From the sequence record PQ433349.1: DNA of 64,000 nt; one strand, 5' to 3'. How positions within the stretch are numbered: position 1 is the stretch's first letter; the number at the start of each line of letters is the position of its first letter. The DNA is from Escherichia phage vB_Ec-G1. Positions 1 to 64,000 of this stretch are shown one piece after another. A program made the translations under genes and the position numbers. The notes beneath the pieces were generated by a model. That model saw nothing but the letters and a program-made list of their open reading frames with translations. It searched no databases and was not told the origin of the DNA.

Positions 1-447
1 GAATACGACGCTTAAAACCAACCAATTCTTTACCGATAGTAGTTGGATATAAACAACTTTCTACTACCATCTGATCCCCTTCCTGACGGTATTCATAACG
101 AACACCATAGAAAGATGAAACTTTTTCTTTAATGCCTCGATAACCACGTGGGTTGGTTGATGTTTCTTGAACAATTTTACGATGAATCTGTTTATTAAAT
201 TCCGAACCCACAATCTCCTCCTCTTCTTCTAAAACTTCACCATTTTCTCGTAACCATTCTACGCTAGGAATAGTGTATTCACACGCAAAGCACTTAGCAC
301 CTTTATGCTCTCCATTAGAATCTAATCCATAAACCATCAGGTTATTACGAGAGCGATCCTTGCCATTTTTCATGCAGCGCGGACAACCTGTATGCCCTTC
401 CTTGCTAAGATCAACATCAAATCCATATTTAGTTATAATGTGCGACA
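1..447 (-). CDS. DNA primase-like protein, N-terminal zinc-ribbon part (gene continues beyond window start)
   Basis: Minus-strand ORF running off the window edge; AGGAG RBS before a GTG start near 447; N-terminus has CPRC...CFAC zinc ribbon and an RGI motif resembling T7 gp4/DnaG-type primase zinc-binding domains. Confidence 0.5.
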
Positions 448-460
448 CTTTGTTCTCCTG

Positions 461-739
461 TTAAAATGGTTCGTTAGTCTCCATCATATATTCTGCTTCT
501 AGTTCTTCCATGTGCTTTCTAAATTGGAAAGCAATTTCTGCTACAGTTACATTTAAATCTTTTTCAAAAACTTCTGTAGAGCCTTCATAAAAACGAATAC
601 CGTCAATTAAAAGCCCTCCGTGGTAATCCCAATCACTTTCACGAGAAAGCGGGTTAGGCTCTTCATAATAGTAATCCACCTCCACGACTAAGGCTTTCCC
701 GTTACGAGTGGTGTATTCAAAATCAAAAGTGTTAATCAT
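461..739 (-). CDS. hypothetical protein (92 aa)
   Basis: Track ORF in operon orientation, tightly spaced with neighbours. Confidence 0.55.
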   Translation of the reverse strand: MINTFDFEYTTRNGKALVVEVDYYYEEPNPLSRESDWDYHGGLLIDGIRFYEGSTEVFEKDLNVTVAEIAFQFRKHMEELEAEYMMETNEPF

Positions 740-1683
740 TATAGCTCCTCAAATAAAAGTCTACGACGCTCATTCAACACATCAATGTGATAATGAGTCC
801 TGACATACTTAGCTAATGCTAATCCTTTCTCCATGCAAACATCGGGAGCACTTAATAAGTATTCCGTAATATCTTTCCACTCGGAAGGTGTTTCAGCAAA
901 GAATAACAGATCTTTAAACTCTTGTGTATGATAATTCTCACGAGGAGAACAGATCAAAGGTAAACCCTTAGCACCTGCCTCAAGAATTTTAAGATTGCTT
1001 TTTGCATTATTAAACACGTTATCAATCAATGGCGCAAGACTGATTTGATGACCATCGTAAGATTCCATGTAGTTGGCATATGGTCTTACACCTTCATAAA
1101 CACAAGTTGGTGCTACATTTTCCCTGATTACAGACCATTCACGACTACTTAAAACTTCAGAATCCCTACGAAAACCACATATTGTAAGATCTTTACCAAA
1201 ATCGGGCAAGATAGCCAAATCTTGTTTATGTGTTTCACTTCCAGCCCAGACTAATGGAGTTTTGGAGTAGCGATCACGGGTCAACACAAATTGACCTTCA
1301 TCGTAAGGAAGTCCATTAGGGATTATGTGCACATTATCATTGTATTGTGAAAGTTCAACTTGCAAGGCAGGTGTCGTAGTTGTAACAAGGTCACTGTGCT
1401 CTAAAAACCATTTTAAATGTTCACGAATACCTGATTCAAAAATACCTTCTAACATGTGTCCTTTTGGAATAACTAAAGAGTCATCCAAATCCATAACCAT
1501 TTTAAAGCCTAGGTTTTTAAGGGCTAAAAAGCCCTCTTTACCTTTTGTTGGCACCCCGTTAAAAACGAAAACGTTGTGTTTAGGTTGTGAAGAGAACTGC
1601 CTTGAGTAAGGCAGCACTACCCTATGGAAATCGCAGACACTATAATTGATTCCGTTACGATTGTCAAGAATTATTTGTCCCAT
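739..1683 (-). CDS. GT-B-fold glycosyltransferase-like protein, paralog 1
   Basis: 314 aa; C-terminal motif KSNLKILEAGAKGLPLICS resembles the GT-B (GT4-like) nucleotide-sugar binding region; paralog of the adjacent gene. Confidence 0.5.
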   Translation of the reverse strand: MGQIILDNRNGINYSVCDFHRVVLPYSRQFSSQPKHNVFVFNGVPTKGKEGFLALKNLGFKMVMDLDDSLVIPKGHMLEGIFESGIREHLKWFLEHSDLVTTTTPALQVELSQYNDNVHIIPNGLPYDEGQFVLTRDRYSKTPLVWAGSETHKQDLAILPDFGKDLTICGFRRDSEVLSSREWSVIRENVAPTCVYEGVRPYANYMESYDGHQISLAPLIDNVFNNAKSNLKILEAGAKGLPLICSPRENYHTQEFKDLLFFAETPSEWKDITEYLLSAPDVCMEKGLALAKYVRTHYHIDVLNERRRLLFEEL

Positions 1684-1690
1684 ACATCAC

Positions 1691-2638
1691 CTACAAACTT
1701 TCAATAACCTGGCGTCGCAATTCGTTTGCATCTGCCAGATTGTAGTGTGTTCGAACATGTTCAGCCAAGAACAAGCCACGATCTTCCCGATAGTTTGGAT
1801 TGCGAAGAAGCTTAACAATTTCGTAATGCCATTCTGCTTTATTCTCTGCGTAAGCAACAGCACGAGCATCTACAGGGTTAAAATAAGGTAACACCTTAGA
1901 ACAAACAATCGGAATACCTTTTGCCCCAGCTTCCAGGATTTTGAGATTACTTTTGCAATTATTAAAATCATTATCTACCAAAGGAGCTATAGCAATAGCA
2001 TGACTTTCGTAAACATTCATGTAATTATCTAAATCTTTTACAGCAGCTTTATATTTGGCATTTGGTAAATTTCTGCGAATCTTAATCCACTCTTGTCCCG
2101 TGATGCTCTGCGATGCTTCATATCCCGCAATAGTAAGAAGTTCATCATCGAAAGTATTAGAGACTAGTCGTAAATCGGGTTCGTGACTAGCACCGCCAGC
2201 CCATACAACAGGGGTACCGGATGAACGATCATTTGACAAAGTGAATTGTCCACTATCAAAAGGAAGTGCATTTCGGATCACAACAACATTCCTATTTAAG
2301 TGACGGATCTTATATGCCAAGTATTCCGTAGTCACAATAACCACATCAGCAAGCTTAACCATAGCCACAATAGCATGAGTGTTTGACTCGTATAAACTTG
2401 CCAAATAATGCTCTGGATTAAGTTGGTAAAAATCATCTAAGTCTACAACAATCTTAACACCTTGGCGTTTCAAAGATAAAACGTATTCTGCACCTTTAGA
2501 GTGGATACGGTTAAACACAACAACATCTTTCTTAGGTTGAATATTATTGTTGTTAAATGGTATAACAATACGATGATAGTCACAACCGCTGTGAGGTTTT
2601 GCATCAATTTTTAGTTTAGACCATTTTTTATTTGACAT
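1691..2638 (-). CDS. GT-B-fold glycosyltransferase-like protein, paralog 2
   Basis: 315 aa; shares CD(F/Y)HR, VDLDD and KSNLKILEAGAKG(L/I)P motifs with 739..1683 (tandem duplication). Confidence 0.5.
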   Translation of the reverse strand: MSNKKWSKLKIDAKPHSGCDYHRIVIPFNNNNIQPKKDVVVFNRIHSKGAEYVLSLKRQGVKIVVDLDDFYQLNPEHYLASLYESNTHAIVAMVKLADVVIVTTEYLAYKIRHLNRNVVVIRNALPFDSGQFTLSNDRSSGTPVVWAGGASHEPDLRLVSNTFDDELLTIAGYEASQSITGQEWIKIRRNLPNAKYKAAVKDLDNYMNVYESHAIAIAPLVDNDFNNCKSNLKILEAGAKGIPIVCSKVLPYFNPVDARAVAYAENKAEWHYEIVKLLRNPNYREDRGLFLAEHVRTHYNLADANELRRQVIESL

Positions 2639-3311
2639 GTGCTAGTGCCTCCTCATAAGAAAGTCGGATTTTCCCATTTTTAATATCCTCTAAAGATGCT
2701 TTGTATTCTTCCCAGTTAATACCAATAGCAGCTTCTTTCTCTTCTTTTGTCAGATTAGCAAAAGGCATAGGATTGTTTCCAAAAACATCGTCTGGGTGGA
2801 TATAAGCCATGATACGAAGTGGACAAGGTGTTGCCTGAATACCATGATTCAAACCAGCAGCTTTCAAACGGTGTCCCCATTCAGCATCTTCAAAACCATA
2901 ACCGTGAGTGTAAGGGCGGAAATAACCCATCTTCTCAACAACGGCACGAGAATACATTGCAAATTGACACATTGCAAGTTCCCAGAGAATAACTTCTCCT
3001 TTGCTTCCAACAACTTTATCTTTGAAATACTCCGGCATACCAAAGAAATCCCATCCTCCAGAAACAGCCTGATCTACAAAGTATGTTTCCCATCCTTCCA
3101 TGACTGGGTAGCAATCATCGTCAAAAATAAACCAATAATCATAACCTTCTTCATAAAACTGGTGCATAAGTTCATTCCTGGCATAAGCTACACCTTTACG
3201 ATCTGGATCGTTGAATACTCGAAAATCTGCACGTGGATCTGTTACAAGGTAGTCTTTAAGTGGACGGACGCCTACAGTGATAACACCCACTCCGATTTTA
3301 ATATTTTCCAT
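2628..3311 (-). CDS. putative GT-A-like glycosyltransferase (DxD-type)
   Basis: 227 aa; acidic FIFDDDCYP motif typical of DxD glycosyltransferases; sits in the glycosyltransferase cluster. Confidence 0.35.
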   Translation of the reverse strand: MENIKIGVGVITVGVRPLKDYLVTDPRADFRVFNDPDRKGVAYARNELMHQFYEEGYDYWFIFDDDCYPVMEGWETYFVDQAVSGGWDFFGMPEYFKDKVVGSKGEVILWELAMCQFAMYSRAVVEKMGYFRPYTHGYGFEDAEWGHRLKAAGLNHGIQATPCPLRIMAYIHPDDVFGNNPMPFANLTKEEKEAAIGINWEEYKASLEDIKNGKIRLSYEEALAHVK

Positions 3312-3319
3312 TATCTCTC

Positions 3320-3883
3320 CTAAATAGTTTTACTGTGATCGTGACAGTGTAATAAATGATGTATAGACCGTTGAGGATTTGTTTGACCTAATCTGTAAAT
3401 GTGAAACAGATACATTCCCCGCATCAATCCTAACCTCTTTCCTTTTTCATGTAAAGTGCGAGAGAAAATTAAGTCGAATTGGATAGATTTTTCTTCGAAA
3501 GGAATTTCATTCCACAACGATTTTCTAAAAAGCAAAAAGAAACCTGCCAGAGGTGTTCCGAAAGGAACTTCTTCAACACTCACTTTATGATATTCTCTTG
3601 CAATCTTAGCATATTCTATATGGTTTAGAATATCTGGATCATCGTTAATTTGGTTAGAGAAAAGCTGATAACCACTACCTAACCTGTTACAAGTTGCACC
3701 TATTACATCAAAAGGTGGGTTTGAAATAACAAGCTCTTCAAGCATAGATGGTTGATCAGGCAGGAGGAACATTGTATCGGTATCTCTTAAGCACACCCAA
3801 CTATCATCTGGAAGAACGGCAATAGCTTCATTGATAGCCTTGCCGATATTTCCTGTCAGATAGGGAGTAATATAATAAATCAT
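3320..3883 (-). CDS. putative GT-A-like glycosyltransferase
   Basis: 187 aa; N-terminal ITPY...AIAVLPDDSWVCLRDTDTMFL resembles the GT2 Rossmann region with DxD. Confidence 0.35.
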   Translation of the reverse strand: MIYYITPYLTGNIGKAINEAIAVLPDDSWVCLRDTDTMFLLPDQPSMLEELVISNPPFDVIGATCNRLGSGYQLFSNQINDDPDILNHIEYAKIAREYHKVSVEEVPFGTPLAGFFLLFRKSLWNEIPFEEKSIQFDLIFSRTLHEKGKRLGLMRGMYLFHIYRLGQTNPQRSIHHLLHCHDHSKTI

Positions 3884-3899
3884 TCTCCCCTCCGTTATA

Positions 3900-4091
3900 T
3901 TAACTGTCAGCTACAATCCCACGTTTAATCATTTCTTGTTGGATTTGGATGACACGATCTCGTGCTTCCATATATTCTTTAAAAGATTCTTGGAGATGGT
4001 CACGAGCTACATCCCGTAGTTTAATCAGTTTGTCGTTTGTCACTTCTTGAAGAGAGATCTCGCCAGTTTCATTGGTCCCAAGCGTTTTCAT
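3900..4091 (-). CDS. hypothetical protein (63 aa)
   Basis: Track ORF, operon orientation. Confidence 0.45.
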   Translation of the reverse strand: MKTLGTNETGEISLQEVTNDKLIKLRDVARDHLQESFKEYMEARDRVIQIQQEMIKRGIVADS

Positions 4092-4299
4092 TTACAACCT
4101 CCTTAATAGCTACTGCACAGTTCTTACAAATACATTGACCTTTGTTCTTAGAAATTTCAATGTAAGGTTCATTTTCGTTTTCTCCGCGTCGTGAATCGTA
4201 TATTACAGTATTGAAGCAGACAACGCAAATGTTTTTAATAACGACATATTTTTGCACTTTCTGTTTAGTGCGGAAATTGACTTCAATGACTTCTCCCAT
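4069..4299 (-). CDS. small Cys-rich zinc-finger-like protein
   Basis: Track ORF trimmed to internal ATG preceded by AGGGGAG RBS; CVVC...CICKNC cysteine pairs. Confidence 0.45.
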   Translation of the reverse strand: MGEVIEVNFRTKQKVQKYVVIKNICVVCFNTVIYDSRRGENENEPYIEISKNKGQCICKNCAVAIKEVVNENAWDQ

Positions 4300-4583
4300 C
4301 AGTGAATCTCCCCTAAAATGTTGTTTTGAGACATTACTGCGGAGCATTCTACAGCATCATGAGTCCTTGCAAAACGCTCCCACAGCACAGCATCTACTTT
4401 AAGAACCATACAAGGATAAATACTGTCGTTGATCATATCAATGCTATATTTATCTACATCCTTTTCATCTTCCATAAACAAAGTAGCGTATGCTTCCAAA
4501 TGTTTACGGGTGTAGTATACGTCCTCTTCGGTAAGACCGACAACCAGGTAACTTGCTACAACAACAGTATTATCTTCTTGCAT
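4299..4583 (-). CDS. hypothetical protein
   Basis: Track ORF trimmed to ATG preceded by AGGGGAG RBS; start overlaps stop of upstream gene. Confidence 0.5.
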   Translation of the reverse strand: MQEDNTVVVASYLVVGLTEEDVYYTRKHLEAYATLFMEDEKDVDKYSIDMINDSIYPCMVLKVDAVLWERFARTHDAVECSAVMSQNNILGEIH

Positions 4584-4584
4584 T

Positions 4585-5106
4585 TTAACTCCCCTTTGGT
4601 AGATAGAAACCATGCACTTTATCTCGATAAACAAGACGCATATCACGCTCCCAGTGTGTCCTTATATTCCGTTTCTTGAAGTATAGAGCACCTTTAGTAA
4701 CATCTAAAACAGACCGCAATTCAGGAAAATGTTTCTCTAAATAAAGTAAACGCTCCGCTATTGCTTTTGCTTCCTGCCACTTATCTTTCTCTGTTACGTT
4801 AAAAGTTTTCGCATATGAGAATTGCCCTTTCTGGAACAAGACTCCTCTGACTGTGTTAGGAAAGTAGGCATCATTTCTTCTATTGATTACCACATTCCCA
4901 ACGGCATTCATTCCTTTTTTACCCAGACCGCGACCTTCTGCGTAAATTGCACAAGCTAATAGAATTTTATCATTATATTGCTTTGTACATTTGTGAACTA
5001 CTTTAGCGGTTTTTACGTTTGCAGCTTCGGCTTTCGCCACAACAGGTGTAAATGTAAAAGCAGTTAAGGATAGTAACGCAACTGTTACAAAGTTTTTTAT
5101 CAGCAA
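4585..5106 (-). CDS. secreted cell-wall hydrolase (SleB/Hydrolase_2-like)
   Basis: 173 aa; N-terminal signal peptide; AIYAEGRG...GMNAVGNVVINRRN...GVLFQKGQFS resembles the cell wall hydrolase SleB family. Confidence 0.55.
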   Translation of the reverse strand: MLIKNFVTVALLSLTAFTFTPVVAKAEAANVKTAKVVHKCTKQYNDKILLACAIYAEGRGLGKKGMNAVGNVVINRRNDAYFPNTVRGVLFQKGQFSYAKTFNVTEKDKWQEAKAIAERLLYLEKHFPELRSVLDVTKGALYFKKRNIRTHWERDMRLVYRDKVHGFYLPKGS

Positions 5107-5167
5107 ATTTTGCCTCCTTTTTAAGTTAACGAATTTCTAGTATAACACGATAGAGGCTTTATTGCAA

Positions 5168-5187
5168 GAGGGGGATTTCTCCCCCTC
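5168..5187 (-). terminator. strong GC hairpin downstream of the TerD-like gene (possible terminator/attenuator)
   Basis: GAGGGGGA-ttt-TCCCCCTC perfect stem; flanking T-run is weak. Confidence 0.3.
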
Positions 5188-5205
5188 AAAATCATTTGTT
5201 AATTA

Positions 5206-5808
5206 TTATGGACATTCATACCATTCTTTTTTACCACCGAAGGCCATCACCACATCACAAATATCCAGACCAGCTTTGCCTACACCATATGCTTTCAGCT
5301 TCCATTCCCCATCTTCACGAACCAAGGAAGCCACGTGGCAGATTGTGTTGCCAGCTACTTCAGGAGCCAGGAAGTCAAAATCCAGAATTTCCACATTGCG
5401 CTCGGAGTCGAAGATTTTAAGCATACCTTCAGAAGCATGACCAAAACGTTTCAGACCTGTATCATCATCAATGGTCAGAACAAAGGCAATCTCTTGTGCA
5501 TCAGGGGAGATTTTAGCCAGAGTAATATCAATCTGCTCCATGCTGCCAGTTCCATCACGAACATCGTCACCAGCGAAGGTAGAACGTTCAGGATCAAACT
5601 TGTTAGCATAGCAAACCAGATGACGTGCAGACAGCATTTCAGGATTGCCAGCGGCATTGTGACGACAAACCAGTGCACTTACATCCAGATCCAGTTTAGA
5701 ATCAGATTTCCAAGAGAATTCCAGGCGCAGTTCTTTCAGAGCCGGAGCAACTTTCTTCAGGGAAATTTTTTCGCTAGAGCCTTTTTTCAGGGAAATTTTA
5801 TCAGTCAT
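5206..5808 (-). CDS. TerD-domain protein
   Basis: 200 aa; duplicated KISLKK N-terminal motif, DLD and GDDVRDGTGS motifs typical of TerD/TerZ family. Confidence 0.7.
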   Translation of the reverse strand: MTDKISLKKGSSEKISLKKVAPALKELRLEFSWKSDSKLDLDVSALVCRHNAAGNPEMLSARHLVCYANKFDPERSTFAGDDVRDGTGSMEQIDITLAKISPDAQEIAFVLTIDDDTGLKRFGHASEGMLKIFDSERNVEILDFDFLAPEVAGNTICHVASLVREDGEWKLKAYGVGKAGLDICDVVMAFGGKKEWYECP

Positions 5809-5823
5809 CTTTTGTCTCCTCTA

Positions 5824-6093
5824 TTATTTAAGTGTAATACCAGTTACAGTCAATTCTACTTCCAAAAGCTTAGATGTGTTTTGGATTGATACTAATTGTG
5901 CATGATGGTTTAGTTCTACAGCAGAATAATCATTTTCCCCATCGTCTACTTTTAAATAAACAATGATTTCACTAAGGTCTAAACCATTTTCGTCAAATGC
6001 ATTTTCATAGACGAAAGTATCTCCTACATCCAAATCTTTAATGGTAAGGCATCGTTTATTTACTTTTTGCTCATCAATTTCGAAGTTTAACAC
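5824..6093 (-). CDS. small hypothetical protein, paralog of 7115..7393
   Basis: 89 aa; shares DLDVG.TF and (L/V)TNITLK motifs with the ORF upstream of the vWA gene. Confidence 0.5.
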   Translation of the reverse strand: MLNFEIDEQKVNKRCLTIKDLDVGDTFVYENAFDENGLDLSEIIVYLKVDDGENDYSAVELNHHAQLVSIQNTSKLLEVELTVTGITLK

Positions 6094-6322
6094 TTCTTCC
6101 TCCTAATGTTATCTCCGGTTTGTATATACGAAGAATTATAGCGTTTTCATTTTCTTTGTCAACCCATTCTTCATAATCAGGCCATACATGAATCTCTACT
6201 CTACTTACAATATCTTCCATTCGCACAGTCCCAATGAAATACTCTTTGAGACTGCGCATAATGAAAGCTTCTCTCTCACGCCAATAATTTTCTATGACTT
6301 GAGAGGCAAGCTCGTCGATCAT
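6074..6322 (-). CDS. hypothetical protein (82 aa)
   Basis: Track ORF, operon orientation. Confidence 0.45.
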   Translation of the reverse strand: MIDELASQVIENYWREREAFIMRSLKEYFIGTVRMEDIVSRVEIHVWPDYEEWVDKENENAIILRIYKPEITLGGRSVKLRN

Positions 6323-7113
6323 TTTTTAGCACCTACTTTAACAACCCACTCTCCGAACTCTTCAGATAAGAGTTTGTCATAAAGCTCTGAATCTGTCAAG
6401 TCTAAATCTTTAATACCAATAAAACCAACATTATCATAAGCATTTGCCAGTTCTTTCAGGAAGCCAAACTTCTCATTACCAACGCCAACCATGAACCAAT
6501 AAATAGGTTTATTCTTATTCTCTTCGATAAGACGACGAACAGCACTAGGATCACCATTCTCACCATCCGTCTGGAAGAATACAACACCAGGGGTAACGTC
6601 AGCACCTGGTTCAGATACAGCTACAACTTTTTCACGCTCTACAGACACTGTTTCAGTTTTACCAAGCAGACGATTAAAGAAGCCTTTCTTTGGAGCCTCC
6701 TCTTGTACCACTTGTTTAGTGGTAATATATTTAGTAACAGTGCCAAAATACTCATCGTAGATATCCGCCATTACAGGGGCGTAATTTGTTCCACCTCCGA
6801 TACGAACATTACGCATACATTTACCAACATAGTCATCGTAAACATCTGCTGTTGCTGGAGTAAGCTCTTGGGAACTCGTATTGAAGGCCCACATATCAAT
6901 TTGTTGATTATCGTCGAACAGCATACCAAAAGGAAGCAGTTTACCTACAAAATCACTCACTACCCCACTAGAATATAGACCATGCATACTACCAGAAATA
7001 TCTAGAGCACATGCTACACGAAGAACAATCTTACCTTCATTCAGGTTCTTATTCTTTTTCAGAGAGAAAGCAAGGTTTTCTTGACGTTTTTTCAGGCTGA
7101 TTTTCTCGGACAT
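6319..7113 (-). CDS. von Willebrand factor A (vWA) domain protein, TerY-like
   Basis: 264 aa; MIDAS motif DISGSM plus downstream GGTNY and TDGENGD; N-terminus begins MSEKISLKK like the TerD gene. Confidence 0.6.
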   Translation of the reverse strand: MSEKISLKKRQENLAFSLKKNKNLNEGKIVLRVACALDISGSMHGLYSSGVVSDFVGKLLPFGMLFDDNQQIDMWAFNTSSQELTPATADVYDDYVGKCMRNVRIGGGTNYAPVMADIYDEYFGTVTKYITTKQVVQEEAPKKGFFNRLLGKTETVSVEREKVVAVSEPGADVTPGVVFFQTDGENGDPSAVRRLIEENKNKPIYWFMVGVGNEKFGFLKELANAYDNVGFIGIKDLDLTDSELYDKLLSEEFGEWVVKVGAKK

Positions 7114-7114
7114 A

Positions 7115-7393
7115 TTATTTCTCCTTCTTAAGTGTGATATTGGTAACTTCTAAATCTACTTCCACCATATTTGTATCTGGTGGGATGCAATGAGTATAGC
7201 CTCGTTGTGCTAGTGATCCATTAATACAGATCGCACTGTTTGTGGAATTTTTAATGAACACCAAGTTACGGTAGGTATCCAACCCTGCGTCTTCATAGGC
7301 ATCATAATACATGAATGTGGCCCCTACGTCAAGATCTTCGAAAGCAATAGGTAAATCCTGACTTTTTTCTTCTTGAATATTGAATCTAAACAC
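7115..7393 (-). CDS. small hypothetical protein, paralog of 5824..6093
   Basis: Track ORF trimmed to GTG preceded by GAGGAGG RBS; paralog alignment starts at this point. Confidence 0.45.
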   Translation of the reverse strand: MFRFNIQEEKSQDLPIAFEDLDVGATFMYYDAYEDAGLDTYRNLVFIKNSTNSAICINGSLAQRGYTHCIPPDTNMVEVDLEVTNITLKKEK

Positions 7394-7949
7394 GCATACC
7401 TCCTCTACCAATTTTGAAGCCCAAATCGTAAGCTTCCTTAGTGATCTTTTGTAACTCACTTATAGGAAGTGTTACAAGAGGATCATCTTCTTCAATTTCC
7501 ATCTTGTCATCTTCTGTTTCAATGAGAGTATTATGCACTTTGTGATAAGGGTTGTCAACACGTTTAAACTTATTCTTTTCTGTGCTGAAAAAACAGTCTG
7601 GATCTTCTTCACCATCACCCCAACCTTGGTTAGGATCTCCGTCAGATTGTTCTGTAGGGATTTCACCTGTAAAGTACTCTTCCAGCACCATAGCAATACC
7701 GTCCCTTGGATTTGAGGAATGCATTAAATCACAAACCTTACCCCAATCCATAGCCCATTCGAACCGTTCACGAATGCCATTTTCATCCTCCTTCCCAGAG
7801 AAAACACAACCATAACTATCATAGTTGCCATACATCTCTTCAATAACAACACCGTCCTTCAAAAGAAAGAGGTAGCAAGGTGATCCGTCGAAAGAAGTAG
7901 AAAGGGCAGCTTTGCCCGATTCTTTGCACAAAAAGCTAAAACAACCCAT
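7386..7949 (-). CDS. hypothetical acidic protein (187 aa)
   Basis: Track ORF, operon orientation. Confidence 0.5.
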   Translation of the reverse strand: MGCFSFLCKESGKAALSTSFDGSPCYLFLLKDGVVIEEMYGNYDSYGCVFSGKEDENGIRERFEWAMDWGKVCDLMHSSNPRDGIAMVLEEYFTGEIPTEQSDGDPNQGWGDGEEDPDCFFSTEKNKFKRVDNPYHKVHNTLIETEDDKMEIEEDDPLVTLPISELQKITKEAYDLGFKIGRGGMRV

Positions 7950-8347
7950 TACAAACCCTCCTTCAGATTATCAAGAGCTACAGTGGTTTCACAAAATTCT
8001 CCATAAGCTTTATGATGTTCCAGAAAAGCTTCGGGTCCACCCCAGTCATTATCTTGTGTATTCCAGCCATCAATAAAAGCATCTTCAATGATTGTGATCA
8101 GTTCCTGTCGAGTCAACGTAATGGTATCAGGTTTCTGCGTAGTTTCCACACGGAACCCTGGTTCTTCATAAAAACCTTTAGTTACAATGGATTCTAACTC
8201 TTCTGCATCACAGAGGAAGTAGCCACAAAGATAACACCAACCGTCATCATCTTTCATTACTTCATAAACTTCACCACTTGCTAACTTGGTGAAAAGAGTA
8301 GGGTCTGTTACTGTAAGTTTTAAAAGAATACCTGTTGGATTATACAT
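7949..8347 (-). CDS. hypothetical protein (132 aa)
   Basis: Track ORF, operon orientation. Confidence 0.5.
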   Translation of the reverse strand: MYNPTGILLKLTVTDPTLFTKLASGEVYEVMKDDDGWCYLCGYFLCDAEELESIVTKGFYEEPGFRVETTQKPDTITLTRQELITIIEDAFIDGWNTQDNDWGGPEAFLEHHKAYGEFCETTVALDNLKEGL

Positions 8348-8513
8348 CTTCTTCCTCCTCTAAAATATGGAACCCGTAATTACAATAATCCTGAAAGGTT
8401 TCGTGTGCAAGATCTTCTATATCCTCTTGAGACATATCATCTTCAATTTCGATATCCACAACCTCATTGCATCCACACCAAGCAGTTTCAATATTCACTC
8501 GTAATATTTTCAT
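8340..8513 (-). CDS. small acidic hypothetical protein (~57 aa)
   Basis: Below track cut-off; ATG overlaps upstream stop, GGAG RBS; fills an otherwise empty gap. Confidence 0.3.
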   Translation of the reverse strand: MKILRVNIETAWCGCNEVVDIEIEDDMSQEDIEDLAHETFQDYCNYGFHILEEEEDV

Positions 8514-8710
8514 TACTCCTCCTCCTCATTGAAGTCAATATCTGCAAGGAGTTCGAATTTACGGAAGTTACGACAACCTTCATAAATATAACAATCACGA
8601 CAAACTGCTAGAACACTTGGGGGATATATGCCTCCCATCGGTGCGAATCGTTTTTCGTCATCATAACGGACACCAATGTCTTCATCAATTATATAGATAC
8701 GGATTCTCAT
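8513..8710 (-). CDS. small hypothetical protein (65 aa)
   Basis: Track ORF, operon orientation. Confidence 0.4.
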   Translation of the reverse strand: MRIRIYIIDEDIGVRYDDEKRFAPMGGIYPPSVLAVCRDCYIYEGCRNFRKFELLADIDFNEEEE

Positions 8711-9819
8711 TTACCAAGCCCTCGTTTCACAGCAGCTACCATCCCGTCTTCCAGAGATTGAACTTCATTAATATAATCAACACGAGCAGCACGGGCTTCC
8801 GTATTGATGCGGTTAGTTTCTTCCAACATCTTAACCAAGTTTTCCTGATCGTGACGCAGAGTTTCAATATCCAACACTTGACGGTTAGCCAGTGCTGCTG
8901 CTTCGATCTGATTCTGTGTAGCAAGATCGCTACCCAGTTTAATTGCCAGGTTAAATTCATCAAGAACGTTATTCTGCGTCTCTGCTGCTTTCATTTGACG
9001 TAAGCTCTCGATATACATTGAGAAGTTAGCAGAGTAAGCAGGAATAACATTATTTACTATGTTACGCGCAGATCGCATTAAGCTTGCAGAAACTTTTTGC
9101 ATACCTTGTACACGCGGTCCCATTTGGACACACAGTAGGCGCAATGCTTTTAAATCTGCAATACGAATCTCCAGAAGATCCAAAGTATCTCGGATCACTT
9201 GTCGCTGTTCTACTGCATCTTCTGGAAGAGCAGCCAAAGCTTGTTCTTCTTTTTCATAGGTTGCTGTTAGAAGCTGCATATCTCGGTTCAAACTTGCAGC
9301 ATATTGTCCAATAGCTTGATGTAGCTTTTCAAGATATACCAAGGAATCTTCTTCTTTGCGAATATCCATTTGAAGGTTCTTTACCAACTCTTCAATACGG
9401 TTATTAACATTATCAAACTCCCCAAACAGGTCTTCTTTCATACCCATAACTTTTTTAATGAGTTTAGTAATACCCTTGCTTTGTTTAATAGAGTTTGGAT
9501 CAAGTTGTTTTGCCTGTTTAATCAAAGCTGTGAGTCGTTCACTCATCTGATCGCCTTGATTACTACGTTGATGTTTTAATACCTCGGCATTCAAGGAACG
9601 CAAGGTTGTTCCTGCCTCTGCCCCAATCTCTTCGATCTCTTGTCGGGTCATAGAAGGCAAAACTGGAACTTCTTGCGGTGCCGCTGGTGCATAAACAGGA
9701 CTGGCATCTAACACGCTTGGAGCGAATACAGATTTACTTGCATCTGTTGTTGCAGCAAATACGCTCATTTCAGGCTTCTTCTGACCACCAGTAACTGCTT
9801 TTAAAAATGGACTTGTCAT
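8707..9819 (-). CDS. TelA-like (toxic anion resistance / KlaB family) protein
   Basis: 370 aa, predominantly coiled-coil; length and periodicity resemble TelA family; adjacent to TerD, vWA and TerC genes. Confidence 0.5.
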   Translation of the reverse strand: MTSPFLKAVTGGQKKPEMSVFAATTDASKSVFAPSVLDASPVYAPAAPQEVPVLPSMTRQEIEEIGAEAGTTLRSLNAEVLKHQRSNQGDQMSERLTALIKQAKQLDPNSIKQSKGITKLIKKVMGMKEDLFGEFDNVNNRIEELVKNLQMDIRKEEDSLVYLEKLHQAIGQYAASLNRDMQLLTATYEKEEQALAALPEDAVEQRQVIRDTLDLLEIRIADLKALRLLCVQMGPRVQGMQKVSASLMRSARNIVNNVIPAYSANFSMYIESLRQMKAAETQNNVLDEFNLAIKLGSDLATQNQIEAAALANRQVLDIETLRHDQENLVKMLEETNRINTEARAARVDYINEVQSLEDGMVAAVKRGLGK

Positions 9820-10406
9820 TCTTCATTCTCCTCTTCTGCATCTCTTATATATGGTGAAACACCGTACTCTTTAGCTACTTTAACCCAATCGTCCCATTTA
9901 TACAACCATAATTTTCCTTCGGTCCCTTCTTTATCTGATTTCAACCACATATTAGGTTGCTTACCTGGGTACATGCGATTAGGTTTACGATTATAACCTC
10001 TAACACATCTTGTCGCAAACCTATCTACCAGAACAAGAACATATTTATATTCGTGGTTCAACGGCTCTTTGGAAGTGGCTTTAGGATTAGCCCCTAATTC
10101 TGCTGCCAGTTTTTGCCAATGAGCACCGTGCCTACTAAACTTACCCATACAACCATCAATAGCATGAGCAATTTCGTGCTTCATTGTATCCACGATCATA
10201 TCTCTTGTAGAGTTCTTATGCAAGTGCCAATTTACAACAACAATTTTATCTCGGTAGTTGCACCAACCGAAAGAGTTATTCACTTTGTTTCTAACACAAG
10301 CTTTATATCCTGCTTCACGTAACATGTTGTAGTAAACAGGAAAATCTTCTTTTATTTCCTGCATCACTTCCCACCACAAGAGTTGCAAGTCTCTCTCGGT
10401 ATACAT
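9816..10406 (-). CDS. SprT-like zinc metallopeptidase domain protein
   Basis: 196 aa; HEIAHAIDG (HExxH) motif with downstream His. Confidence 0.45.
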   Translation of the reverse strand: MYTERDLQLLWWEVMQEIKEDFPVYYNMLREAGYKACVRNKVNNSFGWCNYRDKIVVVNWHLHKNSTRDMIVDTMKHEIAHAIDGCMGKFSRHGAHWQKLAAELGANPKATSKEPLNHEYKYVLVLVDRFATRCVRGYNRKPNRMYPGKQPNMWLKSDKEGTEGKLWLYKWDDWVKVAKEYGVSPYIRDAEEENEE

Positions 10407-10409
10407 AAC

Positions 10410-11003
10410 TTACACCTTAAAAGTGAAATGCGTGGTCGTGGTTTCAAAATCAGGACCAGATAAACGTGCACTGAAATCTGAAATATTTGTAATTAAAAAG
10501 CTTTTATGCATACCTAACACAGCTACGCTTTCAATATCTTCTACTAACATTTCAATCATGTTAGAAACATGGCTGAACGTAGAGTTTTGTTTTTTGATGG
10601 TGTAGAAAGAAAGATTACCACCTGCTGTATAAGATACCTCTTCAAAATCTTTAATCGTATATTGTGTGCCATCAGTAAAGAAAATGGTAGCTTTATTAGT
10701 AGCACGTTTCTTGTTTTTTGGTCCTTTTTTACGTTTACTGCGAGTAGGCAAACCGTTTGGGAACACCATAGCTACAAATTCTTCAGCAGAAACCTCCTTA
10801 CCGAAATCATAACCATAAGAAACAGCGTCTATAAACTCGTCATCTTCATTTTTAAAATAATGGAAATAGGGCCAATTTGAGAGATTATCGAGCATCTTAT
10901 GCTCGTCCACAGCAGAGAATGTATCCCTCAAAGCGCGTGTGATTTGCAAAGCATTAGGCAACCTTTTAACACCTACGATGGAAGTACGAATAGAAATTGT
11001 CAT
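10410..11003 (-). CDS. hypothetical protein (197 aa)
   Basis: Track ORF, operon orientation. Confidence 0.5.
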   Translation of the reverse strand: MTISIRTSIVGVKRLPNALQITRALRDTFSAVDEHKMLDNLSNWPYFHYFKNEDDEFIDAVSYGYDFGKEVSAEEFVAMVFPNGLPTRSKRKKGPKNKKRATNKATIFFTDGTQYTIKDFEEVSYTAGGNLSFYTIKKQNSTFSHVSNMIEMLVEDIESVAVLGMHKSFLITNISDFSARLSGPDFETTTTHFTFKV

Positions 11004-11017
11004 TGTTTTTCTCCTTA

Positions 11018-11455
11018 TTAACGTCGCTTGCTACGAGATGAACTCTTTTTACTTAAAGGGCTATTGTAAGATTTACGAGTTGTATAGCTACTATTTGTTT
11101 TAAAAGTTTGTCTCGGCTTTTCATAAGTTTTTATCTCTTGTTTAGGCTTACCATAAAAATTAGTTTTCGGTTTAGGTGTATTATAATGCTTATTAATAAT
11201 CGTTCTGTTATCGTTATAATCCCCACTGTTACGATTACTACCACCACTCATCATATGCCCTAACAACATACCTGTAGCAAACTCACCAACACCGCTACTA
11301 CTAGAACCGCCACCATTGTTGATAATAGTTGTATCTCCGTCAGATCCTTGTTGAGCGTATTGTTGAGGAGGTTGTTGGTATTGTGCAGGATTTGTTTCAT
11401 CCTCACAAGCTGTTAAAAAGATACAACCAATTAAAATCAGGGCTAGTTTTTTCAT
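11018..11455 (-). CDS. putative lipoprotein with low-complexity Q/G/S-rich region
   Basis: Trimmed to MKKLALILIGCIFLTAC start with AGGAAAG RBS; lipobox-like LTAC after hydrophobic stretch. Confidence 0.5.
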   Translation of the reverse strand: MKKLALILIGCIFLTACEDETNPAQYQQPPQQYAQQGSDGDTTIINNGGGSSSSGVGEFATGMLLGHMMSGGSNRNSGDYNDNRTIINKHYNTPKPKTNFYGKPKQEIKTYEKPRQTFKTNSSYTTRKSYNSPLSKKSSSRSKRR

Positions 11456-11642
11456 ATTTGCTTTCCTCATTTTGACTATTAATACATCTGTGTTTGAAAT
11501 CTCCAGAGAAGCAATAAAGTTGCTCTCCATCTCGGTATAAACTCACTTTACTGCCGTTGATTACGCTTGTCAATACAAAAATTACAACAAACAACCCTAT
11601 TGCAAAACAAATATTTTCAAACACAATCAACAAGTATTTCAT
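11403..11642 (-). CDS. small membrane protein (79 aa)
   Basis: Hydrophobic N-terminus; ATGA start/stop coupling with upstream gene; overlaps lipoprotein start by about 50 nt. Confidence 0.35.
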   Translation of the reverse strand: MKYLLIVFENICFAIGLFVVIFVLTSVINGSKVSLYRDGEQLYCFSGDFKHRCINSQNEESKYEKTSPDFNWLYLFNSL

Positions 11643-11989
11643 TTTAAAAATACCTCATCATCAGTTTCATTATCCCAGAAGAACAAATCCCAACCATTCG
11701 GATCATTCCATTTGGCTGCTGGAGAAGTCCATATTTGTTCGATATCAATATTCAAAACTTCACCGTTTCGTTTTGAAACAGCTTTAGTTAATTCCCAACG
11801 AGATACAGGCTCTACTTCCCCTGAACCACTCCCACAACAAGCTACCACGTTAGGAGGCAAATTAATTGGATCTTTGGTCACGATCATAACGCTTACCCCA
11901 GGGTAAACTTTTGAAAGATAATCTAAAACGTAATCCACATCACCAGATAAATCCCAAACAAGTTCTTGAATTTCATCAAAATTATTCAT
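11639..11989 (-). CDS. hypothetical protein (116 aa)
   Basis: Track ORF; AGGAG RBS. Confidence 0.5.
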   Translation of the reverse strand: MNNFDEIQELVWDLSGDVDYVLDYLSKVYPGVSVMIVTKDPINLPPNVVACCGSGSGEVEPVSRWELTKAVSKRNGEVLNIDIEQIWTSPAAKWNDPNGWDLFFWDNETDDEVFLK

Positions 11990-12000
11990 AAGTCTCTCCT

Positions 12001-12024
12001 ATAAAATAGCCTCCCGAAGGAGGC
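12001..12024 (-). terminator. rho-independent terminator after TerC-like gene
   Basis: GCCTCC-cgaa-GGAGGC hairpin followed on the minus strand by a T-rich tract. Confidence 0.5.
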
Positions 12025-12031
12025 TCATCTA

Positions 12032-13006
12032 TTAAACAGCAGCTTCTTCTTTTTCAGGGAAGATAAAGCTTGCAATAACACCAAGAGCTAATGTGCCTAG
12101 AACAATCATCAGACTTACGTTAGGGGAAATATCATGCGGGAGGAATGACCACTTGGCATGAAGTGTTTCACCGAACGGGTGATACATAAGTTTAGCACCG
12201 ACAAATACCAGAACCACAGCAACAGCTTTCTCTAAGTGAACCAGATATTTCACAGCCACACTTAACACAAAGAAAAGTGCACGTAAACCAAGAACAGCCA
12301 TCAGCATTGCAGAATAAACTAGCAGAGGTTCTTGTGTCACACCGATCACAGCCGGAACTGAATCAAAAGAGAAGACAATATCTGTAAGCTCAATAACAAA
12401 CACACAAAGAAGAGCAGGAGTTGCATATTTAATACCATTCTTAATGGTGATGAACTTTTCACCATCCAGTGCATTGTGCACAGGCAGAACTTTACCTACT
12501 AAACGAACAGCCCAATGCTTAGAGTAATCAATATCCTCTTCTTCGTCACCACCTTTGATGATAGCCACGGCAGACCAAGCTACAATCAAACCGAACAACA
12601 CTTGGACCGACCAATGAAGGTTAAACAAAGCGGTCCCTGCTGCAACAAAAATACCTCGGAAGACAATGGCTCCTGCAATCCCCCAAAGTAAAATCTTATG
12701 TTGGAGATGTGTGCTCTTAATTCCAAAGCTTGCAAAAATTGCCATGAACACCATCAGGTTATCTACAGAAAGACTCTTTTCCAACACATAGCCACTTAGG
12801 AAAAGCGCGGCAAACTCTTTACCATGTTCTACCCAAATGAATGCGTAATATCCTAAAGCTAAAGCAATCCAAAAAACAGACCAAAGCAAAGCAGATTTAA
12901 TTCCAATTTCTTTATTCTCTTTATGACCAAAGAAATCAATACCAATAGACAATGCTAAAATACCAACTAAAACAACTACATCAATAATGGGGAAACCAAG
13001 TTGCAT
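12032..13006 (-). CDS. TerC-family integral membrane protein
   Basis: 324 aa; multiple hydrophobic helices; conserved LSVDNLMVF and acidic DGEK features typical of TerC family. Confidence 0.6.
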   Translation of the reverse strand: MQLGFPIIDVVVLVGILALSIGIDFFGHKENKEIGIKSALLWSVFWIALALGYYAFIWVEHGKEFAALFLSGYVLEKSLSVDNLMVFMAIFASFGIKSTHLQHKILLWGIAGAIVFRGIFVAAGTALFNLHWSVQVLFGLIVAWSAVAIIKGGDEEEDIDYSKHWAVRLVGKVLPVHNALDGEKFITIKNGIKYATPALLCVFVIELTDIVFSFDSVPAVIGVTQEPLLVYSAMLMAVLGLRALFFVLSVAVKYLVHLEKAVAVVLVFVGAKLMYHPFGETLHAKWSFLPHDISPNVSLMIVLGTLALGVIASFIFPEKEEAAV

Positions 13007-13087
13007 TATTTTCTCCTTTCTCTTTGCGGGGAACCACTCCCCGCCTCATGTGATACATCTTACTCTATTCTAAAACTTTGTCAACAC

Positions 13088-13309
13088 TTATTTTGAAGAA
13101 CTTGAGGAAAAGATCCCACGTAGTACAGCCATGATAAATGCCACACACACCACAGTCCAGAAGGTGACAGGAACAGTGATATCTGTGTGACCCATCATTT
13201 CAACAACGTAGTTATAAGCCAGCAGCAGAAGCCATGCTGGAATCATACTAATCAGAAAAGCAATAACAAACACAATAATCACTGCAAGAATACCTGCTAA
13301 AACGCCCAT
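13088..13309 (-). CDS. small membrane protein (73 aa)
   Basis: Two hydrophobic helices; operon orientation. Confidence 0.45.
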   Translation of the reverse strand: MGVLAGILAVIIVFVIAFLISMIPAWLLLLAYNYVVEMMGHTDITVPVTFWTVVCVAFIMAVLRGIFSSSSSK

Positions 13310-13322
13310 AATATTTCTCCTC

Positions 13323-13796
13323 TTAAAGTTTATAAATAGTCACATCGTGACCTGTTTTTACTAAAGTTTCTTCAATCATCACTTCAATGATAGCCCAATT
13401 ACCTCCTGCCAACCCTGCTCCAATCATAGGTAAGCCGATCTTACATTTTTGGTCACGGAGAAGCAAATCATTAGCCATAGCTATTAGTGCATCGTACAAG
13501 GCATCATAGTCCAACTGACGACCTTTAGCATTGTATCCGTAACGGTATTGCCCGTACAGATTATATACCAAAGGGTCTGATTGTTCGTCTGGCACCCCTA
13601 AACTAAAACAACCCAGTTTACTTTGATCACCAGCCATTGTGTCTAAGTCTGCTGCATATGCGTAAGGAAATGCTCGTTTGATTTGTGGGGCAATACCTGC
13701 CCCCATATTACACATACAGTTGCAACAATGAGCAATAACAGTTACTTCACCTGCTTTAGCGGCATCAATAAGATTACCTGTTTTCATTTTAAGCAT
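13323..13796 (-). CDS. Macro domain (ADP-ribose binding/processing) protein
   Basis: Track ORF 13323..13901 trimmed to internal ATG after upstream stop; VIAHCCNCMCNMGAGIA and IGLPMIGAGLAGG resemble Macro-domain glycine-rich motifs. Confidence 0.5.
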   Translation of the reverse strand: MLKMKTGNLIDAAKAGEVTVIAHCCNCMCNMGAGIAPQIKRAFPYAYAADLDTMAGDQSKLGCFSLGVPDEQSDPLVYNLYGQYRYGYNAKGRQLDYDALYDALIAMANDLLLRDQKCKIGLPMIGAGLAGGNWAIIEVMIEETLVKTGHDVTIYKL

Positions 13797-13809
13797 TTTT
13801 AGCCCCTTA

Positions 13810-14637
13810 TTACAGAATGTGCTGTTTTGTGTAACGATCCAAGAATTCAAAGTTTTCAGCATACTTTGAAATTCGGTTGTAACCTTCTCCCAAGCATCCA
13901 AAGAAAAGTTGCTCTACATAGTAGTGTGGCAATTGACTAAGAATGATTTTGAAGTCTTCATGATTTTGGCCCATAAGATATTTAATAGGACGAACAAGAC
14001 ACTGTGCATCACGTTCTTCATTAATCATTTTAACAAACGCTTCTGGTGTATTAATGTAGTTAAAATTCAGTTTAGCTTCGGTATCTGCTTGATTACCTTC
14101 ATATTTTGCAAAATACAGGAAGTAAACATCATTTTTAACTTGATTTTCATCAAGAATCTCAATCAGTTTGTCTTCATGCGTTCCAGTGATATTTACATCA
14201 TCAATGAATACAAGCTTCTTATCACCCCAGAATTCTTTGTTGCAGTAGAATGTATCCCCATCAATAAGTTTCTTACGACTAGCTTTATCCAAGAAACCAT
14301 AATCGTTGATATAGCTAACTTTACGATGAATAATGTCCAGTTCTGCTGAACGACCTTGATCATATTGTGATTGCAACATGTTAAAGTAATTAATAAAATG
14401 ATCTGTCATCATTGTTGCAGCATTATGCACATGGTTGTAAGGAGAAGGAATGATAACAAATTGTTCCCCAATATGTTTCATTGCCACTTGAGCAAAAAAC
14501 TGAAGTGCCAATTCTTTACCCATACGACGCGCGGCTTGGTTACTACCAAATTTCAATTTTGAATAATCTTGGATATCAAAAGTAGCAGTTTCCAGGTCAT
14601 CAAATTTATTTGCAAAAATTTGAGTTTGATTACGCAT
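13810..14637 (-). CDS. phosphoribosyltransferase (PRTase)-like protein
   Basis: 275 aa; LVFIDDVNITGTHE matches the PRTase PRPP-binding signature. Confidence 0.5.
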   Translation of the reverse strand: MRNQTQIFANKFDDLETATFDIQDYSKLKFGSNQAARRMGKELALQFFAQVAMKHIGEQFVIIPSPYNHVHNAATMMTDHFINYFNMLQSQYDQGRSAELDIIHRKVSYINDYGFLDKASRKKLIDGDTFYCNKEFWGDKKLVFIDDVNITGTHEDKLIEILDENQVKNDVYFLYFAKYEGNQADTEAKLNFNYINTPEAFVKMINEERDAQCLVRPIKYLMGQNHEDFKIILSQLPHYYVEQLFFGCLGEGYNRISKYAENFEFLDRYTKQHIL

Positions 14638-15286
14638 TTACAATTTCTCCTCTTTTAAGTTTCTCTAGTAAGTCGTTAGGGTTCTTAATATGACAGAAGT
14701 TAAATCCTAAGTCAACACATTTTCCATCATATTCTTCACTATCGCCTACGTGCAATACTTCGTGCCCTAACAGAGGGATCGGAGAATACGTGAGCGTGCG
14801 AGCAAAGAATCGCGGATCTGGTTTACAAAGTAAAGCTTCATCCGAGAAATGGGTGAACTCAAAACAATTCCAACTATCAAACTTACAAGCACGACGCAGG
14901 ATATCCCCTGATATAAAGTTGGTATTGCTCTTAATACTCAAATCATAACGTCCCGAAAGATACAGCAAGTACATCGGCAGATCCACGGCTACGTGTGGTG
15001 GAAACTTAAGGAACCACTGTTCACACTCGAAACGAAGCTTTGCAGACTTCCAAGGTGTTATCCCAAGTTCAGAACCAAGTCTTTCCCAGGCGTATGCTGC
15101 ACACTCGGCTTTGCCTTGAAGTGCTGCATTATCCAGTTCCTTTTTGATCTTCTTATAAGCTGCTCTTGCTTCCACTTCCGTAATATCTCCATATTTTGCG
15201 ATAGTCCAGGCTCGCATGTCTGCGTAATTGGAGTTTGCTGTGATCAGTGTGTTCCATACATCAAAAGAGATATGTTTAATAGTCAT
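14630..15286 (-). CDS. HAD-superfamily hydrolase-like protein
   Basis: 218 aa; N-terminal FDVWNTL (motif I-like) and HVGDSEEYD (motif IV-like). Confidence 0.5.
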   Translation of the reverse strand: MTIKHISFDVWNTLITANSNYADMRAWTIAKYGDITEVEARAAYKKIKKELDNAALQGKAECAAYAWERLGSELGITPWKSAKLRFECEQWFLKFPPHVAVDLPMYLLYLSGRYDLSIKSNTNFISGDILRRACKFDSWNCFEFTHFSDEALLCKPDPRFFARTLTYSPIPLLGHEVLHVGDSEEYDGKCVDLGFNFCHIKNPNDLLEKLKRGEIVNA

Positions 15287-15287
15287 A

Positions 15288-15893
15288 TTAAGCCCACCAT
15301 GCGTCTAAGTTAAGATTACTGTCCACTACCACTTGTTCTATGTGGTAGCCTTTTATCTGTATCCCACTGTTCAAGAGCATATCATACGCTTCATTGAAAC
15401 GCAACTTATCTTCTGCGGAATATAAGCGAGCATTATAAAATCGGTAATCAATTTCTTCAGCATTAGAAGAAATACGGAAGAAGTTTGTTTCTACTTCGGG
15501 ATCACTTGCTGAAGTCTTAATGTGAACTTCTCCATAATTTTCTTTACTTAGATCCATGAAAAGAACACAGGCAACATGTTTAAACATTCGTTCCAGTTTG
15601 TAACGAACAACATTGAAACCTGCATTCTCAAGTTTTTCTACACACTGCAACATTAAAGTAGTGTCGAGATCGCTTTGATACTTTGTTAACATACGATCAC
15701 GTTGAGACTTTGTATCCCGATGTAAATCAATTGTTGTGCATTTGGCACCAATAATCTTAGCTGCTTTCATCAACTCTTCAGAACTAACGTTAGATAAAGT
15801 AAGATGAAAATGGGCTTTCCACACTTTTTTAGCAGGGACACCAAAAGATTTATCCCCACTATTCGGCATGTTGACTACTACACTATGTTGCAT
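15288..15893 (-). CDS. 2H phosphoesterase (LigT-like) superfamily protein
   Basis: 201 aa; two H-x-T/S-x motifs (HFHLTLS and VHIKTSAS). Confidence 0.45.
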   Translation of the reverse strand: MQHSVVVNMPNSGDKSFGVPAKKVWKAHFHLTLSNVSSEELMKAAKIIGAKCTTIDLHRDTKSQRDRMLTKYQSDLDTTLMLQCVEKLENAGFNVVRYKLERMFKHVACVLFMDLSKENYGEVHIKTSASDPEVETNFFRISSNAEEIDYRFYNARLYSAEDKLRFNEAYDMLLNSGIQIKGYHIEQVVVDSNLNLDAWWA

Positions 15894-15908
15894 TACTTAT
15901 CTCCTCAC

Positions 15909-16133
15909 TTAAAATGGAAGTCTTTGAAGTTCATCTCCTCCGATATCAAGTAATTTAGCAACATCTCGATCAGAAAGCAACTCTTTTCTTTGTAAAATAT
16001 CCACAAGGGTTGCAAGAATGTCCTTAACGTCCCGATCACTGTTCTTCAAAAGTTCTCCTGCCGTCCCTACTCTATCTCCTACAGCAAAATATGTAACCAT
16101 GAAACCTCCTAAGTTAATCTGATTGCCAACCAC
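15909..16133 (-). CDS. small hypothetical protein (74 aa)
   Basis: Track ORF, overlaps NrdG stop. Confidence 0.35.
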   Translation of the reverse strand: MVGNQINLGGFMVTYFAVGDRVGTAGELLKNSDRDVKDILATLVDILQRKELLSDRDVAKLLDIGGDELQRLPF

Positions 16134-16584
16134 TTGCCGTTTTGGTCCATAATCTTTGATTATCTGACCCTCTGAAAGGTTTTGTAGTTGGATTGTTTAT
16201 TTCATACTTTCCGTCTACAATAATGTCAACAAGATTTTTAATATACAAAGGCACTTCCTCAAAAGTATATCCTGTATACACCATTATATCTTTGCTTGAC
16301 CCATAAACATCTCTAACCTTTTCTATAAGGTTTTTAACATTGTAAATATTCTGCGGATCTAATGGCTCTCCTCCTAAAATTGTTAAACCTTTTACAAACG
16401 GTCTTGACAAATCTTTTAAAACTTGCTCTACATTTTCGTGAGTAAACGGTTTCCCATAAGAATAAGACCAGGCTTTTTGGTTAAAACAGCCACGACAACC
16501 GTGGCTACAACCACTAACCCAGAGGGAGCACCTAACTCCCTCGCCATTAATAAGATCTACAGGTTCATATCCTGCAAAATTCAA
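16114..16584 (-). CDS. nrdG: anaerobic ribonucleotide reductase activating protein (radical SAM)
   Basis: 156 aa; CSHGCRGCFN radical-SAM cysteine cluster; immediately downstream of NrdD. Confidence 0.85.
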   Translation of the reverse strand: MNFAGYEPVDLINGEGVRCSLWVSGCSHGCRGCFNQKAWSYSYGKPFTHENVEQVLKDLSRPFVKGLTILGGEPLDPQNIYNVKNLIEKVRDVYGSSKDIMVYTGYTFEEVPLYIKNLVDIIVDGKYEINNPTTKPFRGSDNQRLWTKTASGWQSD

Positions 16585-18395
16585 AGATGTTTCTCCCTTT
16601 GCAAAACTTCCTGCATTTTACCTTTGTTGTAAGGGCGTGAATTAGGGGCAGAAAGATACCCTGACACACGTCTAACTACAGAAATAGTTTCTTCTTCATG
16701 GTTGCCACAATCAGGACACTCAAACCCTTTAGCCGTTGCCTTAAATTCTCCATGAAAACCACACTTAAAGCATTGATCCACGGGCTGATTAATACCAAAA
16801 TAGTGAATATGTTCATAAGCGTAGTCTACTAAAGTCTCCAAAGCTTCTAAGTTATTCTTTAAGTTTGGTGTTTCGACATAACTTATGTTACCACCATTAC
16901 TAATCTGTGCAAAACCTGCTTCATAATCCCATTTTTCAAAAGGATTTGTTACCAACCATACAGGTTGATGAAAAGAGTTAGTAAGATAATCTCTTTCTAC
17001 CAAACCTGGGTATTTTTCATTTAAAGCTGTTGCAAACTTATAGCACAAGGATTCTGCTGGAGTTCCATAGAGACTAAACGCCAGCTTAGATCGTTCTTTA
17101 AACACAGCACACACATCTTTCATATGTTGCAGAATGCTTTTACCAAGTTCCTTTTTATCTTTTTCTTCTGGATAAAGGATTTCCAAAGCTTCGGCAAGAC
17201 CTACATAACCAATACTAATAGAAGCATAACCACCTTCAAACAAAACACCAATTTCATCATTGGCATTTAAACGCGCTAAAGCCCCTTCCATGAAAAGAAT
17301 AGGGTTTTCAGATGCTTTGGTATGTCTGATACGGTTTACACGTAGCATGTGAGCATCGTAGGCTATCTCCATATGTTTATTAAGAAGATCGGTGAAAGAT
17401 TCTCCTTTACTTCTTGCTTCCGCAGCAATCAGAGGCAAGTTGATAGAAACTACTCCAAGGTTGAATCGTCCATCATATTTTTCTCCTTGTTCGGTGGCAT
17501 AGTACGACAAAAAGGAACGACAACCCATACTCGTAACGGTACCATCTGCTGATCCCGTAACTTCTTTGTTCAAAGGAACAGAAATAAAATCTGGATAAAT
17601 ACGATCAGCACAACATGCCAAAGCTTGTTGCTTAAGGTCGTAGTTAGGATCACTAGGTTTCATGTTAACACCTTCTTGTAAAAAGAAAATAACTTTAGGG
17701 AATACAGGCGTTACATGATCTTTGCCTAGACCGTTACTATGCACTTTAAGATAGTTAGCTGTGATCATTCTGCCAAAAACAGAGGTATCCAGACCCATAC
17801 TGATTGTAATAAAAGGAGATTGTCCATTAACACTCATTAAAGTGTTAACCTGATACAAAAGAGTTTGCATAGCGTCATATACATCTTGTTCGGTCATTTC
17901 TAGGGCTTCTTTCCTTGCATAACAACCGTAGCGACGTTTGGTTATCTCCATGTTTTTAAGGAAACTGGCTTCAACATAAGGACTAAGACCTTTATCAATG
18001 TGCGCACACGTTTGACCTCCATACTGACTGGAGGCAACAGCTTGGATGATTTGAGTTAGCACTGTAGTAGCCACCCCAATAGATTTTGGTTTTTCTATCT
18101 GTGCGGCTCCGATCTTAAAACCATTCTCTAACATATCTTGATAATTAACAAGACAACAGTTTGTAAGAGGAGAGAGTAGATAATCCAAGTCGTGAATATG
18201 TCCAAAACCTTCTGTATGCCATTCTGACAAGTTTTTTGGCAGTATCTGTGTCATTGCCATATGTTTGCTTAAAATCCCCGCCAAGAGATCCCTATGCGTG
18301 TTAACGAGGTGGGAAGGTTTGTTTGCATTCTCTCTAGTGTATGTTTCTGAAGTGCGATCTAAAAAAGAAAAAACATCTTGGTACAAATCTTTCAT
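16581..18395 (-). CDS. nrdD: anaerobic ribonucleoside-triphosphate reductase (class III)
   Basis: 604 aa; C-terminal CPDCG zinc site and glycyl-radical motif RVSGYL; overall NrdD-like. Confidence 0.9.
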   Translation of the reverse strand: MKDLYQDVFSFLDRTSETYTRENANKPSHLVNTHRDLLAGILSKHMAMTQILPKNLSEWHTEGFGHIHDLDYLLSPLTNCCLVNYQDMLENGFKIGAAQIEKPKSIGVATTVLTQIIQAVASSQYGGQTCAHIDKGLSPYVEASFLKNMEITKRRYGCYARKEALEMTEQDVYDAMQTLLYQVNTLMSVNGQSPFITISMGLDTSVFGRMITANYLKVHSNGLGKDHVTPVFPKVIFFLQEGVNMKPSDPNYDLKQQALACCADRIYPDFISVPLNKEVTGSADGTVTSMGCRSFLSYYATEQGEKYDGRFNLGVVSINLPLIAAEARSKGESFTDLLNKHMEIAYDAHMLRVNRIRHTKASENPILFMEGALARLNANDEIGVLFEGGYASISIGYVGLAEALEILYPEEKDKKELGKSILQHMKDVCAVFKERSKLAFSLYGTPAESLCYKFATALNEKYPGLVERDYLTNSFHQPVWLVTNPFEKWDYEAGFAQISNGGNISYVETPNLKNNLEALETLVDYAYEHIHYFGINQPVDQCFKCGFHGEFKATAKGFECPDCGNHEEETISVVRRVSGYLSAPNSRPYNKGKMQEVLQREKHL

Positions 18396-18461
18396 TATTA
18401 ATCCTTATTTTGTGAGTAGAACTATTATTCTACCTCTTCCAACCGAAAAAAGCTTTGAGGG

Positions 18462-18490
18462 AAATCAAAAAAGGCGCAAAGTGCGCCTTT
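18462..18490 (-). terminator. rho-independent terminator
   Basis: AAAGGCGCA-ctt-TGCGCCTTT hairpin followed on minus strand by TTTTTTGATTT. Confidence 0.55.
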
Positions 18491-18498
18491 AAGTTTTA

Positions 18499-19845
18499 TC
18501 ATTTGGAGAGGAATTGTCTTCCCATGATCTTACCGTTCTTCACAGCGGTCCCATCGTGTCCATTGTAATCCCAGGTTCCATCGATATTACGCAAGAAGCT
18601 ATCACGAACAGTATAGGCTTTACCGTTCTCTACTTTACTTTCTTCCACAATGATTGCCATAACAAGCTTATTTTCAATTTCGGTAGTAACCGATTCTTTG
18701 ATACCCTCTGTAACTTCACGATCATATTGGATATAAACTCGCTCCTCGGTTACTTGCACGTCTACCACATTTTTAAATGTATAGGTCTGTTGTGTAGTGT
18801 AGAGGACACGAACGACACTCTTCTTACCTACTGGCGGCTTCTGACGACGCTTGCGGTAACGTGGAGACGGGTTAAGTTTAATATAACCTACAATATCTGA
18901 TCCATCTCCAGAGTGGCTCCAATACAACGTCTCTGCCAACAAACCTTTTCCTTGGTCCCCATTTCGAAAAAGAACATTAACAGGACCATCACAAGGGCGT
19001 CTACCTCCGATGTGGGCTTGGTATTTTGCTGTTCTTGGGAGAACAAAATATTCTTCAATCTGCCATTCACTATCGTATTTCTCCCATTCAAAGTGGTTGG
19101 CTTTACATACTTCTAAAACACCATTTTTGTAACGGACTTGAACAAAGTCTTCACAAGGTTGAATACCTGTATTAGGAATATAGGTAGGCTCTGTGTCTTC
19201 TGGTTCAAAAGTCTCTTTTTGTTGTTCCACATCTTCCACTTTTCTTACATGCTTAGTATAAAACATATCTTTAAACTCCTGTGCTTCAACCTCAACTGCA
19301 AATTCATGTTCTCTGACAACCGGAGGCACAAGGCTTCCACACTCAAGATGTAGAGCATCCAGACCTGCCATTTTATCGTAAAAGATAACTTTTCGATACT
19401 TCTTACCGTCTTCTGGAATAGCAGGGTCTACTCGTTTAAGACGGGAAGCATCGCTTTTAGTCCAAAAACTCTTCCCTGTTGTATTATTGAAAGTAGTAAT
19501 CATTTCTTCAATTTCTTCTTCGGAAAGGTTACTAGTGTCTGTGTAAACATCTTCAATTTTTAGCATTTTAGTTTTCTTAAGAATTAAATCTAGCATTGCA
19601 TCTCCTGTAAAACGCAGTTCATTATCTCCTACTGTCGGATCTCCAGTAAATTCATTGGTCCCGACTGTGTGACAGATGTATGGAAAATTTGTGCAACCGT
19701 GTAAAAGAGCATATTTTCCTGTAAGTTTAGGATCTGTCTCTTTGGTCCAACCATATGCAATCTCAATAGCTTTGCAAAGCCTGTCGAACAAGCCCCGATT
19801 GTTTGCCGCTGTTACCAAATCTTGCTTATGTGCATATACATTCAT
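18499..19845 (-). CDS. hypothetical protein (448 aa), possible RNase III-like signature at N-terminus
   Basis: Long ORF; NELRFTGDAMLDLIL weakly resembles the RNase III ERLEFLGDA signature. Confidence 0.5.
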   Translation of the reverse strand: MNVYAHKQDLVTAANNRGLFDRLCKAIEIAYGWTKETDPKLTGKYALLHGCTNFPYICHTVGTNEFTGDPTVGDNELRFTGDAMLDLILKKTKMLKIEDVYTDTSNLSEEEIEEMITTFNNTTGKSFWTKSDASRLKRVDPAIPEDGKKYRKVIFYDKMAGLDALHLECGSLVPPVVREHEFAVEVEAQEFKDMFYTKHVRKVEDVEQQKETFEPEDTEPTYIPNTGIQPCEDFVQVRYKNGVLEVCKANHFEWEKYDSEWQIEEYFVLPRTAKYQAHIGGRRPCDGPVNVLFRNGDQGKGLLAETLYWSHSGDGSDIVGYIKLNPSPRYRKRRQKPPVGKKSVVRVLYTTQQTYTFKNVVDVQVTEERVYIQYDREVTEGIKESVTTEIENKLVMAIIVEESKVENGKAYTVRDSFLRNIDGTWDYNGHDGTAVKNGKIMGRQFLSK

Positions 19846-20396
19846 AATAATCCTCCTCGTTTTATTGCAATAGATGCCCTAGGCTCTGCGATACCAGTGG
19901 CGTATAAATACGGATGACCTTGTGGAGAAGTTCTCATCCCAAACGAACCTAATTCTAACCCATACGTATCTTCCACGTCAAGACCAATATCTGTCTCTAT
20001 GATTTGAGTTTGAACTTTGTAATACGTCCAAAAGAAATAGCGCATAGTTTCGGCATACTCTTTGATGGACGCTCCTGGATAAAACTCAATAATTTCCAAC
20101 TTCAAGAAAATGTTAAAATGAACATCATCTAACTCTTCCTCTGTTCGGTAGCAAGGTGTTAGAGCCATATAAGGATGATCTGTTGAAAATTCAAAACCAT
20201 CTTTCTCCATCTGGAGGAAAGACTGCTCTGCACTGGCTACGTAGAACTTACCATTAGGATGCCCCAAGGGGCGATCCTCTTTACCTTCTGGTAATGTATA
20301 TGCAAGGATATCCGCATCTACAAGATAAGGGACTTCCAACATCTCCGCAAATCGTCCGTAGTAATCAATAGCTTGAGCAATAACAGCTACGTTCAT
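19842..20396 (-). CDS. hypothetical protein (184 aa)
   Basis: Track ORF, operon orientation. Confidence 0.5.
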   Translation of the reverse strand: MNVAVIAQAIDYYGRFAEMLEVPYLVDADILAYTLPEGKEDRPLGHPNGKFYVASAEQSFLQMEKDGFEFSTDHPYMALTPCYRTEEELDDVHFNIFLKLEIIEFYPGASIKEYAETMRYFFWTYYKVQTQIIETDIGLDVEDTYGLELGSFGMRTSPQGHPYLYATGIAEPRASIAIKRGGLL

Positions 20397-20644
20397 GATC
20401 TTCCTCCTGTGCGGAAAGCGCGTTTAGTAATGTTTGACATAATGATCAAATCTTGTAAAGTCATATCTGGGAACTGTTGTTCTAAAACTCCCTCTACAGC
20501 ACCTATAATATCTGATAATTCAACAAGTTGCATTATTTTGCAATCCTGTTCAACAGCATCAAAAAGTTCTTCTACTTCCTCTTTAATCTTTTCTATACTG
20601 CCATAAGGTTGCTTCTTAATATTTGTTATGTGATACCCTGCCAT
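20393..20644 (-). CDS. small protein, possibly MazG-like nucleotide pyrophosphohydrolase
   Basis: 83 aa; EKIKEEVEELFDAVE...LVELSDIIGAVEGV resembles the EExxE/D helix pattern of MazG-like domains. Confidence 0.3.
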   Translation of the reverse strand: MAGYHITNIKKQPYGSIEKIKEEVEELFDAVEQDCKIMQLVELSDIIGAVEGVLEQQFPDMTLQDLIIMSNITKRAFRTGGRS

Positions 20645-22237
20645 TTAACGATCCTCTCTGATTTGATTAATCTTACGAGCAAGGGCAGCTATGAGCTTAT
20701 CTTCTTCGGATACAGGAGCCGTGCTCTTACCTAAACGATGCATGTCTAAAATCTCTTGAACAGTCCGGTTCCATTGCAGACATTTAATACAACGTGTATG
20801 TGCAACATACAGAAGATTTCGTTCTGATTCTTCAAGACCTACCCACTCACCCTTCTTATCATAATTGGAAGGGAAGTCATTTGCAACAATAACCTGATCC
20901 CACTCCAAACCTTTTGATTTATGGGCTGTAGTTAAAGTAACTTTAGCCGTTGGAGAGTTACGGTGCATACGTAGAGTGTATGCAATATTATTAGCTTTAC
21001 CAGAAACAACAATGTTTAAAAGTCGTTTTGCATCAGGATCTGATTCTGCACACTCTACAAATTCTTCCCAGGAAGTATAAGGTAGAACTGTCTCATGCTT
21101 AACTTTGTCCAAATCACCTCTACGTAAAGCATTAACACTATCAACCATAGAAATGAAATCTTTGGTATCTACGTTAATAATAATTTCTTCTCCGTTAGCG
21201 ATTCGGTCCATAGCTTCGAGCAACAGAGTCAAATTCTTACGGAAAATAATAGTGTAAGGTTTACTATAATCTACCACATCAGAATGAAAACTTCCAGTGA
21301 CAGTATCATAACCTTTGCCTACCAGCGGATGCTTCAGAGGTGAGCGATCAGAAAGGATCGCATTAGCAATGTCCGCAACTTTAGGACCAAAACGAAAACA
21401 AGCTGTCAGAGGCAACTCAACTCCATATGTAGCTGTTTGCTTCATCATATTCTGGCTTCCACGGAACTGATAAATACTCTGAAATTCATCACCCACAACA
21501 ACAATACGTTTAGCCGATTTAGCATTACGAAGGATAGACAGGAATGCAGGGTTAACATCCTGGAACTCATCTCCGAAAATAATATCATACCCTAAATCTT
21601 CTTTACTCAATTCAAAGAGTTTCACATAAGTGTCATGAGTCATAATGGTTTCTGACTTAGGATCAATACGCTCACGCCAAAGTTGCTTCGCATATTTAAC
21701 AACTTCGTTAATAAGTTTTTGTTCGTTGATGTTTTTACGTTTAAGATCTGACATATGCACTTTAGGAAAATGTTTATGTCCAATATGTTCATCGTCAGAA
21801 AACTCATATTTAGCTAAAGTTTGTTTTACCATTAATCCAATCATTGCACGAGTCAGTAGCACTTTACCATTCTTATCAATCAAGTTCTGAATCTTGAATT
21901 TTTTGGCAATCTCACTACCAGTTCCAGCTACGTTAACATATTGACCTTCTGGACGAGATAATTTGTGTCGAAGGTTTTGTGGAAGACGCTGGTAACAGAT
22001 AGAATGTAGCGTTCGGCACATAACATTAGGTGGCATTTTACGTCGAGCTTCCTCTGCCATACTTTTGTTAAATGCCAAGTATAGAATACTATCATTTGTG
22101 CCATTAGCCAACATATATAGTGTTGACGTTTTACCTGATCCAGATTTAGCTTGAATTGTAACGAAACGATTTTCTTTATACCCACTTTCAATAGCATATT
22201 GTTCATCGGTAGGTGTAAAACTCAATTGTGTAGACAC
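20645..22237 (-). CDS. UvrD/Rep-type superfamily 1 DNA helicase
   Basis: 530 aa; Walker A GSGKTST, Walker B region VVVGDEFQSIYQFRGS, C-terminal helicase motifs. Confidence 0.65.
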   Translation of the reverse strand: MSTQLSFTPTDEQYAIESGYKENRFVTIQAKSGSGKTSTLYMLANGTNDSILYLAFNKSMAEEARRKMPPNVMCRTLHSICYQRLPQNLRHKLSRPEGQYVNVAGTGSEIAKKFKIQNLIDKNGKVLLTRAMIGLMVKQTLAKYEFSDDEHIGHKHFPKVHMSDLKRKNINEQKLINEVVKYAKQLWRERIDPKSETIMTHDTYVKLFELSKEDLGYDIIFGDEFQDVNPAFLSILRNAKSAKRIVVVGDEFQSIYQFRGSQNMMKQTATYGVELPLTACFRFGPKVADIANAILSDRSPLKHPLVGKGYDTVTGSFHSDVVDYSKPYTIIFRKNLTLLLEAMDRIANGEEIIINVDTKDFISMVDSVNALRRGDLDKVKHETVLPYTSWEEFVECAESDPDAKRLLNIVVSGKANNIAYTLRMHRNSPTAKVTLTTAHKSKGLEWDQVIVANDFPSNYDKKGEWVGLEESERNLLYVAHTRCIKCLQWNRTVQEILDMHRLGKSTAPVSEEDKLIAALARKINQIREDR

Positions 22238-22251
22238 GTATTTCTCCTCTC

Positions 22252-22761
22252 TTAATAAAAACTCTTGACAATCCTCATCATTTCCTTAGCTCTGCTGGCG
22301 TAAGGTTCTTTTAGATTAGGTGGCAAATGTGCATTAATGTATCCCATTTGTTTTTCCCATGTCCACTTATCTTTAAATCTTGGCATGGTATCTCCTGCTA
22401 AACTGTTTTCTTTTCGTGTTTGAATAATCCAATTACATGGAAAATGCACACCACCTTTACGGAAGGGAATATAATGTCCCAATGTGAATGCCTTATTGTT
22501 CTTTAAACGTCCAGCTAAATTAAGATTAACAATAAGACTACGAAACACATAGTATTGATAAAGATTGTCAACAGTATATACAGAGTAGTATGCTCTAAGT
22601 GCATTATCTCTACTAAGATTACCAACATCCAAACTGCACCAGTTTAAATTACTTGGATCATAGTTGTGATTATCAATCCATTCTTCTCTTTCCTCAAATT
22701 CTGCATTAACAGCAGATTGCCCTGCTGTAGATACAAAAAGAGAATTTGCATCAAAGAACAT
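22252..22761 (-). CDS. hypothetical protein (169 aa)
   Basis: Track ORF, operon orientation. Confidence 0.5.
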   Translation of the reverse strand: MFFDANSLFVSTAGQSAVNAEFEEREEWIDNHNYDPSNLNWCSLDVGNLSRDNALRAYYSVYTVDNLYQYYVFRSLIVNLNLAGRLKNNKAFTLGHYIPFRKGGVHFPCNWIIQTRKENSLAGDTMPRFKDKWTWEKQMGYINAHLPPNLKEPYASRAKEMMRIVKSFY

Positions 22762-22771
22762 ACTCCCTCCT

Positions 22772-23125
22772 TTAGTTTACATCGTTTAGAGCATTACCAA
22801 TCTTTAAGATAATAACATCGTTAAGGGCTTCTTCTCCATTAAGGCCAGAGAAAGCAGGAGTAACGAAAGTTACCATATAATAATGGTCTTCTTGTAGGAT
22901 TGCGATAACGCCGTCTAGTTTAACATCTCCTGTGAAACGAAAAACTTTCAACTTTTGTTCTAAAGGAAGATCTCCTTCAACATTTAAAACCATATCTCCA
23001 ACACCAAACTTTTCTGCCCCGATGTAGATGTAAGCTTGGTCCTCTTTTTTATGATAATATAGTGTTGCTTGTTTGTCTTGTAGTGTTGTGATACCAAACA
23101 CATCTACATCAATAATATTTTTCAA
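22772..23125 (-). CDS. hypothetical protein
   Basis: Track ORF trimmed to TTG preceded by GGAGGAG RBS, overlapping upstream stop. Confidence 0.4.
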   Translation of the reverse strand: MKNIIDVDVFGITTLQDKQATLYYHKKEDQAYIYIGAEKFGVGDMVLNVEGDLPLEQKLKVFRFTGDVKLDGVIAILQEDHYYMVTFVTPAFSGLNGEEALNDVIILKIGNALNDVN

Positions 23126-23490
23126 AAATTCTCCTCCCAAATCCAATAATTGTCTACATAAGTAGGATGCCTTTTGTCCCACTCTTTTCTAGCCCAAGCC
23201 ACGGCTGCTACCAATACATCTCCATGACAAGGTTGAGGGGAGCAGAAGCAAACTAAATCTTTCCCTTCTAGCTCTAATAAATCTTCAAGAGTGATCTTAC
23301 CACAACGAATTTGCTCCCACAACCACTCTTTATACCTTTGTATAGTTGATCCTCGTGGTTCATCATCTTTTAACTTAAAAGGGTTTGCAAACTTGGAGGC
23401 TTTTAGTCCCATATGTGGCATTGCTCTACCAATATAAACAGCACCCTCTGGGATTGTTTTGCCTAAATGGTAAAAGTTTAATACCTTCAT
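23122..23490 (-). CDS. DUF4326-like protein
   Basis: 122 aa; GRAMP...SKFANPF...Y..WL...GKDLVCFCSPQPCHGDVL matches my recollection of the DUF4326 pattern. Confidence 0.4.
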   Translation of the reverse strand: MKVLNFYHLGKTIPEGAVYIGRAMPHMGLKASKFANPFKLKDDEPRGSTIQRYKEWLWEQIRCGKITLEDLLELEGKDLVCFCSPQPCHGDVLVAAVAWARKEWDKRHPTYVDNYWIWEENF

Positions 23491-23491
23491 A

Positions 23492-23854
23492 TTAACCTAA
23501 ACACATACGTGCGATCAGACCTTGAATTAGTTTATCTGCTTCTTCACGATCATAGTCGGTATCTTCTATACCACCATCTTCGTCACGATAAACTTTACCT
23601 TCCAGGTACCCAGCATCGATCAAACCAATAATCAAATCGAACTGCCAACAAGAATTACCGAAAGGACGTTTTCCACTGAAACTGTCTTCTTCTTCCCAAA
23701 GTGTAGAGAGCAGTCGTCTGAAATATTCACGCACAGTAACAGTTCCAAGATCATCGTCTTCAAAAACAACATCTAAAGCGTCTGGTTCAGCTTTCTCTAC
23801 AACAGGCACATAACGTTGACCATTAATAACAACATCTACAATCGTTTCTCTCAT
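23492..23854 (-). CDS. hypothetical acidic protein (120 aa)
   Basis: Track ORF, operon orientation. Confidence 0.5.
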   Translation of the reverse strand: MRETIVDVVINGQRYVPVVEKAEPDALDVVFEDDDLGTVTVREYFRRLLSTLWEEEDSFSGKRPFGNSCWQFDLIIGLIDAGYLEGKVYRDEDGGIEDTDYDREEADKLIQGLIARMCLG

Positions 23855-24213
23855 TTTTCCTCCTTCTTGTATTCTAAGAACATGTCAACTTCATAAGCTG
23901 TCCGTTCATTAAATTTACTAGGGTCTACTAAAATAAAAAGTTGTTTATTTATATCTTGAAACTCTTTTACTACAATGTAAAGGTGTTTCTTACAAGAGAA
24001 GCCTGTTGCTTGATAAGCATCGCCCCAATCATCCACACCTTTTAATGTTTCTACATACTTACATTTTATTTTATCTTTACCGTCTTGGTAAAGTGCTTCA
24101 CCTCCGAACCATGTGAAGAATTTAGTGCGATCTGCCCCAACCTTAAAGCCGTCACGAGCAAAAACACCAGCAGAGGCTAATAACAGCAAGGCAAACAGCA
24201 CTTTTCTCATCAC
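23851..24213 (-). CDS. secreted hypothetical protein
   Basis: 120 aa; signal peptide MMRKVLFALLLLASAGVFA. Confidence 0.5.
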   Translation of the reverse strand: MMRKVLFALLLLASAGVFARDGFKVGADRTKFFTWFGGEALYQDGKDKIKCKYVETLKGVDDWGDAYQATGFSCKKHLYIVVKEFQDINKQLFILVDPSKFNERTAYEVDMFLEYKKEEK

Positions 24214-24521
24214 ATCTCCTCGTCGGACTTCAAGGCTTTAGAGAATACTACATTAAACATTTCACCGCAACCATTATTAACATAATACATGATGTAATTA
24301 TCATCTTCGTCTACAGGCGCACGATACTCCAATTCATAACTATACAGATTAGAATTACTTGTGCAACCTTGTGGATACCAAAAGTAAAGTTCACCACAAG
24401 ATTCTACCCATTTAAGACCAGTCCGATCTTCAAACACCAATGTAGAAGGGTTTTCTGAATCTTTCACAGCTTCTTCATATTGTTGATGTACCATAACTGC
24501 TAATGATAATGTACTCATCAC
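24210..24521 (-). CDS. hypothetical protein (103 aa)
   Basis: Track ORF, start/stop overlap with neighbour. Confidence 0.5.
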   Translation of the reverse strand: MMSTLSLAVMVHQQYEEAVKDSENPSTLVFEDRTGLKWVESCGELYFWYPQGCTSNSNLYSYELEYRAPVDEDDNYIMYYVNNGCGEMFNVVFSKALKSDEEM

Positions 24522-24734
24522 GCCTCCAAATAGTGTTTACAAATGACAAAACGCCATGTTTGTTTATAATAGTCTCTTTTTTCAAGAGCCTCTTTGTAAG
24601 AGGGTATACGTTGCGACAGAAGCATCCATTCACAATCTGCACCCATTCTTCCATAAAGCGCGTAACGGATGTTACTTTGTTTATCTCCCATAAATGCCTC
24701 CTTAATCTTGTTTACAAGTATACCCTCTAATTAG

Positions 24735-24932
24735 TTACACTTTTTCCCAAGTACCAAAAGCACAGGAAGGGTAGATTCCAACTTGAGGGTTTCCGTTATC
24801 ATCTTTGAAAGTAAAACTGTTGTTGTCTTTATCAAGAACTGTAGAATAAATCTTACCAACAGTAACGCAGTTGGAAGCTTGACCCAGTTCAGTAAGAGTA
24901 AGACATTTCATTTTCTGTTTCTTTGTAGCCAT
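24735..24932 (-). CDS. small hypothetical protein (65 aa)
   Basis: Track ORF. Confidence 0.4.
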   Translation of the reverse strand: MATKKQKMKCLTLTELGQASNCVTVGKIYSTVLDKDNNSFTFKDDNGNPQVGIYPSCAFGTWEKV

Positions 24933-25014
24933 TTATAAAATCTCCTTAGTAAGTGAATCTTTATTCTACACAAAGAGCTTTGCACATGTCAAGTAACTCT
25001 TTGTCAGATTAGTC

Positions 25015-25284
25015 TTAATGATTGGTGATGTTGATGACAATCTTAGTTTCAACCTTAGCCCAACAGGAATCTGCTTCATTAAAACGACTATTCACAATGT
25101 ATTCTCCTGCACGAGAGCCTGTTAAGCACACTGCACCTGTATCTGTAGCCAAATAGTATTCCCGTTCTTGTTCATCTACTTCTGCAATGTAGTAGTAGAA
25201 AACAGACATAGGTTCAATTTCAGCTAAACGGTATAATTTTGGAACAGGGGATTTCTCGATAAACTCAACAGAAGTTTTACTCAT
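25015..25284 (-). CDS. hypothetical protein (89 aa)
   Basis: Track ORF downstream of the promoter-like element A. Confidence 0.45.
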   Translation of the reverse strand: MSKTSVEFIEKSPVPKLYRLAEIEPMSVFYYYIAEVDEQEREYYLATDTGAVCLTGSRAGEYIVNSRFNEADSCWAKVETKIVINITNH

Positions 25285-25462
25285 TTGTTTTCTCCTAGAT
25301 CTAAACTAATTAAGAAGTCACGAAGGATGATCATTTGTTCTGTAGACAATGATAACACACTCTCCTATTATTGTTCTTGATCTTACGATCATCTACCGAT
25401 AAGAACAAGTACTTAAATCTCTGTTCTTCGAACATCTAACGATAGAGATTAATCTATTACAT

Positions 25463-25526
25463 AATCTATACTCGCTATCGCTCGACCCTTCGGGGTTAGG
25501 GTAGCATATTTTTTGAAAAAAGTCAA
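25463..25526 (-). promoter_or_regulatory. conserved promoter-like element A (TTGACT-N17-TACCCT) with adjacent palindrome
   Basis: Minus-strand -35 TTGACT and -10 TACCCT spaced 17 bp, followed by ACCCCGAAGGGT palindrome and conserved arm CGAGCGATAGCGAGT; near-identical copy near 59324-59388. Confidence 0.45.
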
Positions 25527-25846
25527 CATTTATTTTTGGTAAGCAGATAAATCAACTGTTCACCTGCTTCTGGTGCATATAGTGATTTAGTATCGAAGTC
25601 AAAGAAGTGAGTGACTCCTGTTACTTTGGATGCCTGAATAGATAATCGTGCAAGCTTAAGCAGATTATCCATTTCCGCAATCTTTGCACGAAATACTGCA
25701 CGTGTAGCGTCAAAAGCTGCATGTGGCATGTATTTACGATTTAGACTACTACGTTTAAATTTACGATAATCTGCAATGATCTTGTTACGTTCTTTGTTCA
25801 AGTGCTTTACCAGTGCAGTGTATACATGTGGTTCTTTGTTAGCCAT
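25523..25846 (-). CDS. hypothetical protein
   Basis: Track ORF trimmed to ATG (MANKEPH) preceded by GAGGAG RBS. Confidence 0.5.
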   Translation of the reverse strand: MANKEPHVYTALVKHLNKERNKIIADYRKFKRSSLNRKYMPHAAFDATRAVFRAKIAEMDNLLKLARLSIQASKVTGVTHFFDFDTKSLYAPEAGEQLIYLLTKNKC

Positions 25847-26051
25847 TGTTAATCTCCTCTTCATATGTTGGTAGTGCATGGTATGCGATCACAGGTGCCA
25901 AGTCAAAATAAAAATGACCATTGATAACAGCTATCGTGCCATTGCGTGTTTTGTTAACTTCACAGAATCCCTTCTTGCCGTTTGCCATGATTACAAGCCA
26001 CTCTCCGATAGGAACATCCTCGGTACCAGATACTTTAATCCATCCACTCAC
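25839..26051 (-). CDS. small hypothetical protein (70 aa)
   Basis: Track ORF. Confidence 0.45.
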   Translation of the reverse strand: MSGWIKVSGTEDVPIGEWLVIMANGKKGFCEVNKTRNGTIAVINGHFYFDLAPVIAYHALPTYEEEINNG

Positions 26052-26305
26052 TTTACTTCCCCTTTGTAATCGGACACTATACCAGGCCTTACTTTTGCCT
26101 TAAGATGTTTCAACTCTACCATAGGAGTTGCCACTTGTATAGGGCTAACTTCAACCTTGTAGATAGTATATTCATAAGTCGCATATTTACCTATGGAATG
26201 CAAATACTTAATTGCGTGTTCAGGGGAATCTGCTTCAACATACCCTAAATCTTTCGTAGTACGACCTTCGGTATCGCCTTCAGTGGTTACGTGATAAAGT
26301 GTCAT
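26048..26305 (-). CDS. hypothetical protein (85 aa)
   Basis: Track ORF. Confidence 0.5.
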   Translation of the reverse strand: MTLYHVTTEGDTEGRTTKDLGYVEADSPEHAIKYLHSIGKYATYEYTIYKVEVSPIQVATPMVELKHLKAKVRPGIVSDYKGEVK

Positions 26306-26625
26306 AAAACCTCCTTCTGGTTGGCTGCTTCAATCATAACGTTAAGAGTCTCCATACCGCTTTCAACTGCTTGAGCAATCTCTTGGAACACTGTTTTCTT
26401 AAAGATGTATAAAGATCCTGCCTGTAAGCGTTGCACACAGCATAAGAGGGTTTGGTGATCCATAACAAAGTCTCCATAAGCACAATCAATTTTCCCTGTG
26501 ATTGGGTTGTCTCGTGAGCGAGGATCGTATTCTAATGTGATATGCGTTACACCAGGTAAAGTAACAAACTGACAACGGATGTTGACACGTGGTGCAATTG
26601 ACACGCTAAACAAACTGTTTGACAT
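26302..26625 (-). CDS. hypothetical protein (107 aa)
   Basis: Track ORF. Confidence 0.5.
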   Translation of the reverse strand: MSNSLFSVSIAPRVNIRCQFVTLPGVTHITLEYDPRSRDNPITGKIDCAYGDFVMDHQTLLCCVQRLQAGSLYIFKKTVFQEIAQAVESGMETLNVMIEAANQKEVL

Positions 26626-26772
26626 TTAAACCTCCTCGTAGTAAGGCAAAGCTTTGATCAGCTGTTCTGAAGTGCCATTCTCTGTCCATGTAACCCCGTT
26701 GTCAAGAGAAACATACCCTTTCTTATCGATAAATTTACGGAGACAACCAGTGAACTTGTTTTTGTAGATCAT
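26626..26772 (-). CDS. small hypothetical protein (~48 aa)
   Basis: Below track cut-off; ATGA-type start/stop overlap with upstream gene and abuts downstream start. Confidence 0.3.
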   Translation of the reverse strand: MIYKNKFTGCLRKFIDKKGYVSLDNGVTWTENGTSEQLIKALPYYEEV

Positions 26773-27212
26773 TTCTTCTTTCCTTTCTTTAATTTGTTGT
26801 GACCTTTACCCTTATAAAGCTTGTGATTACGAGCAGATGGGTTATTTTGGTTCTCCAGTCGGCTAACAGGTGTATTCCAAAGATTTCCTGCTACAAAAGA
26901 TGCTGCCACAAGTTCTTCCAGGTATACAAAATCCAAAGCAGGTATCTTTGTTTCCCTCATCTTGCGTTCTACATTAGACAACACGCCTTCTTCCTTACTG
27001 TCTTCTTTTTCAATTACAGACCAACCCTCTTCCTGCCAAGCTTCCCCTCTGAACCAAGTTTCCATGTTATAACCTTGTTCGTCGAGAATAACACCATCTC
27101 GCATCTCAAACCATTCGCCACCACAAAAATGGCGGTGCTCAACACGTCTACCTTCCTTCATTGCTTCTTTAGCTTCGGGCCAAGTCAGTTTGATGTTTTG
27201 GATGTTTTGCAT
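26769..27212 (-). CDS. hypothetical protein (147 aa), first gene of the minus-strand block
   Basis: Track ORF; basic C-terminus. Confidence 0.5.
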   Translation of the reverse strand: MQNIQNIKLTWPEAKEAMKEGRRVEHRHFCGGEWFEMRDGVILDEQGYNMETWFRGEAWQEEGWSVIEKEDSKEEGVLSNVERKMRETKIPALDFVYLEELVAASFVAGNLWNTPVSRLENQNNPSARNHKLYKGKGHNKLKKGKKK

Positions 27213-27273
27213 TTGTTTTCTCCTTTTGTTTGGTAGGAGTTGATCTTAACAAGATTAAAAAGTATGTCAATAC

Positions 27274-27301
27274 TTGATCTGAAATTATTTTCAGGTATCA
27301 T
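27274..27301 (+). promoter_or_regulatory. sigma70-like promoter at the divergent switch region
   Basis: TTGATC -35 and TATCAT -10 about 16 bp apart, upstream of first plus-strand gene. Confidence 0.35.
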
Positions 27302-27326
27302 GTATGAACATTAACAAGAGAGGTAG

Positions 27327-27620
27327 ATGATGAACATTACTTTAGCAACTAAGAATATTTCTGAAACAATTAACGGTTTTGGTGTGATTGTAGCCTTGCA
27401 CGGTAACAATGAGAAATGGTTGGCTTCTTTTGAAGAGGATCGTCAACACAACATTATTTTAGATGCCCCTATAAAAGTTATGCATATCGTTGGTGAAAGC
27501 AAAGTGCTCACTTCCTCCCGTTCAAAAGAACAAATTACAAATGAATTAGTAAAACTGCTTGACAATGTTCTTAACATGTTTGATAATGCACCCATCGATA
27601 CAAAACGTGTCTTAATGTGA
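27327..27620 (+). CDS. hypothetical protein (97 aa)
   Basis: Track ORF, first plus-strand gene. Confidence 0.5.
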   Translation: MMNITLATKNISETINGFGVIVALHGNNEKWLASFEEDRQHNIILDAPIKVMHIVGESKVLTSSRSKEQITNELVKLLDNVLNMFDNAPIDTKRVLM

Positions 27621-27632
27621 GAGGAGAACAAA

Positions 27633-27920
27633 ATGTACTATTCACAAGACGAAGCAGCAAACATTAAACTGGCAGTTGGCGATCTTATTGTGTCACCTAA
27701 CTACCATTGGGATAACACAGATTTGGTTGAAGTAGTAACTCATGTTGGGTTTGAGGGTGTTGTGCTCTACACACTGGGTGGAGGTGTTGTTGGGGAAATG
27801 GAACGTTATACAACAACGAAGAAACTGGTAAGCTCTTATCGCATGTTTTTACACCAAGGTTCGGAAGAGTATACAGCTTTCTTGTTGAAATTAGATGCAG
27901 ATCGGGAGAAGGCACGATGA
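27633..27920 (+). CDS. hypothetical protein (95 aa)
   Basis: Track ORF with GAGGAG RBS. Confidence 0.5.
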   Translation: MYYSQDEAANIKLAVGDLIVSPNYHWDNTDLVEVVTHVGFEGVVLYTLGGGVVGEMERYTTTKKLVSSYRMFLHQGSEEYTAFLLKLDADREKAR

Positions 27921-28273
27921 AAATTGTACACGATGAAATTCAAATAGAAGAAAGTGACCTGATGGATTTGGATGCAGTTTTGGGGAAGGTAATCTATGCA
28001 GGAATTAAAGCCTTCCGTGAGAAGGCAAACAATAGCACGTTTGTCATGATCCCCACTAAACTGATGCGTGTTTTGTATCCAAATAGAAGTGCGTCGTATA
28101 CAGATGAAGAAGAGGAGACAGGTAGAAGAGAGTGGTTAAATATTTTAGAAAAGATGGAGAATGCTTTTATTGATAGTGGTAATCCAGAAATCGTGTATGC
28201 TGAAGATCAAAGGAAGGCACGGTTAGAGGGCCGTCTTTTATTCGCTAGTTATTTTGATAATCTTTGGAGCTAA
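27917..28273 (+). CDS. hypothetical protein (118 aa)
   Basis: Track ORF. Confidence 0.5.
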   Translation: MKIVHDEIQIEESDLMDLDAVLGKVIYAGIKAFREKANNSTFVMIPTKLMRVLYPNRSASYTDEEEETGRREWLNILEKMENAFIDSGNPEIVYAEDQRKARLEGRLLFASYFDNLWS

Positions 28274-28275
28274 AT

Positions 28276-28452
28276 ATGTCTGAATTCTTCATAATGGCTT
28301 TCTTAGGGATCTATCTGATTATTAGTGCTGTTGGCTTAATCATGTCTCTAATAGAGGAAATGGGAATTAAGTGGAATTGTGCATTCGGTATAGCTCTTAT
28401 GCTCACTCCAGTTTGGATCTACATTTGCAAATCGGTTGAACTAATTGGTTAA
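28276..28452 (+). CDS. small membrane protein
   Basis: Trimmed to ATG after GGAG RBS; two hydrophobic helices. Confidence 0.4.
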   Translation: MSEFFIMAFLGIYLIISAVGLIMSLIEEMGIKWNCAFGIALMLTPVWIYICKSVELIG

Positions 28453-28462
28453 TGGAGGTAAT

Positions 28463-28801
28463 ATGTTTAGTAAAGAAATGAGAGAGGTGATCGCTACTCT
28501 GGTAGTTGATCATGGTGTTGAAGTTGAGCGTCACGTTTGGAAAGACGAGCCTCCTTTCTTTGATTTGGCATCACGGGCTAAAAGTCACATGTATCTCCTT
28601 GAAGATGATAAGGATTTTATTCTGCGTATGCGTTATGATCGAGAGTTTAGAATTCCTCTTGACACAGATCCTGATGATGTAGTATTGTGGTTGGCAGAGC
28701 ATTTCGCATTTAACGCTCTACATGGAAGAAGTTTTGGTAATGAACGTTGGGATACCATTTGTCGTAAACATAATATTGAACCAGAATACGGGAGTATGTA
28801 G
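28463..28801 (+). CDS. hypothetical protein
   Basis: Trimmed to ATG after GGAGGT RBS. Confidence 0.5.
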   Translation: MFSKEMREVIATLVVDHGVEVERHVWKDEPPFFDLASRAKSHMYLLEDDKDFILRMRYDREFRIPLDTDPDDVVLWLAEHFAFNALHGRSFGNERWDTICRKHNIEPEYGSM

Positions 28802-29052
28802 TGTTAAGTATCAAACCTAAAATGATTACTGAAGATCAAAAAGATTACATTTATAAATGTGGTCGGGTGTGGAAAGAATACACTAAAGGTAATGAAGTTA
28901 TTGTAGTTACGGAACATGCTATTTCTTTATCAGATCTTTTTGGTGATTATTTGCAAGTCATTAAAATTGGTATTGACAGAGGTTTGGTGCAGGTGTTAAC
29001 ATTATCCCAAGTTGAAGCAGAACACTTAGACAAAATCATTGTCGAGTTCTAA
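28801..29052 (+). CDS. hypothetical protein (83 aa)
   Basis: Track ORF (GTG start). Confidence 0.4.
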   Translation: MLSIKPKMITEDQKDYIYKCGRVWKEYTKGNEVIVVTEHAISLSDLFGDYLQVIKIGIDRGLVQVLTLSQVEAEHLDKIIVEF

Positions 29053-29065
29053 AAGGAGAAAGAAT

Positions 29066-29230
29066 ATGATCTCTTTAGAATCAATAGCTTTTAAGAAAGG
29101 GTATACCGCAGGGTTCAAGTTTGGTATGTTTAATAAAGTAAATCCATATTGTCTAATGACACACAAAAAGGAATTCGAAGAATGGGAAGATGGATTTTCT
29201 AAAGGCTATCAGGCAAAGGGTTGGTTGTAA
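29066..29230 (+). CDS. small hypothetical protein
   Basis: Trimmed to ATG after AAGGAGA RBS. Confidence 0.4.
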   Translation: MISLESIAFKKGYTAGFKFGMFNKVNPYCLMTHKKEFEEWEDGFSKGYQAKGWL

Positions 29231-29239
29231 GGAGAGAAT

Positions 29240-29404
29240 ATGATTTTAAACTTCATCATCAACTTGTGTTTGACATTGGGACTACTTTGTGCAATAGTAT
29301 CCCCTTTGGTTGGTGAATATTGTTCTGAATTGGCGATGTTTATAGTTCTTGGTGCGGCTATTGCTAATATGTTTGTCGCTGCGATTTGTATGTTGTGGGA
29401 ATAG
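29240..29404 (+). CDS. small hydrophobic membrane peptide (~54 aa)
   Basis: Below track cut-off; GGAGAG RBS; almost entirely hydrophobic. Confidence 0.3.
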   Translation: MILNFIINLCLTLGLLCAIVSPLVGEYCSELAMFIVLGAAIANMFVAAICMLWE

Positions 29405-29415
29405 GAGGGAAGTTT

Positions 29416-29772
29416 ATGAAAAAATTAATCTTAGCCACATTGCTGGCTACCGTAAGCTTCACCACTTACGCTCAAAAATTTGTAGCAGTTAAAACGGATA
29501 TTGGTAAAGATGTTGTGATCACAGGCAACAAGTTTTACTATACACCTGGGAATGGTGTTCTAGAAGAGTGCAAAGATGTTGAGGCATATACAGGAAAAGA
29601 AGATAACACGGAACGTCCTTTTTATTCGATTATAGCTACTTGCAAAAATGAAATAGTAGCTATTAAACAATACAAAGATGCCCCTGGAGGAGAGTACTTA
29701 TTAATCAAGAATATTAAGAGTGAAAAAACTGCAAAGTTTACAGTAATTATTTTAAAAGGAGAAACGTTCTAA
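29416..29772 (+). CDS. secreted hypothetical protein
   Basis: Trimmed to MKKLILATLLATVSFTTYA signal peptide start after AGGAGGG RBS. Confidence 0.5.
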   Translation: MKKLILATLLATVSFTTYAQKFVAVKTDIGKDVVITGNKFYYTPGNGVLEECKDVEAYTGKEDNTERPFYSIIATCKNEIVAIKQYKDAPGGEYLLIKNIKSEKTAKFTVIILKGETF

Positions 29773-30911
29773 TGAAATACACTATTTTTGGAGATGTAGC
29801 TGTTGTAAATAAGGAATATGGCGTTGAAGCTAATAAACTTCCTGCTGGAGTTTGGGTTGTCAACTGCGATCCGCACGGTAACTACTCTTTAGTGCGTGGC
29901 GAAAGTTTCTCTCTTCCGAACACTCTTTATGGGGAAACTAAAGACCGCGCCGCACATGTTATTAAAACATTTGCTCGTCGTAGTAAAGAAGGTAAAAATA
30001 CTGGGGTGTTACTGACAGGGACAAAGGGCAGTGGTAAGACGATGTTAGCTAAACTGATTAGCATGTCCCTAATGTCCACAGAAGGTTTAGGTATTCCAAC
30101 CATTTTGGTGACACAGCCTTACACAGATGCTGGATTCTTAGAATTTATGAGTAAAATTACAGATCGTGCTGTTGTTTTATTTGACGAGTTTGATAAAGTG
30201 TACGCTAAGAAAGAAGATCAGGAAGCACTGTTGACCTTGTTGGATGGAACAGGAAGTGGAAATAAACTTTACATCCTCACTAAAAATAGTGGCTATATCT
30301 CGGAATATTTTGTAAACCGTCCTAGTCGTATCTACTACAGTTTCAATTACGATAAACTGTCTAGTGAAACTATGTTAGATTACTTGGATAAGAACTTGGT
30401 AAATAAAAAGCACGTAGATAACTTCCAACGTTTATGGGATGTTAGCACAGAGTTGTCTTTCGATGTTATTCAAGGCATTGTAGAAGAATTGAATTTCTAT
30501 CCAAAAATGACTTTTAAAGAATGTCTTGAAATGATGGGTATTTCTTTAGGGAACGATGCTAAATGGAATGTGGCTTCTATCGTAGCTAATGGCAAAACCT
30601 TGAAGGTGAATTGGATCAATAACTGGCACGACTTCACCCCTACTAAGTTTTTGTCGGGTGCTTGTTCCCTGAACATCTATCTACAAAGTTTGAAAGATGA
30701 TGAAGTGGAAGCAATGGAAACCAACAGTTATGTTATCCTGGATGAAGATGGTGATCCACATATTGATCTATGTGCAACGGCTGATGGTCTAACTTGTGAT
30801 CTGATTGAAGGTGGTAAGATTCTGGTTATGAGCACTACACCAGGAAACACTCTGCGAGTGGTGCTGGAGCCTGTAACACAACGTTCCACTACTTTGGGTA
30901 GCGTATTCTAA
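29772..30911 (+). CDS. AAA+ family ATPase
   Basis: 379 aa; Walker A GTKGSGKT and Walker B VVLFDEFD. Confidence 0.6.
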   Translation: MKYTIFGDVAVVNKEYGVEANKLPAGVWVVNCDPHGNYSLVRGESFSLPNTLYGETKDRAAHVIKTFARRSKEGKNTGVLLTGTKGSGKTMLAKLISMSLMSTEGLGIPTILVTQPYTDAGFLEFMSKITDRAVVLFDEFDKVYAKKEDQEALLTLLDGTGSGNKLYILTKNSGYISEYFVNRPSRIYYSFNYDKLSSETMLDYLDKNLVNKKHVDNFQRLWDVSTELSFDVIQGIVEELNFYPKMTFKECLEMMGISLGNDAKWNVASIVANGKTLKVNWINNWHDFTPTKFLSGACSLNIYLQSLKDDEVEAMETNSYVILDEDGDPHIDLCATADGLTCDLIEGGKILVMSTTPGNTLRVVLEPVTQRSTTLGSVF

Positions 30912-30927
30912 TAAGGCTCCCTTATTA

Positions 30928-30952
30928 AACCCGCTTCGGCGGGTTTTGTTAT
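30928..30952 (+). terminator. rho-independent terminator
   Basis: AAACCCGC-ttcg-GCGGGTTT hairpin followed by TTGTT; identical hairpin recurs near 62387. Confidence 0.7.
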
Positions 30953-30988
30953 ATTGATTTCAGTTTAATAGGAAGAGAATTGTTAGAT

Positions 30989-31981
30989 ATGCCAGTAAAG
31001 AAGAGTATTGAAACATATATGGAAGAATGTAAGCCGATAGCTGAGGCTAAAGGGATTACCATTCTCGGCACGTATGGAGAAGATAAAGGTGTGCATACGA
31101 AGATGATCAATCGTTGTGAACATGGTCATGAATGGAACACTACAACCTTTAATAAATTTAAGTCTGGTCGTGGTTGCCCTGTTTGTAGGTATGAGAGAGC
31201 AGGACAAGCTAAAACTATTCCAGATGATCAGCACATACAAGATTTTATGAATACAGGCAAGTTTAAACCTGGGACTATCTTCACTAATACAGGAAAACGA
31301 GCTAAAGGAGGGCGCAATATTTTATGGTGTGTAGAGTGTCCTGTTTGTAGTGTTGATGAATATGTTCAAGCGGGTGTCTGCAATGGTAAATTTTACTCTA
31401 CAGGGAGTAGCCTTAAAAAAGGGCAAACCCCTTGCCGTTGTGCAACTAACTATCACCACACAGAAGAACAGATCACCTACAGAACAAAGAAGGAAGTAGA
31501 GAGTAAAGGATACATTTGGATAGGATGGATCGGGAAACCTTTTGCACATGGTAAGTTTAAATATGGATGTAAGGAGCACGGAGAGCAGATAGGACGTGCA
31601 AGGGATTTATTACACCAGGGTAGTGGTTGTCCTGGTTGCGCTGGCAAGAATCAACAACAGGCATACATTAACAACGTCTATGATGAACAAGGTGTTCTTT
31701 GTGCATTGAAGTTTGGCATTGCCAATAATAGCGATCAGCGTATTAAGATCCAGAACTACAACAATGTGTTTACGATGAAACAAACCCAAGTGTGGCGCTT
31801 CCCTACTGTGAAGCAATGCAAAGATGCAGAGAAGCGTTGTAAGCGTGTCCTTCACACGGAAGCAGTGAGCAAATATTCTATGCCAGATGGCTACACAGAG
31901 ACAGTGGAGTTATCTTGCATGGCATCAATACAAAATATTTATAAACTTTATGGTGGAACATTACAGGAGGAAACATGTTAG
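30989..31981 (+). CDS. Cys-rich protein with repeated zinc-ribbon motifs and a C-terminal T5orf172/GIY-YIG-like region
   Basis: Repeated C..H..W...G.GCP.C units; C-terminal LCALKFGIANNSDQRIKIQ resembles T5orf172-type domains. Confidence 0.4.
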   Translation: MPVKKSIETYMEECKPIAEAKGITILGTYGEDKGVHTKMINRCEHGHEWNTTTFNKFKSGRGCPVCRYERAGQAKTIPDDQHIQDFMNTGKFKPGTIFTNTGKRAKGGRNILWCVECPVCSVDEYVQAGVCNGKFYSTGSSLKKGQTPCRCATNYHHTEEQITYRTKKEVESKGYIWIGWIGKPFAHGKFKYGCKEHGEQIGRARDLLHQGSGCPGCAGKNQQQAYINNVYDEQGVLCALKFGIANNSDQRIKIQNYNNVFTMKQTQVWRFPTVKQCKDAEKRCKRVLHTEAVSKYSMPDGYTETVELSCMASIQNIYKLYGGTLQEETC

Positions 31982-32340
31982 TTGACGTTCAAATTATGCG
32001 CAACGAAAGAATGGACTTCTTTGAAGCAGTAGAGAAACATCTGATCCGATGGGACTATGAATTTGTTCCTGCTGGATGTGGACCAGTAGAGCATTTAGCG
32101 GAAGACGACGATGTATACATGATCATTCGTCAAGTGTACCAGACAGACCAGTGTGAAGAAACTCCCGAACTGATTTTGTTTGAGTGTAAAGATCTTGCAA
32201 AATATTTTGACTATGGCGGAAAAGAGGGTCATAATCTCTCCAGATACAATAAACGTCTACTTATCTTAGACTACATGCGGAACAACAAACACAAACTCAT
32301 CGACGCAGACGCAGTTTATGGCTACTGGTGGATGGACTAA
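31975..32340 (+). CDS. hypothetical protein (121 aa)
   Basis: Track ORF. Confidence 0.5.
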   Translation: MLVDVQIMRNERMDFFEAVEKHLIRWDYEFVPAGCGPVEHLAEDDDVYMIIRQVYQTDQCEETPELILFECKDLAKYFDYGGKEGHNLSRYNKRLLILDYMRNNKHKLIDADAVYGYWWMD

Positions 32341-32353
32341 CAAAGGAGAAACT

Positions 32354-32533
32354 ATGGCACGTTTAGCAGATCATGAAATCTTTAAACCTATTCTGAACCA
32401 CTATGATGAACTTAAAGCAGTGTTGGATTGTTATAGAGAGGATGAAGAACGTTTGGAAGTCAATCTTAAGATAGTTCTGATGAAAGCTTTTCAAGACGGG
32501 CAAGCTAAAGTTTTAGAAGGCATGAAAAAATGA
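32354..32533 (+). CDS. small hypothetical protein
   Basis: Trimmed to ATG after AAAGGAGA RBS. Confidence 0.45.
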   Translation: MARLADHEIFKPILNHYDELKAVLDCYREDEERLEVNLKIVLMKAFQDGQAKVLEGMKK

Positions 32534-33072
32534 GAATAACTGATGAATATGTATTCTTCTTTTCACATAAAGATGTGTTTAGTAATTGGTATATTGCACC
32601 CTTTACAGAAACTGAACCAGGTTACAATGAGACTTTCTGTTGTGTTGAGCAATATATGATGTGGCGTAAGGCTTTGCTGTTCAAGGATCATGCGATTGCA
32701 GCAGCTATCCTTGATCACTCAACTATACGTGACAACGAGAGGAAACAAGCATACTACAAACGTATGGGTCGAGCGGTATCTGGTTTTAATAATGATATGT
32801 GGGAAGAGAACCGTGAGCGTATTGTTATGCGAGGCTTATGCTTGAAATATGTACAGAATCCAGATTTGTATGCAGACTTACACCTTTACCAATACAAAAC
32901 GTTTGTTGAAGCAAGCCCCTACGATAAGGTTTACGGAATTGGAATGGGGATGTATGAACCAGGGGTGCTAAACCCTGCTACCTGGAAAGGGCAGAATCTT
33001 TTAGGCAAATATCATAATAAACTGATCGAAATACTTTTCCCAGACAAAATACCGCAAAGACGATATTTGTGA
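32530..33072 (+). CDS. NADAR (YbiA-like, DUF1768) domain protein
   Basis: 180 aa; F.F...SNWY..PF...F..VEQYMMWRKALLF...MGRAV..F...W...R...M...KY.QNP.L...L.....FVEASPYD..YGIG pattern matches NADAR. Confidence 0.6.
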   Translation: MRITDEYVFFFSHKDVFSNWYIAPFTETEPGYNETFCCVEQYMMWRKALLFKDHAIAAAILDHSTIRDNERKQAYYKRMGRAVSGFNNDMWEENRERIVMRGLCLKYVQNPDLYADLHLYQYKTFVEASPYDKVYGIGMGMYEPGVLNPATWKGQNLLGKYHNKLIEILFPDKIPQRRYL

Positions 33073-33127
33073 TATTTTAACTTTTTTCATTTTTAGAACA
33101 AAGGTGTCACTTTGTAGCACAGAAATA

Positions 33128-33163
33128 AGGCTCCTACAGCACCGTAGAGAGCCTGTTATTTTG
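33128..33163 (+). terminator. rho-independent terminator after NADAR gene
   Basis: GGCTCCTAC-agcacc-GTAGAGAGCC hairpin followed by TGTTATTTTGT. Confidence 0.55.
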
Positions 33164-33169
33164 TCCTAT

Positions 33170-33520
33170 ACAAACCCTTATCTTTTTCAGTTTGCATCAC
33201 TAGGATTCGATCTAAGTGGGTTCCTGAAGGTCTGCCAATAAGATTAAAGGTTATCTCAAATTCCCACTACCTATTATCTCAAAAATCCCTCAAATTATTT
33301 AAACTTTTTAAGAATTTACAAAAGTGAAAGTTGAAAACCAAAATTTAAAGTTTAGGAAAATTATCTTAAAATGTTAGATACAAAACAAAACTCAAAAATC
33401 AAGGAAAATTTTAAAAATTTTGCGCGCCCACAGTATTTAAAGTTTTTTTGCTTTTACAAAAATGAAAGTACAAAAGCAAAATTTAAAGTTTACAAAAATT
33501 TATGCAGATGGGAATGAGAA
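33170..33520. repeat. AT-rich intergenic region with short direct repeats
   Basis: Repeated TTATCTCAAA, AAATTTAAAGTTTA and TTTACAAAARTGAAAGT units; no ORF. Confidence 0.45.
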
Positions 33521-33620
33521 GAGTTCTCATATGGAAATGCAAATGATAATGATTCGCATTTAGGTTTATAAATGAGATTGATTCTTATTCAATAAGGTAA
33601 ATGATAATCATTCTCATTTA
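33512..33620. promoter_or_regulatory. three tandem palindromic operator-like sites (Fur-box-like)
   Basis: ATGAGAAgagTTCTCAT, AAATGATAATgATTCGCATTT and AAATGATAATcATTCTCATTT; resemble the TGATAATnATTATCA Fur-box core. Confidence 0.45.
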
Positions 33621-33878
33621 AAGAATGACGCGCAGGGGCGGTGTTTGTCTCGCGCTCCCGTGTCCCCTCGCCATGTAATAAGAATAACAGATCCAGCCAG
33701 GAAAGCAAGCGATTATTTTATCTTTACATTTCTTTACAAATATATAGCGCCCAGCCTACCGGCGATCAACCTTCCAACCAGTGCCCCCTGGTATGTTAGC
33801 CCCGCCTTTACGCCGTGGGGTGGCGCTTCCTCTTCTGTATGTAAAACAGTATAAGCCCGATCCCTGGGCTTGTCAAGA

Positions 33879-34145
33879 TTATTTTTTGTTTTCTTGCCAG
33901 GATAGGACACCTAACCAAAAATATATATCGCCCCGCGCCCCTGGTGGTATCTTGCTTTCCCCGCCGCCACTGCAAGCCCATAGATAACCATTTGCGAACG
34001 TATCAAAATGATCTATCTCTTCCACCTTATGATCGCCCAGGTTGAGAACGGTTTCAACCTTTAAGCCCGTTGCGCTTGCTACCTGGTGCACCGTGCCGCC
34101 TTGCCAGCCCAATGAGTGCATAAGGTGTAATGTAGTATTTGTCAT
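33879..34145 (-). CDS. hypothetical protein (88 aa) on opposite strand in a GC-rich island
   Basis: Only minus-strand ORF inside the plus block; GC-rich codons; plausible RBS; function unknown. Confidence 0.3.
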   Translation of the reverse strand: MTNTTLHLMHSLGWQGGTVHQVASATGLKVETVLNLGDHKVEEIDHFDTFANGYLWACSGGGESKIPPGARGDIYFWLGVLSWQENKK

Positions 34146-34254
34146 GGTATCGCCCTTTCTTTGATGTGCGCCCTGGTTGGCGCGGTAGAAAGATGATAGC
34201 CCTTTCTTTTATATATAGCAAGCAAAAAGAAAATAAAAAAGATTGAAAAAGTGA

Positions 34255-34313
34255 TTGACGTTCGCCAGGTGGCGGCATAATATTTACCACGTAGGGCGGC
34301 AATGGTGCCGCTC
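34255..34313 (+). promoter_or_regulatory. cassette 1: promoter + stem-loop
   Basis: TTGACG-N17-TAATAT then GGGCGGCaatggtGCCGCTC. Confidence 0.55.
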
Positions 34314-34332
34314 ATTATTTGGAGTTAAAATC

Positions 34333-34530
34333 ATGGCAACATTGCACATTGTGGCGAAAGCTGGACAAATAAACGTGGTAGTAAACGGTTTTACTGAGTT
34401 CAGTCATCCCCAGGATGATCATGAAACGGTTTTATCTTTCATTGATTCACTGTTAGAAATGGGAGTAATTACAGAAGACCAGCACGCTACAAAATGCAAG
34501 CGCGTTAATCAAATTGCAGGGATAGAATAA
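34333..34530 (+). CDS. small hypothetical protein
   Basis: Track ORF 34255..34530 trimmed to ATG downstream of cassette 1 hairpin with GGAG RBS. Confidence 0.5.
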   Translation: MATLHIVAKAGQINVVVNGFTEFSHPQDDHETVLSFIDSLLEMGVITEDQHATKCKRVNQIAGIE

Positions 34531-34536
34531 AAAGTA

Positions 34537-34599
34537 TTGACAACAAACAACAACCTGATAAGATGTATCACATAGGGCGGCGGAATGGTCCAGCCGCTC
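34537..34599 (+). promoter_or_regulatory. cassette 2: promoter + stem-loop
   Basis: TTGACA-N16-TAAGAT then GGGCGGCGGaatggtCCAGCCGCTC. Confidence 0.55.
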
Positions 34600-34622
34600 A
34601 CAACAGAAGAGAGATTATAATC

Positions 34623-34895
34623 ATGGCATCATATAGCGCAACAATGATCGTAGCTGGCACCACTGGTAAACCTATGCGCGGTGGCGGATCTTTCGCTAAT
34701 ATCAATATTGACGGGCGTTTATCCCTGGACGCAGCGATCACCGTGGCGCGGGAAACATTTAAGAAAGAATGTAAATTCAATAAACAAGATTATCTCGGTT
34801 TCGCTATTGAAAAAACCGCGCGTTTTGTTGATTATAAAAGCCCAAAAATGGTTGATACTACACTAAAAGCGCAAGATGTAGCGTTTTTGCTTTAA
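34623..34895 (+). CDS. hypothetical protein
   Basis: Track ORF 34563..34895 trimmed to ATG after cassette 2 leader. Confidence 0.5.
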   Translation: MASYSATMIVAGTTGKPMRGGGSFANINIDGRLSLDAAITVARETFKKECKFNKQDYLGFAIEKTARFVDYKSPKMVDTTLKAQDVAFLL

Positions 34896-34898
34896 GGC

Positions 34899-34954
34899 TT
34901 GACATTAACGAATAATTTGTTAATATGTTACATAAAGCGGGAATAGTTCCCGCT
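34899..34954 (+). promoter_or_regulatory. cassette 3: promoter + stem-loop
   Basis: TTGACA then GCGGGAAtagTTCCCGC hairpin. Confidence 0.5.
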
Positions 34955-34971
34955 ATTTGTAAGGTGGTAGA

Positions 34972-35229
34972 ATGTTTTACATCAAATTAAAAGGTCACGT
35001 GATCGCGTTCAAAGATAACGCTTTTTACAGATTAGCAAAATATGCGTTAATACATCCCCACTATGTTTATATAAGGGGGCGTGATGAAATAAATATCTTT
35101 GATCAAACAACATGCGAGAACATCGAGATCCGCAAGGTTGGCGTACGTGATTATCGTACATCTTTCTACCCTTGCAAGGATTCAGCAAGTCTTTTTAAAG
35201 TATGCCAATTGTTGAAAAAAGGTGGTTAA
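34972..35229 (+). CDS. hypothetical protein (85 aa)
   Basis: Track ORF after cassette 3. Confidence 0.5.
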   Translation: MFYIKLKGHVIAFKDNAFYRLAKYALIHPHYVYIRGRDEINIFDQTTCENIEIRKVGVRDYRTSFYPCKDSASLFKVCQLLKKGG

Positions 35230-35230
35230 T

Positions 35231-35788
35231 ATGGGCCGCGAATATGTGATCCAGTCTTGGGTAAAACATGAAGCAGATGATCCGCGCATCATTCCCGATC
35301 ATCTTATCGATGAATCCACGGGATATAGCGGTGAGCAAATAGGTAACAGATTAGCACGTAGTAACGGCAACGTAAAAGCGCGTTATGTGCGCCCTGGTTG
35401 GCTGGCAAATGGTAACGCTGATTTATCCAGTGCGGAAGATGCGAGCGACGGCGCGAAAGATAATCCTTTGTACAAAGTTGATCCGGCTTTTCGTGTCCTG
35501 GATGAATACCCCAGCAAGATAGCGGCGCTCGATCAGGCCCTGGAAAGTAAGCGCATCACCTGGACCGCTTACAACATGGCAAAAAACGTACTTGATGGTA
35601 AATTGATTCAAGCTGAAAGAAAATTAGCCAAAATTGCAGCCATAGCCCAGGAGGAAGACGAGGAGACAACGGAAGAGGAAGAGTACGAAGAGATCCCGCC
35701 GTTGTTGTGTGTTGATGCTTTTCCTGATTATCAGCCGACAGAGGAAGAAAAAAGGATCGCACTAGAAAACTTTGAAAATAGTCTTTGA
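35231..35788 (+). CDS. hypothetical protein with acidic C-terminus
   Basis: Track ORF trimmed to ATG after AAGGTGG RBS. Confidence 0.5.
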   Translation: MGREYVIQSWVKHEADDPRIIPDHLIDESTGYSGEQIGNRLARSNGNVKARYVRPGWLANGNADLSSAEDASDGAKDNPLYKVDPAFRVLDEYPSKIAALDQALESKRITWTAYNMAKNVLDGKLIQAERKLAKIAAIAQEEDEETTEEEEYEEIPPLLCVDAFPDYQPTEEEKRIALENFENSL

Positions 35789-35843
35789 CATATCGCCGCC
35801 ACTGGCATAATATTTACCACGTAGGGCGGCAATGGTGCCGCTC
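35785..35843 (+). promoter_or_regulatory. cassette 5: promoter + stem-loop
   Basis: TTGACA-N17-TAATAT then GGGCGGCaatggtGCCGCTC (near-identical to cassette 1). Confidence 0.55.
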
Positions 35844-35870
35844 ATAGTGAAATTATGCAAGAGGCTTACA

Positions 35871-35966
35871 ATGATTAATAAAGAAAATAGCTTGACGGTT
35901 GGAACGATTAACGCTATCATTCTAGCCGTTCCATTTTGGATTGTAGTAGCGGCTATTATTTTCTAA
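35871..35966 (+). CDS. small hydrophobic peptide (~31 aa)
   Basis: Below track cut-off; single predicted transmembrane helix; downstream of cassette 5. Confidence 0.3.
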   Translation: MINKENSLTVGTINAIILAVPFWIVVAAIIF

Positions 35967-35974
35967 AAATATTC

Positions 35975-36036
35975 TTGACAACGTTTTTTAATCTGATAAG
36001 ATGTATCACATAGGGCGGCGGAATACTTCCCCGCCA
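35975..36036 (+). promoter_or_regulatory. cassette 6: promoter + stem-loop
   Basis: TTGACA-N16-TAAGAT then GGCGGCGGAAtacTTCCCCGCC hairpin. Confidence 0.5.
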
Positions 36037-36056
36037 AAACAAAAAAGGGTAACACA

Positions 36057-36419
36057 ATGAGCAAGCAAATCAATACTATCATGTTTAATCTGGTATCTTT
36101 CCGCGATGATATGAAAAATTTACCACGTGAAACGGTTGATATTCATGTTTCAGCTTATCGCGCCCTTATTGACATGTTACCGCTAAAACGTGATCAACAT
36201 GCCGCTAATATGATGCTTAATGCTATGCTTAAAAAGATGATTCAAACGGATCTTACTCTGGCGTATGAGTATCAAGGGCGCTTATATGCGACTTACAACA
36301 AAGCGGTACCTGGTCTGGGAAGTACCGAAGAGTTGCACGGCTTAAACCTGGATCAAAACACTTGGGATAGTATGCGCCGCGTTATGGTATGGGCCGAAAG
36401 CGGTAAAATTTACGAATAA
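36057..36419 (+). CDS. hypothetical protein (120 aa)
   Basis: Track ORF after cassette 6. Confidence 0.55.
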   Translation: MSKQINTIMFNLVSFRDDMKNLPRETVDIHVSAYRALIDMLPLKRDQHAANMMLNAMLKKMIQTDLTLAYEYQGRLYATYNKAVPGLGSTEELHGLNLDQNTWDSMRRVMVWAESGKIYE

Positions 36420-36425
36420 AAACGG

Positions 36426-36482
36426 TTGACACTGTTTAAACTTCTGGTATAGTTTATCACGTAGGGCGGCAATGGTGCCGCC
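36426..36482 (+). promoter_or_regulatory. cassette 7: promoter + stem-loop
   Basis: TTGACA-N17-TATAGT then GGGCGGCaatggtGCCGCC. Confidence 0.55.
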
Positions 36483-36502
36483 AACAATAAAAGGTTAACA
36501 TC

Positions 36503-36682
36503 ATGGCTATCATTGCAAAAACTGAGATTATAGGTTTAGATTCGATCCTCCTGGCTTATGAGGAAACTTTAAAAATGTATGTAGTGACCTATGGTGATTA
36601 TGTGCGTGAATACGAATACATTGATCTTGCTTTCGAATGTTACATTCGCCAGGTCAATAAAGCCTATAATGATTATCGTTAA
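36503..36682 (+). CDS. small hypothetical protein (~59 aa)
   Basis: Below track cut-off; follows cassette 7 with RBS. Confidence 0.4.
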   Translation: MAIIAKTEIIGLDSILLAYEETLKMYVVTYGDYVREYEYIDLAFECYIRQVNKAYNDYR

Positions 36683-36701
36683 AAGTTTTAGTCTTATACT
36701 A

Positions 36702-36753
36702 TTGACAATGAGTGATAGTATAAGCATAATAACTTTTATCGGGAATACTTCCC
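36702..36753 (+). promoter_or_regulatory. cassette 8: promoter flanked by palindrome, short stem-loop
   Basis: CTTATACTAtTGACAATGAGTGATAGTATAAG inverted repeat spanning -35; CATAAT -10; GGGAAtacTTCCC hairpin. Confidence 0.45.
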
Positions 36754-36779
36754 ACTAACCAAAAAGAGAGAGTGACACC

Positions 36780-37145
36780 ATGGCTATTAATATCAATGTT
36801 TCCGCTTATGCTACCCTGGCTAACACGGCTAAAATTGAATTATCCAGCATTGAGGCGGTGCATATTAGCGCCCGTCGCTGGTTTCAACGGTCCTACGGTA
36901 ATACATATTTTTCTTTAATGGTTGACGTTGAGATCGGCGGTAAACTGATCGAGGTGGTTAACGTTCCGTTTCAATATGGCTATGGTGATCATTTTGATAC
37001 CGTCGCCCTGGAAGAATTTAGCAAGGTTATTAATATGGAAGGTAAAGAGTTTTCACGTGGCGCGTATCTTTCCCGTTTTTGCCGTGATAATGGGATCACT
37101 GTATACAGTCATGCAAGCGATGTAAAACGTAAAAAAGATTTATAA
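36780..37145 (+). CDS. hypothetical protein (121 aa)
   Basis: Track ORF after cassette 8. Confidence 0.55.
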   Translation: MAININVSAYATLANTAKIELSSIEAVHISARRWFQRSYGNTYFSLMVDVEIGGKLIEVVNVPFQYGYGDHFDTVALEEFSKVINMEGKEFSRGAYLSRFCRDNGITVYSHASDVKRKKDL

Positions 37146-37151
37146 AAAGCA

Positions 37152-37210
37152 TTGACAGCACGAATAAAAAGAGTAAACTGTATTACATAGAGAGCGGGAA
37201 TAGTTCCCGC
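37152..37210 (+). promoter_or_regulatory. cassette 9: promoter + stem-loop
   Basis: TTGACA then GCGGGAAtagTTCCCGC. Confidence 0.5.
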
Positions 37211-37234
37211 CTCACTGAAAAAGAGAGAAAAATC

Positions 37235-37474
37235 ATGGCTAAATCTAAAATGTACAACGGTCACAAAAACAAAACTCATTGGAATGTAAGCCTGTGGATT
37301 AATAACGATGAGGGATTGTATCGGTTTGCATTGGGATTGATCAATGAGTGCGGTAATAAAGATCAGGCGGCTGATTTAATGTGCTACCGTTTGAAACAGG
37401 ATGGAATCACTACAACGCCAGACGGCTTTAAGTATAGTAAAACTGCAATCCGCGCCGCTATGGTTGGAATGTAA
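37235..37474 (+). CDS. hypothetical protein (79 aa)
   Basis: Track ORF after cassette 9. Confidence 0.5.
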   Translation: MAKSKMYNGHKNKTHWNVSLWINNDEGLYRFALGLINECGNKDQAADLMCYRLKQDGITTTPDGFKYSKTAIRAAMVGM

Positions 37475-37483
37475 TAAAAACAG

Positions 37484-37544
37484 TTGACAACGTTTAAAAT
37501 TAGTGTAAGATGTATCACATAGGGCGGGAAATGGTTTCCCGCTC
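37484..37544 (+). promoter_or_regulatory. cassette 10: promoter + stem-loop
   Basis: TTGACA-N16-TAAGAT then GGGCGGGAAatggtTTCCCGCTC. Confidence 0.55.
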
Positions 37545-37568
37545 ACAACAGAAGAGAGATTAAAGATT

Positions 37569-37796
37569 ATGGCTATCAATATTGTTCGCGTATCCGGTAC
37601 CGTTGGTAACTCCCAGGTTGTAGCAGTTATCACAGAGAAGAAAGGGGATGATCTTCACTCTTCCTTGAATAGCTGGGCGGTCGCTAACTTCGGGCAATGG
37701 TCGAGCGTTGAGTACATCGAATCCTACCAGGTGCCGACGATTAGCCTAACCGATCTCAACGTTGATCGCTTGTTGTGCCTGGATGAATTAATCTGA
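37569..37796 (+). CDS. hypothetical protein (75 aa)
   Basis: Track ORF after cassette 10. Confidence 0.5.
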   Translation: MAINIVRVSGTVGNSQVVAVITEKKGDDLHSSLNSWAVANFGQWSSVEYIESYQVPTISLTDLNVDRLLCLDELI

Positions 37797-37806
37797 AAAA
37801 AGATTA

Positions 37807-37868
37807 TTGACACCGGAAAGAAAAAGAGTAGAATATATTACATAGGGCGGCGGAATGGTCCACCGCTC
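37807..37868 (+). promoter_or_regulatory. cassette 11: promoter + stem-loop
   Basis: TTGACA then GGGCGGCGGaatggtCCACCGCTC. Confidence 0.55.
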
Positions 37869-37891
37869 ACAACAGAAGAGAGATTATCACG

Positions 37892-38107
37892 ATGGCTAAT
37901 ATCCGCACTTTACTGAAAAATGCAAGTCAAGTTTTATTTTCAGATGACGAGTATTTCAATAAAGACATTACAGGCGTGAAAAATTTAAAAGACGTGAAGG
38001 ATGTTATCGGTATCCGTGGATCTTTACGTAAGGGCGATTACTACGGTAACAAGGTGCAATATAAACTGTCAAAGGATTACAATTTTACTTTGACAATTAT
38101 TTCATAA
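37892..38107 (+). CDS. hypothetical protein (71 aa)
   Basis: Track ORF after cassette 11. Confidence 0.5.
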   Translation: MANIRTLLKNASQVLFSDDEYFNKDITGVKNLKDVKDVIGIRGSLRKGDYYGNKVQYKLSKDYNFTLTIIS

Positions 38108-38113
38108 AACCGC

Positions 38114-38173
38114 TTGCAATACTGCAAAAATAAAGTAAACTATATTCATCAAGGCGGGGAATGGTCCGCCGCC
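38114..38173 (+). promoter_or_regulatory. cassette 12: promoter + stem-loop
   Basis: TTGCAA-like -35 then GGCGGGGaatggtCCGCCGCC hairpin. Confidence 0.45.
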
Positions 38174-38197
38174 TAACAAAGAGAAGAGGAAAACATC

Positions 38198-38365
38198 ATG
38201 ATCACTTTCGCTACCCGTGAAGCCGCTCGCAACGTTGCACGTAAAGTTAACGCCGCCAACCTGGGCGCTACGCTTAAAGCCCCGGTGAAAGATGAATCAG
38301 GCAAATGGATCTTCCCTGGTCTGCGTCATGCTGACAAGTTAGGTACTTTAAGCCTTAAAAAATAA
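38198..38365 (+). CDS. small basic protein (~55 aa) starting MITFA
   Basis: Below track cut-off; shares MITFA N-terminus with next ORF. Confidence 0.4.
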   Translation: MITFATREAARNVARKVNAANLGATLKAPVKDESGKWIFPGLRHADKLGTLSLKK

Positions 38366-38368
38366 TCG

Positions 38369-38403
38369 TTGACTTTTCGTTATAGCGCCTTACAATGGGC
38401 GCT
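38369..38403 (+). promoter_or_regulatory. cassette 13 variant: promoter with palindrome overlapping -10
   Basis: TTGACT-N16-TACAAT; TATAGCGCC...GGCGCTATA inverted repeat spans the -10. Confidence 0.45.
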
Positions 38404-38439
38404 ATAGAGAAGAGAAACCACTGCTAACAAGGAAACATC

Positions 38440-38661
38440 ATGATCACTTTCGCTATTGTCGCCGTTGTCGCTGGTCAGGTTTACGTAAACGATACATTCA
38501 CCACAGAAGACAAGGCCGCAGGAGACATAACCGCCGTTTACAATGAGTGCAAGGCAGTAGAAAGGATGTTAGCGCCTTGTATGCTAATGAGTGAACGCCA
38601 GGACGGGATAACAGTATTTACTAACATTGAAACAGGGTACCAAATGGTAGTAACAAAATAA
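38440..38661 (+). CDS. hypothetical protein (73 aa) starting MITFA
   Basis: Track ORF. Confidence 0.5.
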   Translation: MITFAIVAVVAGQVYVNDTFTTEDKAAGDITAVYNECKAVERMLAPCMLMSERQDGITVFTNIETGYQMVVTK

Positions 38662-38664
38662 AGC

Positions 38665-38723
38665 TTGACACGGATTTAATTTTTAGTAAACTGTTACACG
38701 TAGGGCGGGAATAGTTCCCGCTC
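38665..38723 (+). promoter_or_regulatory. cassette 14: promoter + stem-loop
   Basis: TTGACA then GGGCGGGAAtagTTCCCGCTC. Confidence 0.55.
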
Positions 38724-38740
38724 AAAAAGAGAGAAAGACC

Positions 38741-39094
38741 ATGAAAGCACAAAATGCAATTAAAGAGTACATCCTTGCCGCTATCGATTTTAATGATTAC
38801 GGTATTACAACCGAAAAAGAGAAGATCGCGGAATTGATGCGCCGTTTTAATTCCGAGTACTGGTACCCTGATAACCAATCACGTTTTAATTATAGTATTG
38901 TTAAAGCACTTGCATCATGGTTACAAGGCTTGCCATCAGATATCAATATCGCTTTCGAATATTGGGAAATTGATCGCCTGTTAACATCCTGGGGATACAT
39001 TAAAGAGAATAGCAGCGATGATAAAATCCAACGAGAAAGGGAAAATTATTGGCTTTATATTGCAGGCGTGATCCTTGCTTGCTCTTATGAATGA
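38741..39094 (+). CDS. hypothetical protein (117 aa)
   Basis: Track ORF after cassette 14. Confidence 0.55.
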   Translation: MKAQNAIKEYILAAIDFNDYGITTEKEKIAELMRRFNSEYWYPDNQSRFNYSIVKALASWLQGLPSDINIAFEYWEIDRLLTSWGYIKENSSDDKIQRERENYWLYIAGVILACSYE

Positions 39095-39100
39095 TAAACC

Positions 39101-39154
39101 TTGACAATTTTACAAAACAGTTTAAATTAACAATATAGCGGCAATGGTGCCGCT
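39101..39154 (+). promoter_or_regulatory. cassette 15: promoter + stem-loop
   Basis: TTGACA then AGCGGCaatggtGCCGCT. Confidence 0.5.
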
Positions 39155-39173
39155 CATATGAAGAGGAAACAAA

Positions 39174-39320
39174 ATGAATACATCTAATCGCGCAGAAAAA
39201 ATTCAATCTTCCAAGATCCGCAAGGCCTGGAACGAGGAAGTGATCCGCAAAGGCGACAAGCGCAATAAAACAAAGCGCGGGAAGAGTGACAAATATAATT
39301 GGATGGATTTAGAGGATTAA
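39174..39320 (+). CDS. small basic protein (~48 aa)
   Basis: Below track cut-off; RBS AGAGGAAA; followed by terminator. Confidence 0.4.
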   Translation: MNTSNRAEKIQSSKIRKAWNEEVIRKGDKRNKTKRGKSDKYNWMDLED

Positions 39321-39327
39321 CATAACA

Positions 39328-39355
39328 AGGGCGCACCAAGCGCCCTTTCTTTTTA
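39328..39355 (+). terminator. rho-independent terminator
   Basis: AGGGCGC-acca-AGCGCCCT hairpin followed by TTCTTTTTAT. Confidence 0.65.
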
Positions 39356-39375
39356 TATACAGAGGATAAACAAAG

Positions 39376-39561
39376 ATGACTTTAAACGAGCTTAAAACAG
39401 CCTACAACGCAACATTAAAAATAGCCGTGCGTTACCGTGATGCGTATGGTTTTATCGCGCAGGGCGTGATCCTGGGCTTTTCTGACGATGGTTTGATCTA
39501 TGTTGATGCACATCACAACAAGGTTAAACCTGAAAACGTCATTAACATAAAATATCTTTAA
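39376..39561 (+). CDS. small hypothetical protein (61 aa)
   Basis: Track ORF. Confidence 0.45.
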   Translation: MTLNELKTAYNATLKIAVRYRDAYGFIAQGVILGFSDDGLIYVDAHHNKVKPENVINIKYL

Positions 39562-39567
39562 AAACGG

Positions 39568-39627
39568 TTGACACCATAACCGGACCTGTTAAACTGTATT
39601 ACATCAGGCGGGGGAATAGTTCCCCAC
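39568..39627 (+). promoter_or_regulatory. cassette 16: promoter + stem-loop
   Basis: TTGACA then GGCGGGGGAAtagTTCCCC. Confidence 0.5.
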
Positions 39628-39647
39628 CATACAAAAAGGTAAATATT

Positions 39648-39854
39648 ATGATCACCGCAAAACAAGAAAAAATTATTATCGACGTTGCAGCCGTTGCCGC
39701 TATTGCTATTATTGGATCTTATTATGATACCCGTTTCCCGTCGGCTATGCATGAGATCGCCGCCGTTGCATCAGTTGGCGTGCTGTTTTACGTTGGTAAA
39801 CGCTATTTATCACCAATGATTAACAAGCTAACACCGTGGAAAAATAAAGGTTGA
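39648..39854 (+). CDS. small membrane protein (68 aa)
   Basis: Track ORF; hydrophobic segments. Confidence 0.5.
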   Translation: MITAKQEKIIIDVAAVAAIAIIGSYYDTRFPSAMHEIAAVASVGVLFYVGKRYLSPMINKLTPWKNKG

Positions 39855-39905
39855 TCCTGCTTTATATTGTGTTATAGTTATCGTGTAGGGCGGCAATGGT
39901 GCCGC
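39851..39905 (+). promoter_or_regulatory. cassette 17: promoter + stem-loop
   Basis: TTGATC -35 then GCGGCAatggTGCCGC hairpin. Confidence 0.45.
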
Positions 39906-39926
39906 GCCCCCTTTGAGGATGAAATC

Positions 39927-40211
39927 ATGAGTAAAGCTAACACCGTGCTAATGTTTTCCTTGGTTAATGATGCCGCTTACTTGTCCAACATGACGCAGGA
40001 GGGTAACACATTAACGGCAACATTCACCAATAAGCTTAATCGAGTGATCATCATCTCACTGAAAACAATTAGTAAAGGCGTTTACTCGTTAGCTTATCAT
40101 TGGATCACTGATACCAACGAGACAAGCCAGGACTATAGCGCCCCTTTCCCTGAATCAATGGCACGGGAGATCATCGCCGCCGTTGTAAATGATGGTTTGT
40201 TTACTGCATAA
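39927..40211 (+). CDS. hypothetical protein
   Basis: Track ORF 39867..40211 trimmed to ATG after hairpin/RBS. Confidence 0.5.
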   Translation: MSKANTVLMFSLVNDAAYLSNMTQEGNTLTATFTNKLNRVIIISLKTISKGVYSLAYHWITDTNETSQDYSAPFPESMAREIIAAVVNDGLFTA

Positions 40212-40229
40212 AATAATTTAGAAAAAGGC

Positions 40230-40286
40230 TTGCAATCATTTTGAGATAGTGTATATTTAATTCATAGGGCGGCGGGAATAGTTCCC
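40230..40286 (+). promoter_or_regulatory. cassette 18: promoter + stem-loop
   Basis: TTGCAA-like -35 then GGCGGGAAtagTTCCC. Confidence 0.45.
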
Positions 40287-40309
40287 AAGGCAAACGAGAG
40301 GATTACACG

Positions 40310-40429
40310 ATGAGCAAGTACACAGTAGAATACACGGTACAAAATCCGGCAGTATCCGAAGGTAAAAAGATGACATTTGCCATCAGTATAATCGCTTTCG
40401 TTGTCACTATCTTATTAATCATCTTATAA
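40310..40429 (+). CDS. small hydrophobic peptide (~39 aa)
   Basis: Below track cut-off; C-terminal transmembrane helix; RBS GAGAGGA. Confidence 0.3.
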   Translation: MSKYTVEYTVQNPAVSEGKKMTFAISIIAFVVTILLIIL

Positions 40430-40439
40430 GGTGCGTACC

Positions 40440-40601
40440 ATGAAAACAACAGACATTATCAAAGAGATCGCCCTTGCCGCTGACGTTGAGATCGAGGAAG
40501 TGATCGCGCTCAATCTTACAGAAGAAGACTTGCGCAATTATGAAGCGGAAAGCGTGAAAGCAAGCGGCGCGGTCCTGGCATATAATCCGGCTAACAAGTA
40601 A
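40440..40601 (+). CDS. small acidic protein (~53 aa)
   Basis: Below track cut-off; same direction, short spacing. Confidence 0.3.
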   Translation: MKTTDIIKEIALAADVEIEEVIALNLTEEDLRNYEAESVKASGAVLAYNPANK

Positions 40602-40610
40602 GGGGATAAC

Positions 40611-40760
40611 ATGAATCCGAAAGATATGCAAGCATGGAAAGGGTACGACGATCTAAGCGCCTTGCGCAATAAGTCAAGCCGTAACCTTAGACGGTTAGAA
40701 GCAAAGAAAAAGAAAAACAGTTTGACAAGTCCGCTTAATCTGGTAAAGTGTATCTCGTAG
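40611..40760 (+). CDS. small basic protein (~49 aa)
   Basis: Below track cut-off; GGGGA RBS; 3' end overlaps next cassette. Confidence 0.25.
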   Translation: MNPKDMQAWKGYDDLSALRNKSSRNLRRLEAKKKKNSLTSPLNLVKCIS

Positions 40761-40778
40761 GGCGGCAATGATGCCGCT
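40722..40778 (+). promoter_or_regulatory. cassette 19: promoter + stem-loop
   Basis: TTGACA then GGGCGGCaatgatGCCGCTC. Confidence 0.55.
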
Positions 40779-40798
40779 CACAAGAAGAGAGAAAAATC

Positions 40799-41083
40799 AT
40801 GAAGATCACAAAAAGCCTAACTAATTATGCAGCACGTCGCGGATTATGCTTAACCGTTGAAAACTTAGGGAAAGAAGATTTTTTGTGTTTTTGGGAGCTT
40901 GAAAATGATTGCGAGTGGATGTTTTCTTATTCTATCTGCGAAGATCAAAACGGTTGTTTGTTAACCTGGCGCGGTAATATCTATTTACCGCAAGAAATTA
41001 AAGAGGAATTACCAGGTACGATCATGACAGAGAGACAGCTTAAGGAAGTGATCAATTTTGTAGGGCAAAACATTAAAAAATAA
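40799..41083 (+). CDS. hypothetical protein (94 aa)
   Basis: Track ORF after cassette 19. Confidence 0.55.
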   Translation: MKITKSLTNYAARRGLCLTVENLGKEDFLCFWELENDCEWMFSYSICEDQNGCLLTWRGNIYLPQEIKEELPGTIMTERQLKEVINFVGQNIKK

Positions 41084-41084
41084 T

Positions 41085-41146
41085 TTGACAGCAGGCAAAC
41101 AACGTAGTAAAGTTTATCACATAGGGCGGGAAATGGTTTCCCGCTC
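41085..41146 (+). promoter_or_regulatory. cassette 20: promoter + stem-loop
   Basis: TTGACA then GGGCGGGAAatggtTTCCCGCTC. Confidence 0.55.
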
Positions 41147-41167
41147 ACAGCAGAAGAGAGACACATC

Positions 41168-41338
41168 ATGATCCCGACTATGTTTTATGTATCGCGCAAA
41201 GGTCACAATATTTTTTGGTCTGAAGATTTAAATGAAGCTATGACGTTTGCCCGTGATCGTGTTGCTATCGGTGGCGTTAATATCACCGTAACCGATGAAA
41301 ACGGCATTGAATACTATAACGGCGACGATGAAGAGTAA
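41168..41338 (+). CDS. small hypothetical protein (~56 aa)
   Basis: Below track cut-off; follows cassette 20; followed by AAGCTGTATT...AATACAGCTT hairpin. Confidence 0.4.
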   Translation: MIPTMFYVSRKGHNIFWSEDLNEAMTFARDRVAIGGVNITVTDENGIEYYNGDDEE

Positions 41339-41397
41339 TTAACAACCTGGAAGCTGTATTTTTACAATACAGCTTAAAAGGTGTAGTAAAATAATTC

Positions 41398-41467
41398 TTG
41401 ACAATAGTTTGTTACTTGATAGAATGTATCACGTAGGGCGGGGCAATAAGGCAACGCCCATTAATGA
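41398..41467 (+). promoter_or_regulatory. cassette 21: promoter + stem-loop
   Basis: TTGACA then GGGCG...CGCCC hairpin with larger loop. Confidence 0.45.
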
Positions 41468-41477
41468 GGGTAGAATC

Positions 41478-41582
41478 ATGTTAGAGAAAATTTTCACGGT
41501 TGTAATAGTAGGCCTGGCGTTATCGGTTGGAGTGGTTGCAACTATGGCTAACATGATCCTATCTTCCCACGGTATCGATTAA
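41478..41582 (+). CDS. small hydrophobic peptide (~34 aa)
   Basis: Below track cut-off; single transmembrane helix. Confidence 0.3.
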   Translation: MLEKIFTVVIVGLALSVGVVATMANMILSSHGID

Positions 41583-41592
41583 GGTGAAACAG

Positions 41593-41808
41593 ATGATCAC
41601 GAACAAAACAGGCAAAACAGAATTTTTACGCGGCTTACAAGTCGGTAAGCCTGAGATCTGGCATTGCAGCAAGTCGGCGCATAACGAAATGAAAGACTTT
41701 ACCGCTACTTTACAACGTGTTAAAATATCTATCACACAGAAAAAAGCCTTGTTAGTAGTAGAAAACGAGATCCCGCAAACTATTATTATTGTCGAGCGTA
41801 CAGCATGA
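41593..41808 (+). CDS. hypothetical protein
   Basis: Track ORF 41584..41808 trimmed to ATG after AAGGTG RBS. Confidence 0.5.
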   Translation: MITNKTGKTEFLRGLQVGKPEIWHCSKSAHNEMKDFTATLQRVKISITQKKALLVVENEIPQTIIIVERTA

Positions 41809-42191
41809 AAACAGAAATCATTATTGAAATCATCAACGGTTATAAAGAAGCCTTTATTTTTGCTGAATCAGCCAGGGATCACGAAGGTAATTTTATTGAT
41901 AACTTAGACGATTATGATTTTTCAGATCAAGCCCATCAGCGGATCGCCCAGGATGTAACAGCCTTTATTAATGCTAATCTTGCCGCTATCTCTGAGGCAA
42001 TGAGCGACGGCGCAACAGCCAACCAGATCGGGAATGATTTACATTTTACCCGTAACGGTCACGGCGTAGGATTTTGGGATCGCCCTGAAATATACACCAC
42101 TAACACGGCGAACCGCCTAACCAATGCAGCTAAGTTTATGCCGAATGTGTCGGCTTACATTGGTGAAGATAATTTGATTTATATTGAATAA
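41805..42191 (+). CDS. hypothetical acidic protein (128 aa)
   Basis: Track ORF, overlapping start/stop with upstream gene. Confidence 0.55.
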   Translation: MKTEIIIEIINGYKEAFIFAESARDHEGNFIDNLDDYDFSDQAHQRIAQDVTAFINANLAAISEAMSDGATANQIGNDLHFTRNGHGVGFWDRPEIYTTNTANRLTNAAKFMPNVSAYIGEDNLIYIE

Positions 42192-42197
42192 AAAGTA

Positions 42198-42254
42198 TTG
42201 ACACAGATCGCCAGTGTGCTAATATTTACCACGTAGGGCGGCAATGGTGCCGCC
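42198..42254 (+). promoter_or_regulatory. cassette 23: promoter + stem-loop
   Basis: TTGACA-N17-TAATAT then GGGCGGCaatggtGCCGCC. Confidence 0.55.
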
Positions 42255-42272
42255 GATAACGAGGAAAGTAAA

Positions 42273-42572
42273 ATGGAAACTATCGCTATTGTTACCGTAG
42301 AAAAACTGGTTGTTGGTGATGTATTCGCGTTAATGGTGCCTAACAGCAGCAAGCTGGGCGCTTATGAAGTGATGGACCATAAAAATGAATCATTTGGCGA
42401 CGGTTGCACAATGGCGGTAAGATCCTTAAAGGATGGAATCATCCGCCAGGCTAACTGGCACAAAGGGAATCAAGTCGGTTTAATATCAGCTAATTTCTTG
42501 CCAGAAGAGCAAACATTAGACCAACTATCAGGCGGTAAGACGTTAGCCGAACTACTGGAAACAGCGATCTAA
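42273..42572 (+). CDS. hypothetical protein (99 aa)
   Basis: Track ORF after cassette 23; followed by GGGGCGgcaaCGCCCC hairpin. Confidence 0.55.
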   Translation: METIAIVTVEKLVVGDVFALMVPNSSKLGAYEVMDHKNESFGDGCTMAVRSLKDGIIRQANWHKGNQVGLISANFLPEEQTLDQLSGGKTLAELLETAI

Positions 42573-42625
42573 TCAACAAAGGGGCGGCAACGCCCCATTA
42601 AACGCAATAGGAAGAGGATAGACAC

Positions 42626-42916
42626 ATGAAAAAGATGATCGCAGTAGTTGCCCTGGTTGTTGGTATTAACGCGCCTGTACTGGCTAATGAGTTGCCAGAA
42701 TCCATCACGCTAACCGATATCCACGCAATAAACCGGATCGGCGTTAATTATCGCCTATGCCTTGCCGCTAAAACTTTTAAGGACGGCGAAACAGAATATC
42801 ACGGATTCGAGGGCATCCGCTGCGGTGAGCTTGCACGCGACCTTAAGGAAGATCCAGACCTTGAGGCCATACCGATGACCGTAAACGGTAAAGCCTACGT
42901 AAGCCGCCAACAATGA
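42626..42916 (+). CDS. secreted hypothetical protein
   Basis: 96 aa; signal peptide MKKMIAVVALVVGINAPVLA. Confidence 0.55.
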   Translation: MKKMIAVVALVVGINAPVLANELPESITLTDIHAINRIGVNYRLCLAAKTFKDGETEYHGFEGIRCGELARDLKEDPDLEAIPMTVNGKAYVSRQQ

Positions 42917-43047
42917 GAAAGGTAATCATCACAATGGGGATCATAGTAGCGACGCTGGCGCTTATCCCCTTTATAGTTGAATATGTGCTGATAAGTGTTG
43001 TCCTGGTAGTCAGTGACCTATTGGAAACGGTTGGCAACTGGTTTTAA
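42913..43047 (+). CDS. small hydrophobic peptide (~44 aa)
   Basis: Below track cut-off; ATGA overlap with upstream stop; hydrophobic throughout. Confidence 0.3.
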   Translation: MRKVIITMGIIVATLALIPFIVEYVLISVVLVVSDLLETVGNWF

Positions 43048-43225
43048 AAATAAGAAAAACAGGACTTGTTTTTGTTCTGTTTTTTGTTATACTTATTGAA
43101 CGGGCGGCACCTGGAAGCAGGGGGAAGATAATCACCGGAAGACCCCGCTATATATTGATAACTAACGCCTATCAAACAACAAAACATCAAAGGAATAAAC
43201 TATCAAATCTTTACAATTCTACCTA

Positions 43226-43286
43226 TTGACACCGGATCACGCTTACATTATTATTTATCACGTAGGGCGAGCAATACAGCAAGCCC
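43226..43286 (+). promoter_or_regulatory. cassette 24: promoter + stem-loop
   Basis: TTGACA then GGGC...GCCC hairpin. Confidence 0.45.
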
Positions 43287-43304
43287 ACAAAGAGGAAAAT
43301 AAAA

Positions 43305-43672
43305 TGAGCAAATCAGCAATTAAAGCACTTGAAAAAGCACAAGAAGTGATCGCAACGTCAACCACTGGCGCAAAGGTTAATCTTGTTGGTTATCTGACAG
43401 ATGAAACTATCCGTAAAAATTGGCGTAATGCTGATTTACTGGCTTGCTTATTGATTAATAGTGTCGCTAATGCTTTCCAGTGTGAAACAGTCGAGAGCCT
43501 GGAAGAAAACTTGTTCGACAATATGGATCAAGCCATTGAAATATATATTCAATCCAACTTAGATAGCTGGAACAGTAAAACATGGCCTGACAGCTTACGC
43601 AATACAACTGATCAACTGATCCGCCTTGCGGTGATGGTTGAACGCGATAACGTTTACAACAGCACAAAGTAA
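43305..43672 (+). CDS. hypothetical protein
   Basis: Track ORF 43226..43672 trimmed to ATG after RBS GAGGAAA. Confidence 0.55.
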
Positions 43673-43692
43673 GATTATACAAGGGGCGCACT

Positions 43693-43720
43693 AAGCGCCC
43701 TTTATTTTTGCCCGAACAAT
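43693..43720 (+). terminator. rho-independent terminator closing the cassette array
   Basis: AGGGGCGC-acta-AGCGCCCT hairpin followed by TTATTTTTG. Confidence 0.65.
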
Positions 43721-44688
43721 GTTGATAGCTTAAACCTATGAAAAACCGACACAGAACAAAATTGCATAATTTGCGCTATCGAGCTAATCAACCATTAAAC
43801 GAATAACCATACATCCCAGGGAAACAGGTTGTTAGAGAGCTATTTAGAGCGGTTAAAATCGATCTACAACCAACAACAAACCATCAAAAACACCCTTTTA
43901 CCTCCTTTCTAGTGCAATGATAACCATTATCATCTACCTATGATTATCTATTCAATATAAGTGCATAACTATAATGTTGATAATAGTTCGCAACAACTAA
44001 CCCACCAACAACCTAAAACAATAAGCAAACTAATCATAATCAAAGGAATAATAGCAAGATGATTGATAACGACAAACAATCAAACCATGATGAATATTAA
44101 GCAAGATAACGATAACACGACAAAACAACCAACTAACGAACAATAACAAACGAAACCATTAAAAGATCAACTATTAGCAAAATAGTGCCTATTGCCATAA
44201 TAGTGACTTAATGAAATCATTACAAAATGAATCATTCCAAGGATCATCATTAGCACGCTACGCCGGACACGTAGCGAGCTAATAATAAGCCAACTACACC
44301 CCAACAATCATAACCATCGGTGACGGTTATTTCTTGTTACTGCGTAGCTTGCAATAATTGCAAGCGTAATGACGCTTACACTTATTGCGCTGGCTTATTA
44401 TTAGCATTATATGTAATTACCAAGATCATAACATTAGCGCAATAACAATAATCATTGTGGTAATTACAAGATGAAATCATTAGCAAGATGAATAATTGCA
44501 CGTAGCAACATGAGCGAATAGCGACAGGTTGCATAGTGTGCACATAGTGTATAAACATACAAGAAAATAAAGGCTAATCTTTTGGGGGCGAATACTATCG
44601 CGTAGCGATATGTTGAGCACCTTCTCTTAAACGTAAATAAAATCAGAAAATTCTTGATTTATTTTAGTTTTTATGTTAATAAACGTTT

Positions 44689-44709
44689 AAATAATAATCA
44701 TTCTCATAT
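44689..44709. promoter_or_regulatory. Fur-box-like operator site
   Basis: AAATAATAATCATTCTCATAT resembles the sites at 33541-33620. Confidence 0.35.
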
Positions 44710-44867
44710 AAATAATAGTCTGCTTGTCATGAGCGGGATTAGTTGACATTGTTCCGTCATATGATGAAGTTGCCAAACCATTGATAAATAAGTGTTTGTG
44801 TGATTTATAATCAAGTGGCCCACCTTGTCGCTATGTTGGCATGAGCCTTGCATAAGTCATTGAATAC

Positions 44868-44888
44868 GAATGATAATTATTCTCATTC
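44868..44888. promoter_or_regulatory. Fur-box-like near-perfect palindrome
   Basis: GAATGATAAT-T-ATTCTCATTC, 10-1-10 inverted repeat with one mismatch. Confidence 0.45.
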
Positions 44889-45228
44889 GCATGATATTTG
44901 GGAATTGTCGCTGCGTGGACCTGACGGCCCGAAAATTCGCGTTAAGCACTTCTTACGTATGCGCCATGATTTTTGCCATATGATATTGATTCTATTAGAT
45001 ATTCTTGCCATGATTGCCATGAAACAGGGTGTCCCGAAATAATCTCTCCCCGTAGATATTTTGGGTTACTTTTTATACAAGAGTGGGGTGTCAAAAATAA
45101 TCGGTATATATGGGATAATTGATAGGAATCCCCTATGATAATTCGATTGTAATTCCCTAAGATTGATCGTATGATGTTGGTGATTGATGATTGCCATGAA
45201 AGATGGCTAACGATGAGAGGAGATTGTC

Positions 45229-45603
45229 ATGCAAGAGAGTAAAAATGTTCCGTTGAGTAGTGCAACATTGCTTCGCTTCTATAAAGCATGGATTGCCAAC
45301 TATCCTGCAATGAATCGCACAACGAGTGGCTTATGTGGTTGTCTGGTAGATTATGTAAATGATTTTGTTGGTGAGACAACCAGAGAAGAAGATAGAAGAT
45401 GGCGGGATAGTTTGTTGGACCGTTTGAAATATGAAATGAGGAAACAATTTACATGTGCAGGGCTGGACTATAATCTTCCGTTCAATGCAGATTGCATGGA
45501 TTACCTTTCAGAGTGTATAAACTTGGCGTGTCATACCAACACGTTACGTCTTCAGTGGGTGAAAGACAGAATTGAAGATGCAAATAATGCTTGCATTGAA
45601 TAA
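45229..45603 (+). CDS. hypothetical protein, member of 5-copy paralog family
   Basis: 124 aa; shares FY..W...GLC, LPF and R..WVKDR pattern with four other ORFs. Confidence 0.55.
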   Translation: MQESKNVPLSSATLLRFYKAWIANYPAMNRTTSGLCGCLVDYVNDFVGETTREEDRRWRDSLLDRLKYEMRKQFTCAGLDYNLPFNADCMDYLSECINLACHTNTLRLQWVKDRIEDANNACIE

Positions 45604-45652
45604 AGATGTTTGTATAATGGATGACATAACAGATAGCCAATGAGGAGATGAA

Positions 45653-45862
45653 ATGAAGAATTTGAAAACTGTCACAATGTTCTTGACTGATCCTACACGT
45701 GTGCAAGCACTGGCTAAAGCCAGCCGTGTAGCTGTAGAATTCCAAAACTTTAAGCCGTCCGTTGTGACAGGCAGTGAAACGTGTGTTATCGATTTCATTA
45801 ACGAATACTTCCGAGGGAATCCGGTTGGTCGTTACTTCATTAAGGGTCTAAAGGATGCATAA
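45653..45862 (+). CDS. hypothetical protein (69 aa)
   Basis: Track ORF with GAGGAG RBS. Confidence 0.5.
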   Translation: MKNLKTVTMFLTDPTRVQALAKASRVAVEFQNFKPSVVTGSETCVIDFINEYFRGNPVGRYFIKGLKDA

Positions 45863-45863
45863 C

Positions 45864-46085
45864 ATGAAACGCATGAAAATTCGTATTGAGAATGATGGTG
45901 GTTATAAAGGATTGGCACATGCAAAATTTCCACTTGTGCTGGAAGCTACGGTGGAATACAGTGGGCTTGCTCATGTGCGATTCTCGAAGATGATGGAAGT
46001 GCAGGAATGGTTTTGGGACGAGATAGATGCACGAGAAGGGGAAGATTATGTTTTCCTTCCTCACGAATATGAAATTGTTTATTAA
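45864..46085 (+). CDS. hypothetical protein, paralog of 50474..50695
   Basis: Track ORF trimmed to ATG; shares MKIR..., EWF(W/E), EG.DYVF motifs. Confidence 0.5.
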   Translation: MKRMKIRIENDGGYKGLAHAKFPLVLEATVEYSGLAHVRFSKMMEVQEWFWDEIDAREGEDYVFLPHEYEIVY

Positions 46086-46097
46086 AGGTTGTGTGCA

Positions 46098-46337
46098 ATG
46101 ATCACACCACAACAGAATGAAGCAGCAATGGATCTTCTTGATAGTTTGTATTTCGATAATTGGTACTCTGAATGTGAATGGATGAATATGCAAACTCTGA
46201 AAGAGAAGACAAAAGCGTTGATTACAGTAGATCAATTTCTTGCAGAGACGGAAAGAATGAATTATGATATGGTATCTCGCGCACGACGCGTTTCCATTTT
46301 CAATAAAATGTTAGCATTATGGGGAGGTAGAAAATGA
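46098..46337 (+). CDS. hypothetical protein
   Basis: Track ORF 46089..46337 trimmed to first ATG. Confidence 0.5.
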   Translation: MITPQQNEAAMDLLDSLYFDNWYSECEWMNMQTLKEKTKALITVDQFLAETERMNYDMVSRARRVSIFNKMLALWGGRK

Positions 46338-46795
46338 GACAACCATCTATACTGGAAGCGCATGTGCAATGTGTTGTAGATTATGTCAAAGAACACTCAA
46401 GTTTGTTGAATGTAACCTGTGCAGTGCAAAACGATGTAGGTATTGTCTGTGTGCAACATATCTTATCTGAAACTCGTTATGAAGTATTTCGTGCCACGTT
46501 GTTTGGATGTGATCGAGTGCATGTAAACTTCCTGGACTCCAATTATCGTTATGCTTTAGAAAATATTGATGATTATCTTCCTTGCTCTCCGACAGGATAT
46601 GTAATGGTAACAGCAAACGAAGTAACACCGAGCAACAGTGAACAGGAAGCTTTGTTACGGAAGAAAATACGCCAACTGCAAGTGTTGAATGAACTGAAAG
46701 AAGAGATTGAAAAAGAACTAAAAGAAGATTTTGGTATGCTTCCAAAAGACGCTTTGAAATGGTATGATGAGTTAGGAGGAGAGAACAATGTTTAA
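46334..46795 (+). CDS. hypothetical protein (153 aa)
   Basis: Track ORF. Confidence 0.55.
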   Translation: MRQPSILEAHVQCVVDYVKEHSSLLNVTCAVQNDVGIVCVQHILSETRYEVFRATLFGCDRVHVNFLDSNYRYALENIDDYLPCSPTGYVMVTANEVTPSNSEQEALLRKKIRQLQVLNELKEEIEKELKEDFGMLPKDALKWYDELGGENNV

Positions 46796-47246
46796 AGAAG
46801 GTCATGTCTACCGTTTCCAGGATGAGGATTATATGCGATTATATTCTACCTTTGATAACAGTATTGCTGCTATCATTGGAGAGAATTTTTTCGAGGTGTT
46901 GAGCACTGATGCAAATGGTAATATCTTGTCAATGGTTGTGATAGGTATGAGAGATGGTATTATCACTGCTAGTGATGGGGATCGTTACATAATCAATTCT
47001 GCTCATATAGATTATTTTGTTGACGGCGGTGTTCGTGGTGGTCGTGGAAAACCACAAGAAGAACCTATTGATAAAACAAAAGAAGAGTGGTATGTTGTAA
47101 TGACTGGTGACACGTGTATTTCTGGATCTCAAAGTTATGAAGAAGCTTTGAAAGAGGCAGCAGAGCATAAAATGTCTAATCCTACCGAAGAGGTTGAAGT
47201 TTATAAACGTTTGGTTGTTGCTACCATCGGCGTATCTTTTGTTTAA
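46788..47246 (+). CDS. hypothetical protein, tandem MFK-family paralog 1
   Basis: 152 aa; N-terminal MFKEGHVYRF and C-terminal EEALKEA...VEVYKRLVVATIG shared with next gene. Confidence 0.55.
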   Translation: MFKEGHVYRFQDEDYMRLYSTFDNSIAAIIGENFFEVLSTDANGNILSMVVIGMRDGIITASDGDRYIINSAHIDYFVDGGVRGGRGKPQEEPIDKTKEEWYVVMTGDTCISGSQSYEEALKEAAEHKMSNPTEEVEVYKRLVVATIGVSFV

Positions 47247-47258
47247 AAGGGGAATGTT

Positions 47259-48044
47259 ATGTTTAAAGTAGGTTTTGTTTATAATTTCAAATCGGAAGAT
47301 ACCAAAAATAATTTTGGTAAAGCTAGTATTCGTAACGCTTTCTTTGTAGGTTGCATTCAAGACAGTAAATTTAAAGTTTTGGATGTTGATTTTCTTGGTT
47401 CTGTGTCCAAGGTGAAGGTATTAGACACAAATAAAATCATCGAAGGTGGTTCTGGGCTTTTCCCTGAAGGTTATAAGCTTGTAAGTTGTATGGATTATGC
47501 TCGTTTTGAAGAACATACCCCTGAAGATTATGAAGATTCTCCTACAGGGGGCTGTGTCTTTGTAGAAGGTGGTGTCTATAAGTTTGCAAGTGAACAAGAT
47601 CGTAAGCTTTTCGCCAATTATATTGACGGCGGACAAACGACAAACAATGTAAACCGAAAAATTTCCGATCTTATTGGCGATGATCCTTTCGTGATCACAA
47701 AGATGGTTGGACAAGATGTAACAGCAATCCGTAGGCTTGTATGTAATACAAATCATGTAGCAGGTGAAGGCTGGTTCAAGGAAGCTTGTGCACTGCTAAT
47801 CAAAAGTGATAACCCTTATTTTAAAAATATTAAAGATGCTGTTGAGCCTAAACAAGAGGAACCCGCAGCGAATTTTAAACACTATGCTATTGTTAAAGGT
47901 ATGAATGTCCAACTGGTGTCACATTCTTACGAAGAGATCGCCACAGAAGCAAAAAAGATGAAGGAAGAATACCCAATTTCTACTGTTGAGATCTATGAGC
48001 GTATTGGTGTTGTTACTATTGAGCCTACTGCGGTAATAAAATAA
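47259..48044 (+). CDS. hypothetical protein, tandem MFK-family paralog 2
   Basis: 261 aa; MFKVGFVYNF start and YEEIATEA...VEIYERIGVVTIEP C-terminus. Confidence 0.55.
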   Translation: MFKVGFVYNFKSEDTKNNFGKASIRNAFFVGCIQDSKFKVLDVDFLGSVSKVKVLDTNKIIEGGSGLFPEGYKLVSCMDYARFEEHTPEDYEDSPTGGCVFVEGGVYKFASEQDRKLFANYIDGGQTTNNVNRKISDLIGDDPFVITKMVGQDVTAIRRLVCNTNHVAGEGWFKEACALLIKSDNPYFKNIKDAVEPKQEEPAANFKHYAIVKGMNVQLVSHSYEEIATEAKKMKEEYPISTVEIYERIGVVTIEPTAVIK

Positions 48045-48053
48045 GGAGTTATT

Positions 48054-48491
48054 ATGTTCAAAGTTAATGCTGTTTACTGTTTCAAAAGTAAAGCTGCCTG
48101 TGAAGCTTTCTCTATGATCTCTGATGAAAATTTCAAAATGGCAGCTTTGATTGAAGGGTCTTGTTTCCGCGTCGAGGATGTTAGTGAATCAGGGTCTGTT
48201 TGCTCATTGACTTTATTGGACAGCGGGGATATTATTGAAGCTGGACAGTATCCGTTCAGAAGTTGGGAGATATTGTTAGCTCGCGGAGAGCGTAACTTTT
48301 TTATGTGCGTGTCTGCGGGGGAAGTTGTGAAAGAAACTAAGGATGTTTCTGTTTACAATTCTGAATTTATAAGTTATAGTGAGTATCAACATCTGGAAGG
48401 CATTGTTGGTCACTTGTTATCTCTGATTGACATTGAATGTGACCTGCCTGAATCATTGAAAGAAGAGTTGAAAGCATTAGATCTGTTATAA
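48054..48491 (+). CDS. hypothetical protein, tandem MFK-family paralog 3
   Basis: 145 aa; MFKVNAVYCF start. Confidence 0.55.
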   Translation: MFKVNAVYCFKSKAACEAFSMISDENFKMAALIEGSCFRVEDVSESGSVCSLTLLDSGDIIEAGQYPFRSWEILLARGERNFFMCVSAGEVVKETKDVSVYNSEFISYSEYQHLEGIVGHLLSLIDIECDLPESLKEELKALDLL

Positions 48492-48518
48492 TGTTTCGCA
48501 CAACGAAAGGAGAATAAG

Positions 48519-48818
48519 ATGAATCTGACCGAACAGTTACGCCGTATTGCAAAAGAAGCTTCCTTCAACTTCCCTGTTGAAGAAGTGATTGAGACATGTT
48601 TTGCTGAAGCACGAGCGGGAAACTCTTCAAGAAATTTCACGCCATCTGATTTTGGTCTGGATAATTCCCCTACCCACCCAGGGGAGATCTACAATCAGGT
48701 GAAGTGGATGGATGAAGCAGTAGCAATTCTTCGTGAGCGTGGGCTTATTGTTTATAAAGAAATGGATCTGAACGGGGCATACGAGTGGATCACTATTGAT
48801 TGGTCGGAGGTGAAATAA
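48519..48818 (+). CDS. hypothetical protein (99 aa)
   Basis: Track ORF with AAGGAGA RBS. Confidence 0.55.
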   Translation: MNLTEQLRRIAKEASFNFPVEEVIETCFAEARAGNSSRNFTPSDFGLDNSPTHPGEIYNQVKWMDEAVAILRERGLIVYKEMDLNGAYEWITIDWSEVK

Positions 48819-49027
48819 TGGTTACTATCACGTTGACAGTTACACAAGAGCAAGCAGAAGAATTACGTGATGCACTGGCATATATGGGACGCTGTTATTA
48901 TATGCCTCACAAATCTCAAGATGTTTTTGCTACAGCCGTTGAGAAAGCTTTAAACAAATACCGAGAAACTCATGCCGTTCCTAAAGTATCAGCAGAAGAG
49001 TTTGGCACTTGGCACGAAGTTCACTGA
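48818..49027 (+). CDS. hypothetical protein
   Basis: Track ORF 48800..49027 trimmed to ATG after GGAGGTG RBS. Confidence 0.5.
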   Translation: MVTITLTVTQEQAEELRDALAYMGRCYYMPHKSQDVFATAVEKALNKYRETHAVPKVSAEEFGTWHEVH

Positions 49028-49037
49028 GGAGGTTTCG

Positions 49038-49271
49038 ATGAAAGGTAACAAGATGAAAGTTAATCAAGTGCCGAGCGCATACACTTTGTGGCTTGCGCGA
49101 GCGTTACACCAGACGATCAAAGACCCTAAGAAGCCAATGAAGAGTGGGAAGAAGTTTATGTCTAAGGGCAAAACAACCTTTGGCTTCACTCGTATGTCTG
49201 TTAAGATGAAAAGGCTGGGGTATAAGCCAAACTACGCTCGTTACCCTTCCGAATACAACTGGTTTGATTAA
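49038..49271 (+). CDS. basic hypothetical protein
   Basis: Track ORF 48972..49271 trimmed to ATG after GAGGAGG RBS. Confidence 0.5.
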   Translation: MKGNKMKVNQVPSAYTLWLARALHQTIKDPKKPMKSGKKFMSKGKTTFGFTRMSVKMKRLGYKPNYARYPSEYNWFD

Positions 49272-49286
49272 AGAGGAGAACAAAAC

Positions 49287-49571
49287 ATGAAAACATCTAT
49301 TCGCGTAAAACATGATCCAAACAGCAGTTACCCATATGTGTATGTTGAACGTCATGAAGGGGACTATTACACCATAAAACGTAAAGTCCCAACTGATACA
49401 GGGTTTAACTTTGATGTTATTGCACTGGATGATCAAGGTGTTGATAATCTGGTAAATGCATTACTCGCATTGAAGGAAGTACGACATGAAAATCAGACTA
49501 AAGGTAAAGTGGCTTTCGATTCTTGTGATCGTTTAGCCGAAGAGATTGCCGAATGGCGTGATACTCACTAA
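49287..49571 (+). CDS. hypothetical protein (94 aa)
   Basis: Track ORF with AGAGGAGA RBS. Confidence 0.55.
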   Translation: MKTSIRVKHDPNSSYPYVYVERHEGDYYTIKRKVPTDTGFNFDVIALDDQGVDNLVNALLALKEVRHENQTKGKVAFDSCDRLAEEIAEWRDTH

Positions 49572-49586
49572 AACAGGAGAAAGATT

Positions 49587-49763
49587 ATGGCTACTTTTCA
49601 ACAACTGAAAGATGTTTCACGTTTAGTAAGAAAAATCCGAGAAGCAGACGCTGCTGTGCGGAATGCATTAACGCCAGCAGAGCGTGAAGATCTTGAAGAG
49701 GAGGTGAAAACAGCCGAGAATGCTTTTGCTGCGTATCTTTCAACACTGTATACAGGAGGTTAA
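49587..49763 (+). CDS. small hypothetical protein (~58 aa)
   Basis: Below track cut-off; CAGGAGA RBS; fills gap. Confidence 0.4.
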   Translation: MATFQQLKDVSRLVRKIREADAAVRNALTPAEREDLEEEVKTAENAFAAYLSTLYTGG

Positions 49764-50078
49764 ATGTCAGAAGAACTTAAAGAATTTTATCAGGCATATC
49801 ATAACTGGCTGTTAGCTGGTGCTCCAGATAATAATCCTTTCTGGCATGATAAAGGATTATGTAGTTGCCTCTACCTTTGGACTGGAGGTTATGATGATCT
49901 AAATTATGAAATGCAAATGCAATTCCGTGAGGCAGGATTGTCTGAAGAATACCCGTTTGATGACGGAGACTGGTTTAAATATGATTTTGCACAAAGAAAC
50001 GGGCTGCTACATTTAAATGCTGCCCGTATAAAATGGGTAAAAGATCATGCTACACAGGAGGATGTGCAATGCCTATAG
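49764..50078 (+). CDS. hypothetical protein, member of 5-copy paralog family
   Basis: 104 aa; FYQAYHNWL...GLCSCL...R..WVKD pattern. Confidence 0.55.
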   Translation: MSEELKEFYQAYHNWLLAGAPDNNPFWHDKGLCSCLYLWTGGYDDLNYEMQMQFREAGLSEEYPFDDGDWFKYDFAQRNGLLHLNAARIKWVKDHATQEDVQCL

Positions 50079-50269
50079 TGTTTGTTTTCTTGGCAATTGT
50101 TATGGTTGTTCTTTTCGCCGCATGGCTTTGGGATTTTGACCCAGGAGCCGCGCAGCAAAGAGCTACAGACTTGAAAGAACAATGTATTGTGCTCAAACAT
50201 GAACGAAATGCGGAGAAATTTCTTGACCTGGAGTGTGATCGCCTTGTAAGATACAAGCAAGATAAATAA
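50069..50269 (+). CDS. small membrane protein
   Basis: Track ORF 50033..50269 trimmed to ATG after AGGAGGA RBS; N-terminal transmembrane helix. Confidence 0.5.
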   Translation: MPIVFVFLAIVMVVLFAAWLWDFDPGAAQQRATDLKEQCIVLKHERNAEKFLDLECDRLVRYKQDK

Positions 50270-50283
50270 CTTTGAGGTGCAAA

Positions 50284-50472
50284 ATGGTAATTGAGATTAA
50301 ACTTGAATATGCTGGGGCTGTTGCCTTGATCGCACAAATGCTTGGAGCAAAGATTGAAGAAGTGTATATCAACGCCTGGAGCGTAGAGATTGATGTTCCT
50401 ATGGACAACATTGCTAATCGCTTGCTGGTGGCAGAGTGTGAACGCACCAACATAATCTACAAAGGAGCATAA
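50284..50472 (+). CDS. small hypothetical protein
   Basis: Track ORF 50272..50472 trimmed to ATG after GAGGTG RBS. Confidence 0.45.
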   Translation: MVIEIKLEYAGAVALIAQMLGAKIEEVYINAWSVEIDVPMDNIANRLLVAECERTNIIYKGA

Positions 50473-50473
50473 T

Positions 50474-50695
50474 ATGAAAATTAGAGTTTGTGATGTATTG
50501 GGTTATGTTGGTTTTGAGAATGTTCAGATTCCTTTTGTTGTTGAAGCACATCTTGTTAGTGAGGATATGACAACATTCTTTGTTACGATAGAAGAAATGT
50601 CTAAAGTTGAGGGATGGGAGTGGTTTGAAGAAGATGTTTGGGAAGGTTGTGATTACGTATTTTTCTCTGACGAAGTGAATGTTCTTGCGGAGTAG
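50474..50695 (+). CDS. hypothetical protein, paralog of 45864..46085
   Basis: Track ORF; shared motifs. Confidence 0.5.
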   Translation: MKIRVCDVLGYVGFENVQIPFVVEAHLVSEDMTTFFVTIEEMSKVEGWEWFEEDVWEGCDYVFFSDEVNVLAE

Positions 50696-50697
50696 GT

Positions 50698-50904
50698 ATG
50701 TCTTGTTTTACAAAAGCAGTGTCCATATGTAAGAAACAGTATGAAAGTGATTACGGAATATTTAATATTCCAGTAGATCATACAGTGTATTGTTCATGTG
50801 GTGGCAGAATGAAGAAAACAGTGATTTATGCGGATAATGGAGATGAACTTGTTCCAGTTATGGTTTGCAAAGCTTGTCATTCTGTTAAAACATTAAAAGC
50901 GTAA
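50698..50904 (+). CDS. small zinc-ribbon-like protein
   Basis: 68 aa; CSCGG...CKACH cysteine pairs. Confidence 0.45.
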   Translation: MSCFTKAVSICKKQYESDYGIFNIPVDHTVYCSCGGRMKKTVIYADNGDELVPVMVCKACHSVKTLKA

Positions 50905-51000
50905 GGAGTCGGGACACCCGACGATTGGAGCTAAAAATTTTGCGTACAACCCTTTCCGCCCAACAGGGGGCGCATCGGGTAAACAAAGAGGAGAGTTTAT

Positions 51001-51399
51001 ATGAAAAAGATTATCGTAGGTTTATTGTTACTCATTGCATCTCTTGGAACAGCGAATGCATCTCAAGTTTATGAGTGTGTATCAGACGTAGTTGTTAAAA
51101 ATCTGAAAGGTGAAGTGATTTCTGGTCCTAAGAAAATGGCTTCTGTTGTCATTAATAAAGACAACTCCTTTATCCTTAAAAATTCGGGTGGTGCTTTGAT
51201 GAGCGGTATTCTTCAAAACACAGGAGGAAAGAGTAAAGATGGAAGTTCTATGTACGGTTCACAGCAGTTTATTGGCACTACCGAAGTTGTGATGATGCGC
51301 ACAGAGTATCGAGATACTTTAGCTTGGTTTGCATTTCTAAAAAATGATAAAACAATAACGAATGTTCTTACTCTAGAAGCTGATTGTACGCAACGATAA
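51001..51399 (+). CDS. secreted hypothetical protein
   Basis: 132 aa; signal peptide MKKIIVGLLLLIASLGTANA. Confidence 0.55.
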   Translation: MKKIIVGLLLLIASLGTANASQVYECVSDVVVKNLKGEVISGPKKMASVVINKDNSFILKNSGGALMSGILQNTGGKSKDGSSMYGSQQFIGTTEVVMMRTEYRDTLAWFAFLKNDKTITNVLTLEADCTQR

Positions 51400-51409
51400 G
51401 GGGGGATTT

Positions 51410-51856
51410 ATGACTAAAGTGAGGCATTACGCTGTAAACTGCAACGATGCTTGGCGTTTGTGTCCTGATGATCCGACAGAAGGCACATTTGTAAGATATG
51501 AGGATTATAAAGAGTTATCGGATGCTGTGATCGCATTGTTAACTGATATCCGTTCACGTTATCCAGGACAAGATTTCACTTGCCCTCACATCAAACTTCT
51601 TGCTTGTCTGGTAGAAGGTGAGAAAGAAGTGGAAGATGGCTTCAAGTGTGTAGAGTATCAAGGTGAAACTTTAGATGTTCCTGAATTTGTTAATTATATT
51701 GCAACAGATTCGAGTGGCGAGCGTTATGGCTACAGCCATAAGCCAGAGATTCCTGATTGGATTCCCGCTTGGAGATATTCCGTTAGTACCGGAGACTATA
51801 TCTTCCTTGGTGTAGGTAGTAGTAAGGATTGGCGTTTCTCTTTGACAGAGGTTTAA
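51410..51856 (+). CDS. hypothetical protein (148 aa)
   Basis: Track ORF. Confidence 0.55.
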   Translation: MTKVRHYAVNCNDAWRLCPDDPTEGTFVRYEDYKELSDAVIALLTDIRSRYPGQDFTCPHIKLLACLVEGEKEVEDGFKCVEYQGETLDVPEFVNYIATDSSGERYGYSHKPEIPDWIPAWRYSVSTGDYIFLGVGSSKDWRFSLTEV

Positions 51857-51860
51857 TAAT

Positions 51861-52124
51861 ATGGAAGAAACATTACCAGCAGCATATCGTTTGAATGATG
51901 AGCGTATTTGGGAGTGGACCGACGTTTCTTGTTTTTACCCTGAAATAGTTCAGTATTGGCGAGCGAAAGGGTGTGTTGTAGTTATCAACCCTTGTGGACC
52001 AGTGGATGAAGATTGCTTGTATCTCGATGGAAAGTGGCACAGTTATTGTCGCTGGCCTTTTGAGTGGATGTGTAAAGAAGATCTCCCAGAGGGTTGGGAG
52101 TATCCAAAAGCAAATAGGAGATAA
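51861..52124 (+). CDS. hypothetical protein (87 aa)
   Basis: Track ORF. Confidence 0.5.
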   Translation: MEETLPAAYRLNDERIWEWTDVSCFYPEIVQYWRAKGCVVVINPCGPVDEDCLYLDGKWHSYCRWPFEWMCKEDLPEGWEYPKANRR

Positions 52125-52125
52125 T

Positions 52126-52488
52126 ATGTCTAAAGATTTTGTTGAAGTGTTTGTCAAAGATGAAGAAACTGGTTTAGGCACGGGTTTCATTTGTGAAGAA
52201 ACTTTTAAACGTGAACAAGAAAAAGCTATCCTTATGCGAAACTATGATCATGCATTAGAACAATGGAAAAATGCAGAACAAAAATGCAAAAACCTTTATG
52301 CAGAAAATAGAAAACTACAAGATCAAATGGAGTTGTTAGCTATCAGTTTACGATCTCTCATTTTGGCTGTAGAAGATGGTTTTAAAAATCCAGATGGTTT
52401 TCCTGTGAGCGATATTGAACATGATTTGTATCTTGCTCGTGGTGCTTACTTTTATGTTAAACAGAAGTCTGTAGAAGGAGAGAAGTGA
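52126..52488 (+). CDS. hypothetical coiled-coil protein
   Basis: Track ORF 51994..52488 trimmed to ATG after AGGAGA RBS, avoiding overlap with upstream gene. Confidence 0.5.
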   Translation: MSKDFVEVFVKDEETGLGTGFICEETFKREQEKAILMRNYDHALEQWKNAEQKCKNLYAENRKLQDQMELLAISLRSLILAVEDGFKNPDGFPVSDIEHDLYLARGAYFYVKQKSVEGEK

Positions 52489-52685
52489 TGGAAGAAAAAC
52501 TGGAACGTATTATCGAGTTAGCCATGTCTATTGGCTACGACGATTGTTTTCTCCAAACTATCGGAGAAACACAGAACGATTACGACTCTTGGGTGAAAGA
52601 GTTGGAAGAACTCAAAACTTCCTTGATTGCTGACTTTGCTGAAGCAGAGGATAAAGCGGATCGTTACAACTATCTGTGTCGATAA
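52485..52685 (+). CDS. small hypothetical protein (66 aa)
   Basis: Track ORF. Confidence 0.5.
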   Translation: MMEEKLERIIELAMSIGYDDCFLQTIGETQNDYDSWVKELEELKTSLIADFAEAEDKADRYNYLCR

Positions 52686-52687
52686 AC

Positions 52688-52715
52688 CTTGACATTTCTT
52701 TTATGTATGGTATAC
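52688..52715 (+). promoter_or_regulatory. sigma70-like promoter
   Basis: TTGACA with TATACA about 16 bp downstream, upstream of 52747 gene. Confidence 0.4.
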
Positions 52716-52746
52716 ATACATTATCAACACAGATAAGGAGAGAAAA

Positions 52747-53091
52747 ATGATTAAACTTTTATGTGCAGAGTCTTCTGTCGAGTTCCTTAAGGAGGGTAAG
52801 CAGTATCTAGCTTCCCAAGTTATAGATAATCCAGGCTTGTTTTATATTACAGACGAAGAAGGGGATACCCTGTGTATCTCTTTGATTATGGATTGTGGTC
52901 GGTTCCATGTAATTGAGGATGACACTATTCGTCTCTTTGAGGTTTCCTATACAAAAGACAATGGTCCTGTCCGTAAATATCAAATTCCTGCAAAATCCGC
53001 CTTTAATGCATGTGTACGATTAGGTCAAATCTACGGGGACGATAAAGATTGTCGTGAAGACGTGTTTATCAATGTGATCGAGGTGGTGTAA
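52747..53091 (+). CDS. hypothetical protein (114 aa)
   Basis: Track ORF with AAGGAGAGA RBS. Confidence 0.55.
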   Translation: MIKLLCAESSVEFLKEGKQYLASQVIDNPGLFYITDEEGDTLCISLIMDCGRFHVIEDDTIRLFEVSYTKDNGPVRKYQIPAKSAFNACVRLGQIYGDDKDCREDVFINVIEVV

Positions 53092-53092
53092 C

Positions 53093-53365
53093 ATGAATAA
53101 AGATCGGTTTCTTTCTTTAGTCGCGGAAGCGCCTTTTGATGTTCTTGGGGTGAGATTATGGAAAGACAGAAACTATGGGTTAGATGTTCAAACATATTCT
53201 CTTTGGTTGGTTGGGGAGCACAGCTTAGATGAAAGCTTGTGCATGGGTAGGGATTCTCGTTCCCTCTGTTTAAAATTTAGAAGCTTAGAACGCGCAAACA
53301 AAGAGCAAGAAAAACTAACGAGGTGGCTAAATGAAAACAAGCGCAGGGTTGATGGAGTTTTATAA
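53093..53365 (+). CDS. hypothetical protein (90 aa)
   Basis: Track ORF. Confidence 0.5.
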   Translation: MNKDRFLSLVAEAPFDVLGVRLWKDRNYGLDVQTYSLWLVGEHSLDESLCMGRDSRSLCLKFRSLERANKEQEKLTRWLNENKRRVDGVL

Positions 53366-53657
53366 AATTTATCTAGCATGGATTGATGTTGGTGCTCCTG
53401 ATGGTAAACCTTTTCGGCGGGATTGTGGTTTGTGTGCCAACTTGTTCGATTATGTGCACAGAGGTAATTACAACCCCATTATAACAACCTTGTCAGATGA
53501 AATGCACGCACAGTTTTACCACAAAGGGTTGAGTCAAGGACTCCCTTTCAATGAGAACTACGATGCATATGTCTTAGAATCAGATGCAGAGGTATGTCAC
53601 CTGAACGTGGACAGGATTAATTGGGTAAGAGATCGTATTGCAGAGGAGGATGAATAA
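53331..53657 (+). CDS. hypothetical protein, member of 5-copy paralog family
   Basis: 108 aa; FYKIYLAWI...GLCANL...LPF...R..WVRDR pattern. Confidence 0.55.
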   Translation: MKTSAGLMEFYKIYLAWIDVGAPDGKPFRRDCGLCANLFDYVHRGNYNPIITTLSDEMHAQFYHKGLSQGLPFNENYDAYVLESDAEVCHLNVDRINWVRDRIAEEDE

Positions 53658-53884
53658 TGTCGGATTATAACTGGTATGAACTTGAGGCTGTTTGTCAGTT
53701 TTATGACTCAATAGTTCTGCGTGATCCAATCTGTCAAGAATTGAGTCGCCGTGCAAGTGCATTGGCAATCCGTGTTAAAATAAACGGTTGGAACGCAGAT
53801 TTGGAAAAAGAGTTGGAATTTCTCTTAGAAACAACACGTGTCTTCCACAAAGTGTTCCCTGAATGGTTCGAGATGGAAGAATGA
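53657..53884 (+). CDS. hypothetical protein (75 aa)
   Basis: Track ORF. Confidence 0.5.
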   Translation: MSDYNWYELEAVCQFYDSIVLRDPICQELSRRASALAIRVKINGWNADLEKELEFLLETTRVFHKVFPEWFEMEE

Positions 53885-54102
53885 TCATGTGGATTGTACG
53901 TCTTAAATATGATGGCCCTGATTCTTGGGTGCATAACGTTTGCGGTTGTGATTCCGAAGAAGCAGCACATAAAGCAGGAAGAGCAGTAAGTGCCTTCTAT
54001 AATGACAAACCTCTTTGTTTAGAAATGGCAGGTGTGGTTTGTATGAGCATGTTCGAATACTACTCTTACGAGATCAAAGAACATCAAGGCGAGTGGAAAT
54101 AA
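53881..54102 (+). CDS. hypothetical protein
   Basis: Track ORF 53863..54102 trimmed to ATG overlapping upstream stop. Confidence 0.45.
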   Translation: MIMWIVRLKYDGPDSWVHNVCGCDSEEAAHKAGRAVSAFYNDKPLCLEMAGVVCMSMFEYYSYEIKEHQGEWK

Positions 54103-54106
54103 ATCG

Positions 54107-54135
54107 TTGACAGAAGGATCTGTCTTTGTCATACT
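54107..54135 (+). promoter_or_regulatory. sigma70-like promoter
   Basis: TTGACA-N17-CATACT upstream of 54165 gene. Confidence 0.4.
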
Positions 54136-54164
54136 CATCTCATCAAAACAAAGAGGAGAAAATC

Positions 54165-54578
54165 ATGAAAAAGTTTATCTGCACCCGTTCTACTAACAGT
54201 GATATCCTTGTAGGCAAGGTTATCAAAGGAGAACTCTTCCACGCAAACGGTAAGAAATATATCTTGTTGAAAGATTCTTTCAACGGGGAGTATCCGCGCT
54301 GCACTTTCTTCAATTACAACACTCCATTTGCTTTAGAAGGAGATGCTTGGGAATGGGCTGAACTCAATCCTTGTTGTGAGGAAGAAGAATCTATGTTCTT
54401 AGGTTTAAACGTTTACCGTGTAGATTACACGATGTGTGGAGCGGAACATTCTATTCGCGTAGAAGCCGAGTCCAAACTACAAGCACCTTTCAAGGCAGGA
54501 TTGACTTTGGGTCATTGTTTGGCAAACATTGAAGATGTTGTGATCCAAAGAGTTGTTTTAGAGAAAGAGGCTATTTGA
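54165..54578 (+). CDS. hypothetical protein
   Basis: Track ORF 54126..54578 trimmed to ATG after AAGAGGAGAA RBS. Confidence 0.55.
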   Translation: MKKFICTRSTNSDILVGKVIKGELFHANGKKYILLKDSFNGEYPRCTFFNYNTPFALEGDAWEWAELNPCCEEEESMFLGLNVYRVDYTMCGAEHSIRVEAESKLQAPFKAGLTLGHCLANIEDVVIQRVVLEKEAI

Positions 54579-54631
54579 TAGAAGACGGTACAATATTTAA
54601 AATATAAAGATTAACCACAAAGGAGATAGAT

Positions 54632-54931
54632 ATGCAAGTTGAAGACCTGATCAAAATTTTGAATGAAGCCAAAGAGAAAGGTGCTATCAAGGACTGGAAA
54701 CGTGAAACAAGTGAAGACCTATCTCACTGTTGCCGAGAATTTTACATCGAAGGTATTGCTGACGATCACTATATTATCGAATGGTATATCAACTTAATGA
54801 CTCTTAAGCACGGTTCGTTTGAGGTTTGGTTTGATGACATTGATGTAAATGGTTTTCATCCTGGCTATAAAATTGCTATGCAGTTATCTTATCGTAGAGA
54901 AGTTGTAGCACATTTGGGTTTACATAACTAA
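54632..54931 (+). CDS. hypothetical protein (99 aa)
   Basis: Track ORF with AAGGAGA RBS. Confidence 0.55.
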   Translation: MQVEDLIKILNEAKEKGAIKDWKRETSEDLSHCCREFYIEGIADDHYIIEWYINLMTLKHGSFEVWFDDIDVNGFHPGYKIAMQLSYRREVVAHLGLHN

Positions 54932-54941
54932 GGAGAAAAGA

Positions 54942-55265
54942 ATGCAAGCAGTTGTTAACGAAGCTATTATGAACTTATCTTTCTTGTTAGCTGGTTTAGG
55001 AGGTGTTCTCATAGGTTTGGCTCTTATCTGGTGTATTCGTCGATTAATCGGGTACCGACAAAAAGGTGTTTCATGTTTTGTATCTTACAATTTTACAACT
55101 GCTTACAGCAATGAGGTTGGATCTGGTAATGCTCAAGCATTTTTACCAACATATCCTCCTACAGTAGAAGATATTCGAAACTTGGAAGTAGAACTTATGG
55201 GACTAAGTGATAACTATACATCTCTAGTTATTCAAAATATTTTTCGACTAAAACAGGAGGCGTGA
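54942..55265 (+). CDS. membrane-anchored hypothetical protein
   Basis: 107 aa; N-terminal transmembrane helix. Confidence 0.55.
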   Translation: MQAVVNEAIMNLSFLLAGLGGVLIGLALIWCIRRLIGYRQKGVSCFVSYNFTTAYSNEVGSGNAQAFLPTYPPTVEDIRNLEVELMGLSDNYTSLVIQNIFRLKQEA

Positions 55266-55478
55266 ATGAAGGTACATTATCCTCATCCCTTTGATCCTAA
55301 AAACAAAGCCGTAATTCTTCGTCAATGGCAACGGGTTTGTCGTACTAAATGTCCAATCAATAGCCCACACAATGTAGACAAGGACTATCTTGGCACATTT
55401 GTTGAATACACCTACATAGATAAAAACAAGCGTAAACAACATGTCGAGGAATACTGCTTAAAAGTAGAATGGCTGTAA
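55266..55478 (+). CDS. small basic protein (70 aa)
   Basis: Track ORF. Confidence 0.5.
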   Translation: MKVHYPHPFDPKNKAVILRQWQRVCRTKCPINSPHNVDKDYLGTFVEYTYIDKNKRKQHVEEYCLKVEWL

Positions 55479-55490
55479 ATAATAAATACC

Positions 55491-55519
55491 TTGACAAGTG
55501 TTTATTCGTTTTGTAAAGT
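55491..55519 (+). promoter_or_regulatory. sigma70-like promoter upstream of recombinase gene
   Basis: TTGACA-N17-TAAAGT. Confidence 0.45.
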
Positions 55520-55548
55520 GAGAATACAGCAATGGTTTAGGAGTGGTT

Positions 55549-56220
55549 ATGAAAAAGTTTGTTGTTTACAGTCGTCTTTCTAAACAGAAAAAAGGTGAGG
55601 CACAATATGGTATGGAGAGCCAAGAGAACGATATCCGTTACTTCTTAGACTCTGTGCCTGATGCTGAAGTTATTGGTCAATTTTCTGAATACTATTCGGG
55701 TAAGGGCGATTGGAAGCAACGTAAGGAACTGGTTAAAGCGGTTGAAATGTGTAAAGCTACCGGAGCAACTTTATTGGTAGCTAAAGTTGACCGCTTGGGT
55801 CGTAACAACGCCTCCGTAGCAACTCTTCTAGAAATGATCGATGTTAAGATAGCCATCATGCCAGACGCAGATAAAATGGTTATACAGCTTCTGTCTGTTC
55901 TGGCTGAACAAGAAGTTAGAGGTATTGCTGATCGTATTAAAAAGGGTCTTGCTGTAGCAAAAAGCAAAGGTGTTTTATTAGGCAGTGCTAATCCTAAAAC
56001 TGCTGCTGCACGTAGAAAAGGAAAAATGGAATACAATTCTGTTAAAGCAGACGCTTTTGCAGAGACATTCCGTGAACGCTTAGAAATCCTTAGAGATTTA
56101 AATACACCTTACAAAACTATTGCTGAAAAATTCAATAGTAAGAAAATCGCAACAGCACGTGGTGGTAAGTGGGATGCTAAAACTGTTTCTCGCTTGTGTG
56201 CTAGATTGAACATTAAATAG
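55549..56220 (+). CDS. serine recombinase (resolvase/invertase family)
   Basis: Y-S-R-L-S-K-Q catalytic serine motif, LLVAKVDRLGRN and ADRIKKGLAVAKSKG resolvase motifs, C-terminal DNA-binding-like region; ATG after AGGAG RBS. Confidence 0.7.
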   Translation: MKKFVVYSRLSKQKKGEAQYGMESQENDIRYFLDSVPDAEVIGQFSEYYSGKGDWKQRKELVKAVEMCKATGATLLVAKVDRLGRNNASVATLLEMIDVKIAIMPDADKMVIQLLSVLAEQEVRGIADRIKKGLAVAKSKGVLLGSANPKTAAARRKGKMEYNSVKADAFAETFRERLEILRDLNTPYKTIAEKFNSKKIATARGGKWDAKTVSRLCARLNIK

Positions 56221-56228
56221 GAGAGGAT

Positions 56229-56639
56229 ATGAAACAAGAAAATGAATCTGTAGATCACTTAATCATGCTGTCAGCCCTTTTTGCCGGATGGGACGTATTT
56301 TTTGAAAATTTGTTCAATTCTGCTACAGATGGTTCCGATTTTATGCGGCAGTTTAAACGACGAACTGTTGAGGACTATGCTTTCTATTCAGGTCGGATTG
56401 AAAAAGGTTACGAAGATACAAATACAACACTCACCATTAAAGTTTTAGATGTGATGTTTAGTGTTATAGATGCTATCGACGAAAGTCTTCCGATCCTGGA
56501 CAATTGTAATACGAAAGCCTATGTTTACAAAATAGCTCGTGCTTATGTGTCTGCAAACAGTTGTCTTCTTTCCACGCAGATTGCCGTGAACAATCTTGCC
56601 AACTTGTTCGACGAAGGAGAAACTTTTTATGACAATTGA
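56229..56639 (+). CDS. hypothetical protein (136 aa)
   Basis: Track ORF with GGAGAGGA RBS. Confidence 0.55.
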   Translation: MKQENESVDHLIMLSALFAGWDVFFENLFNSATDGSDFMRQFKRRTVEDYAFYSGRIEKGYEDTNTTLTIKVLDVMFSVIDAIDESLPILDNCNTKAYVYKIARAYVSANSCLLSTQIAVNNLANLFDEGETFYDN

Positions 56640-56994
56640 TTTGAAGTGTAAAAGGATTCTTTTAGATTTCTATAATAATTGGTTAGAACACCTCCGTCTC
56701 TTTCCAAGAGAAAGTGGTTACGCTGATGTTGGCTTATGCCGAGGTCTACGTATGTATATAAGTGATGAATTTCGGGCCGAGCATTCTTTAGCATATTCTG
56801 TTTATGGTATGCAATTAGCCAGTTTTGAAAACGCTGGCTTAGATACAACTTTCCCATTTAACACAGCAAAATCTTTTGAGCAAGAGTGTAAGGAAAAACG
56901 TTGCATGTTTAATGAAAAACGTGTACAGTGGGTTAAGGATCGAGTTAAACAACTGGAACAAGAGTTGGATTTCTTCTATGATGAGGCAGAATAA
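56629..56994 (+). CDS. hypothetical protein, member of 5-copy paralog family
   Basis: Track ORF 56596..56994 trimmed to ATG after AAGGAGA RBS; FYNNWL...GLCRGL...FPF...R..WVKDR pattern. Confidence 0.55.
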   Translation: MTIDLKCKRILLDFYNNWLEHLRLFPRESGYADVGLCRGLRMYISDEFRAEHSLAYSVYGMQLASFENAGLDTTFPFNTAKSFEQECKEKRCMFNEKRVQWVKDRVKQLEQELDFFYDEAE

Positions 56995-57266
56995 TGGATA
57001 GACAAACCTTAAAAACAATGGCAGATGCCACTAATTCCCCGTACTTTGAAAAAGTAAGTAAATTGGTAGCTCAAGCCGCAGAGGAAGGATATTATAACAT
57101 AAACATCCACAACCCAAGTCTTATACTAGAAATGCCAAGTGATAAGAAGATACAAGAAAGTATCTGTGAAGGTATTGTTAGTTACTGGCGCGAGCGTGGG
57201 TGTGGTGCAAACATGGCTTTAGACAGTGCAAACATTGTAAGATATATAAATATTTCTTGGGGGTGA
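56994..57266 (+). CDS. hypothetical protein (90 aa)
   Basis: Track ORF. Confidence 0.5.
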   Translation: MDRQTLKTMADATNSPYFEKVSKLVAQAAEEGYYNINIHNPSLILEMPSDKKIQESICEGIVSYWRERGCGANMALDSANIVRYINISWG

Positions 57267-57270
57267 TTTT

Positions 57271-57882
57271 ATGATTCAATGCACTCATATCCAAATTACT
57301 TGGAGAGATGAACTTTACCATTTGGGACAATTTACTGTAGGGGAAACATACCCTATCATTAAACATAATCCTAACATCGCAAACTTTGACAGGATGGTTC
57401 TTGTTGAGGACGATCTAGGTCAAACTTATTCTTTAGATCTAAAATATCCGTTTTCTTACGGCTACGATTGGATCGTTACTTTTGAAGACGTGGAGGAAAA
57501 TAAAACAATGAACGAAAAAAATTCTTGGTATTATCGTTGTGAACTGCCGCCAGTAGGTGAAAAGGTTATCTTTGTTCCTGATTTGGAAAGATATTCTTGG
57601 GACAGTTCTTATTCTGTTCCTAAAGAAGGCACCGAAGTTGAAGTTATTGCACATCGCACAACTTCACATGGTAACGATGTAGCAGTTGTTTTCTGGGATG
57701 ATGAAGGCGCTGCTTGTGCAGGTGGCTTTGTTGCAGGTAATTTTGAACCCCTGCCAGATCCTTTGAAGGAGGCAATTTTAGGCGTAGCTTCTTTTGGACT
57801 CTCTTACACATCTGCACAGGAGATCGTAGAAGGTATTTTAAACGGTACCGTTCCAAACGAAATTTTCAAACAGATTAAATAA
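57271..57882 (+). CDS. hypothetical protein (203 aa)
   Basis: Track ORF. Confidence 0.55.
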   Translation: MIQCTHIQITWRDELYHLGQFTVGETYPIIKHNPNIANFDRMVLVEDDLGQTYSLDLKYPFSYGYDWIVTFEDVEENKTMNEKNSWYYRCELPPVGEKVIFVPDLERYSWDSSYSVPKEGTEVEVIAHRTTSHGNDVAVVFWDDEGAACAGGFVAGNFEPLPDPLKEAILGVASFGLSYTSAQEIVEGILNGTVPNEIFKQIK

Positions 57883-57887
57883 CAGTT

Positions 57888-57915
57888 GCACCCCGTTCTT
57901 CGGGGTGTTATTGTA
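57888..57915 (+). terminator. rho-independent terminator (partial read-through likely)
   Basis: GCACCCCG-ttct-TCGGGGTG hairpin followed by TTATTGTAT. Confidence 0.55.
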
Positions 57916-57933
57916 TACGTAAAGGAGGAGATA

Positions 57934-58272
57934 ATGTATTACACTGAAGACTACATACTGTATAACTTTTTTAAAGGCTGGTTGAAATGGGCTGAACAAG
58001 CTCCTGTCGGAGATTGTGTTTTTCCTTGGGATTCTCGTCAAGGTTTGTGTCGTTGTTTGGAAGATTGGCTTATAACCACAAACTACAACTCAGAAACTAA
58101 GAAATCTACATCACAGAGACTAAAAATGTTATTTGAAGAAGATGGTTTAGATCCGATTTATCCTTTCGGTGAGGAAAGTTTCCACAATGGTCTTTTCCTT
58201 GGCACTCAACATTATGATAAAGATCGTGTAGATTGGGTAAAAGAAAAGGTAGCACAGTATGAATGGGGTTAA
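57934..58272 (+). CDS. hypothetical protein, member of 5-copy paralog family
   Basis: Track ORF 57886..58272 trimmed to ATG after AAGGAGGAGA RBS; NFFKGWL...GLCRCL...YPF...R..WVKEK pattern. Confidence 0.55.
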   Translation: MYYTEDYILYNFFKGWLKWAEQAPVGDCVFPWDSRQGLCRCLEDWLITTNYNSETKKSTSQRLKMLFEEDGLDPIYPFGEESFHNGLFLGTQHYDKDRVDWVKEKVAQYEWG

Positions 58273-58462
58273 GAATTATCACCGCTGGTTAGAAAGCTAT
58301 CTTAAGAAATGTGAACTTGGTGTTCCAGGTTATACTTACGACACGGACGAGATTCTTGATGAAATGGAAGTTTGGTTTAAAGAGCCTCGTGAACTATTGG
58401 CAAACATTCTAATGTCTTGGGACGGTACGGCACAAAGCATTGAAGGAGGTAGTAATGAGTAA
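58259..58462 (+). CDS. hypothetical protein (67 aa)
   Basis: Track ORF. Confidence 0.5.
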   Translation: MNGVKNYHRWLESYLKKCELGVPGYTYDTDEILDEMEVWFKEPRELLANILMSWDGTAQSIEGGSNE

Positions 58463-58589
58463 GAAGTTGTTTAATATTCGTGAGAATCGTGATGGATCGT
58501 TCTCTGTAGTCAATGAGTTTAATGTTTCTGTTGGAACTTTTATTACTAAACGTCAAGCAGAACAAGTAAGAGATACTTTAAACAAGTAA
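58455..58589 (+). CDS. small hypothetical protein (~44 aa)
   Basis: Below track cut-off; GGAGGT RBS. Confidence 0.3.
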   Translation: MSKKLFNIRENRDGSFSVVNEFNVSVGTFITKRQAEQVRDTLNK

Positions 58590-58606
58590 GTTTTTAAGGG
58601 GGACTT

Positions 58607-59026
58607 ATGTTAGGTAAGATCAAAGCTTTTTTCAAACGTATTATTGAAGGAAGTCCAACAGAAGGTGCATTAGGAAGATCTCTAACAGGAGAACCACTTT
58701 CCATAATTTCTATCAGTCGGTATGGTGGATATTCAATTCGACAAACACCTTTAGGTATAGAAGGTAGTATGCTTTCTTGGACAATATCTCAAGTGGGTGA
58801 TAACAGACTTGCAGCTATAGCGTTACTTCGTGGGGAGTATGACTATTGTTTATCAGCATCTTGTAAAAAGCACCTCATAGAGCACATTAGAGACAGAGTA
58901 GAAAGAGAAGGCGGATACTTCTTCGAAACTAAGAGAAACGAACAAGGAACTCTTGACTTCACTAAGGTTTACTGGGACAATCATACTCGTCAAACTGTTG
59001 AACAACTTCTGGAGGAAAGATGTTAA
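58607..59026 (+). CDS. hypothetical protein (139 aa)
   Basis: Track ORF with AAGGGGGA RBS. Confidence 0.55.
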   Translation: MLGKIKAFFKRIIEGSPTEGALGRSLTGEPLSIISISRYGGYSIRQTPLGIEGSMLSWTISQVGDNRLAAIALLRGEYDYCLSASCKKHLIEHIRDRVEREGGYFFETKRNEQGTLDFTKVYWDNHTRQTVEQLLEERC

Positions 59027-59229
59027 AAGCTTTTGCTGTATACTCTACTGTAGGATTCTTTTATTGGATTATAGTTATTGTCGGATGTTGGTTGGGTTCT
59101 TCTGTTGTGATGGGAGAATGGTTAACATACAATGTATTTGAATGGGATGTAGTTTGTAGATCATTACTTGTTATATGGACTGCTATTGTTTGTTGGATAA
59201 CTGTTAGTCTAACATTAGATCTATATTGA
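59020..59229 (+). CDS. small membrane protein (69 aa)
   Basis: Two hydrophobic helices. Confidence 0.5.
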   Translation: MLKAFAVYSTVGFFYWIIVIVGCWLGSSVVMGEWLTYNVFEWDVVCRSLLVIWTAIVCWITVSLTLDLY

Positions 59230-59323
59230 TTAATAGATGGTAGATAGATGATCATAGTTTATCTACCTTCACTTACGTTTCATACCTCACTATCGTGAGT
59301 AACATGAAACATTATTATATAGA

Positions 59324-59388
59324 AATCTACTACTCGCTATCGCTCGTAAACATATGTTTAGGGTACCATATTTTTTTGAAAAAGTCAA
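59324..59388 (-). promoter_or_regulatory. conserved promoter-like element B (TTGACT-N17-TACCCT) with adjacent palindrome, antisense to plus block
   Basis: Same conserved arms as element A; central palindrome is AAACATATGTTT instead of ACCCTTCGGGGT. Confidence 0.45.
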
Positions 59389-59522
59389 TGCTGACTCACC
59401 TATCAATTATCTGTTTAAGATAAGTCTTACCTATCAATCTAACTCTTAACTAGTATTGCACCTATAGTAAGACTATTCCTATAGTTATTAACCCTCTTCT
59501 TCTGTAGAATGTAATTAGATCC

Positions 59523-59552
59523 TTGACAAACTCACAAAGCTTGTGTTACATT
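59523..59552 (+). promoter_or_regulatory. sigma70-like promoter
   Basis: TTGACA with TACATT about 18 bp downstream, upstream of 59590 gene. Confidence 0.4.
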
Positions 59553-59589
59553 GTGTCTCACAGGTGAATAATACCGAACAGGAGGAAGA

Positions 59590-59805
59590 ATGAGTTCCAA
59601 TTTTCTATACAAAGCAAAAGATTCACGAGATGGAGAGAACCATTGGTGGTTGATCACAGAAGATGGTGTTATCATCCTACCGTGGGACGGAGAGACGAAA
59701 GTTCAAATACTAGAGAAAGTAAAAGGTGTTAGTTTTAATGTTAGTCATGACATAACAACTTTCAAAGCTTTTGCTATGAATCCTAGTCTTGTTGCTGAAT
59801 GGTAA
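59590..59805 (+). CDS. hypothetical protein (71 aa)
   Basis: Track ORF with AGGAGGAAGA RBS. Confidence 0.55.
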   Translation: MSSNFLYKAKDSRDGENHWWLITEDGVIILPWDGETKVQILEKVKGVSFNVSHDITTFKAFAMNPSLVAEW

Positions 59806-59818
59806 TCCAGGAGAAAAT

Positions 59819-60037
59819 ATGACTAAAATGTATGCAGCCGTTGATAAGCTGGATGGGTCTGATTCTGTTTTTATTTTGAATAAAATGGGCGTCTTAGTTT
59901 ATGCCCGAACTTCTCAAAACATAGAACACCAAGTGGAAGCAGCACAAATTTTAGAGCAAATAACCCCTCCATATCTATACTCAAATGTTGAGCGTTTTAA
60001 CGATGCACTTGGTTTGACGTTAATAGCGGAATGGTAG
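59819..60037 (+). CDS. hypothetical protein
   Basis: Track ORF 59789..60037 trimmed to ATG after CAGGAGAAAA RBS. Confidence 0.5.
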   Translation: MTKMYAAVDKLDGSDSVFILNKMGVLVYARTSQNIEHQVEAAQILEQITPPYLYSNVERFNDALGLTLIAEW

Positions 60038-60039
60038 TA

Positions 60040-60237
60040 ATGGCGAAAATGTTGGAAATTGATAATGTCGTAACAATCACTACGTCCATACCTTGTCCTC
60101 CTATGCCTTGCCCCTATTGTGGTGGTGCAGGATATGTTATGGCGGACGTAGGTCAAATTTACGAGTGTAACCCGTGCAAAACCACAGGTTATATCCAAAT
60201 AGAATCAGAGGAGAAACACTATGAGCCAAAACGCTAA
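60040..60237 (+). CDS. small zinc-ribbon protein
   Basis: Trimmed track ORF; CPYCGG...CNPCK cysteine pairs. Confidence 0.5.
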   Translation: MAKMLEIDNVVTITTSIPCPPMPCPYCGGAGYVMADVGQIYECNPCKTTGYIQIESEEKHYEPKR

Positions 60238-60670
60238 AGAAAAAGAAGTAATCACGGTAATCCGTCAGATGGAAGGTGCCGAAAACAATGCTTTTGTTAC
60301 TAAGATTCTTCTTAATATTTTTGAAGATGTTATTTTAAACAACCCTGGTCATAAAGATTATCAGTATGATGTTATGATGGGTGCTTTGCTTGAGATTAAC
60401 AAAAACACTTTTGCTGAATATGAGCAACACATGCTTTTACCAGAGGAAGATCAGGATTATTTGTTATCTGGTGCTTTAAGTGCACAAGAAAATTTCTACC
60501 ACGTTCTTAATATGGCTTATGCAGATGAACTTGCTGTTTCCCTTGAAGAGCGTATTCAAATGGTTCGAGATGTGATGAATGAACAAATCCAAGAAGTTGA
60601 AGACTTGGTAGCAGAACCTTTAGCAGAAATTCGTGCAGCTATTGAAAAACAAAAAGGAACTCAATCATGA
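60221..60670 (+). CDS. hypothetical acidic protein (149 aa)
   Basis: Track ORF. Confidence 0.55.
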   Translation: MSQNAKEKEVITVIRQMEGAENNAFVTKILLNIFEDVILNNPGHKDYQYDVMMGALLEINKNTFAEYEQHMLLPEEDQDYLLSGALSAQENFYHVLNMAYADELAVSLEERIQMVRDVMNEQIQEVEDLVAEPLAEIRAAIEKQKGTQS

Positions 60671-60834
60671 TGCAAGTAGGTGATGTGGTTTGCCTTAAAG
60701 GTGCAAACAAACAAATGACAGTAATAGAAAGTTATGGTGAATCTTGTAAAGTAACTTGGTTCGATGAAAACGGGGAATTGCAACACGCCATATTCGATCA
60801 AAAAGCTTTGAGGAAGGTTGAAGAAAAAGAATGA
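60667..60834 (+). CDS. small protein, DUF2158-like (~55 aa)
   Basis: Below track cut-off; VGDVVCLKGANKQMTV resembles the DUF2158 GD.V.LKSGGP.MTV signature. Confidence 0.4.
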   Translation: MMQVGDVVCLKGANKQMTVIESYGESCKVTWFDENGELQHAIFDQKALRKVEEKE

Positions 60835-61094
60835 GCCATCCGTCAATATTTTTCTGTTTTGTAGATCTTGAAAACGAGTCTTTAATCGTTGATAGTGAGG
60901 GTTACTTCACTTATTGGGAATCCGAGCACGAAACTATAAGTGTAGTGAAAGAAATTATGCAAACCAATCCAAGCCTACCAGCGCATAAGTACGGTATTGC
61001 AAAAGTGTTTGTTACTAAAACAGAGTACACAAAAGAGCGAAGCACTTTGTACCATAATATTGAAGTGATTCACTATTTCAAAGATGTTATTTAG
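60831..61094 (+). CDS. hypothetical protein (87 aa)
   Basis: Track ORF. Confidence 0.5.
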   Translation: MSHPSIFFCFVDLENESLIVDSEGYFTYWESEHETISVVKEIMQTNPSLPAHKYGIAKVFVTKTEYTKERSTLYHNIEVIHYFKDVI

Positions 61095-61102
61095 GAGGTT
61101 AT

Positions 61103-61711
61103 ATGGAAGAGAAGATTTGGGATGGTAAAGATCCTTTAGAAGTTGGACACGTAGCGCGTGTCAAAAAATCTACTACGGGTCCTGGTTTTTCTGGTTTGTA
61201 TCATATACCAGAAGAAGGTCAGCACGTTACAATTTTGGCTCGTGACAAACAAAACGGAGCAACGCCTGTGTGGATTGTTCGTTGGTATGACAAAGATCTT
61301 AACATTTGCTTGTCACCTATTATGGCTCATTTGCTGGAAGCCCCTTGCTCTGAAGAAGCTCTAATTTTTGTTTCGGCTTTTCAGAAAGCCACAGGTTTAA
61401 CATTAGATGCAAAAGATGTGCAAAAAGCATTTGACATTATTCAGGAAGACAACGATACTACATCTAACGACGAACTGGTTGAAGTTACAATCTTATCTTC
61501 AGCAGATATTCGAGAGATTGATAATTGTGATTTTCCAATCACGTTTAAAATGTCACAGAAAGACGTGCAGTCATCTGGAAGTTGTTTTGGTATACCTCGT
61601 TGGTTTTTTGATTCTATCAAAAATTCTACTACAGAGGGATCAGATTATGATCAAGATGACATGCTTTGGTTCTTAAAAAACCGAGAGATTGTTCTCTCAC
61701 CACTTAAGTAA
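61103..61711 (+). CDS. hypothetical protein (202 aa)
   Basis: Track ORF with AGGAGG RBS. Confidence 0.55.
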   Translation: MEEKIWDGKDPLEVGHVARVKKSTTGPGFSGLYHIPEEGQHVTILARDKQNGATPVWIVRWYDKDLNICLSPIMAHLLEAPCSEEALIFVSAFQKATGLTLDAKDVQKAFDIIQEDNDTTSNDELVEVTILSSADIREIDNCDFPITFKMSQKDVQSSGSCFGIPRWFFDSIKNSTTEGSDYDQDDMLWFLKNREIVLSPLK

Positions 61712-61720
61712 GGAGAAATA

Positions 61721-61813
61721 ATGGTTTCATTTATCGTAGGCGTAGTTGTAGGCTATCTTATTAACAAATATCAAGACGTTATCACGGCAAAAGTAAAAGA
61801 CATTTTAGACTAA
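61721..61813 (+). CDS. small hydrophobic peptide (~30 aa)
   Basis: Below track cut-off; AAGGAGAAA RBS; single transmembrane helix. Confidence 0.3.
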   Translation: MVSFIVGVVVGYLINKYQDVITAKVKDILD

Positions 61814-61874
61814 TCTAAATAATCTATCAAAGCTGCATCTTCAATAGGTGCAGTCTTTTAAAAGGAGATACGAC

Positions 61875-62048
61875 ATGACTAAACGCACTGATTTTAAATG
61901 TATGCATTGTGGGAAATCTTTTGGGGATCATCAAGCTCGCACATTCAATTGTCCACGTAAAGGTCGTGGAAATTTTAAAGGTTTTAATCCTGCACATGTT
62001 TATTCTCCAGATTACGATAAGCCAGAAGAAGAAAAATTTGTTATTTAA
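61875..62048 (+). CDS. small zinc-ribbon-like protein
   Basis: Track ORF 61848..62048 trimmed to ATG after AAAGGAGA RBS; CMHCG...CPRKGRG. Confidence 0.5.
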   Translation: MTKRTDFKCMHCGKSFGDHQARTFNCPRKGRGNFKGFNPAHVYSPDYDKPEEEKFVI

Positions 62049-62060
62049 TAAGGAGGTCGT

Positions 62061-62342
62061 ATGGAACTCGTTCAAGAATTGTATAACGCTTTAGGAGCAA
62101 AAGGAAAGGATTGGCCCGAACATGCGCTTATCGCTATAAGAGACTCCGATGGTGAGATTAAGTTCTCTAGTGTAAGTAAAGAACACATCGTAGAAACAAA
62201 GTTTGGTATTTACATGCGTGGAACTTATTGCTTATTCAACACCAGAATGGTAGAAGCCCCTGTTATTGAGTGTGGAACAAAAGGTTGCCCCACAATCGTA
62301 ACAAAATCTGAATATGAGAAGTTTTTCTACGCTAAAGCTTGA
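62061..62342 (+). CDS. hypothetical protein (93 aa)
   Basis: Track ORF with AAGGAGG RBS. Confidence 0.55.
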   Translation: MELVQELYNALGAKGKDWPEHALIAIRDSDGEIKFSSVSKEHIVETKFGIYMRGTYCLFNTRMVEAPVIECGTKGCPTIVTKSEYEKFFYAKA

Positions 62343-62385
62343 CACAGAAACAATACTGTAGGATAGTGATCCTATCGTAGCAATA

Positions 62386-62409
62386 GAACCCGCTTCGGCG
62401 GGTTTTTTC
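62386..62409 (+). terminator. rho-independent terminator
   Basis: AACCCGC-ttcg-GCGGGTT hairpin followed by TTTTTC; same hairpin as at 30928. Confidence 0.7.
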
Positions 62410-62433
62410 ATATCTGTAGCAATAGGAGGTCGT

Positions 62434-62664
62434 GTGTTAAATAAAATCGAAGAAGGTTGTATGGCATTTTTGGTAGATAACCCGTTTCCGTTTATGGTTA
62501 AGATTCATGTAGGAGAGTATTTAGGTAATGACGAATGGGATTGTAGTATCAATAGTGAAATGCACCACTACCAACCAACAATCCTTAAGACGGATCAAAT
62601 GGCGCGTATTACAGTAGAGGATGAATTGATTATTGAGTTATACGAGAGAACACTACACAAGTAA
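62434..62664 (+). CDS. hypothetical protein (76 aa)
   Basis: Track ORF, last plus-strand gene. Confidence 0.45.
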   Translation: MLNKIEEGCMAFLVDNPFPFMVKIHVGEYLGNDEWDCSINSEMHHYQPTILKTDQMARITVEDELIIELYERTLHK

Positions 62665-62706
62665 GCTAGAACCCACCTAAATCAAACAGAGACGCTCTAA
62701 AATAGA

Positions 62707-62730
62707 AAAGGCACCCACTTGGGTGCCTTT
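62707..62730. terminator. bidirectional rho-independent terminator between convergent genes
   Basis: AAAGGCACCCA-ctt-GGGTGCCTTT hairpin with T-runs on both strands. Confidence 0.65.
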
Positions 62731-62733
62731 ATT

Positions 62734-63006
62734 TTATTCTTCGTTAGATTGCGTTTCAGACGCGTTAAATTCGGTTTCAGTACAACTTGCTAGGTAACTT
62801 ATGTTTTGCATCACTACAACTACAGGTGTTTGAAGTTTATCTTCTAGCCCAGCAGCCACTTGAGCCAAGGCATTATCAATATTTGATTTCCTAACACCTG
62901 TTCCATGCCCTGTTGCCAAGTAAAGATTACCTTCCCCTTTTTGTGTAGCATTAGCAAAGTAGTAAACGTAATGTGCAAGGTAGTAATCACGGATTTCTTC
63001 AGTCAT
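62734..63006 (-). CDS. hypothetical protein (90 aa)
   Basis: Track ORF with AGGAGAA RBS. Confidence 0.5.
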   Translation of the reverse strand: MTEEIRDYYLAHYVYYFANATQKGEGNLYLATGHGTGVRKSNIDNALAQVAAGLEDKLQTPVVVVMQNISYLASCTETEFNASETQSNEE

Positions 63007-63021
63007 TTTATTCTCCTAATA

Positions 63022-63045
63022 AGAAAGGGGCCGAAGCCCCTTGAG
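63022..63045 (-). terminator. hairpin terminator/attenuator downstream of Sir2-like gene
   Basis: AGGGGCC-gaag-CCCCT stem with T-rich tail on minus strand. Confidence 0.4.
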
Positions 63046-63049
63046 TGGT

Positions 63050-63850
63050 TTATTTGTTTAAATGGTCTTCAACCATTTTGATAAAGCCTTCATCACTGAA
63101 GACTGTTCCTGCTTTCTCTCGGTAGACAAGCACTCCACGTTCTTCGTAGAGAGTTTGTTCTACAAAATTCAAACCTGGGTTAACTACAACCATCTTAACC
63201 CCAATATTCAGGGCAGGGAAGAGTTCCCAGTTGAAGTTGATTACTTGGTTAGAGCAGCCTACAACGATAACCATATCTTGTGATGTTAGTTGATCCAGTT
63301 TGTGATACATGTCTGTGTAGAGTGGTGCATTCTCACCAAAAAACACCACATTAGGCTTCACATATTTGTAATCGTCTACATCAATAGCTGCGTAACCCAC
63401 ATCTTTGATAATTTTGTTATCAACAACAACTTCTGGCAAGAAACCATGAACGTGCAATATTTCTTCTCTATCGATTCCAGCGCGTTCTAATAGATCGTCA
63501 ACGTTAGTAGTGATGTTAATAATCCTTTCTGCACCGTATTTTTCGAACCATTCTCCAATCTGAAGATGTGCTGGATTCGGGTCAACTTTCTCTAATTCCA
63601 CGCGACGTTTATTGTAGAAGTCGTGAGTTTTACGGTAGAGGTTATATCCTTCCACATCTAAGCCACCCATAGCATCAGGAATACCCTGTTCTTGCTGATA
63701 ACCGTCACGGAAGTTGAAAATGTCACAGACTTCTGTTAAATCATATTCATCCCATAATGCCTTTCCAGAATCTGTTTCTGTGCGAAATGTTTGGATTCCG
63801 CTGTCAGCACTTAGTCCCGCACCACTAATAAAATATACACGTCTTGGCAT
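63050..63850 (-). CDS. Sir2-family (sirtuin-like) NAD-dependent protein
   Basis: 266 aa; GAGLSADSGIQTFR (sirtuin GAGISxxSGIPxFR), HVHG, VVFFGE and VIVVGCSNQV motifs; no obvious CxxC zinc site. Confidence 0.6.
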   Translation of the reverse strand: MPRRVYFISGAGLSADSGIQTFRTETDSGKALWDEYDLTEVCDIFNFRDGYQQEQGIPDAMGGLDVEGYNLYRKTHDFYNKRRVELEKVDPNPAHLQIGEWFEKYGAERIINITTNVDDLLERAGIDREEILHVHGFLPEVVVDNKIIKDVGYAAIDVDDYKYVKPNVVFFGENAPLYTDMYHKLDQLTSQDMVIVVGCSNQVINFNWELFPALNIGVKMVVVNPGLNFVEQTLYEERGVLVYREKAGTVFSDEGFIKMVEDHLNK

Positions 63851-63962
63851 TATTCGTCCTCCTCAAATGGATCATAAGAATCATATTCGTAAGTATCATC
63901 TTCTGAAAATTCTACTTCGAAATAAATATCAAACTCTGCAAATAGACGGAGGATGTTAGACA
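63850..63962 (-). CDS. small acidic protein (~37 aa), start uncertain
   Basis: Short ORF whose stop overlaps the Sir2 start; may extend from a longer upstream frame. Confidence 0.2.
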
Positions 63963-64000
63963 TGCTATAATAATTATCGTAGGCAGATTCAGCTTCATAA

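Follow-up and report, generated by a model that had tools for sequence, protein, structure and literature searches.

The GoF protein of phage T4 has been studied since the 1970s, and goF mutants are known to rescue T4 on rho-defective hosts. The family to which this protein belongs was recognized in 2025, in T4-like phages only, when Kim et al. assigned the early Tevenvirinae proteins GoF (ComC-alpha), Frd.2 and MotB.1 to a "phage LSm-like fold" family (PMC12152347). T4 GoF is an abundant, non-essential early protein that forms a dimer, as has also been reported for MotB.1, and its D25Y variant stabilizes the mRNA of gene 41 (PMC12152347). While the GoF mutants point to RNA stability and Rho, suppression of the rho(nusD) restriction is known only for mutants; in a reporter assay, little effect was seen with GoF and MotB.1 in wild-type form, and RNA was affected only by the gain-of-function mutant (PMC12152347). 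The ground on which a role in RNA was suggested for the family is its analogy to Hfq and Sm proteins (PMC12152347), which have the true LSm fold and share with the GoF-type barrel a small, bent, five-stranded antiparallel sheet. The hallmarks of Hfq/Sm proteins, an N-terminal alpha-helix followed by five bent strands, Sm motifs and ring oligomers, are however not found in this barrel.

Here we analyzed a cassette of three adjacent genes (g1, g2 and g3) from a phAPEC8-like Phapecoctavirus of the subfamily Stephanstirmvirinae, which very probably encode old, diverged paralogs of the GoF/Frd.2/MotB.1 family with turnover of the cassette. This phage is outside the scope of the published family, which was described for Tevenvirinae (PMC12152347), and its membership widens the known range of the family rather than being excluded by the host lineage. 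GoF has been characterized by genetics, whereas the cassette proteins are known here from their sequences and predicted folds.

Organization of the g1-g3 cassette

The three ORFs that the first-pass annotation had placed at 46788-48491 were recovered at exactly these positions, all on the + strand of the 64-kb window (the whole stretch of DNA analyzed). They are tightly packed back to back with one Shine-Dalgarno sequence per gene, and are located close to the beginning of a ~35-kb block in which small unannotated genes all run in one direction. The cassette is variable among relatives and is bordered by two conserved genes outside the family, one on the left (46334..46795, +, 153 aa, phrog_14944), whose stop overlaps the start of g1 by 8 nt, and one on the right (48519..48818, +, 99 aa, phrog_15686). 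Such a placement is typical of early host-takeover genes, and early expression would be expected from position only. A promoter and terminator scan around the cassette revealed no enrichment over shuffled sequence, and nothing specific was found in the literature on Phapecoctavirus early genes or their transcriptome.

A ~90-aa N-terminal module is common to all three proteins. The similarity that the first-pass annotation had proposed for them was significant on formal pairwise alignment, both for g2 and g3 (BLASTP E 1e-10, 42% identity over residues 1-64; z 14.5 for the first module of g2) and for g1 and g2 (E 2e-8 with a second HSP at E 4e-4; z 6.7), with the lowest values for g1 and g3 (E 0.003; z 6.0), where z-scores are those of global alignments of the N modules against 300 shuffles. 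The proposed start motif MFK(E/V)G.VY.F held for g1 (MFKEGHVYRF) and g2 (MFKVGFVYNF), while in g3 (MFKVNAVYCF) the G is replaced by N. Residues conserved throughout the family belong mostly to the hydrophobic core (Y8, F10, F38 and F83) in addition to N26, and no conserved surface site was evident from them.

Within this common plan the three genes, as delimited by ORF calling, have different architectures, N-C, N-N-C and N-X, which amount to four N modules in total; an HMM of these four detected no further copy among the 406 ORFs of the window. The 152-aa product of g1 (46788..47246, +; Shine-Dalgarno AGGAGG at 46774-46779) consists of the GoF-type barrel (residues ~1-90, 46788-47057, +), a linker rich in Gly, Arg, Pro and Glu, and a C module (residues ~96-152, 47073-47243, +), the HMM domain limits being 1-69 and 96-152. 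It matched phrog_3710 (E 9e-34), as did g2 in two stretches (E 1e-41). The 261-aa product of g2 (47259..48044, +) carries a first N module (residues 1-90, 47259-47528, +), a disordered linker (residues 92-98), a second N module (residues 100-195, 47556-47843, +), another disordered linker (residues 196-204) and a C module (residues 205-261, 47871-48041, +). The annotated expansion of the middle copy to 261 aa was correct in length, yet the duplication inside the gene had been missed: g2 is longer because it contains two N modules, both detected by HMM (E 5e-34 and 1e-31), and because this module is present twice the best alignment of g1 falls on residues 100-254 of g2. The ~57-aa C module common to g1 and g2 (19/57 identical, z 9.9 with 1000 shuffles) corresponds to the C-terminal segment noted earlier, except that the annotated motif ends with G in g1 and with E in g2. 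The 145-aa product of g3 (48054..48491, +; phrog_22975, E 3e-100) combines a barrel module (residues 1-90, 48054-48323, +) with a tail in which an acidic, disordered linker precedes two predicted helices (residues 108-125 and 133-141). All three proteins are acidic, with pI values of 4.4-5.4 (4.6 for g1 and 4.4 for g3).

[quoted passage not shown]

Structure prediction, which the first-pass annotation had suggested as a check, gave consistent and confident folds. The AlphaFold2 model of g2 (pLDDT 82) comprised three confident domains separated by low-confidence linkers, and in that of g3 (pLDDT 80 overall) values were ~95 for residues 1-88 and 43-71 in the tail; the low-pLDDT linkers correspond to residues 92-98 and 196-204 of g2 and 92-105 of g3. 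Each protein is predicted to be built from one or two ~90-residue SH3-like ("LSm-like") barrels with a two-helix insert, followed by a linker that is disordered and often acidic and by a small C-terminal domain that varies. The barrel is predicted as a bent five-stranded antiparallel beta-sheet whose nearest solved neighbors are SH3 domains of the FeoA/IdeR type, and the predicted C domains differ, with a beta-beta-alpha-beta unit in g1 and g2 but a pair of helices in g3. Known fold relatives considered for comparison were the SH3-like small barrels of FeoA, the IdeR/DtxR C-terminal domain, the Tudor-like domains of UvrD/PcrA/CarD and KOW. A reading of the barrel as a FeoA-type or metal-related domain was rejected, the similarity being a weak one of fold only, with no Pfam match at E<=1 and no PDB sequence match; searches of the cassette proteins against Pfam and NCBIfam gave no meaningful match. 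For the two models BFVD yielded 63 and 81 viral neighbors, mostly from T4-like phages and including a named GoF. The g3 model matched the "GoF putative mRNA metabolism modulator" of phage VR7 (E 7e-6) and superposed on dozens of T4-like phage proteins at 1.2-2.6 A over ~90 columns.

[quoted passage not shown] T4 GoF was already detected by BLASTP with g2 (E 6e-8) and g3 (E 2e-4). One earlier profile search was partly circular, with GoF in the query, and was therefore re-tested with window-only and Phapecoctavirus-only profiles: with the profile built from only the four modules of the window, GoF was the sole significant ORF in T4 1-14 kb (22 bits, E 8e-7). Over the whole domain a 58-domain family HMM scored GoF at 53, Frd.2 at 22 and MotB.1 at 15 bits, while six neighboring T4 proteins included as controls gave no score. 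The PHROG families labeled "goF mRNA metabolism modulator" were matched weakly, and homologs of g1 and g3 are already labeled goF-like in the record of one relative.

The likeness to the GoF family extends from the homologous N-terminal ~90-aa beta-barrel (by sequence, predicted fold and the PDB neighbors FeoA, IdeR and Tudor) to the flexible acidic linker and the small, variable C-terminal domain beyond it, and to acidic proteins encoded as several paralogs per genome among small early-type genes. The layout of T4 GoF is essentially that of g3. In contrast to the strictly adjacent cassette genes, the T4 paralogs are dispersed (goF and motB.1 ~1 kb apart, frd.2 ~140 kb away), and two barrels in one protein, as in g2, are unlike the family as published. 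The C-terminal domain of GoF has no detectable sequence similarity to the beta-beta-alpha-beta C module of g1 and g2, and neither this domain nor the g3 tail had sequence support as a relative of the C module (HMM scores <0 bits).

Cassette turnover and distribution of the family

Copy number, for which a comparison across related phages had been proposed, does differ, with 2-4 family genes per Phapecoctavirus cassette in at least seven arrangements. The invariant member is g3, which was present in all 61 Phapecoctavirus records found and 95-100% identical among them, while g2 occurred in only 16 phage records. Viable isolates exist in which g1 and/or g2 are missing or fused, among them phAPEC8, 3A1 and ukendt. 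The natural variants include N-N-C only in ukendt and a four-gene cassette in ESCO37. Some relatives encode a 65-aa ORF and a fourth family gene (N*C*) between the left border gene and g1; the 65-aa ORF had no sequence support as a stand-alone C module (HMM scores <0 bits).

The chimeric protein phAPEC8_0024 combines the N module of g1 with the C module of g2. Its blastn alignment to the window changes partner within the linkers: positions 1901-2257 of the phAPEC8 locus L003 correspond to 46700-47065 and positions 2247-2494 to 47853-48100, with an overlap of 11 nt. This overlap is a microhomology between CAAGAAGAACC in the g1 linker (47055..47065, +), encoding part of K-P-Q-E-E-P, and CAAGAGGAACC in the g2 linker (47853..47863, +), encoding part of K-Q-E-E-P, and the segment missing from phAPEC8 between the two measures ~790 bp. 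The sequences thus indicate that the phAPEC8 layout arose by recombination at an 11-nt microhomology in paralogous linkers, fusing the g1 barrel to the g2 C domain. The present variation among close relatives is the result of recombination, deletion and insertion between existing paralogs and not of fresh duplication.

Family members were recovered from 1.84 billion proteins. Tandem arrays and multi-barrel proteins recur elsewhere, with 1-3 barrels per protein and larger arrays of up to 12 modules in five genes, and the N-N-C architecture is also found in a distant relative, P0124 (28% identical). A word-seeded search with g2 retrieved near-identical proteins only, a profile search based on 28 aligned sequences was saturated with candidates and contributed little, and a search for related loci on viral contigs yielded no confirmed locus. 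The proteins P0134 (1959 aa, 13 stretches) and P0162 (282 aa, 4 stretches) were discarded as spurious, as their beta-hairpin repeats matched profile positions ~33-77 only. The cassette extends a known family and reveals no new kind of system or mechanism; what the analysis shows is that the GoF family reaches phages of the phAPEC8/phi92 type, forms tandem arrays and multi-barrel proteins, and is reshuffled via linker recombination among near-identical phages.

Possible functions and alternative explanations

The explanation that we consider likely overall combines old GoF-family paralogs with a role in RNA metabolism, although the latter part, drawn by analogy to GoF, is on its own a tentative proposal. 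Like T4 GoF, the three proteins would be abundant, dispensable early proteins whose barrel may serve as a binding module for a component of host RNA metabolism, be it RNA or a protein, for example Rho or the degradosome. Specificity and valency would depend on the variable tail and on how many barrels a protein carries, with tandem barrels taking the place of the dimers that GoF and MotB.1 are reported to form. Since RNA was affected only by a gain-of-function mutant of GoF, the transfer of this function to g1-g3 is weak, and the acidic pI of all three proteins argues against non-specific RNA binding. The lack of an evident conserved surface site and a promoter scan that did no better than shuffled sequence also count against this reading.

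With the family identity kept, the cassette could also be an arms-race accessory locus for anti-defense or host range, in which each barrel-plus-tail protein would neutralize a different host protein while gain, loss and shuffling track the host defense repertoire. Presence/absence differences and chimeras among phages with 95-98% DNA identity would fit this idea, as would the location among small variable genes of an early-type block that also holds further paralog pairs, the massive local expansion in one other phage, the acidic character suited to protein binding or nucleic-acid mimicry, and the SH3, Tudor and KOW relatives, which are typically protein-interaction modules. We nevertheless regard it as unlikely, as the cassette proteins matched no PADLOC family or known anti-defense protein (a 24-residue match to GajA at E 0.037 was set aside), the almost invariant g3 does not behave like a fast arms-race gene, and the GoF mutants, as the sole experimental handle, direct attention to RNA stability and Rho (PMC12152347).

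The tandem array of paralogs noted in the first-pass annotation stands, but its interpretation as a tandem triplication, in which one ancestral "MFK" gene was recently copied in this lineage and the middle copy then expanded, appears very improbable. Adjacency on one strand, copy number that varies among relatives and 70-77% identity over the first 30 nt speak for it; beyond this stretch at the start codon no DNA-level repeat is detectable, and amino-acid identity among the paralogs is only 20-42%. The first N module of g2 resembles T4 GoF (z 11.4) roughly as much as it resembles g3, and more than it resembles g1 or the second module of g2 (z 2.4); therefore the duplications are not a lineage-local burst. 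Together with the conservation of g1-g3 as distinct orthologs (95-100%) across dozens of Phapecoctavirus genomes and the N-N-C architecture of the distant P0124, these comparisons indicate that the paralogs are old and not three recent copies of one gene. An even more drastic reading, that the similarity arose by chance or from composition and that the ORFs form no family, could appeal to the g1/g3 E-value and the weak global score of the two g2 modules, yet its probability is practically nil, having been refuted by alignments, profile E-values reaching 1e-31 to 1e-36, consistent and confident fold models, the family HMM and the members found in the large protein collection. Finally, the C module of g1 and g2 could be a truncated adaptor of the ClpS type, by which the ClpAP N-degron pathway of the host would be redirected or blocked, the barrel serving to bind the substrate. 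This is exceedingly improbable, as only about half of the ~80-85-residue ClpS core was matched, at 9-16% identity, de novo designed mini-proteins, SPOR-like and other simple alpha/beta units were matched at similar Z, a profile of 13 C modules matched only designed proteins and no ClpS in the PDB, and a ~45-residue beta-beta-alpha-beta unit is a generic fold. Without a complete ~80-residue core of sequence or profile similarity, the ClpS identity was rejected.

Returning to the GoF-family paralogs, a more far-reaching and rather doubtful suggestion is that the GoF-type barrel may be a modular, valency-tunable binding unit, with recombination in the low-complexity linkers reshuffling barrels and tails into a repertoire of early proteins, each of which would capture a different host RNA-metabolism or defense factor. 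If so, host takeover would have a natural "domain-shuffling" hotspot in the Phapecoctavirus cassette, whose natural variants (2-4 genes, chimeras) would map specificity. For experimenters, the 2-, 3- and 4-gene cassettes and the defined chimera provide a natural allelic series in therapeutically used E. coli phages.

Other families of small-gene paralogs in phage early regions have likewise evolved by old duplications, presence/absence variation and inter-paralog recombination, a comparison limited to the mode of evolution as their folds and families are unrelated. The early-type block around the cassette itself also contains other paralog pairs, which are dispersed and flank the cassette.

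Module architecture of the three tandem genes

The adjacent plus-strand genes g1 (46788-47246, 152 aa), g2 (47259-48044, 261 aa) and g3 (48054-48491, 145 aa), here referred to as the cassette, are separated by 12 nt (g1/g2) and 9 nt (g2/g3), the g1 start overlaps the stop of the upstream gene by 8 nt, and a strong Shine-Dalgarno sequence lies ahead of each gene. Given this tight packing, they are probably co-transcribed. The similarity among the three genes claimed in the first-pass annotation is real, and pairwise alignment was significant for g2/g3 (BLASTP E 1e-10, 42% identity across residues 1-64), g1/g2 (E 2e-8) and, most weakly, g1/g3 (E 0.003). The best alignment of g1 on g2 covered residues 100-254 and not the g2 N-terminus. 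The enlarged size of the middle gene, also pointed out previously, results from two copies of an N-terminal barrel module of about 90 aa (N), at residues 1-90 and 100-195, ahead of a C-terminal module of about 57 aa (C), so that the architectures are N-C for g1, N-N-C for g2 and N-X for g3, X being the g3 tail. Global alignment against shuffles yielded z-scores of 14.5 for the first N module of g2 (g2-N1) with that of g3, 6.7 for g1 with g2-N1 and 6.0 for g1 with g3, and the C-terminal segment reported as common to g1 and g2 was confirmed with 19/57 identical residues and a z of 9.9. DNA-level resemblance was limited to the first 30 nt (70-77% identity), and an HMM of the cassette's four modules found no further N-module copy among the 406 window ORFs.

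Structure prediction with AlphaFold2 agreed with this division. The g2 model (pLDDT 82, pTM 0.42, 33-sequence family alignment) contained three confident domains with low-confidence linkers at residues 92-98 and 196-204, while in the g3 model (pLDDT 80 overall, barrel about 95) an acidic linker, itself disordered, led from the barrel to two helices that were only weakly predicted. When 13 C modules were combined into a profile, its PDB matches were all de novo designs, and a match of the C module to ClpS was therefore rejected as homology. Sequence searches found no solved structure for any family member.

Membership of the GoF family

Pfam, NCBIfam and PADLOC gave no meaningful match for the cassette proteins. 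In PHROGs, g1 and g2 were assigned to phrog_3710 and g3 to phrog_22975, families labelled 'goF mRNA metabolism modulator' matched weakly, and the g1 and g3 homologs carry a goF-like label in one relative's record. T4 GoF aligned from its N-terminus to the N module (E 6e-8 with g2, 2e-4 with g3) and was the sole significant ORF in T4 1-14 kb for a four-module profile built from the window only (22 bits). When 1.84 billion representatives were searched exhaustively by HMMER with a Phapecoctavirus-only N-C profile, just 51 proteins reached E<=1e-3. A 58-domain N HMM built from these matches gave full-domain scores of 53 bits for GoF, 22 bits for Frd.2 and 15 bits for MotB.1, and none for six neighbouring T4 proteins. 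The genes g1, g2 and g3 are thus new members of the known GoF family, for whose annotation this profile could serve. The T4 members are located at 5842-7650 and 3144-3530 of the two T4 stretches L009 and L012, respectively. Foldseek searches against viral models (E<=1e-3) returned 63 neighbours for g2 and 81 for g3, nearly all of them uncharacterised T4-like phage proteins, often several per phage, and including the named GoF of phage VR7 (E 7e-6).

[quoted passage not shown] 2025, PMC12152347). The cassette likewise encodes GoF-family proteins composed of barrel modules, disordered linkers and small tails. Beyond that description, g1-g3 occur outside Tevenvirinae and are strictly tandem, multi-barrel proteins are found, and a beta-beta-alpha-beta C module and recombination footprints are added; these features do not make a new mechanism.

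Age and reshuffling of the cassette

The proposed local tandem expansion holds in that the paralogs are adjacent, but judged from sequence similarity they are old: g2-N1 is about equally similar to the T4 GoF N-terminal domain (z 11.4) and the g3 module (14.5), and nearer to GoF than to the N module of g1 (6.7) or the second one of g2 (2.4). The N-N-C layout recurs in P0124, a 28%-identical relative, and other homologs from the exhaustive search are N-N-N-C (P0137, P0139), N-N-coiled-coil (P0143, P0170) or g3-like N-X proteins (P0135). An N-C homolog is present in Justusliebigvirus, and phiWec179 apparently has adjacent paralogs, as judged from consecutive accessions. The largest expansion found in the present analysis was an array at 2295-7944 of a 71-kb T4-like metagenomic contig (Logan SRR14300940_297), where five neighbouring genes, interspersed with the two members of a duplicated pair (125/143 aa, 45% identity, E 1e-29), together encode 12 barrels (2+2+3+3+2); the contig also carries segE, nrdD and I-HmuI-like genes. 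Each side of the cassette in the window has one member of each of two further paralog pairs, 45229-45603 with 49764-50078 (124 and 104 aa, 30% identity, E 1e-11) and 45855-46085 with 50474-50695 (76 and 73 aa, 35% identity, E 2e-12). Their like order on either side points to an old duplication of a segment of the early region around the GoF-like genes.

Among close relatives g3 is nearly invariant (95-100% identity across 61 records), and the variation concerns the genes preceding it, for which at least seven arrangements were found. These are a g1N-g2C chimera with N-X (phAPEC8), orf65 (a 65-aa ORF) with N-C and N-X (3A1_SA_NWU group), orf65 with N-N-C and N-X (ukendt), N-C, N-N-C and N-X (the window, Schickermooser, AV125, ev052), a fourth family gene N*C* with N-C and N-X (WPEC phages), the same preceded by orf65 (Mt1B1_P17), and orf65 with N*C*, N-C, N-N-C and N-X (ESCO37, ECO340P1). 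No more than 16 records had the double-barrel gene, and 20 had the complete orf65 plus N*C* insert. The cassette is reshuffled by linker recombination: the DNA of the clean chimera phAPEC8_0024 tracks window 46700-47065 and picks up again at 47853, with an 11-nt overlap (CAAGAAGAACC / CAAGAGGAACC) at the junction, within the K-(P)-Q-E-E-P linkers of g1 and g2. In a second chimera, the metagenomic P0125 (141 aa), the N-terminal half of a member of the neighbouring 76-aa 'MKIRIE' family is fused at '...EGWF...' to the g2 tail (end of the second barrel plus C module). This corresponds to window 45855-~46010 joined to ~47780-48041, which implies the loss of ~1.8 kb in some phage and gives the locus a second recombination footprint.

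The orf65 gene (1989-2183 of the ESCO37 stretch) precedes the cassette in many relatives and is without counterpart in the window. Sequence comparison detected no similarity between it and the C module. The ORF is conserved in phi92-like Justusliebigvirus (84-86% identity at the DNA level), where it overlaps the annotated Phi92_gp001/gp002. Over window 46300-48900, records named 'Campylobacter phage B15', 'Acinetobacter phage vB_AbaM_ABPW7' and 'Klebsiella phage ZCKP1' share 96-99% identity with E. coli Phapecoctavirus, and the hosts given for them seem questionable.

Possible function and genomic setting

The g1-g3 products would be early, dispensable host-takeover proteins in which the barrel serves as a binding module, and tandem barrels may supply the valency that GoF and MotB.1 gain by dimerising. 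Involvement in the RNA metabolism of host or phage is favoured, if tentatively, by analogy with the family's only functional evidence, the GoF gain-of-function mutant with its mRNA stabilisation and suppression of rho defects; gene 41 mRNA was stabilised by GoF(D25Y) only (PMC12152347). The proteins are acidic (pI 4.4-5.4, GoF alike at 4.6) and conservation across the family is mainly of the hydrophobic core, so that direct RNA binding is no more likely than a protein target. The main rival, a somewhat less likely service in anti-defence or host range, draws support from the presence/absence variation of cassette genes but from no database match, and the near-invariance of g3 counts against it.

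The window genome is a phAPEC8-like Phapecoctavirus (Stephanstirmvirinae), with 97-98% identity to ESCO37, Schickermooser and AV125 in the 2.6 kb around the cassette. The cassette is located near the start of a ~35-kb one-directional block of small unannotated genes, preceded by a gene-poor gap of ~1.5 kb (~43700-45200) that has several promoter-like sites and, at 43681-43703, a strong hairpin resembling a terminator. Since the numbering of many deposited relatives begins inside this gap, it may lie close to the genome's physical end or the main region of early promoters. GC skew turns from negative to positive at ~26000-29000 (cumulative minimum near 27-28 kb), marking the change from minus-strand to plus-strand gene blocks.

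Follow-up and report, generated by a model that had tools for sequence, protein, structure and literature searches.

A small serine recombinase gene in the early region of Escherichia phage vB_Ec-G1 and a tentative resolvase-type role for its product

The open reading frame at 55549–56220 of the DNA analyzed here, a 64,000-nucleotide stretch of Escherichia phage vB_Ec-G1 (PQ433349.1; hereafter the window), is, as read from the sequence, a real and intact gene for a small serine recombinase. The product is predicted to be a catalytically competent, active enzyme, and this prediction is well supported. Our main reading of its function, a tentative one to which we give a probability of roughly 35%, is a resolvase-type enzyme (deletion or resolution) that works at one site per phage genome. 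It is reasonably well shown that two other roles, inverting a segment as a tail-fibre switch and acting on the repeated cassettes found in the window, do not apply.

The gene and its coding features are the following:
55549–56220, plus strand: small serine recombinase gene; ATG at 55549, stop codon ending at 56220; 223 amino acids
55539–55543, plus strand: AGGAG ribosome-binding site, read from the sequence, 5 nt ahead of the ATG
55549–55965, plus strand: catalytic domain and long E-helix, residues 1–139, with Y7, R9, S11, R58, D81, R82 and R85
55579–55581, plus strand: codon of the nucleophile S11, within the catalytic domain
55984–56217, plus strand: predicted C-terminal four-helix DNA-binding domain, residues 146–223, with the motif IAxxxNxxxIxTxRGxxW

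The 223-residue product matches the Pfam Resolvase family (PF00239) over residues 5–142 with an E value of 5e-18, and PHROG 125 ('DNA invertase') across its full length with an E value of 3e-32. In an alignment of 45 homologues, reaching down to about 30% identity, Y7, R9, S11, Q25, R58, D81, R82 and R85 are invariant. D81, R82 and R85 align with D67, R68 and R71 of the gamma-delta/Tn3 resolvase. A first-pass annotation of the window had described a small serine recombinase inside a lytic-phage early region, and the Resolvase match and the invariant catalytic set, with the catalytic serine in place on precise alignment, bear this out. Two of the motifs that it cited, VDRLGRN and RIKKGL, were found at residues 80–86 and 129–134. 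The third, given as Y-x-R-x-S-x-x-Q, is correct for Y-x-R-x-S and incorrect in the spacing of the glutamine: the N-terminal motif reads Y7-S-R9-L-S11-K-Q13, and the conserved glutamine is Q25. Matches of the protein in NCBIfam all lie far below threshold, and the PADLOC defence library contains no match to it.

The AF2 model of the protein (mean pLDDT 88.9) consists of a resolvase-type alpha/beta catalytic domain, a long E-helix (residues 109–139) and four more helices (residues 149–219). Structure comparison shows that the fold of the catalytic domain resembles those of the Sin, gamma-delta and TP901-1 catalytic domains. By sequence profile, Gin scores highest among the solved structures, and the catalytic domain is closer in sequence to small recombinases than to large serine recombinases. 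The C-terminal part is different. No HTH_7-type domain was found there with Pfam, which gives a weak match to the Recombinase family (PF07508) at residues 187–216, and the structural matches to the model that reach past the catalytic domain, best over the whole chain, are the integrases Bxb1 and SPbeta YokA. The C-terminal domain is thus similar to a portion of the "recombinase domain" found in large serine recombinases and not to the helix-turn-helix of Hin or the resolvases. With the large enzymes (Bxb1, phiC31, TP901-1, SPbeta) the phage protein has in common a motif of the type IAxxLNxxGxxTxxGxxW. They are, however, 400–700 residues long, whereas the phage protein has 223 residues, no zinc-ribbon and no coiled coil, and neither an attP-like site nor lysogeny accompanies it.

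The 3 kb around the gene is 98–99% identical to at least 62 records of Phapecoctavirus (Stephanstirmvirinae), the best match being Escherichia phage nieznany. Phapecoctavirus phages are lytic myoviruses with genomes of about 150 kb. Aligned blocks of the 64-kb window are approximately 94–99% identical to nieznany. By comparison with this annotated genome, the window carries replication genes on the minus strand, up to about 33 kb, followed by a long plus-strand block of small early genes. The physical ends of the genome are marked within the window:
44616–44944, no strand assigned: counterpart of the 329-bp direct terminal repeat

In the Schickermooser record the first 329 bp are repeated exactly as the last 329 bp, and this sequence maps to 44616–44944. 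Alignment puts the 343-bp terminal repeat annotated in phi92 at this position as well, and many public records begin at this point. Since the counterpart of the terminal repeat lies inside the window and records start there, the two physical genome ends are joined within the window. From the left one it is 10.9 kb to the start of the recombinase gene, which belongs to the block of small early genes.

Several other properties of this region were observed. Fur-box-like sequences are present at 33597–33615, in the divergent region, and at 44688–44716 and about 44865–44890, inside the terminal repeat. One of them, GTAAATGATAATCATTCTC, agrees with the E. coli Fur consensus at 16 of 19 positions, for which 0.08 matches are expected in the window, and the copies in the terminal repeat are conserved in phi92 (AAATGATAATCATTATCA). 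They may point to control by iron, or to binding of a host factor at the ends of the genome. Nieznany lacks 5.1 kb that lie immediately inside the left end (45260–50420), among them a gene with 91% identity to phi92 gp001. Isolates differ greatly in this mosaic early block, which aligns in 5–16 pieces per record. It contains at least four paralogous small open reading frames (45229–45603, 49764–50078, 53331–53657 and 56629–56994), all of which match phi92 gp006 and gp010; one of these paralogues lies just 3′ of the recombinase gene.

Directly 5′ of the gene lies a promoter-like site:
55491–55519, plus strand: sigma-70-like promoter; TTGACA at 55491–55496, 17-nt spacer, TAAAGT at 55514–55519

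The site scores 10 out of 12. The stretch contains 10 such matches where 10.9 are expected, so that it shows no enrichment, and the support for the promoter comes instead from relatives of the gene. By eye, a comparable −35/−10 pair with a 17–18-nt spacer was seen just 5′ of the gene in each of the five relatives from lytic phages that were inspected (phi92, L009, L010, L011 and phiWec181, of which L009–L011 are metagenomic). The promoter of its own that the first-pass annotation had assigned to the gene is therefore retained, though local enrichment does not add to it. Most likely, the host RNA polymerase would transcribe the recombinase early in infection from this sigma-70-type promoter.

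A tblastn search found the protein in 162 phage records. The identity is at least 99% in 62 of them, all Phapecoctavirus, and 100% in many of these. It is about 57% in Justusliebigvirus, including gene 053 of phi92 (annotated 'DNA invertase'), 55% in related Klebsiella phages and 35–39% in Vibrio phages of about 130 kb. A homologue with 30% identity is present in some isolates of the Vibrio cholerae phage ICP1, for example 2017_DRC_82 (L018, 4001–4756), where it sits among genes without standard ICP1 numbers, that is, in an accessory early region. Counted by genus name, the records with the recombinase equal those with the large terminase of nieznany: Escherichia 106, Klebsiella 10, Campylobacter 5, Phapecoctavirus 3 and Justusliebigvirus 3. 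Because the counts match genus by genus, the recombinase looks like a core gene that is apparently universal in Stephanstirmvirinae.

Nieznany, SF1-1 and phAPEC8 encode exactly the same protein; the phAPEC8 copy is intact and labelled 'putative site-specific recombinase'. When the four Phapecoctavirus copies from the window, nieznany, SF1-1 and phAPEC8 were compared, each pair differed at 7–16 codons. Every one of these differences is synonymous, which argues for strong purifying selection. The single exception found to an intact gene is the copy of Schickermooser (L014, 11303–11955), an isolate that was still propagated. It carries six small deletions (1, 1, 7, 1, 2 and 7 bp) within 250 bp of the catalytic half, one of them beside the Ser11 codon, and the C-terminal half has synonymous changes only. 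This broken copy represents either a recent inactivation or a local assembly problem. If the sequence is correct, the gene is dispensable in laboratory propagation.

The locus is constant in every Phapecoctavirus record whose context was examined: the gene, part of the leftmost early block, has the phi92 gp013 orthologue ahead of it. In phi92 and the metagenomic relatives it is located within a block of lysozyme, PhoH, methyltransferase and phosphatase genes. In phi92 it lies between gp054 and gp052, the nieznany orthologues of which are adjacent, with a terminator hairpin alone between them. DNA homology to phiWec181 begins at position 55481, three bases past the upstream stop codon and before the promoter, and ends at 55982, inside the gene. 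As both flanks are different, these boundaries suggest that the promoter and the gene are kept as a unit.

The two domains differ strongly in their conservation. The phiWec-type protein (P0005) is 94% identical to the window protein over residues 1–108 and 97% identical in the E-helix, and the identity is 37% over residues 146–223. Relatives whose N-terminal parts are 83–95% identical to the window protein have C-terminal identities of 36–68%. Since the C-terminal domain is hypervariable among such close relatives, the target specificity has probably changed repeatedly.

A genome-wide check for inverted-repeat crossover sites, as proposed in the first-pass annotation, was carried out on nieznany. 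Self-comparison of the complete genome gave no inverted-repeat pairs of at least 22 bp besides terminator hairpins. The sole long-range inverted match pairs the hairpin at 36438–36459 of nieznany (62387–62413 of the window) with a hairpin at 31715–31736, which is outside the window. Palindromes of the crossover form (12-2-12 with at least 10 matches) number 14 in the whole genome and 5–14 in shuffled sequences, and are therefore not enriched. All structural and tail-fibre genes of nieznany are on one strand, without reversed alternative exons. Indels aside, the window and nieznany are fully collinear; the megablast comparison of 24 kb with all phage records took the best place per record only, and small inversions in other isolates could escape it. 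The inversion of a distant segment, such as a tail-fibre switch, had been suggested earlier as one role of the enzyme. These results do not support it, and neither does a C-terminus that is not of the Hin/Gin kind. The earlier statement that no integrase, att-like site or invertible segment is seen near the gene holds for the window and for the whole of the closely related nieznany genome (about 96–99% identity).

Other candidate sites were considered. No terminal repeats or target duplications were found flanking the recombinase gene. The terminal repeat of the genome is conserved between genera and contains nothing recombinase-like; in phiWec181 it is about 75% identical, too diverged for co-variation to be read. 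Two features of nieznany annotated as 'repeat_region', at 25.5 and 40.7 kb, were considered and rejected, the two sequences being unrelated. Near-identical terminator hairpins at 62387–62413 and 30928–30954 of the window (AACCCGCTTCGGCGGGTTTT) form a direct repeat and are not recombination sites. One candidate lies next to the gene:
55480–55507, no strand assigned: weak imperfect dyad with its centre at the −35 hexamer, a candidate only for a site of binding or crossover; TAATAAATACCTT GA CAAGTGTTTATTC

In this dyad 9 of the 13 arm positions pair, a value that shuffled sequences equal in 24% of trials (p ~0.24). It is present once in the window, its nearest counterpart in the whole nieznany genome has 8 mismatches, and its right arm is not conserved in phiWec181. 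The intergenic space 5′ of the gene is 70 bp long and contains this one weak dyad, with no res-like array of subsites visible; such sites might be located within the adjacent open reading frames. When 14 homologous contexts were inspected for a dyad 5′ of the gene, it was significant in a Klebsiella plasmid alone and in none of the phage contexts.

The repeated cassettes, to which the first-pass annotation had also looked for a substrate, appear to be of another nature. About a dozen direct copies of a 50–75-nt unit, consisting of TTGACA, a 17-nt spacer, a −10 hexamer and a short GC hairpin, are present at 34267–42288. Each unit precedes a small open reading frame, and an inverted copy lies at 13026–13094. 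The stems vary between copies yet stay complementary (GGCGGCA/TGCCGCC versus GCGGGAA/TTCCCGC), and the loops vary in length. Because the stems change while complementarity is kept, the cassettes are better explained as an RNA element than as a protein recognition site. They look like early promoters of the sigma-70 type followed by a 5′ RNA stem-loop, and the suggestion that the recombinase acts on them was not upheld.

Relatives of the recombinase are common on small plasmids. Full-length homologues with 35–40% identity were found on 109 plasmids, 92 of which are non-mobilizable, and the match covers at least 80% of the query in 103 of the 109, the coverage being at least 95% for the full-length homologues. 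Small carriers include plasmids of 5.8–6.5 kb from Klebsiella, Marinovum and Synechococcus. The two plasmids that were inspected have few other genes each, and the one from Marinovum carries annotated replication and partition genes. The protein of the 5.8-kb Klebsiella plasmid is 36% identical over residues 3–220. In this Klebsiella aerogenes plasmid (L022, 4323–4356) a 16-2-16 imperfect palindrome, TATCATTTGTTTGCCG..CGGCAAATTTATGATA, lies 34 bp 5′ of the recombinase gene. It has the expected shape and is a good candidate for the crossover site of the protein family. Databases also gave 93 matching proteins of about 220 residues and 542 stretches of viral contigs encoding relatives. Some relatives adjoin primase/helicase genes in phages and satellites that encode a separate tyrosine or large serine integrase, and are thus not the integrase there. 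Others are found in viral contigs just 5′ of terminase genes or XerC/D-like integrases, and two prophage relatives are close to tail genes. No invertible segments were found beside the prophage relatives, and E. coli genomes contain no DNA related to the recombinase gene. From these comparisons, the recombinase can be assigned to a family of about 220-residue proteins of plasmids, phages and satellites with a short C-terminus like the recombinase domain.

The usual job of a lone serine recombinase on a small plasmid is multimer resolution. With full-length relatives common on very small plasmids, multimer resolution is the best supported of the three roles offered by the first-pass annotation. 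In the mechanism that we propose, dimers of the recombinase would bind one site per phage genome, possibly adjoining the gene. Two copies of the site in direct repeat on one replicating multimer would be brought together in a tetramer, which would cut both through Ser11, rotate and religate. In this way the multimer would be split into circular monomers while replication is in its early phase, in which templates are amplified. Paired sites are lacking, in agreement with a resolvase, for which a single site in each genome is enough, and the candidate dyad upstream of the gene is single-copy, as a system with one site per monomer predicts. The absence of rearrangements relative to nieznany, the palindrome ahead of the Klebsiella plasmid gene, and the relatives next to replication or packaging genes in elements with a separate integrase likewise favour a resolvase over an invertase. 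The phage protein and Tn3/gamma-delta resolvase, Sin and beta have a common catalytic domain, long E-helix and set of catalytic residues and a similar size (about 200–220 residues), and the small-plasmid setting of its full-length relatives is one in which multimer resolution is expected. It differs from them in the C-terminus, which is not the resolvase/Hin helix-turn-helix, and in about seven residues that are missing before the E-helix. Cre/loxP of P1 is likewise phage-encoded with one site per genome, and its task is to cyclise or resolve phage DNA in replication, not to integrate it. The analogy is limited to function: Cre belongs to the tyrosine recombinases, and the temperate phage P1 is maintained as a plasmid.

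A number of observations count against the resolvase reading. No multi-subsite res region is visible by the gene, where the 70-bp space offers a dyad at chance level, and palindromes of the crossover form are at shuffle level in the genome. The recombinase is carried by a strictly lytic phage that has fixed terminal repeats of 329 bp and packages from concatemers, and so has no obvious need for multimer resolution. Schickermooser was propagated with its six indels and so could do without the gene, if the sequence is correct. A conserved housekeeping site predicts neither the divergence of the binding domain (94% versus 37%) nor the differing loci. Finally, the 'resolvase' role of the plasmid relatives is itself inferred from their context.

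Other explanations must be weighed against this one. The enzyme could act on DNA other than that of the phage, be it the chromosome of the host, a cryptic prophage, a satellite or another phage infecting the same cell, and cause early site-specific rearrangement or breakage for offence or anti-defence. We regard this as unlikely. It is favoured by the host-type promoter and the position in the earliest-entering part of the genome, by a DNA-binding domain that diversifies much faster than the catalytic domain, as in conflict genes, and by the lack of a site detected in the phage genome. The gene is, in addition, dispensable in one laboratory isolate (Schickermooser), and the ICP1 homologue belongs to an accessory early block of some isolates. 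According to one source (PMC12529663), host serine invertases affect phage adsorption, which we counted on the same side. The lack of related DNA in E. coli genomes and of a PADLOC match speaks against such a target. The apparent universality over genera with different hosts fits a phage-intrinsic task better, and recombinases that evolve together with their own sites normally show a rapidly diverging binding domain as well. It seems rather improbable to us that a core early recombinase with a swapped binding domain would spare the phage genome and serve as a weapon or counter-defence against DNA of the host, a prophage, a satellite or a rival phage. A selfish cassette of promoter and recombinase, moving between intergenic positions in the manner of homing endonuclease genes or the IS607-type serine transposases, is decidedly improbable. 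The non-homologous loci in the sister genera (phi92 versus nieznany), the phiWec181 homology that begins ahead of the promoter with both flanks different, and the promoter accompanying every copy inspected would all agree with it. However, each genome has a single copy, its locus is constant in all Phapecoctavirus contexts examined, and no terminal repeats or target duplications flank it. The copies at the two loci are 57% identical, so that any move must be ancient, and early regions are generally mosaic and able to relocate any gene. The IS607-type enzymes have a MerR-like N-terminal domain followed by the catalytic domain; the order in the phage protein is reversed, with the catalytic domain N-terminal.

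An invertase of the Gin/Cin/Hin kind that flips a phage segment, as a tail-fibre or promoter switch, is largely refuted and deserves very little weight. Gin (Mu), Cin (P1), Hin and Pin are likewise small phage-borne serine recombinases; Gin is, by sequence profile, the closest solved structure to the catalytic domain, two prophage relatives are near tail genes, and several records as well as PHROG 125 use the name DNA invertase. Against this stand the results for nieznany given above: terminator hairpins as the only long inverted pairs, collinearity with the window, and structural genes on one strand. The phage has neither an invertible segment nor inverted crossover sites nor opposed tail-fibre exons, its recombinase has a DNA-binding domain other than the Hin-type helix-turn-helix, and the prophage relatives have no invertible segment beside them. 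Recombination of the promoter–hairpin cassettes at 34–42 kb, an integron-like deletion or shuffling of early genes, is scarcely plausible. The many direct copies of the unit and the many indels by which the early regions of isolates differ could be explained in this way. The covarying stems and variable loops point instead to RNA structure and not to a fixed protein site, the recombinase's own promoter has no hairpin, and repeats that are 60–93% identical allow ordinary homologous exchange without a site-specific enzyme. It is also most improbable that the protein does not recombine DNA at all and is a site-specific DNA-binding regulator or a decaying remnant. One broken copy (Schickermooser) and the failure to find a substrate would suit such a protein. 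The full catalytic set is nevertheless invariant in the family, and the 7–16 codon differences are all synonymous. A resolvase-type enzyme with one site per genome remains our tentative reading.

The gene is already public in dozens of genomes under the names "putative site-specific recombinase", "resolvase" or "DNA invertase". In the literature we found annotation-level mentions only and no functional study of this recombinase. Concatemer resolution by it has already been guessed in print (PMC10282059), and another paper states that two of these phages have no recombinase (PMC10269720), the gene having been overlooked there. A paper on 'Adi' of ICP1 deals with another protein.

Phage-therapy screens treat 'recombinase' genes as signs of lysogeny. 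The gene described here does not encode an integrase, there is no sign of an attachment site, and E. coli genomes hold no copies of it. The recombinase has long been kept under strong purifying selection in a lytic lineage, with its binding domain swapped. Locating its site would show either that lytic phages with terminal repeats use site-specific resolution in replication, or that they carry recombinases directed against other DNA.
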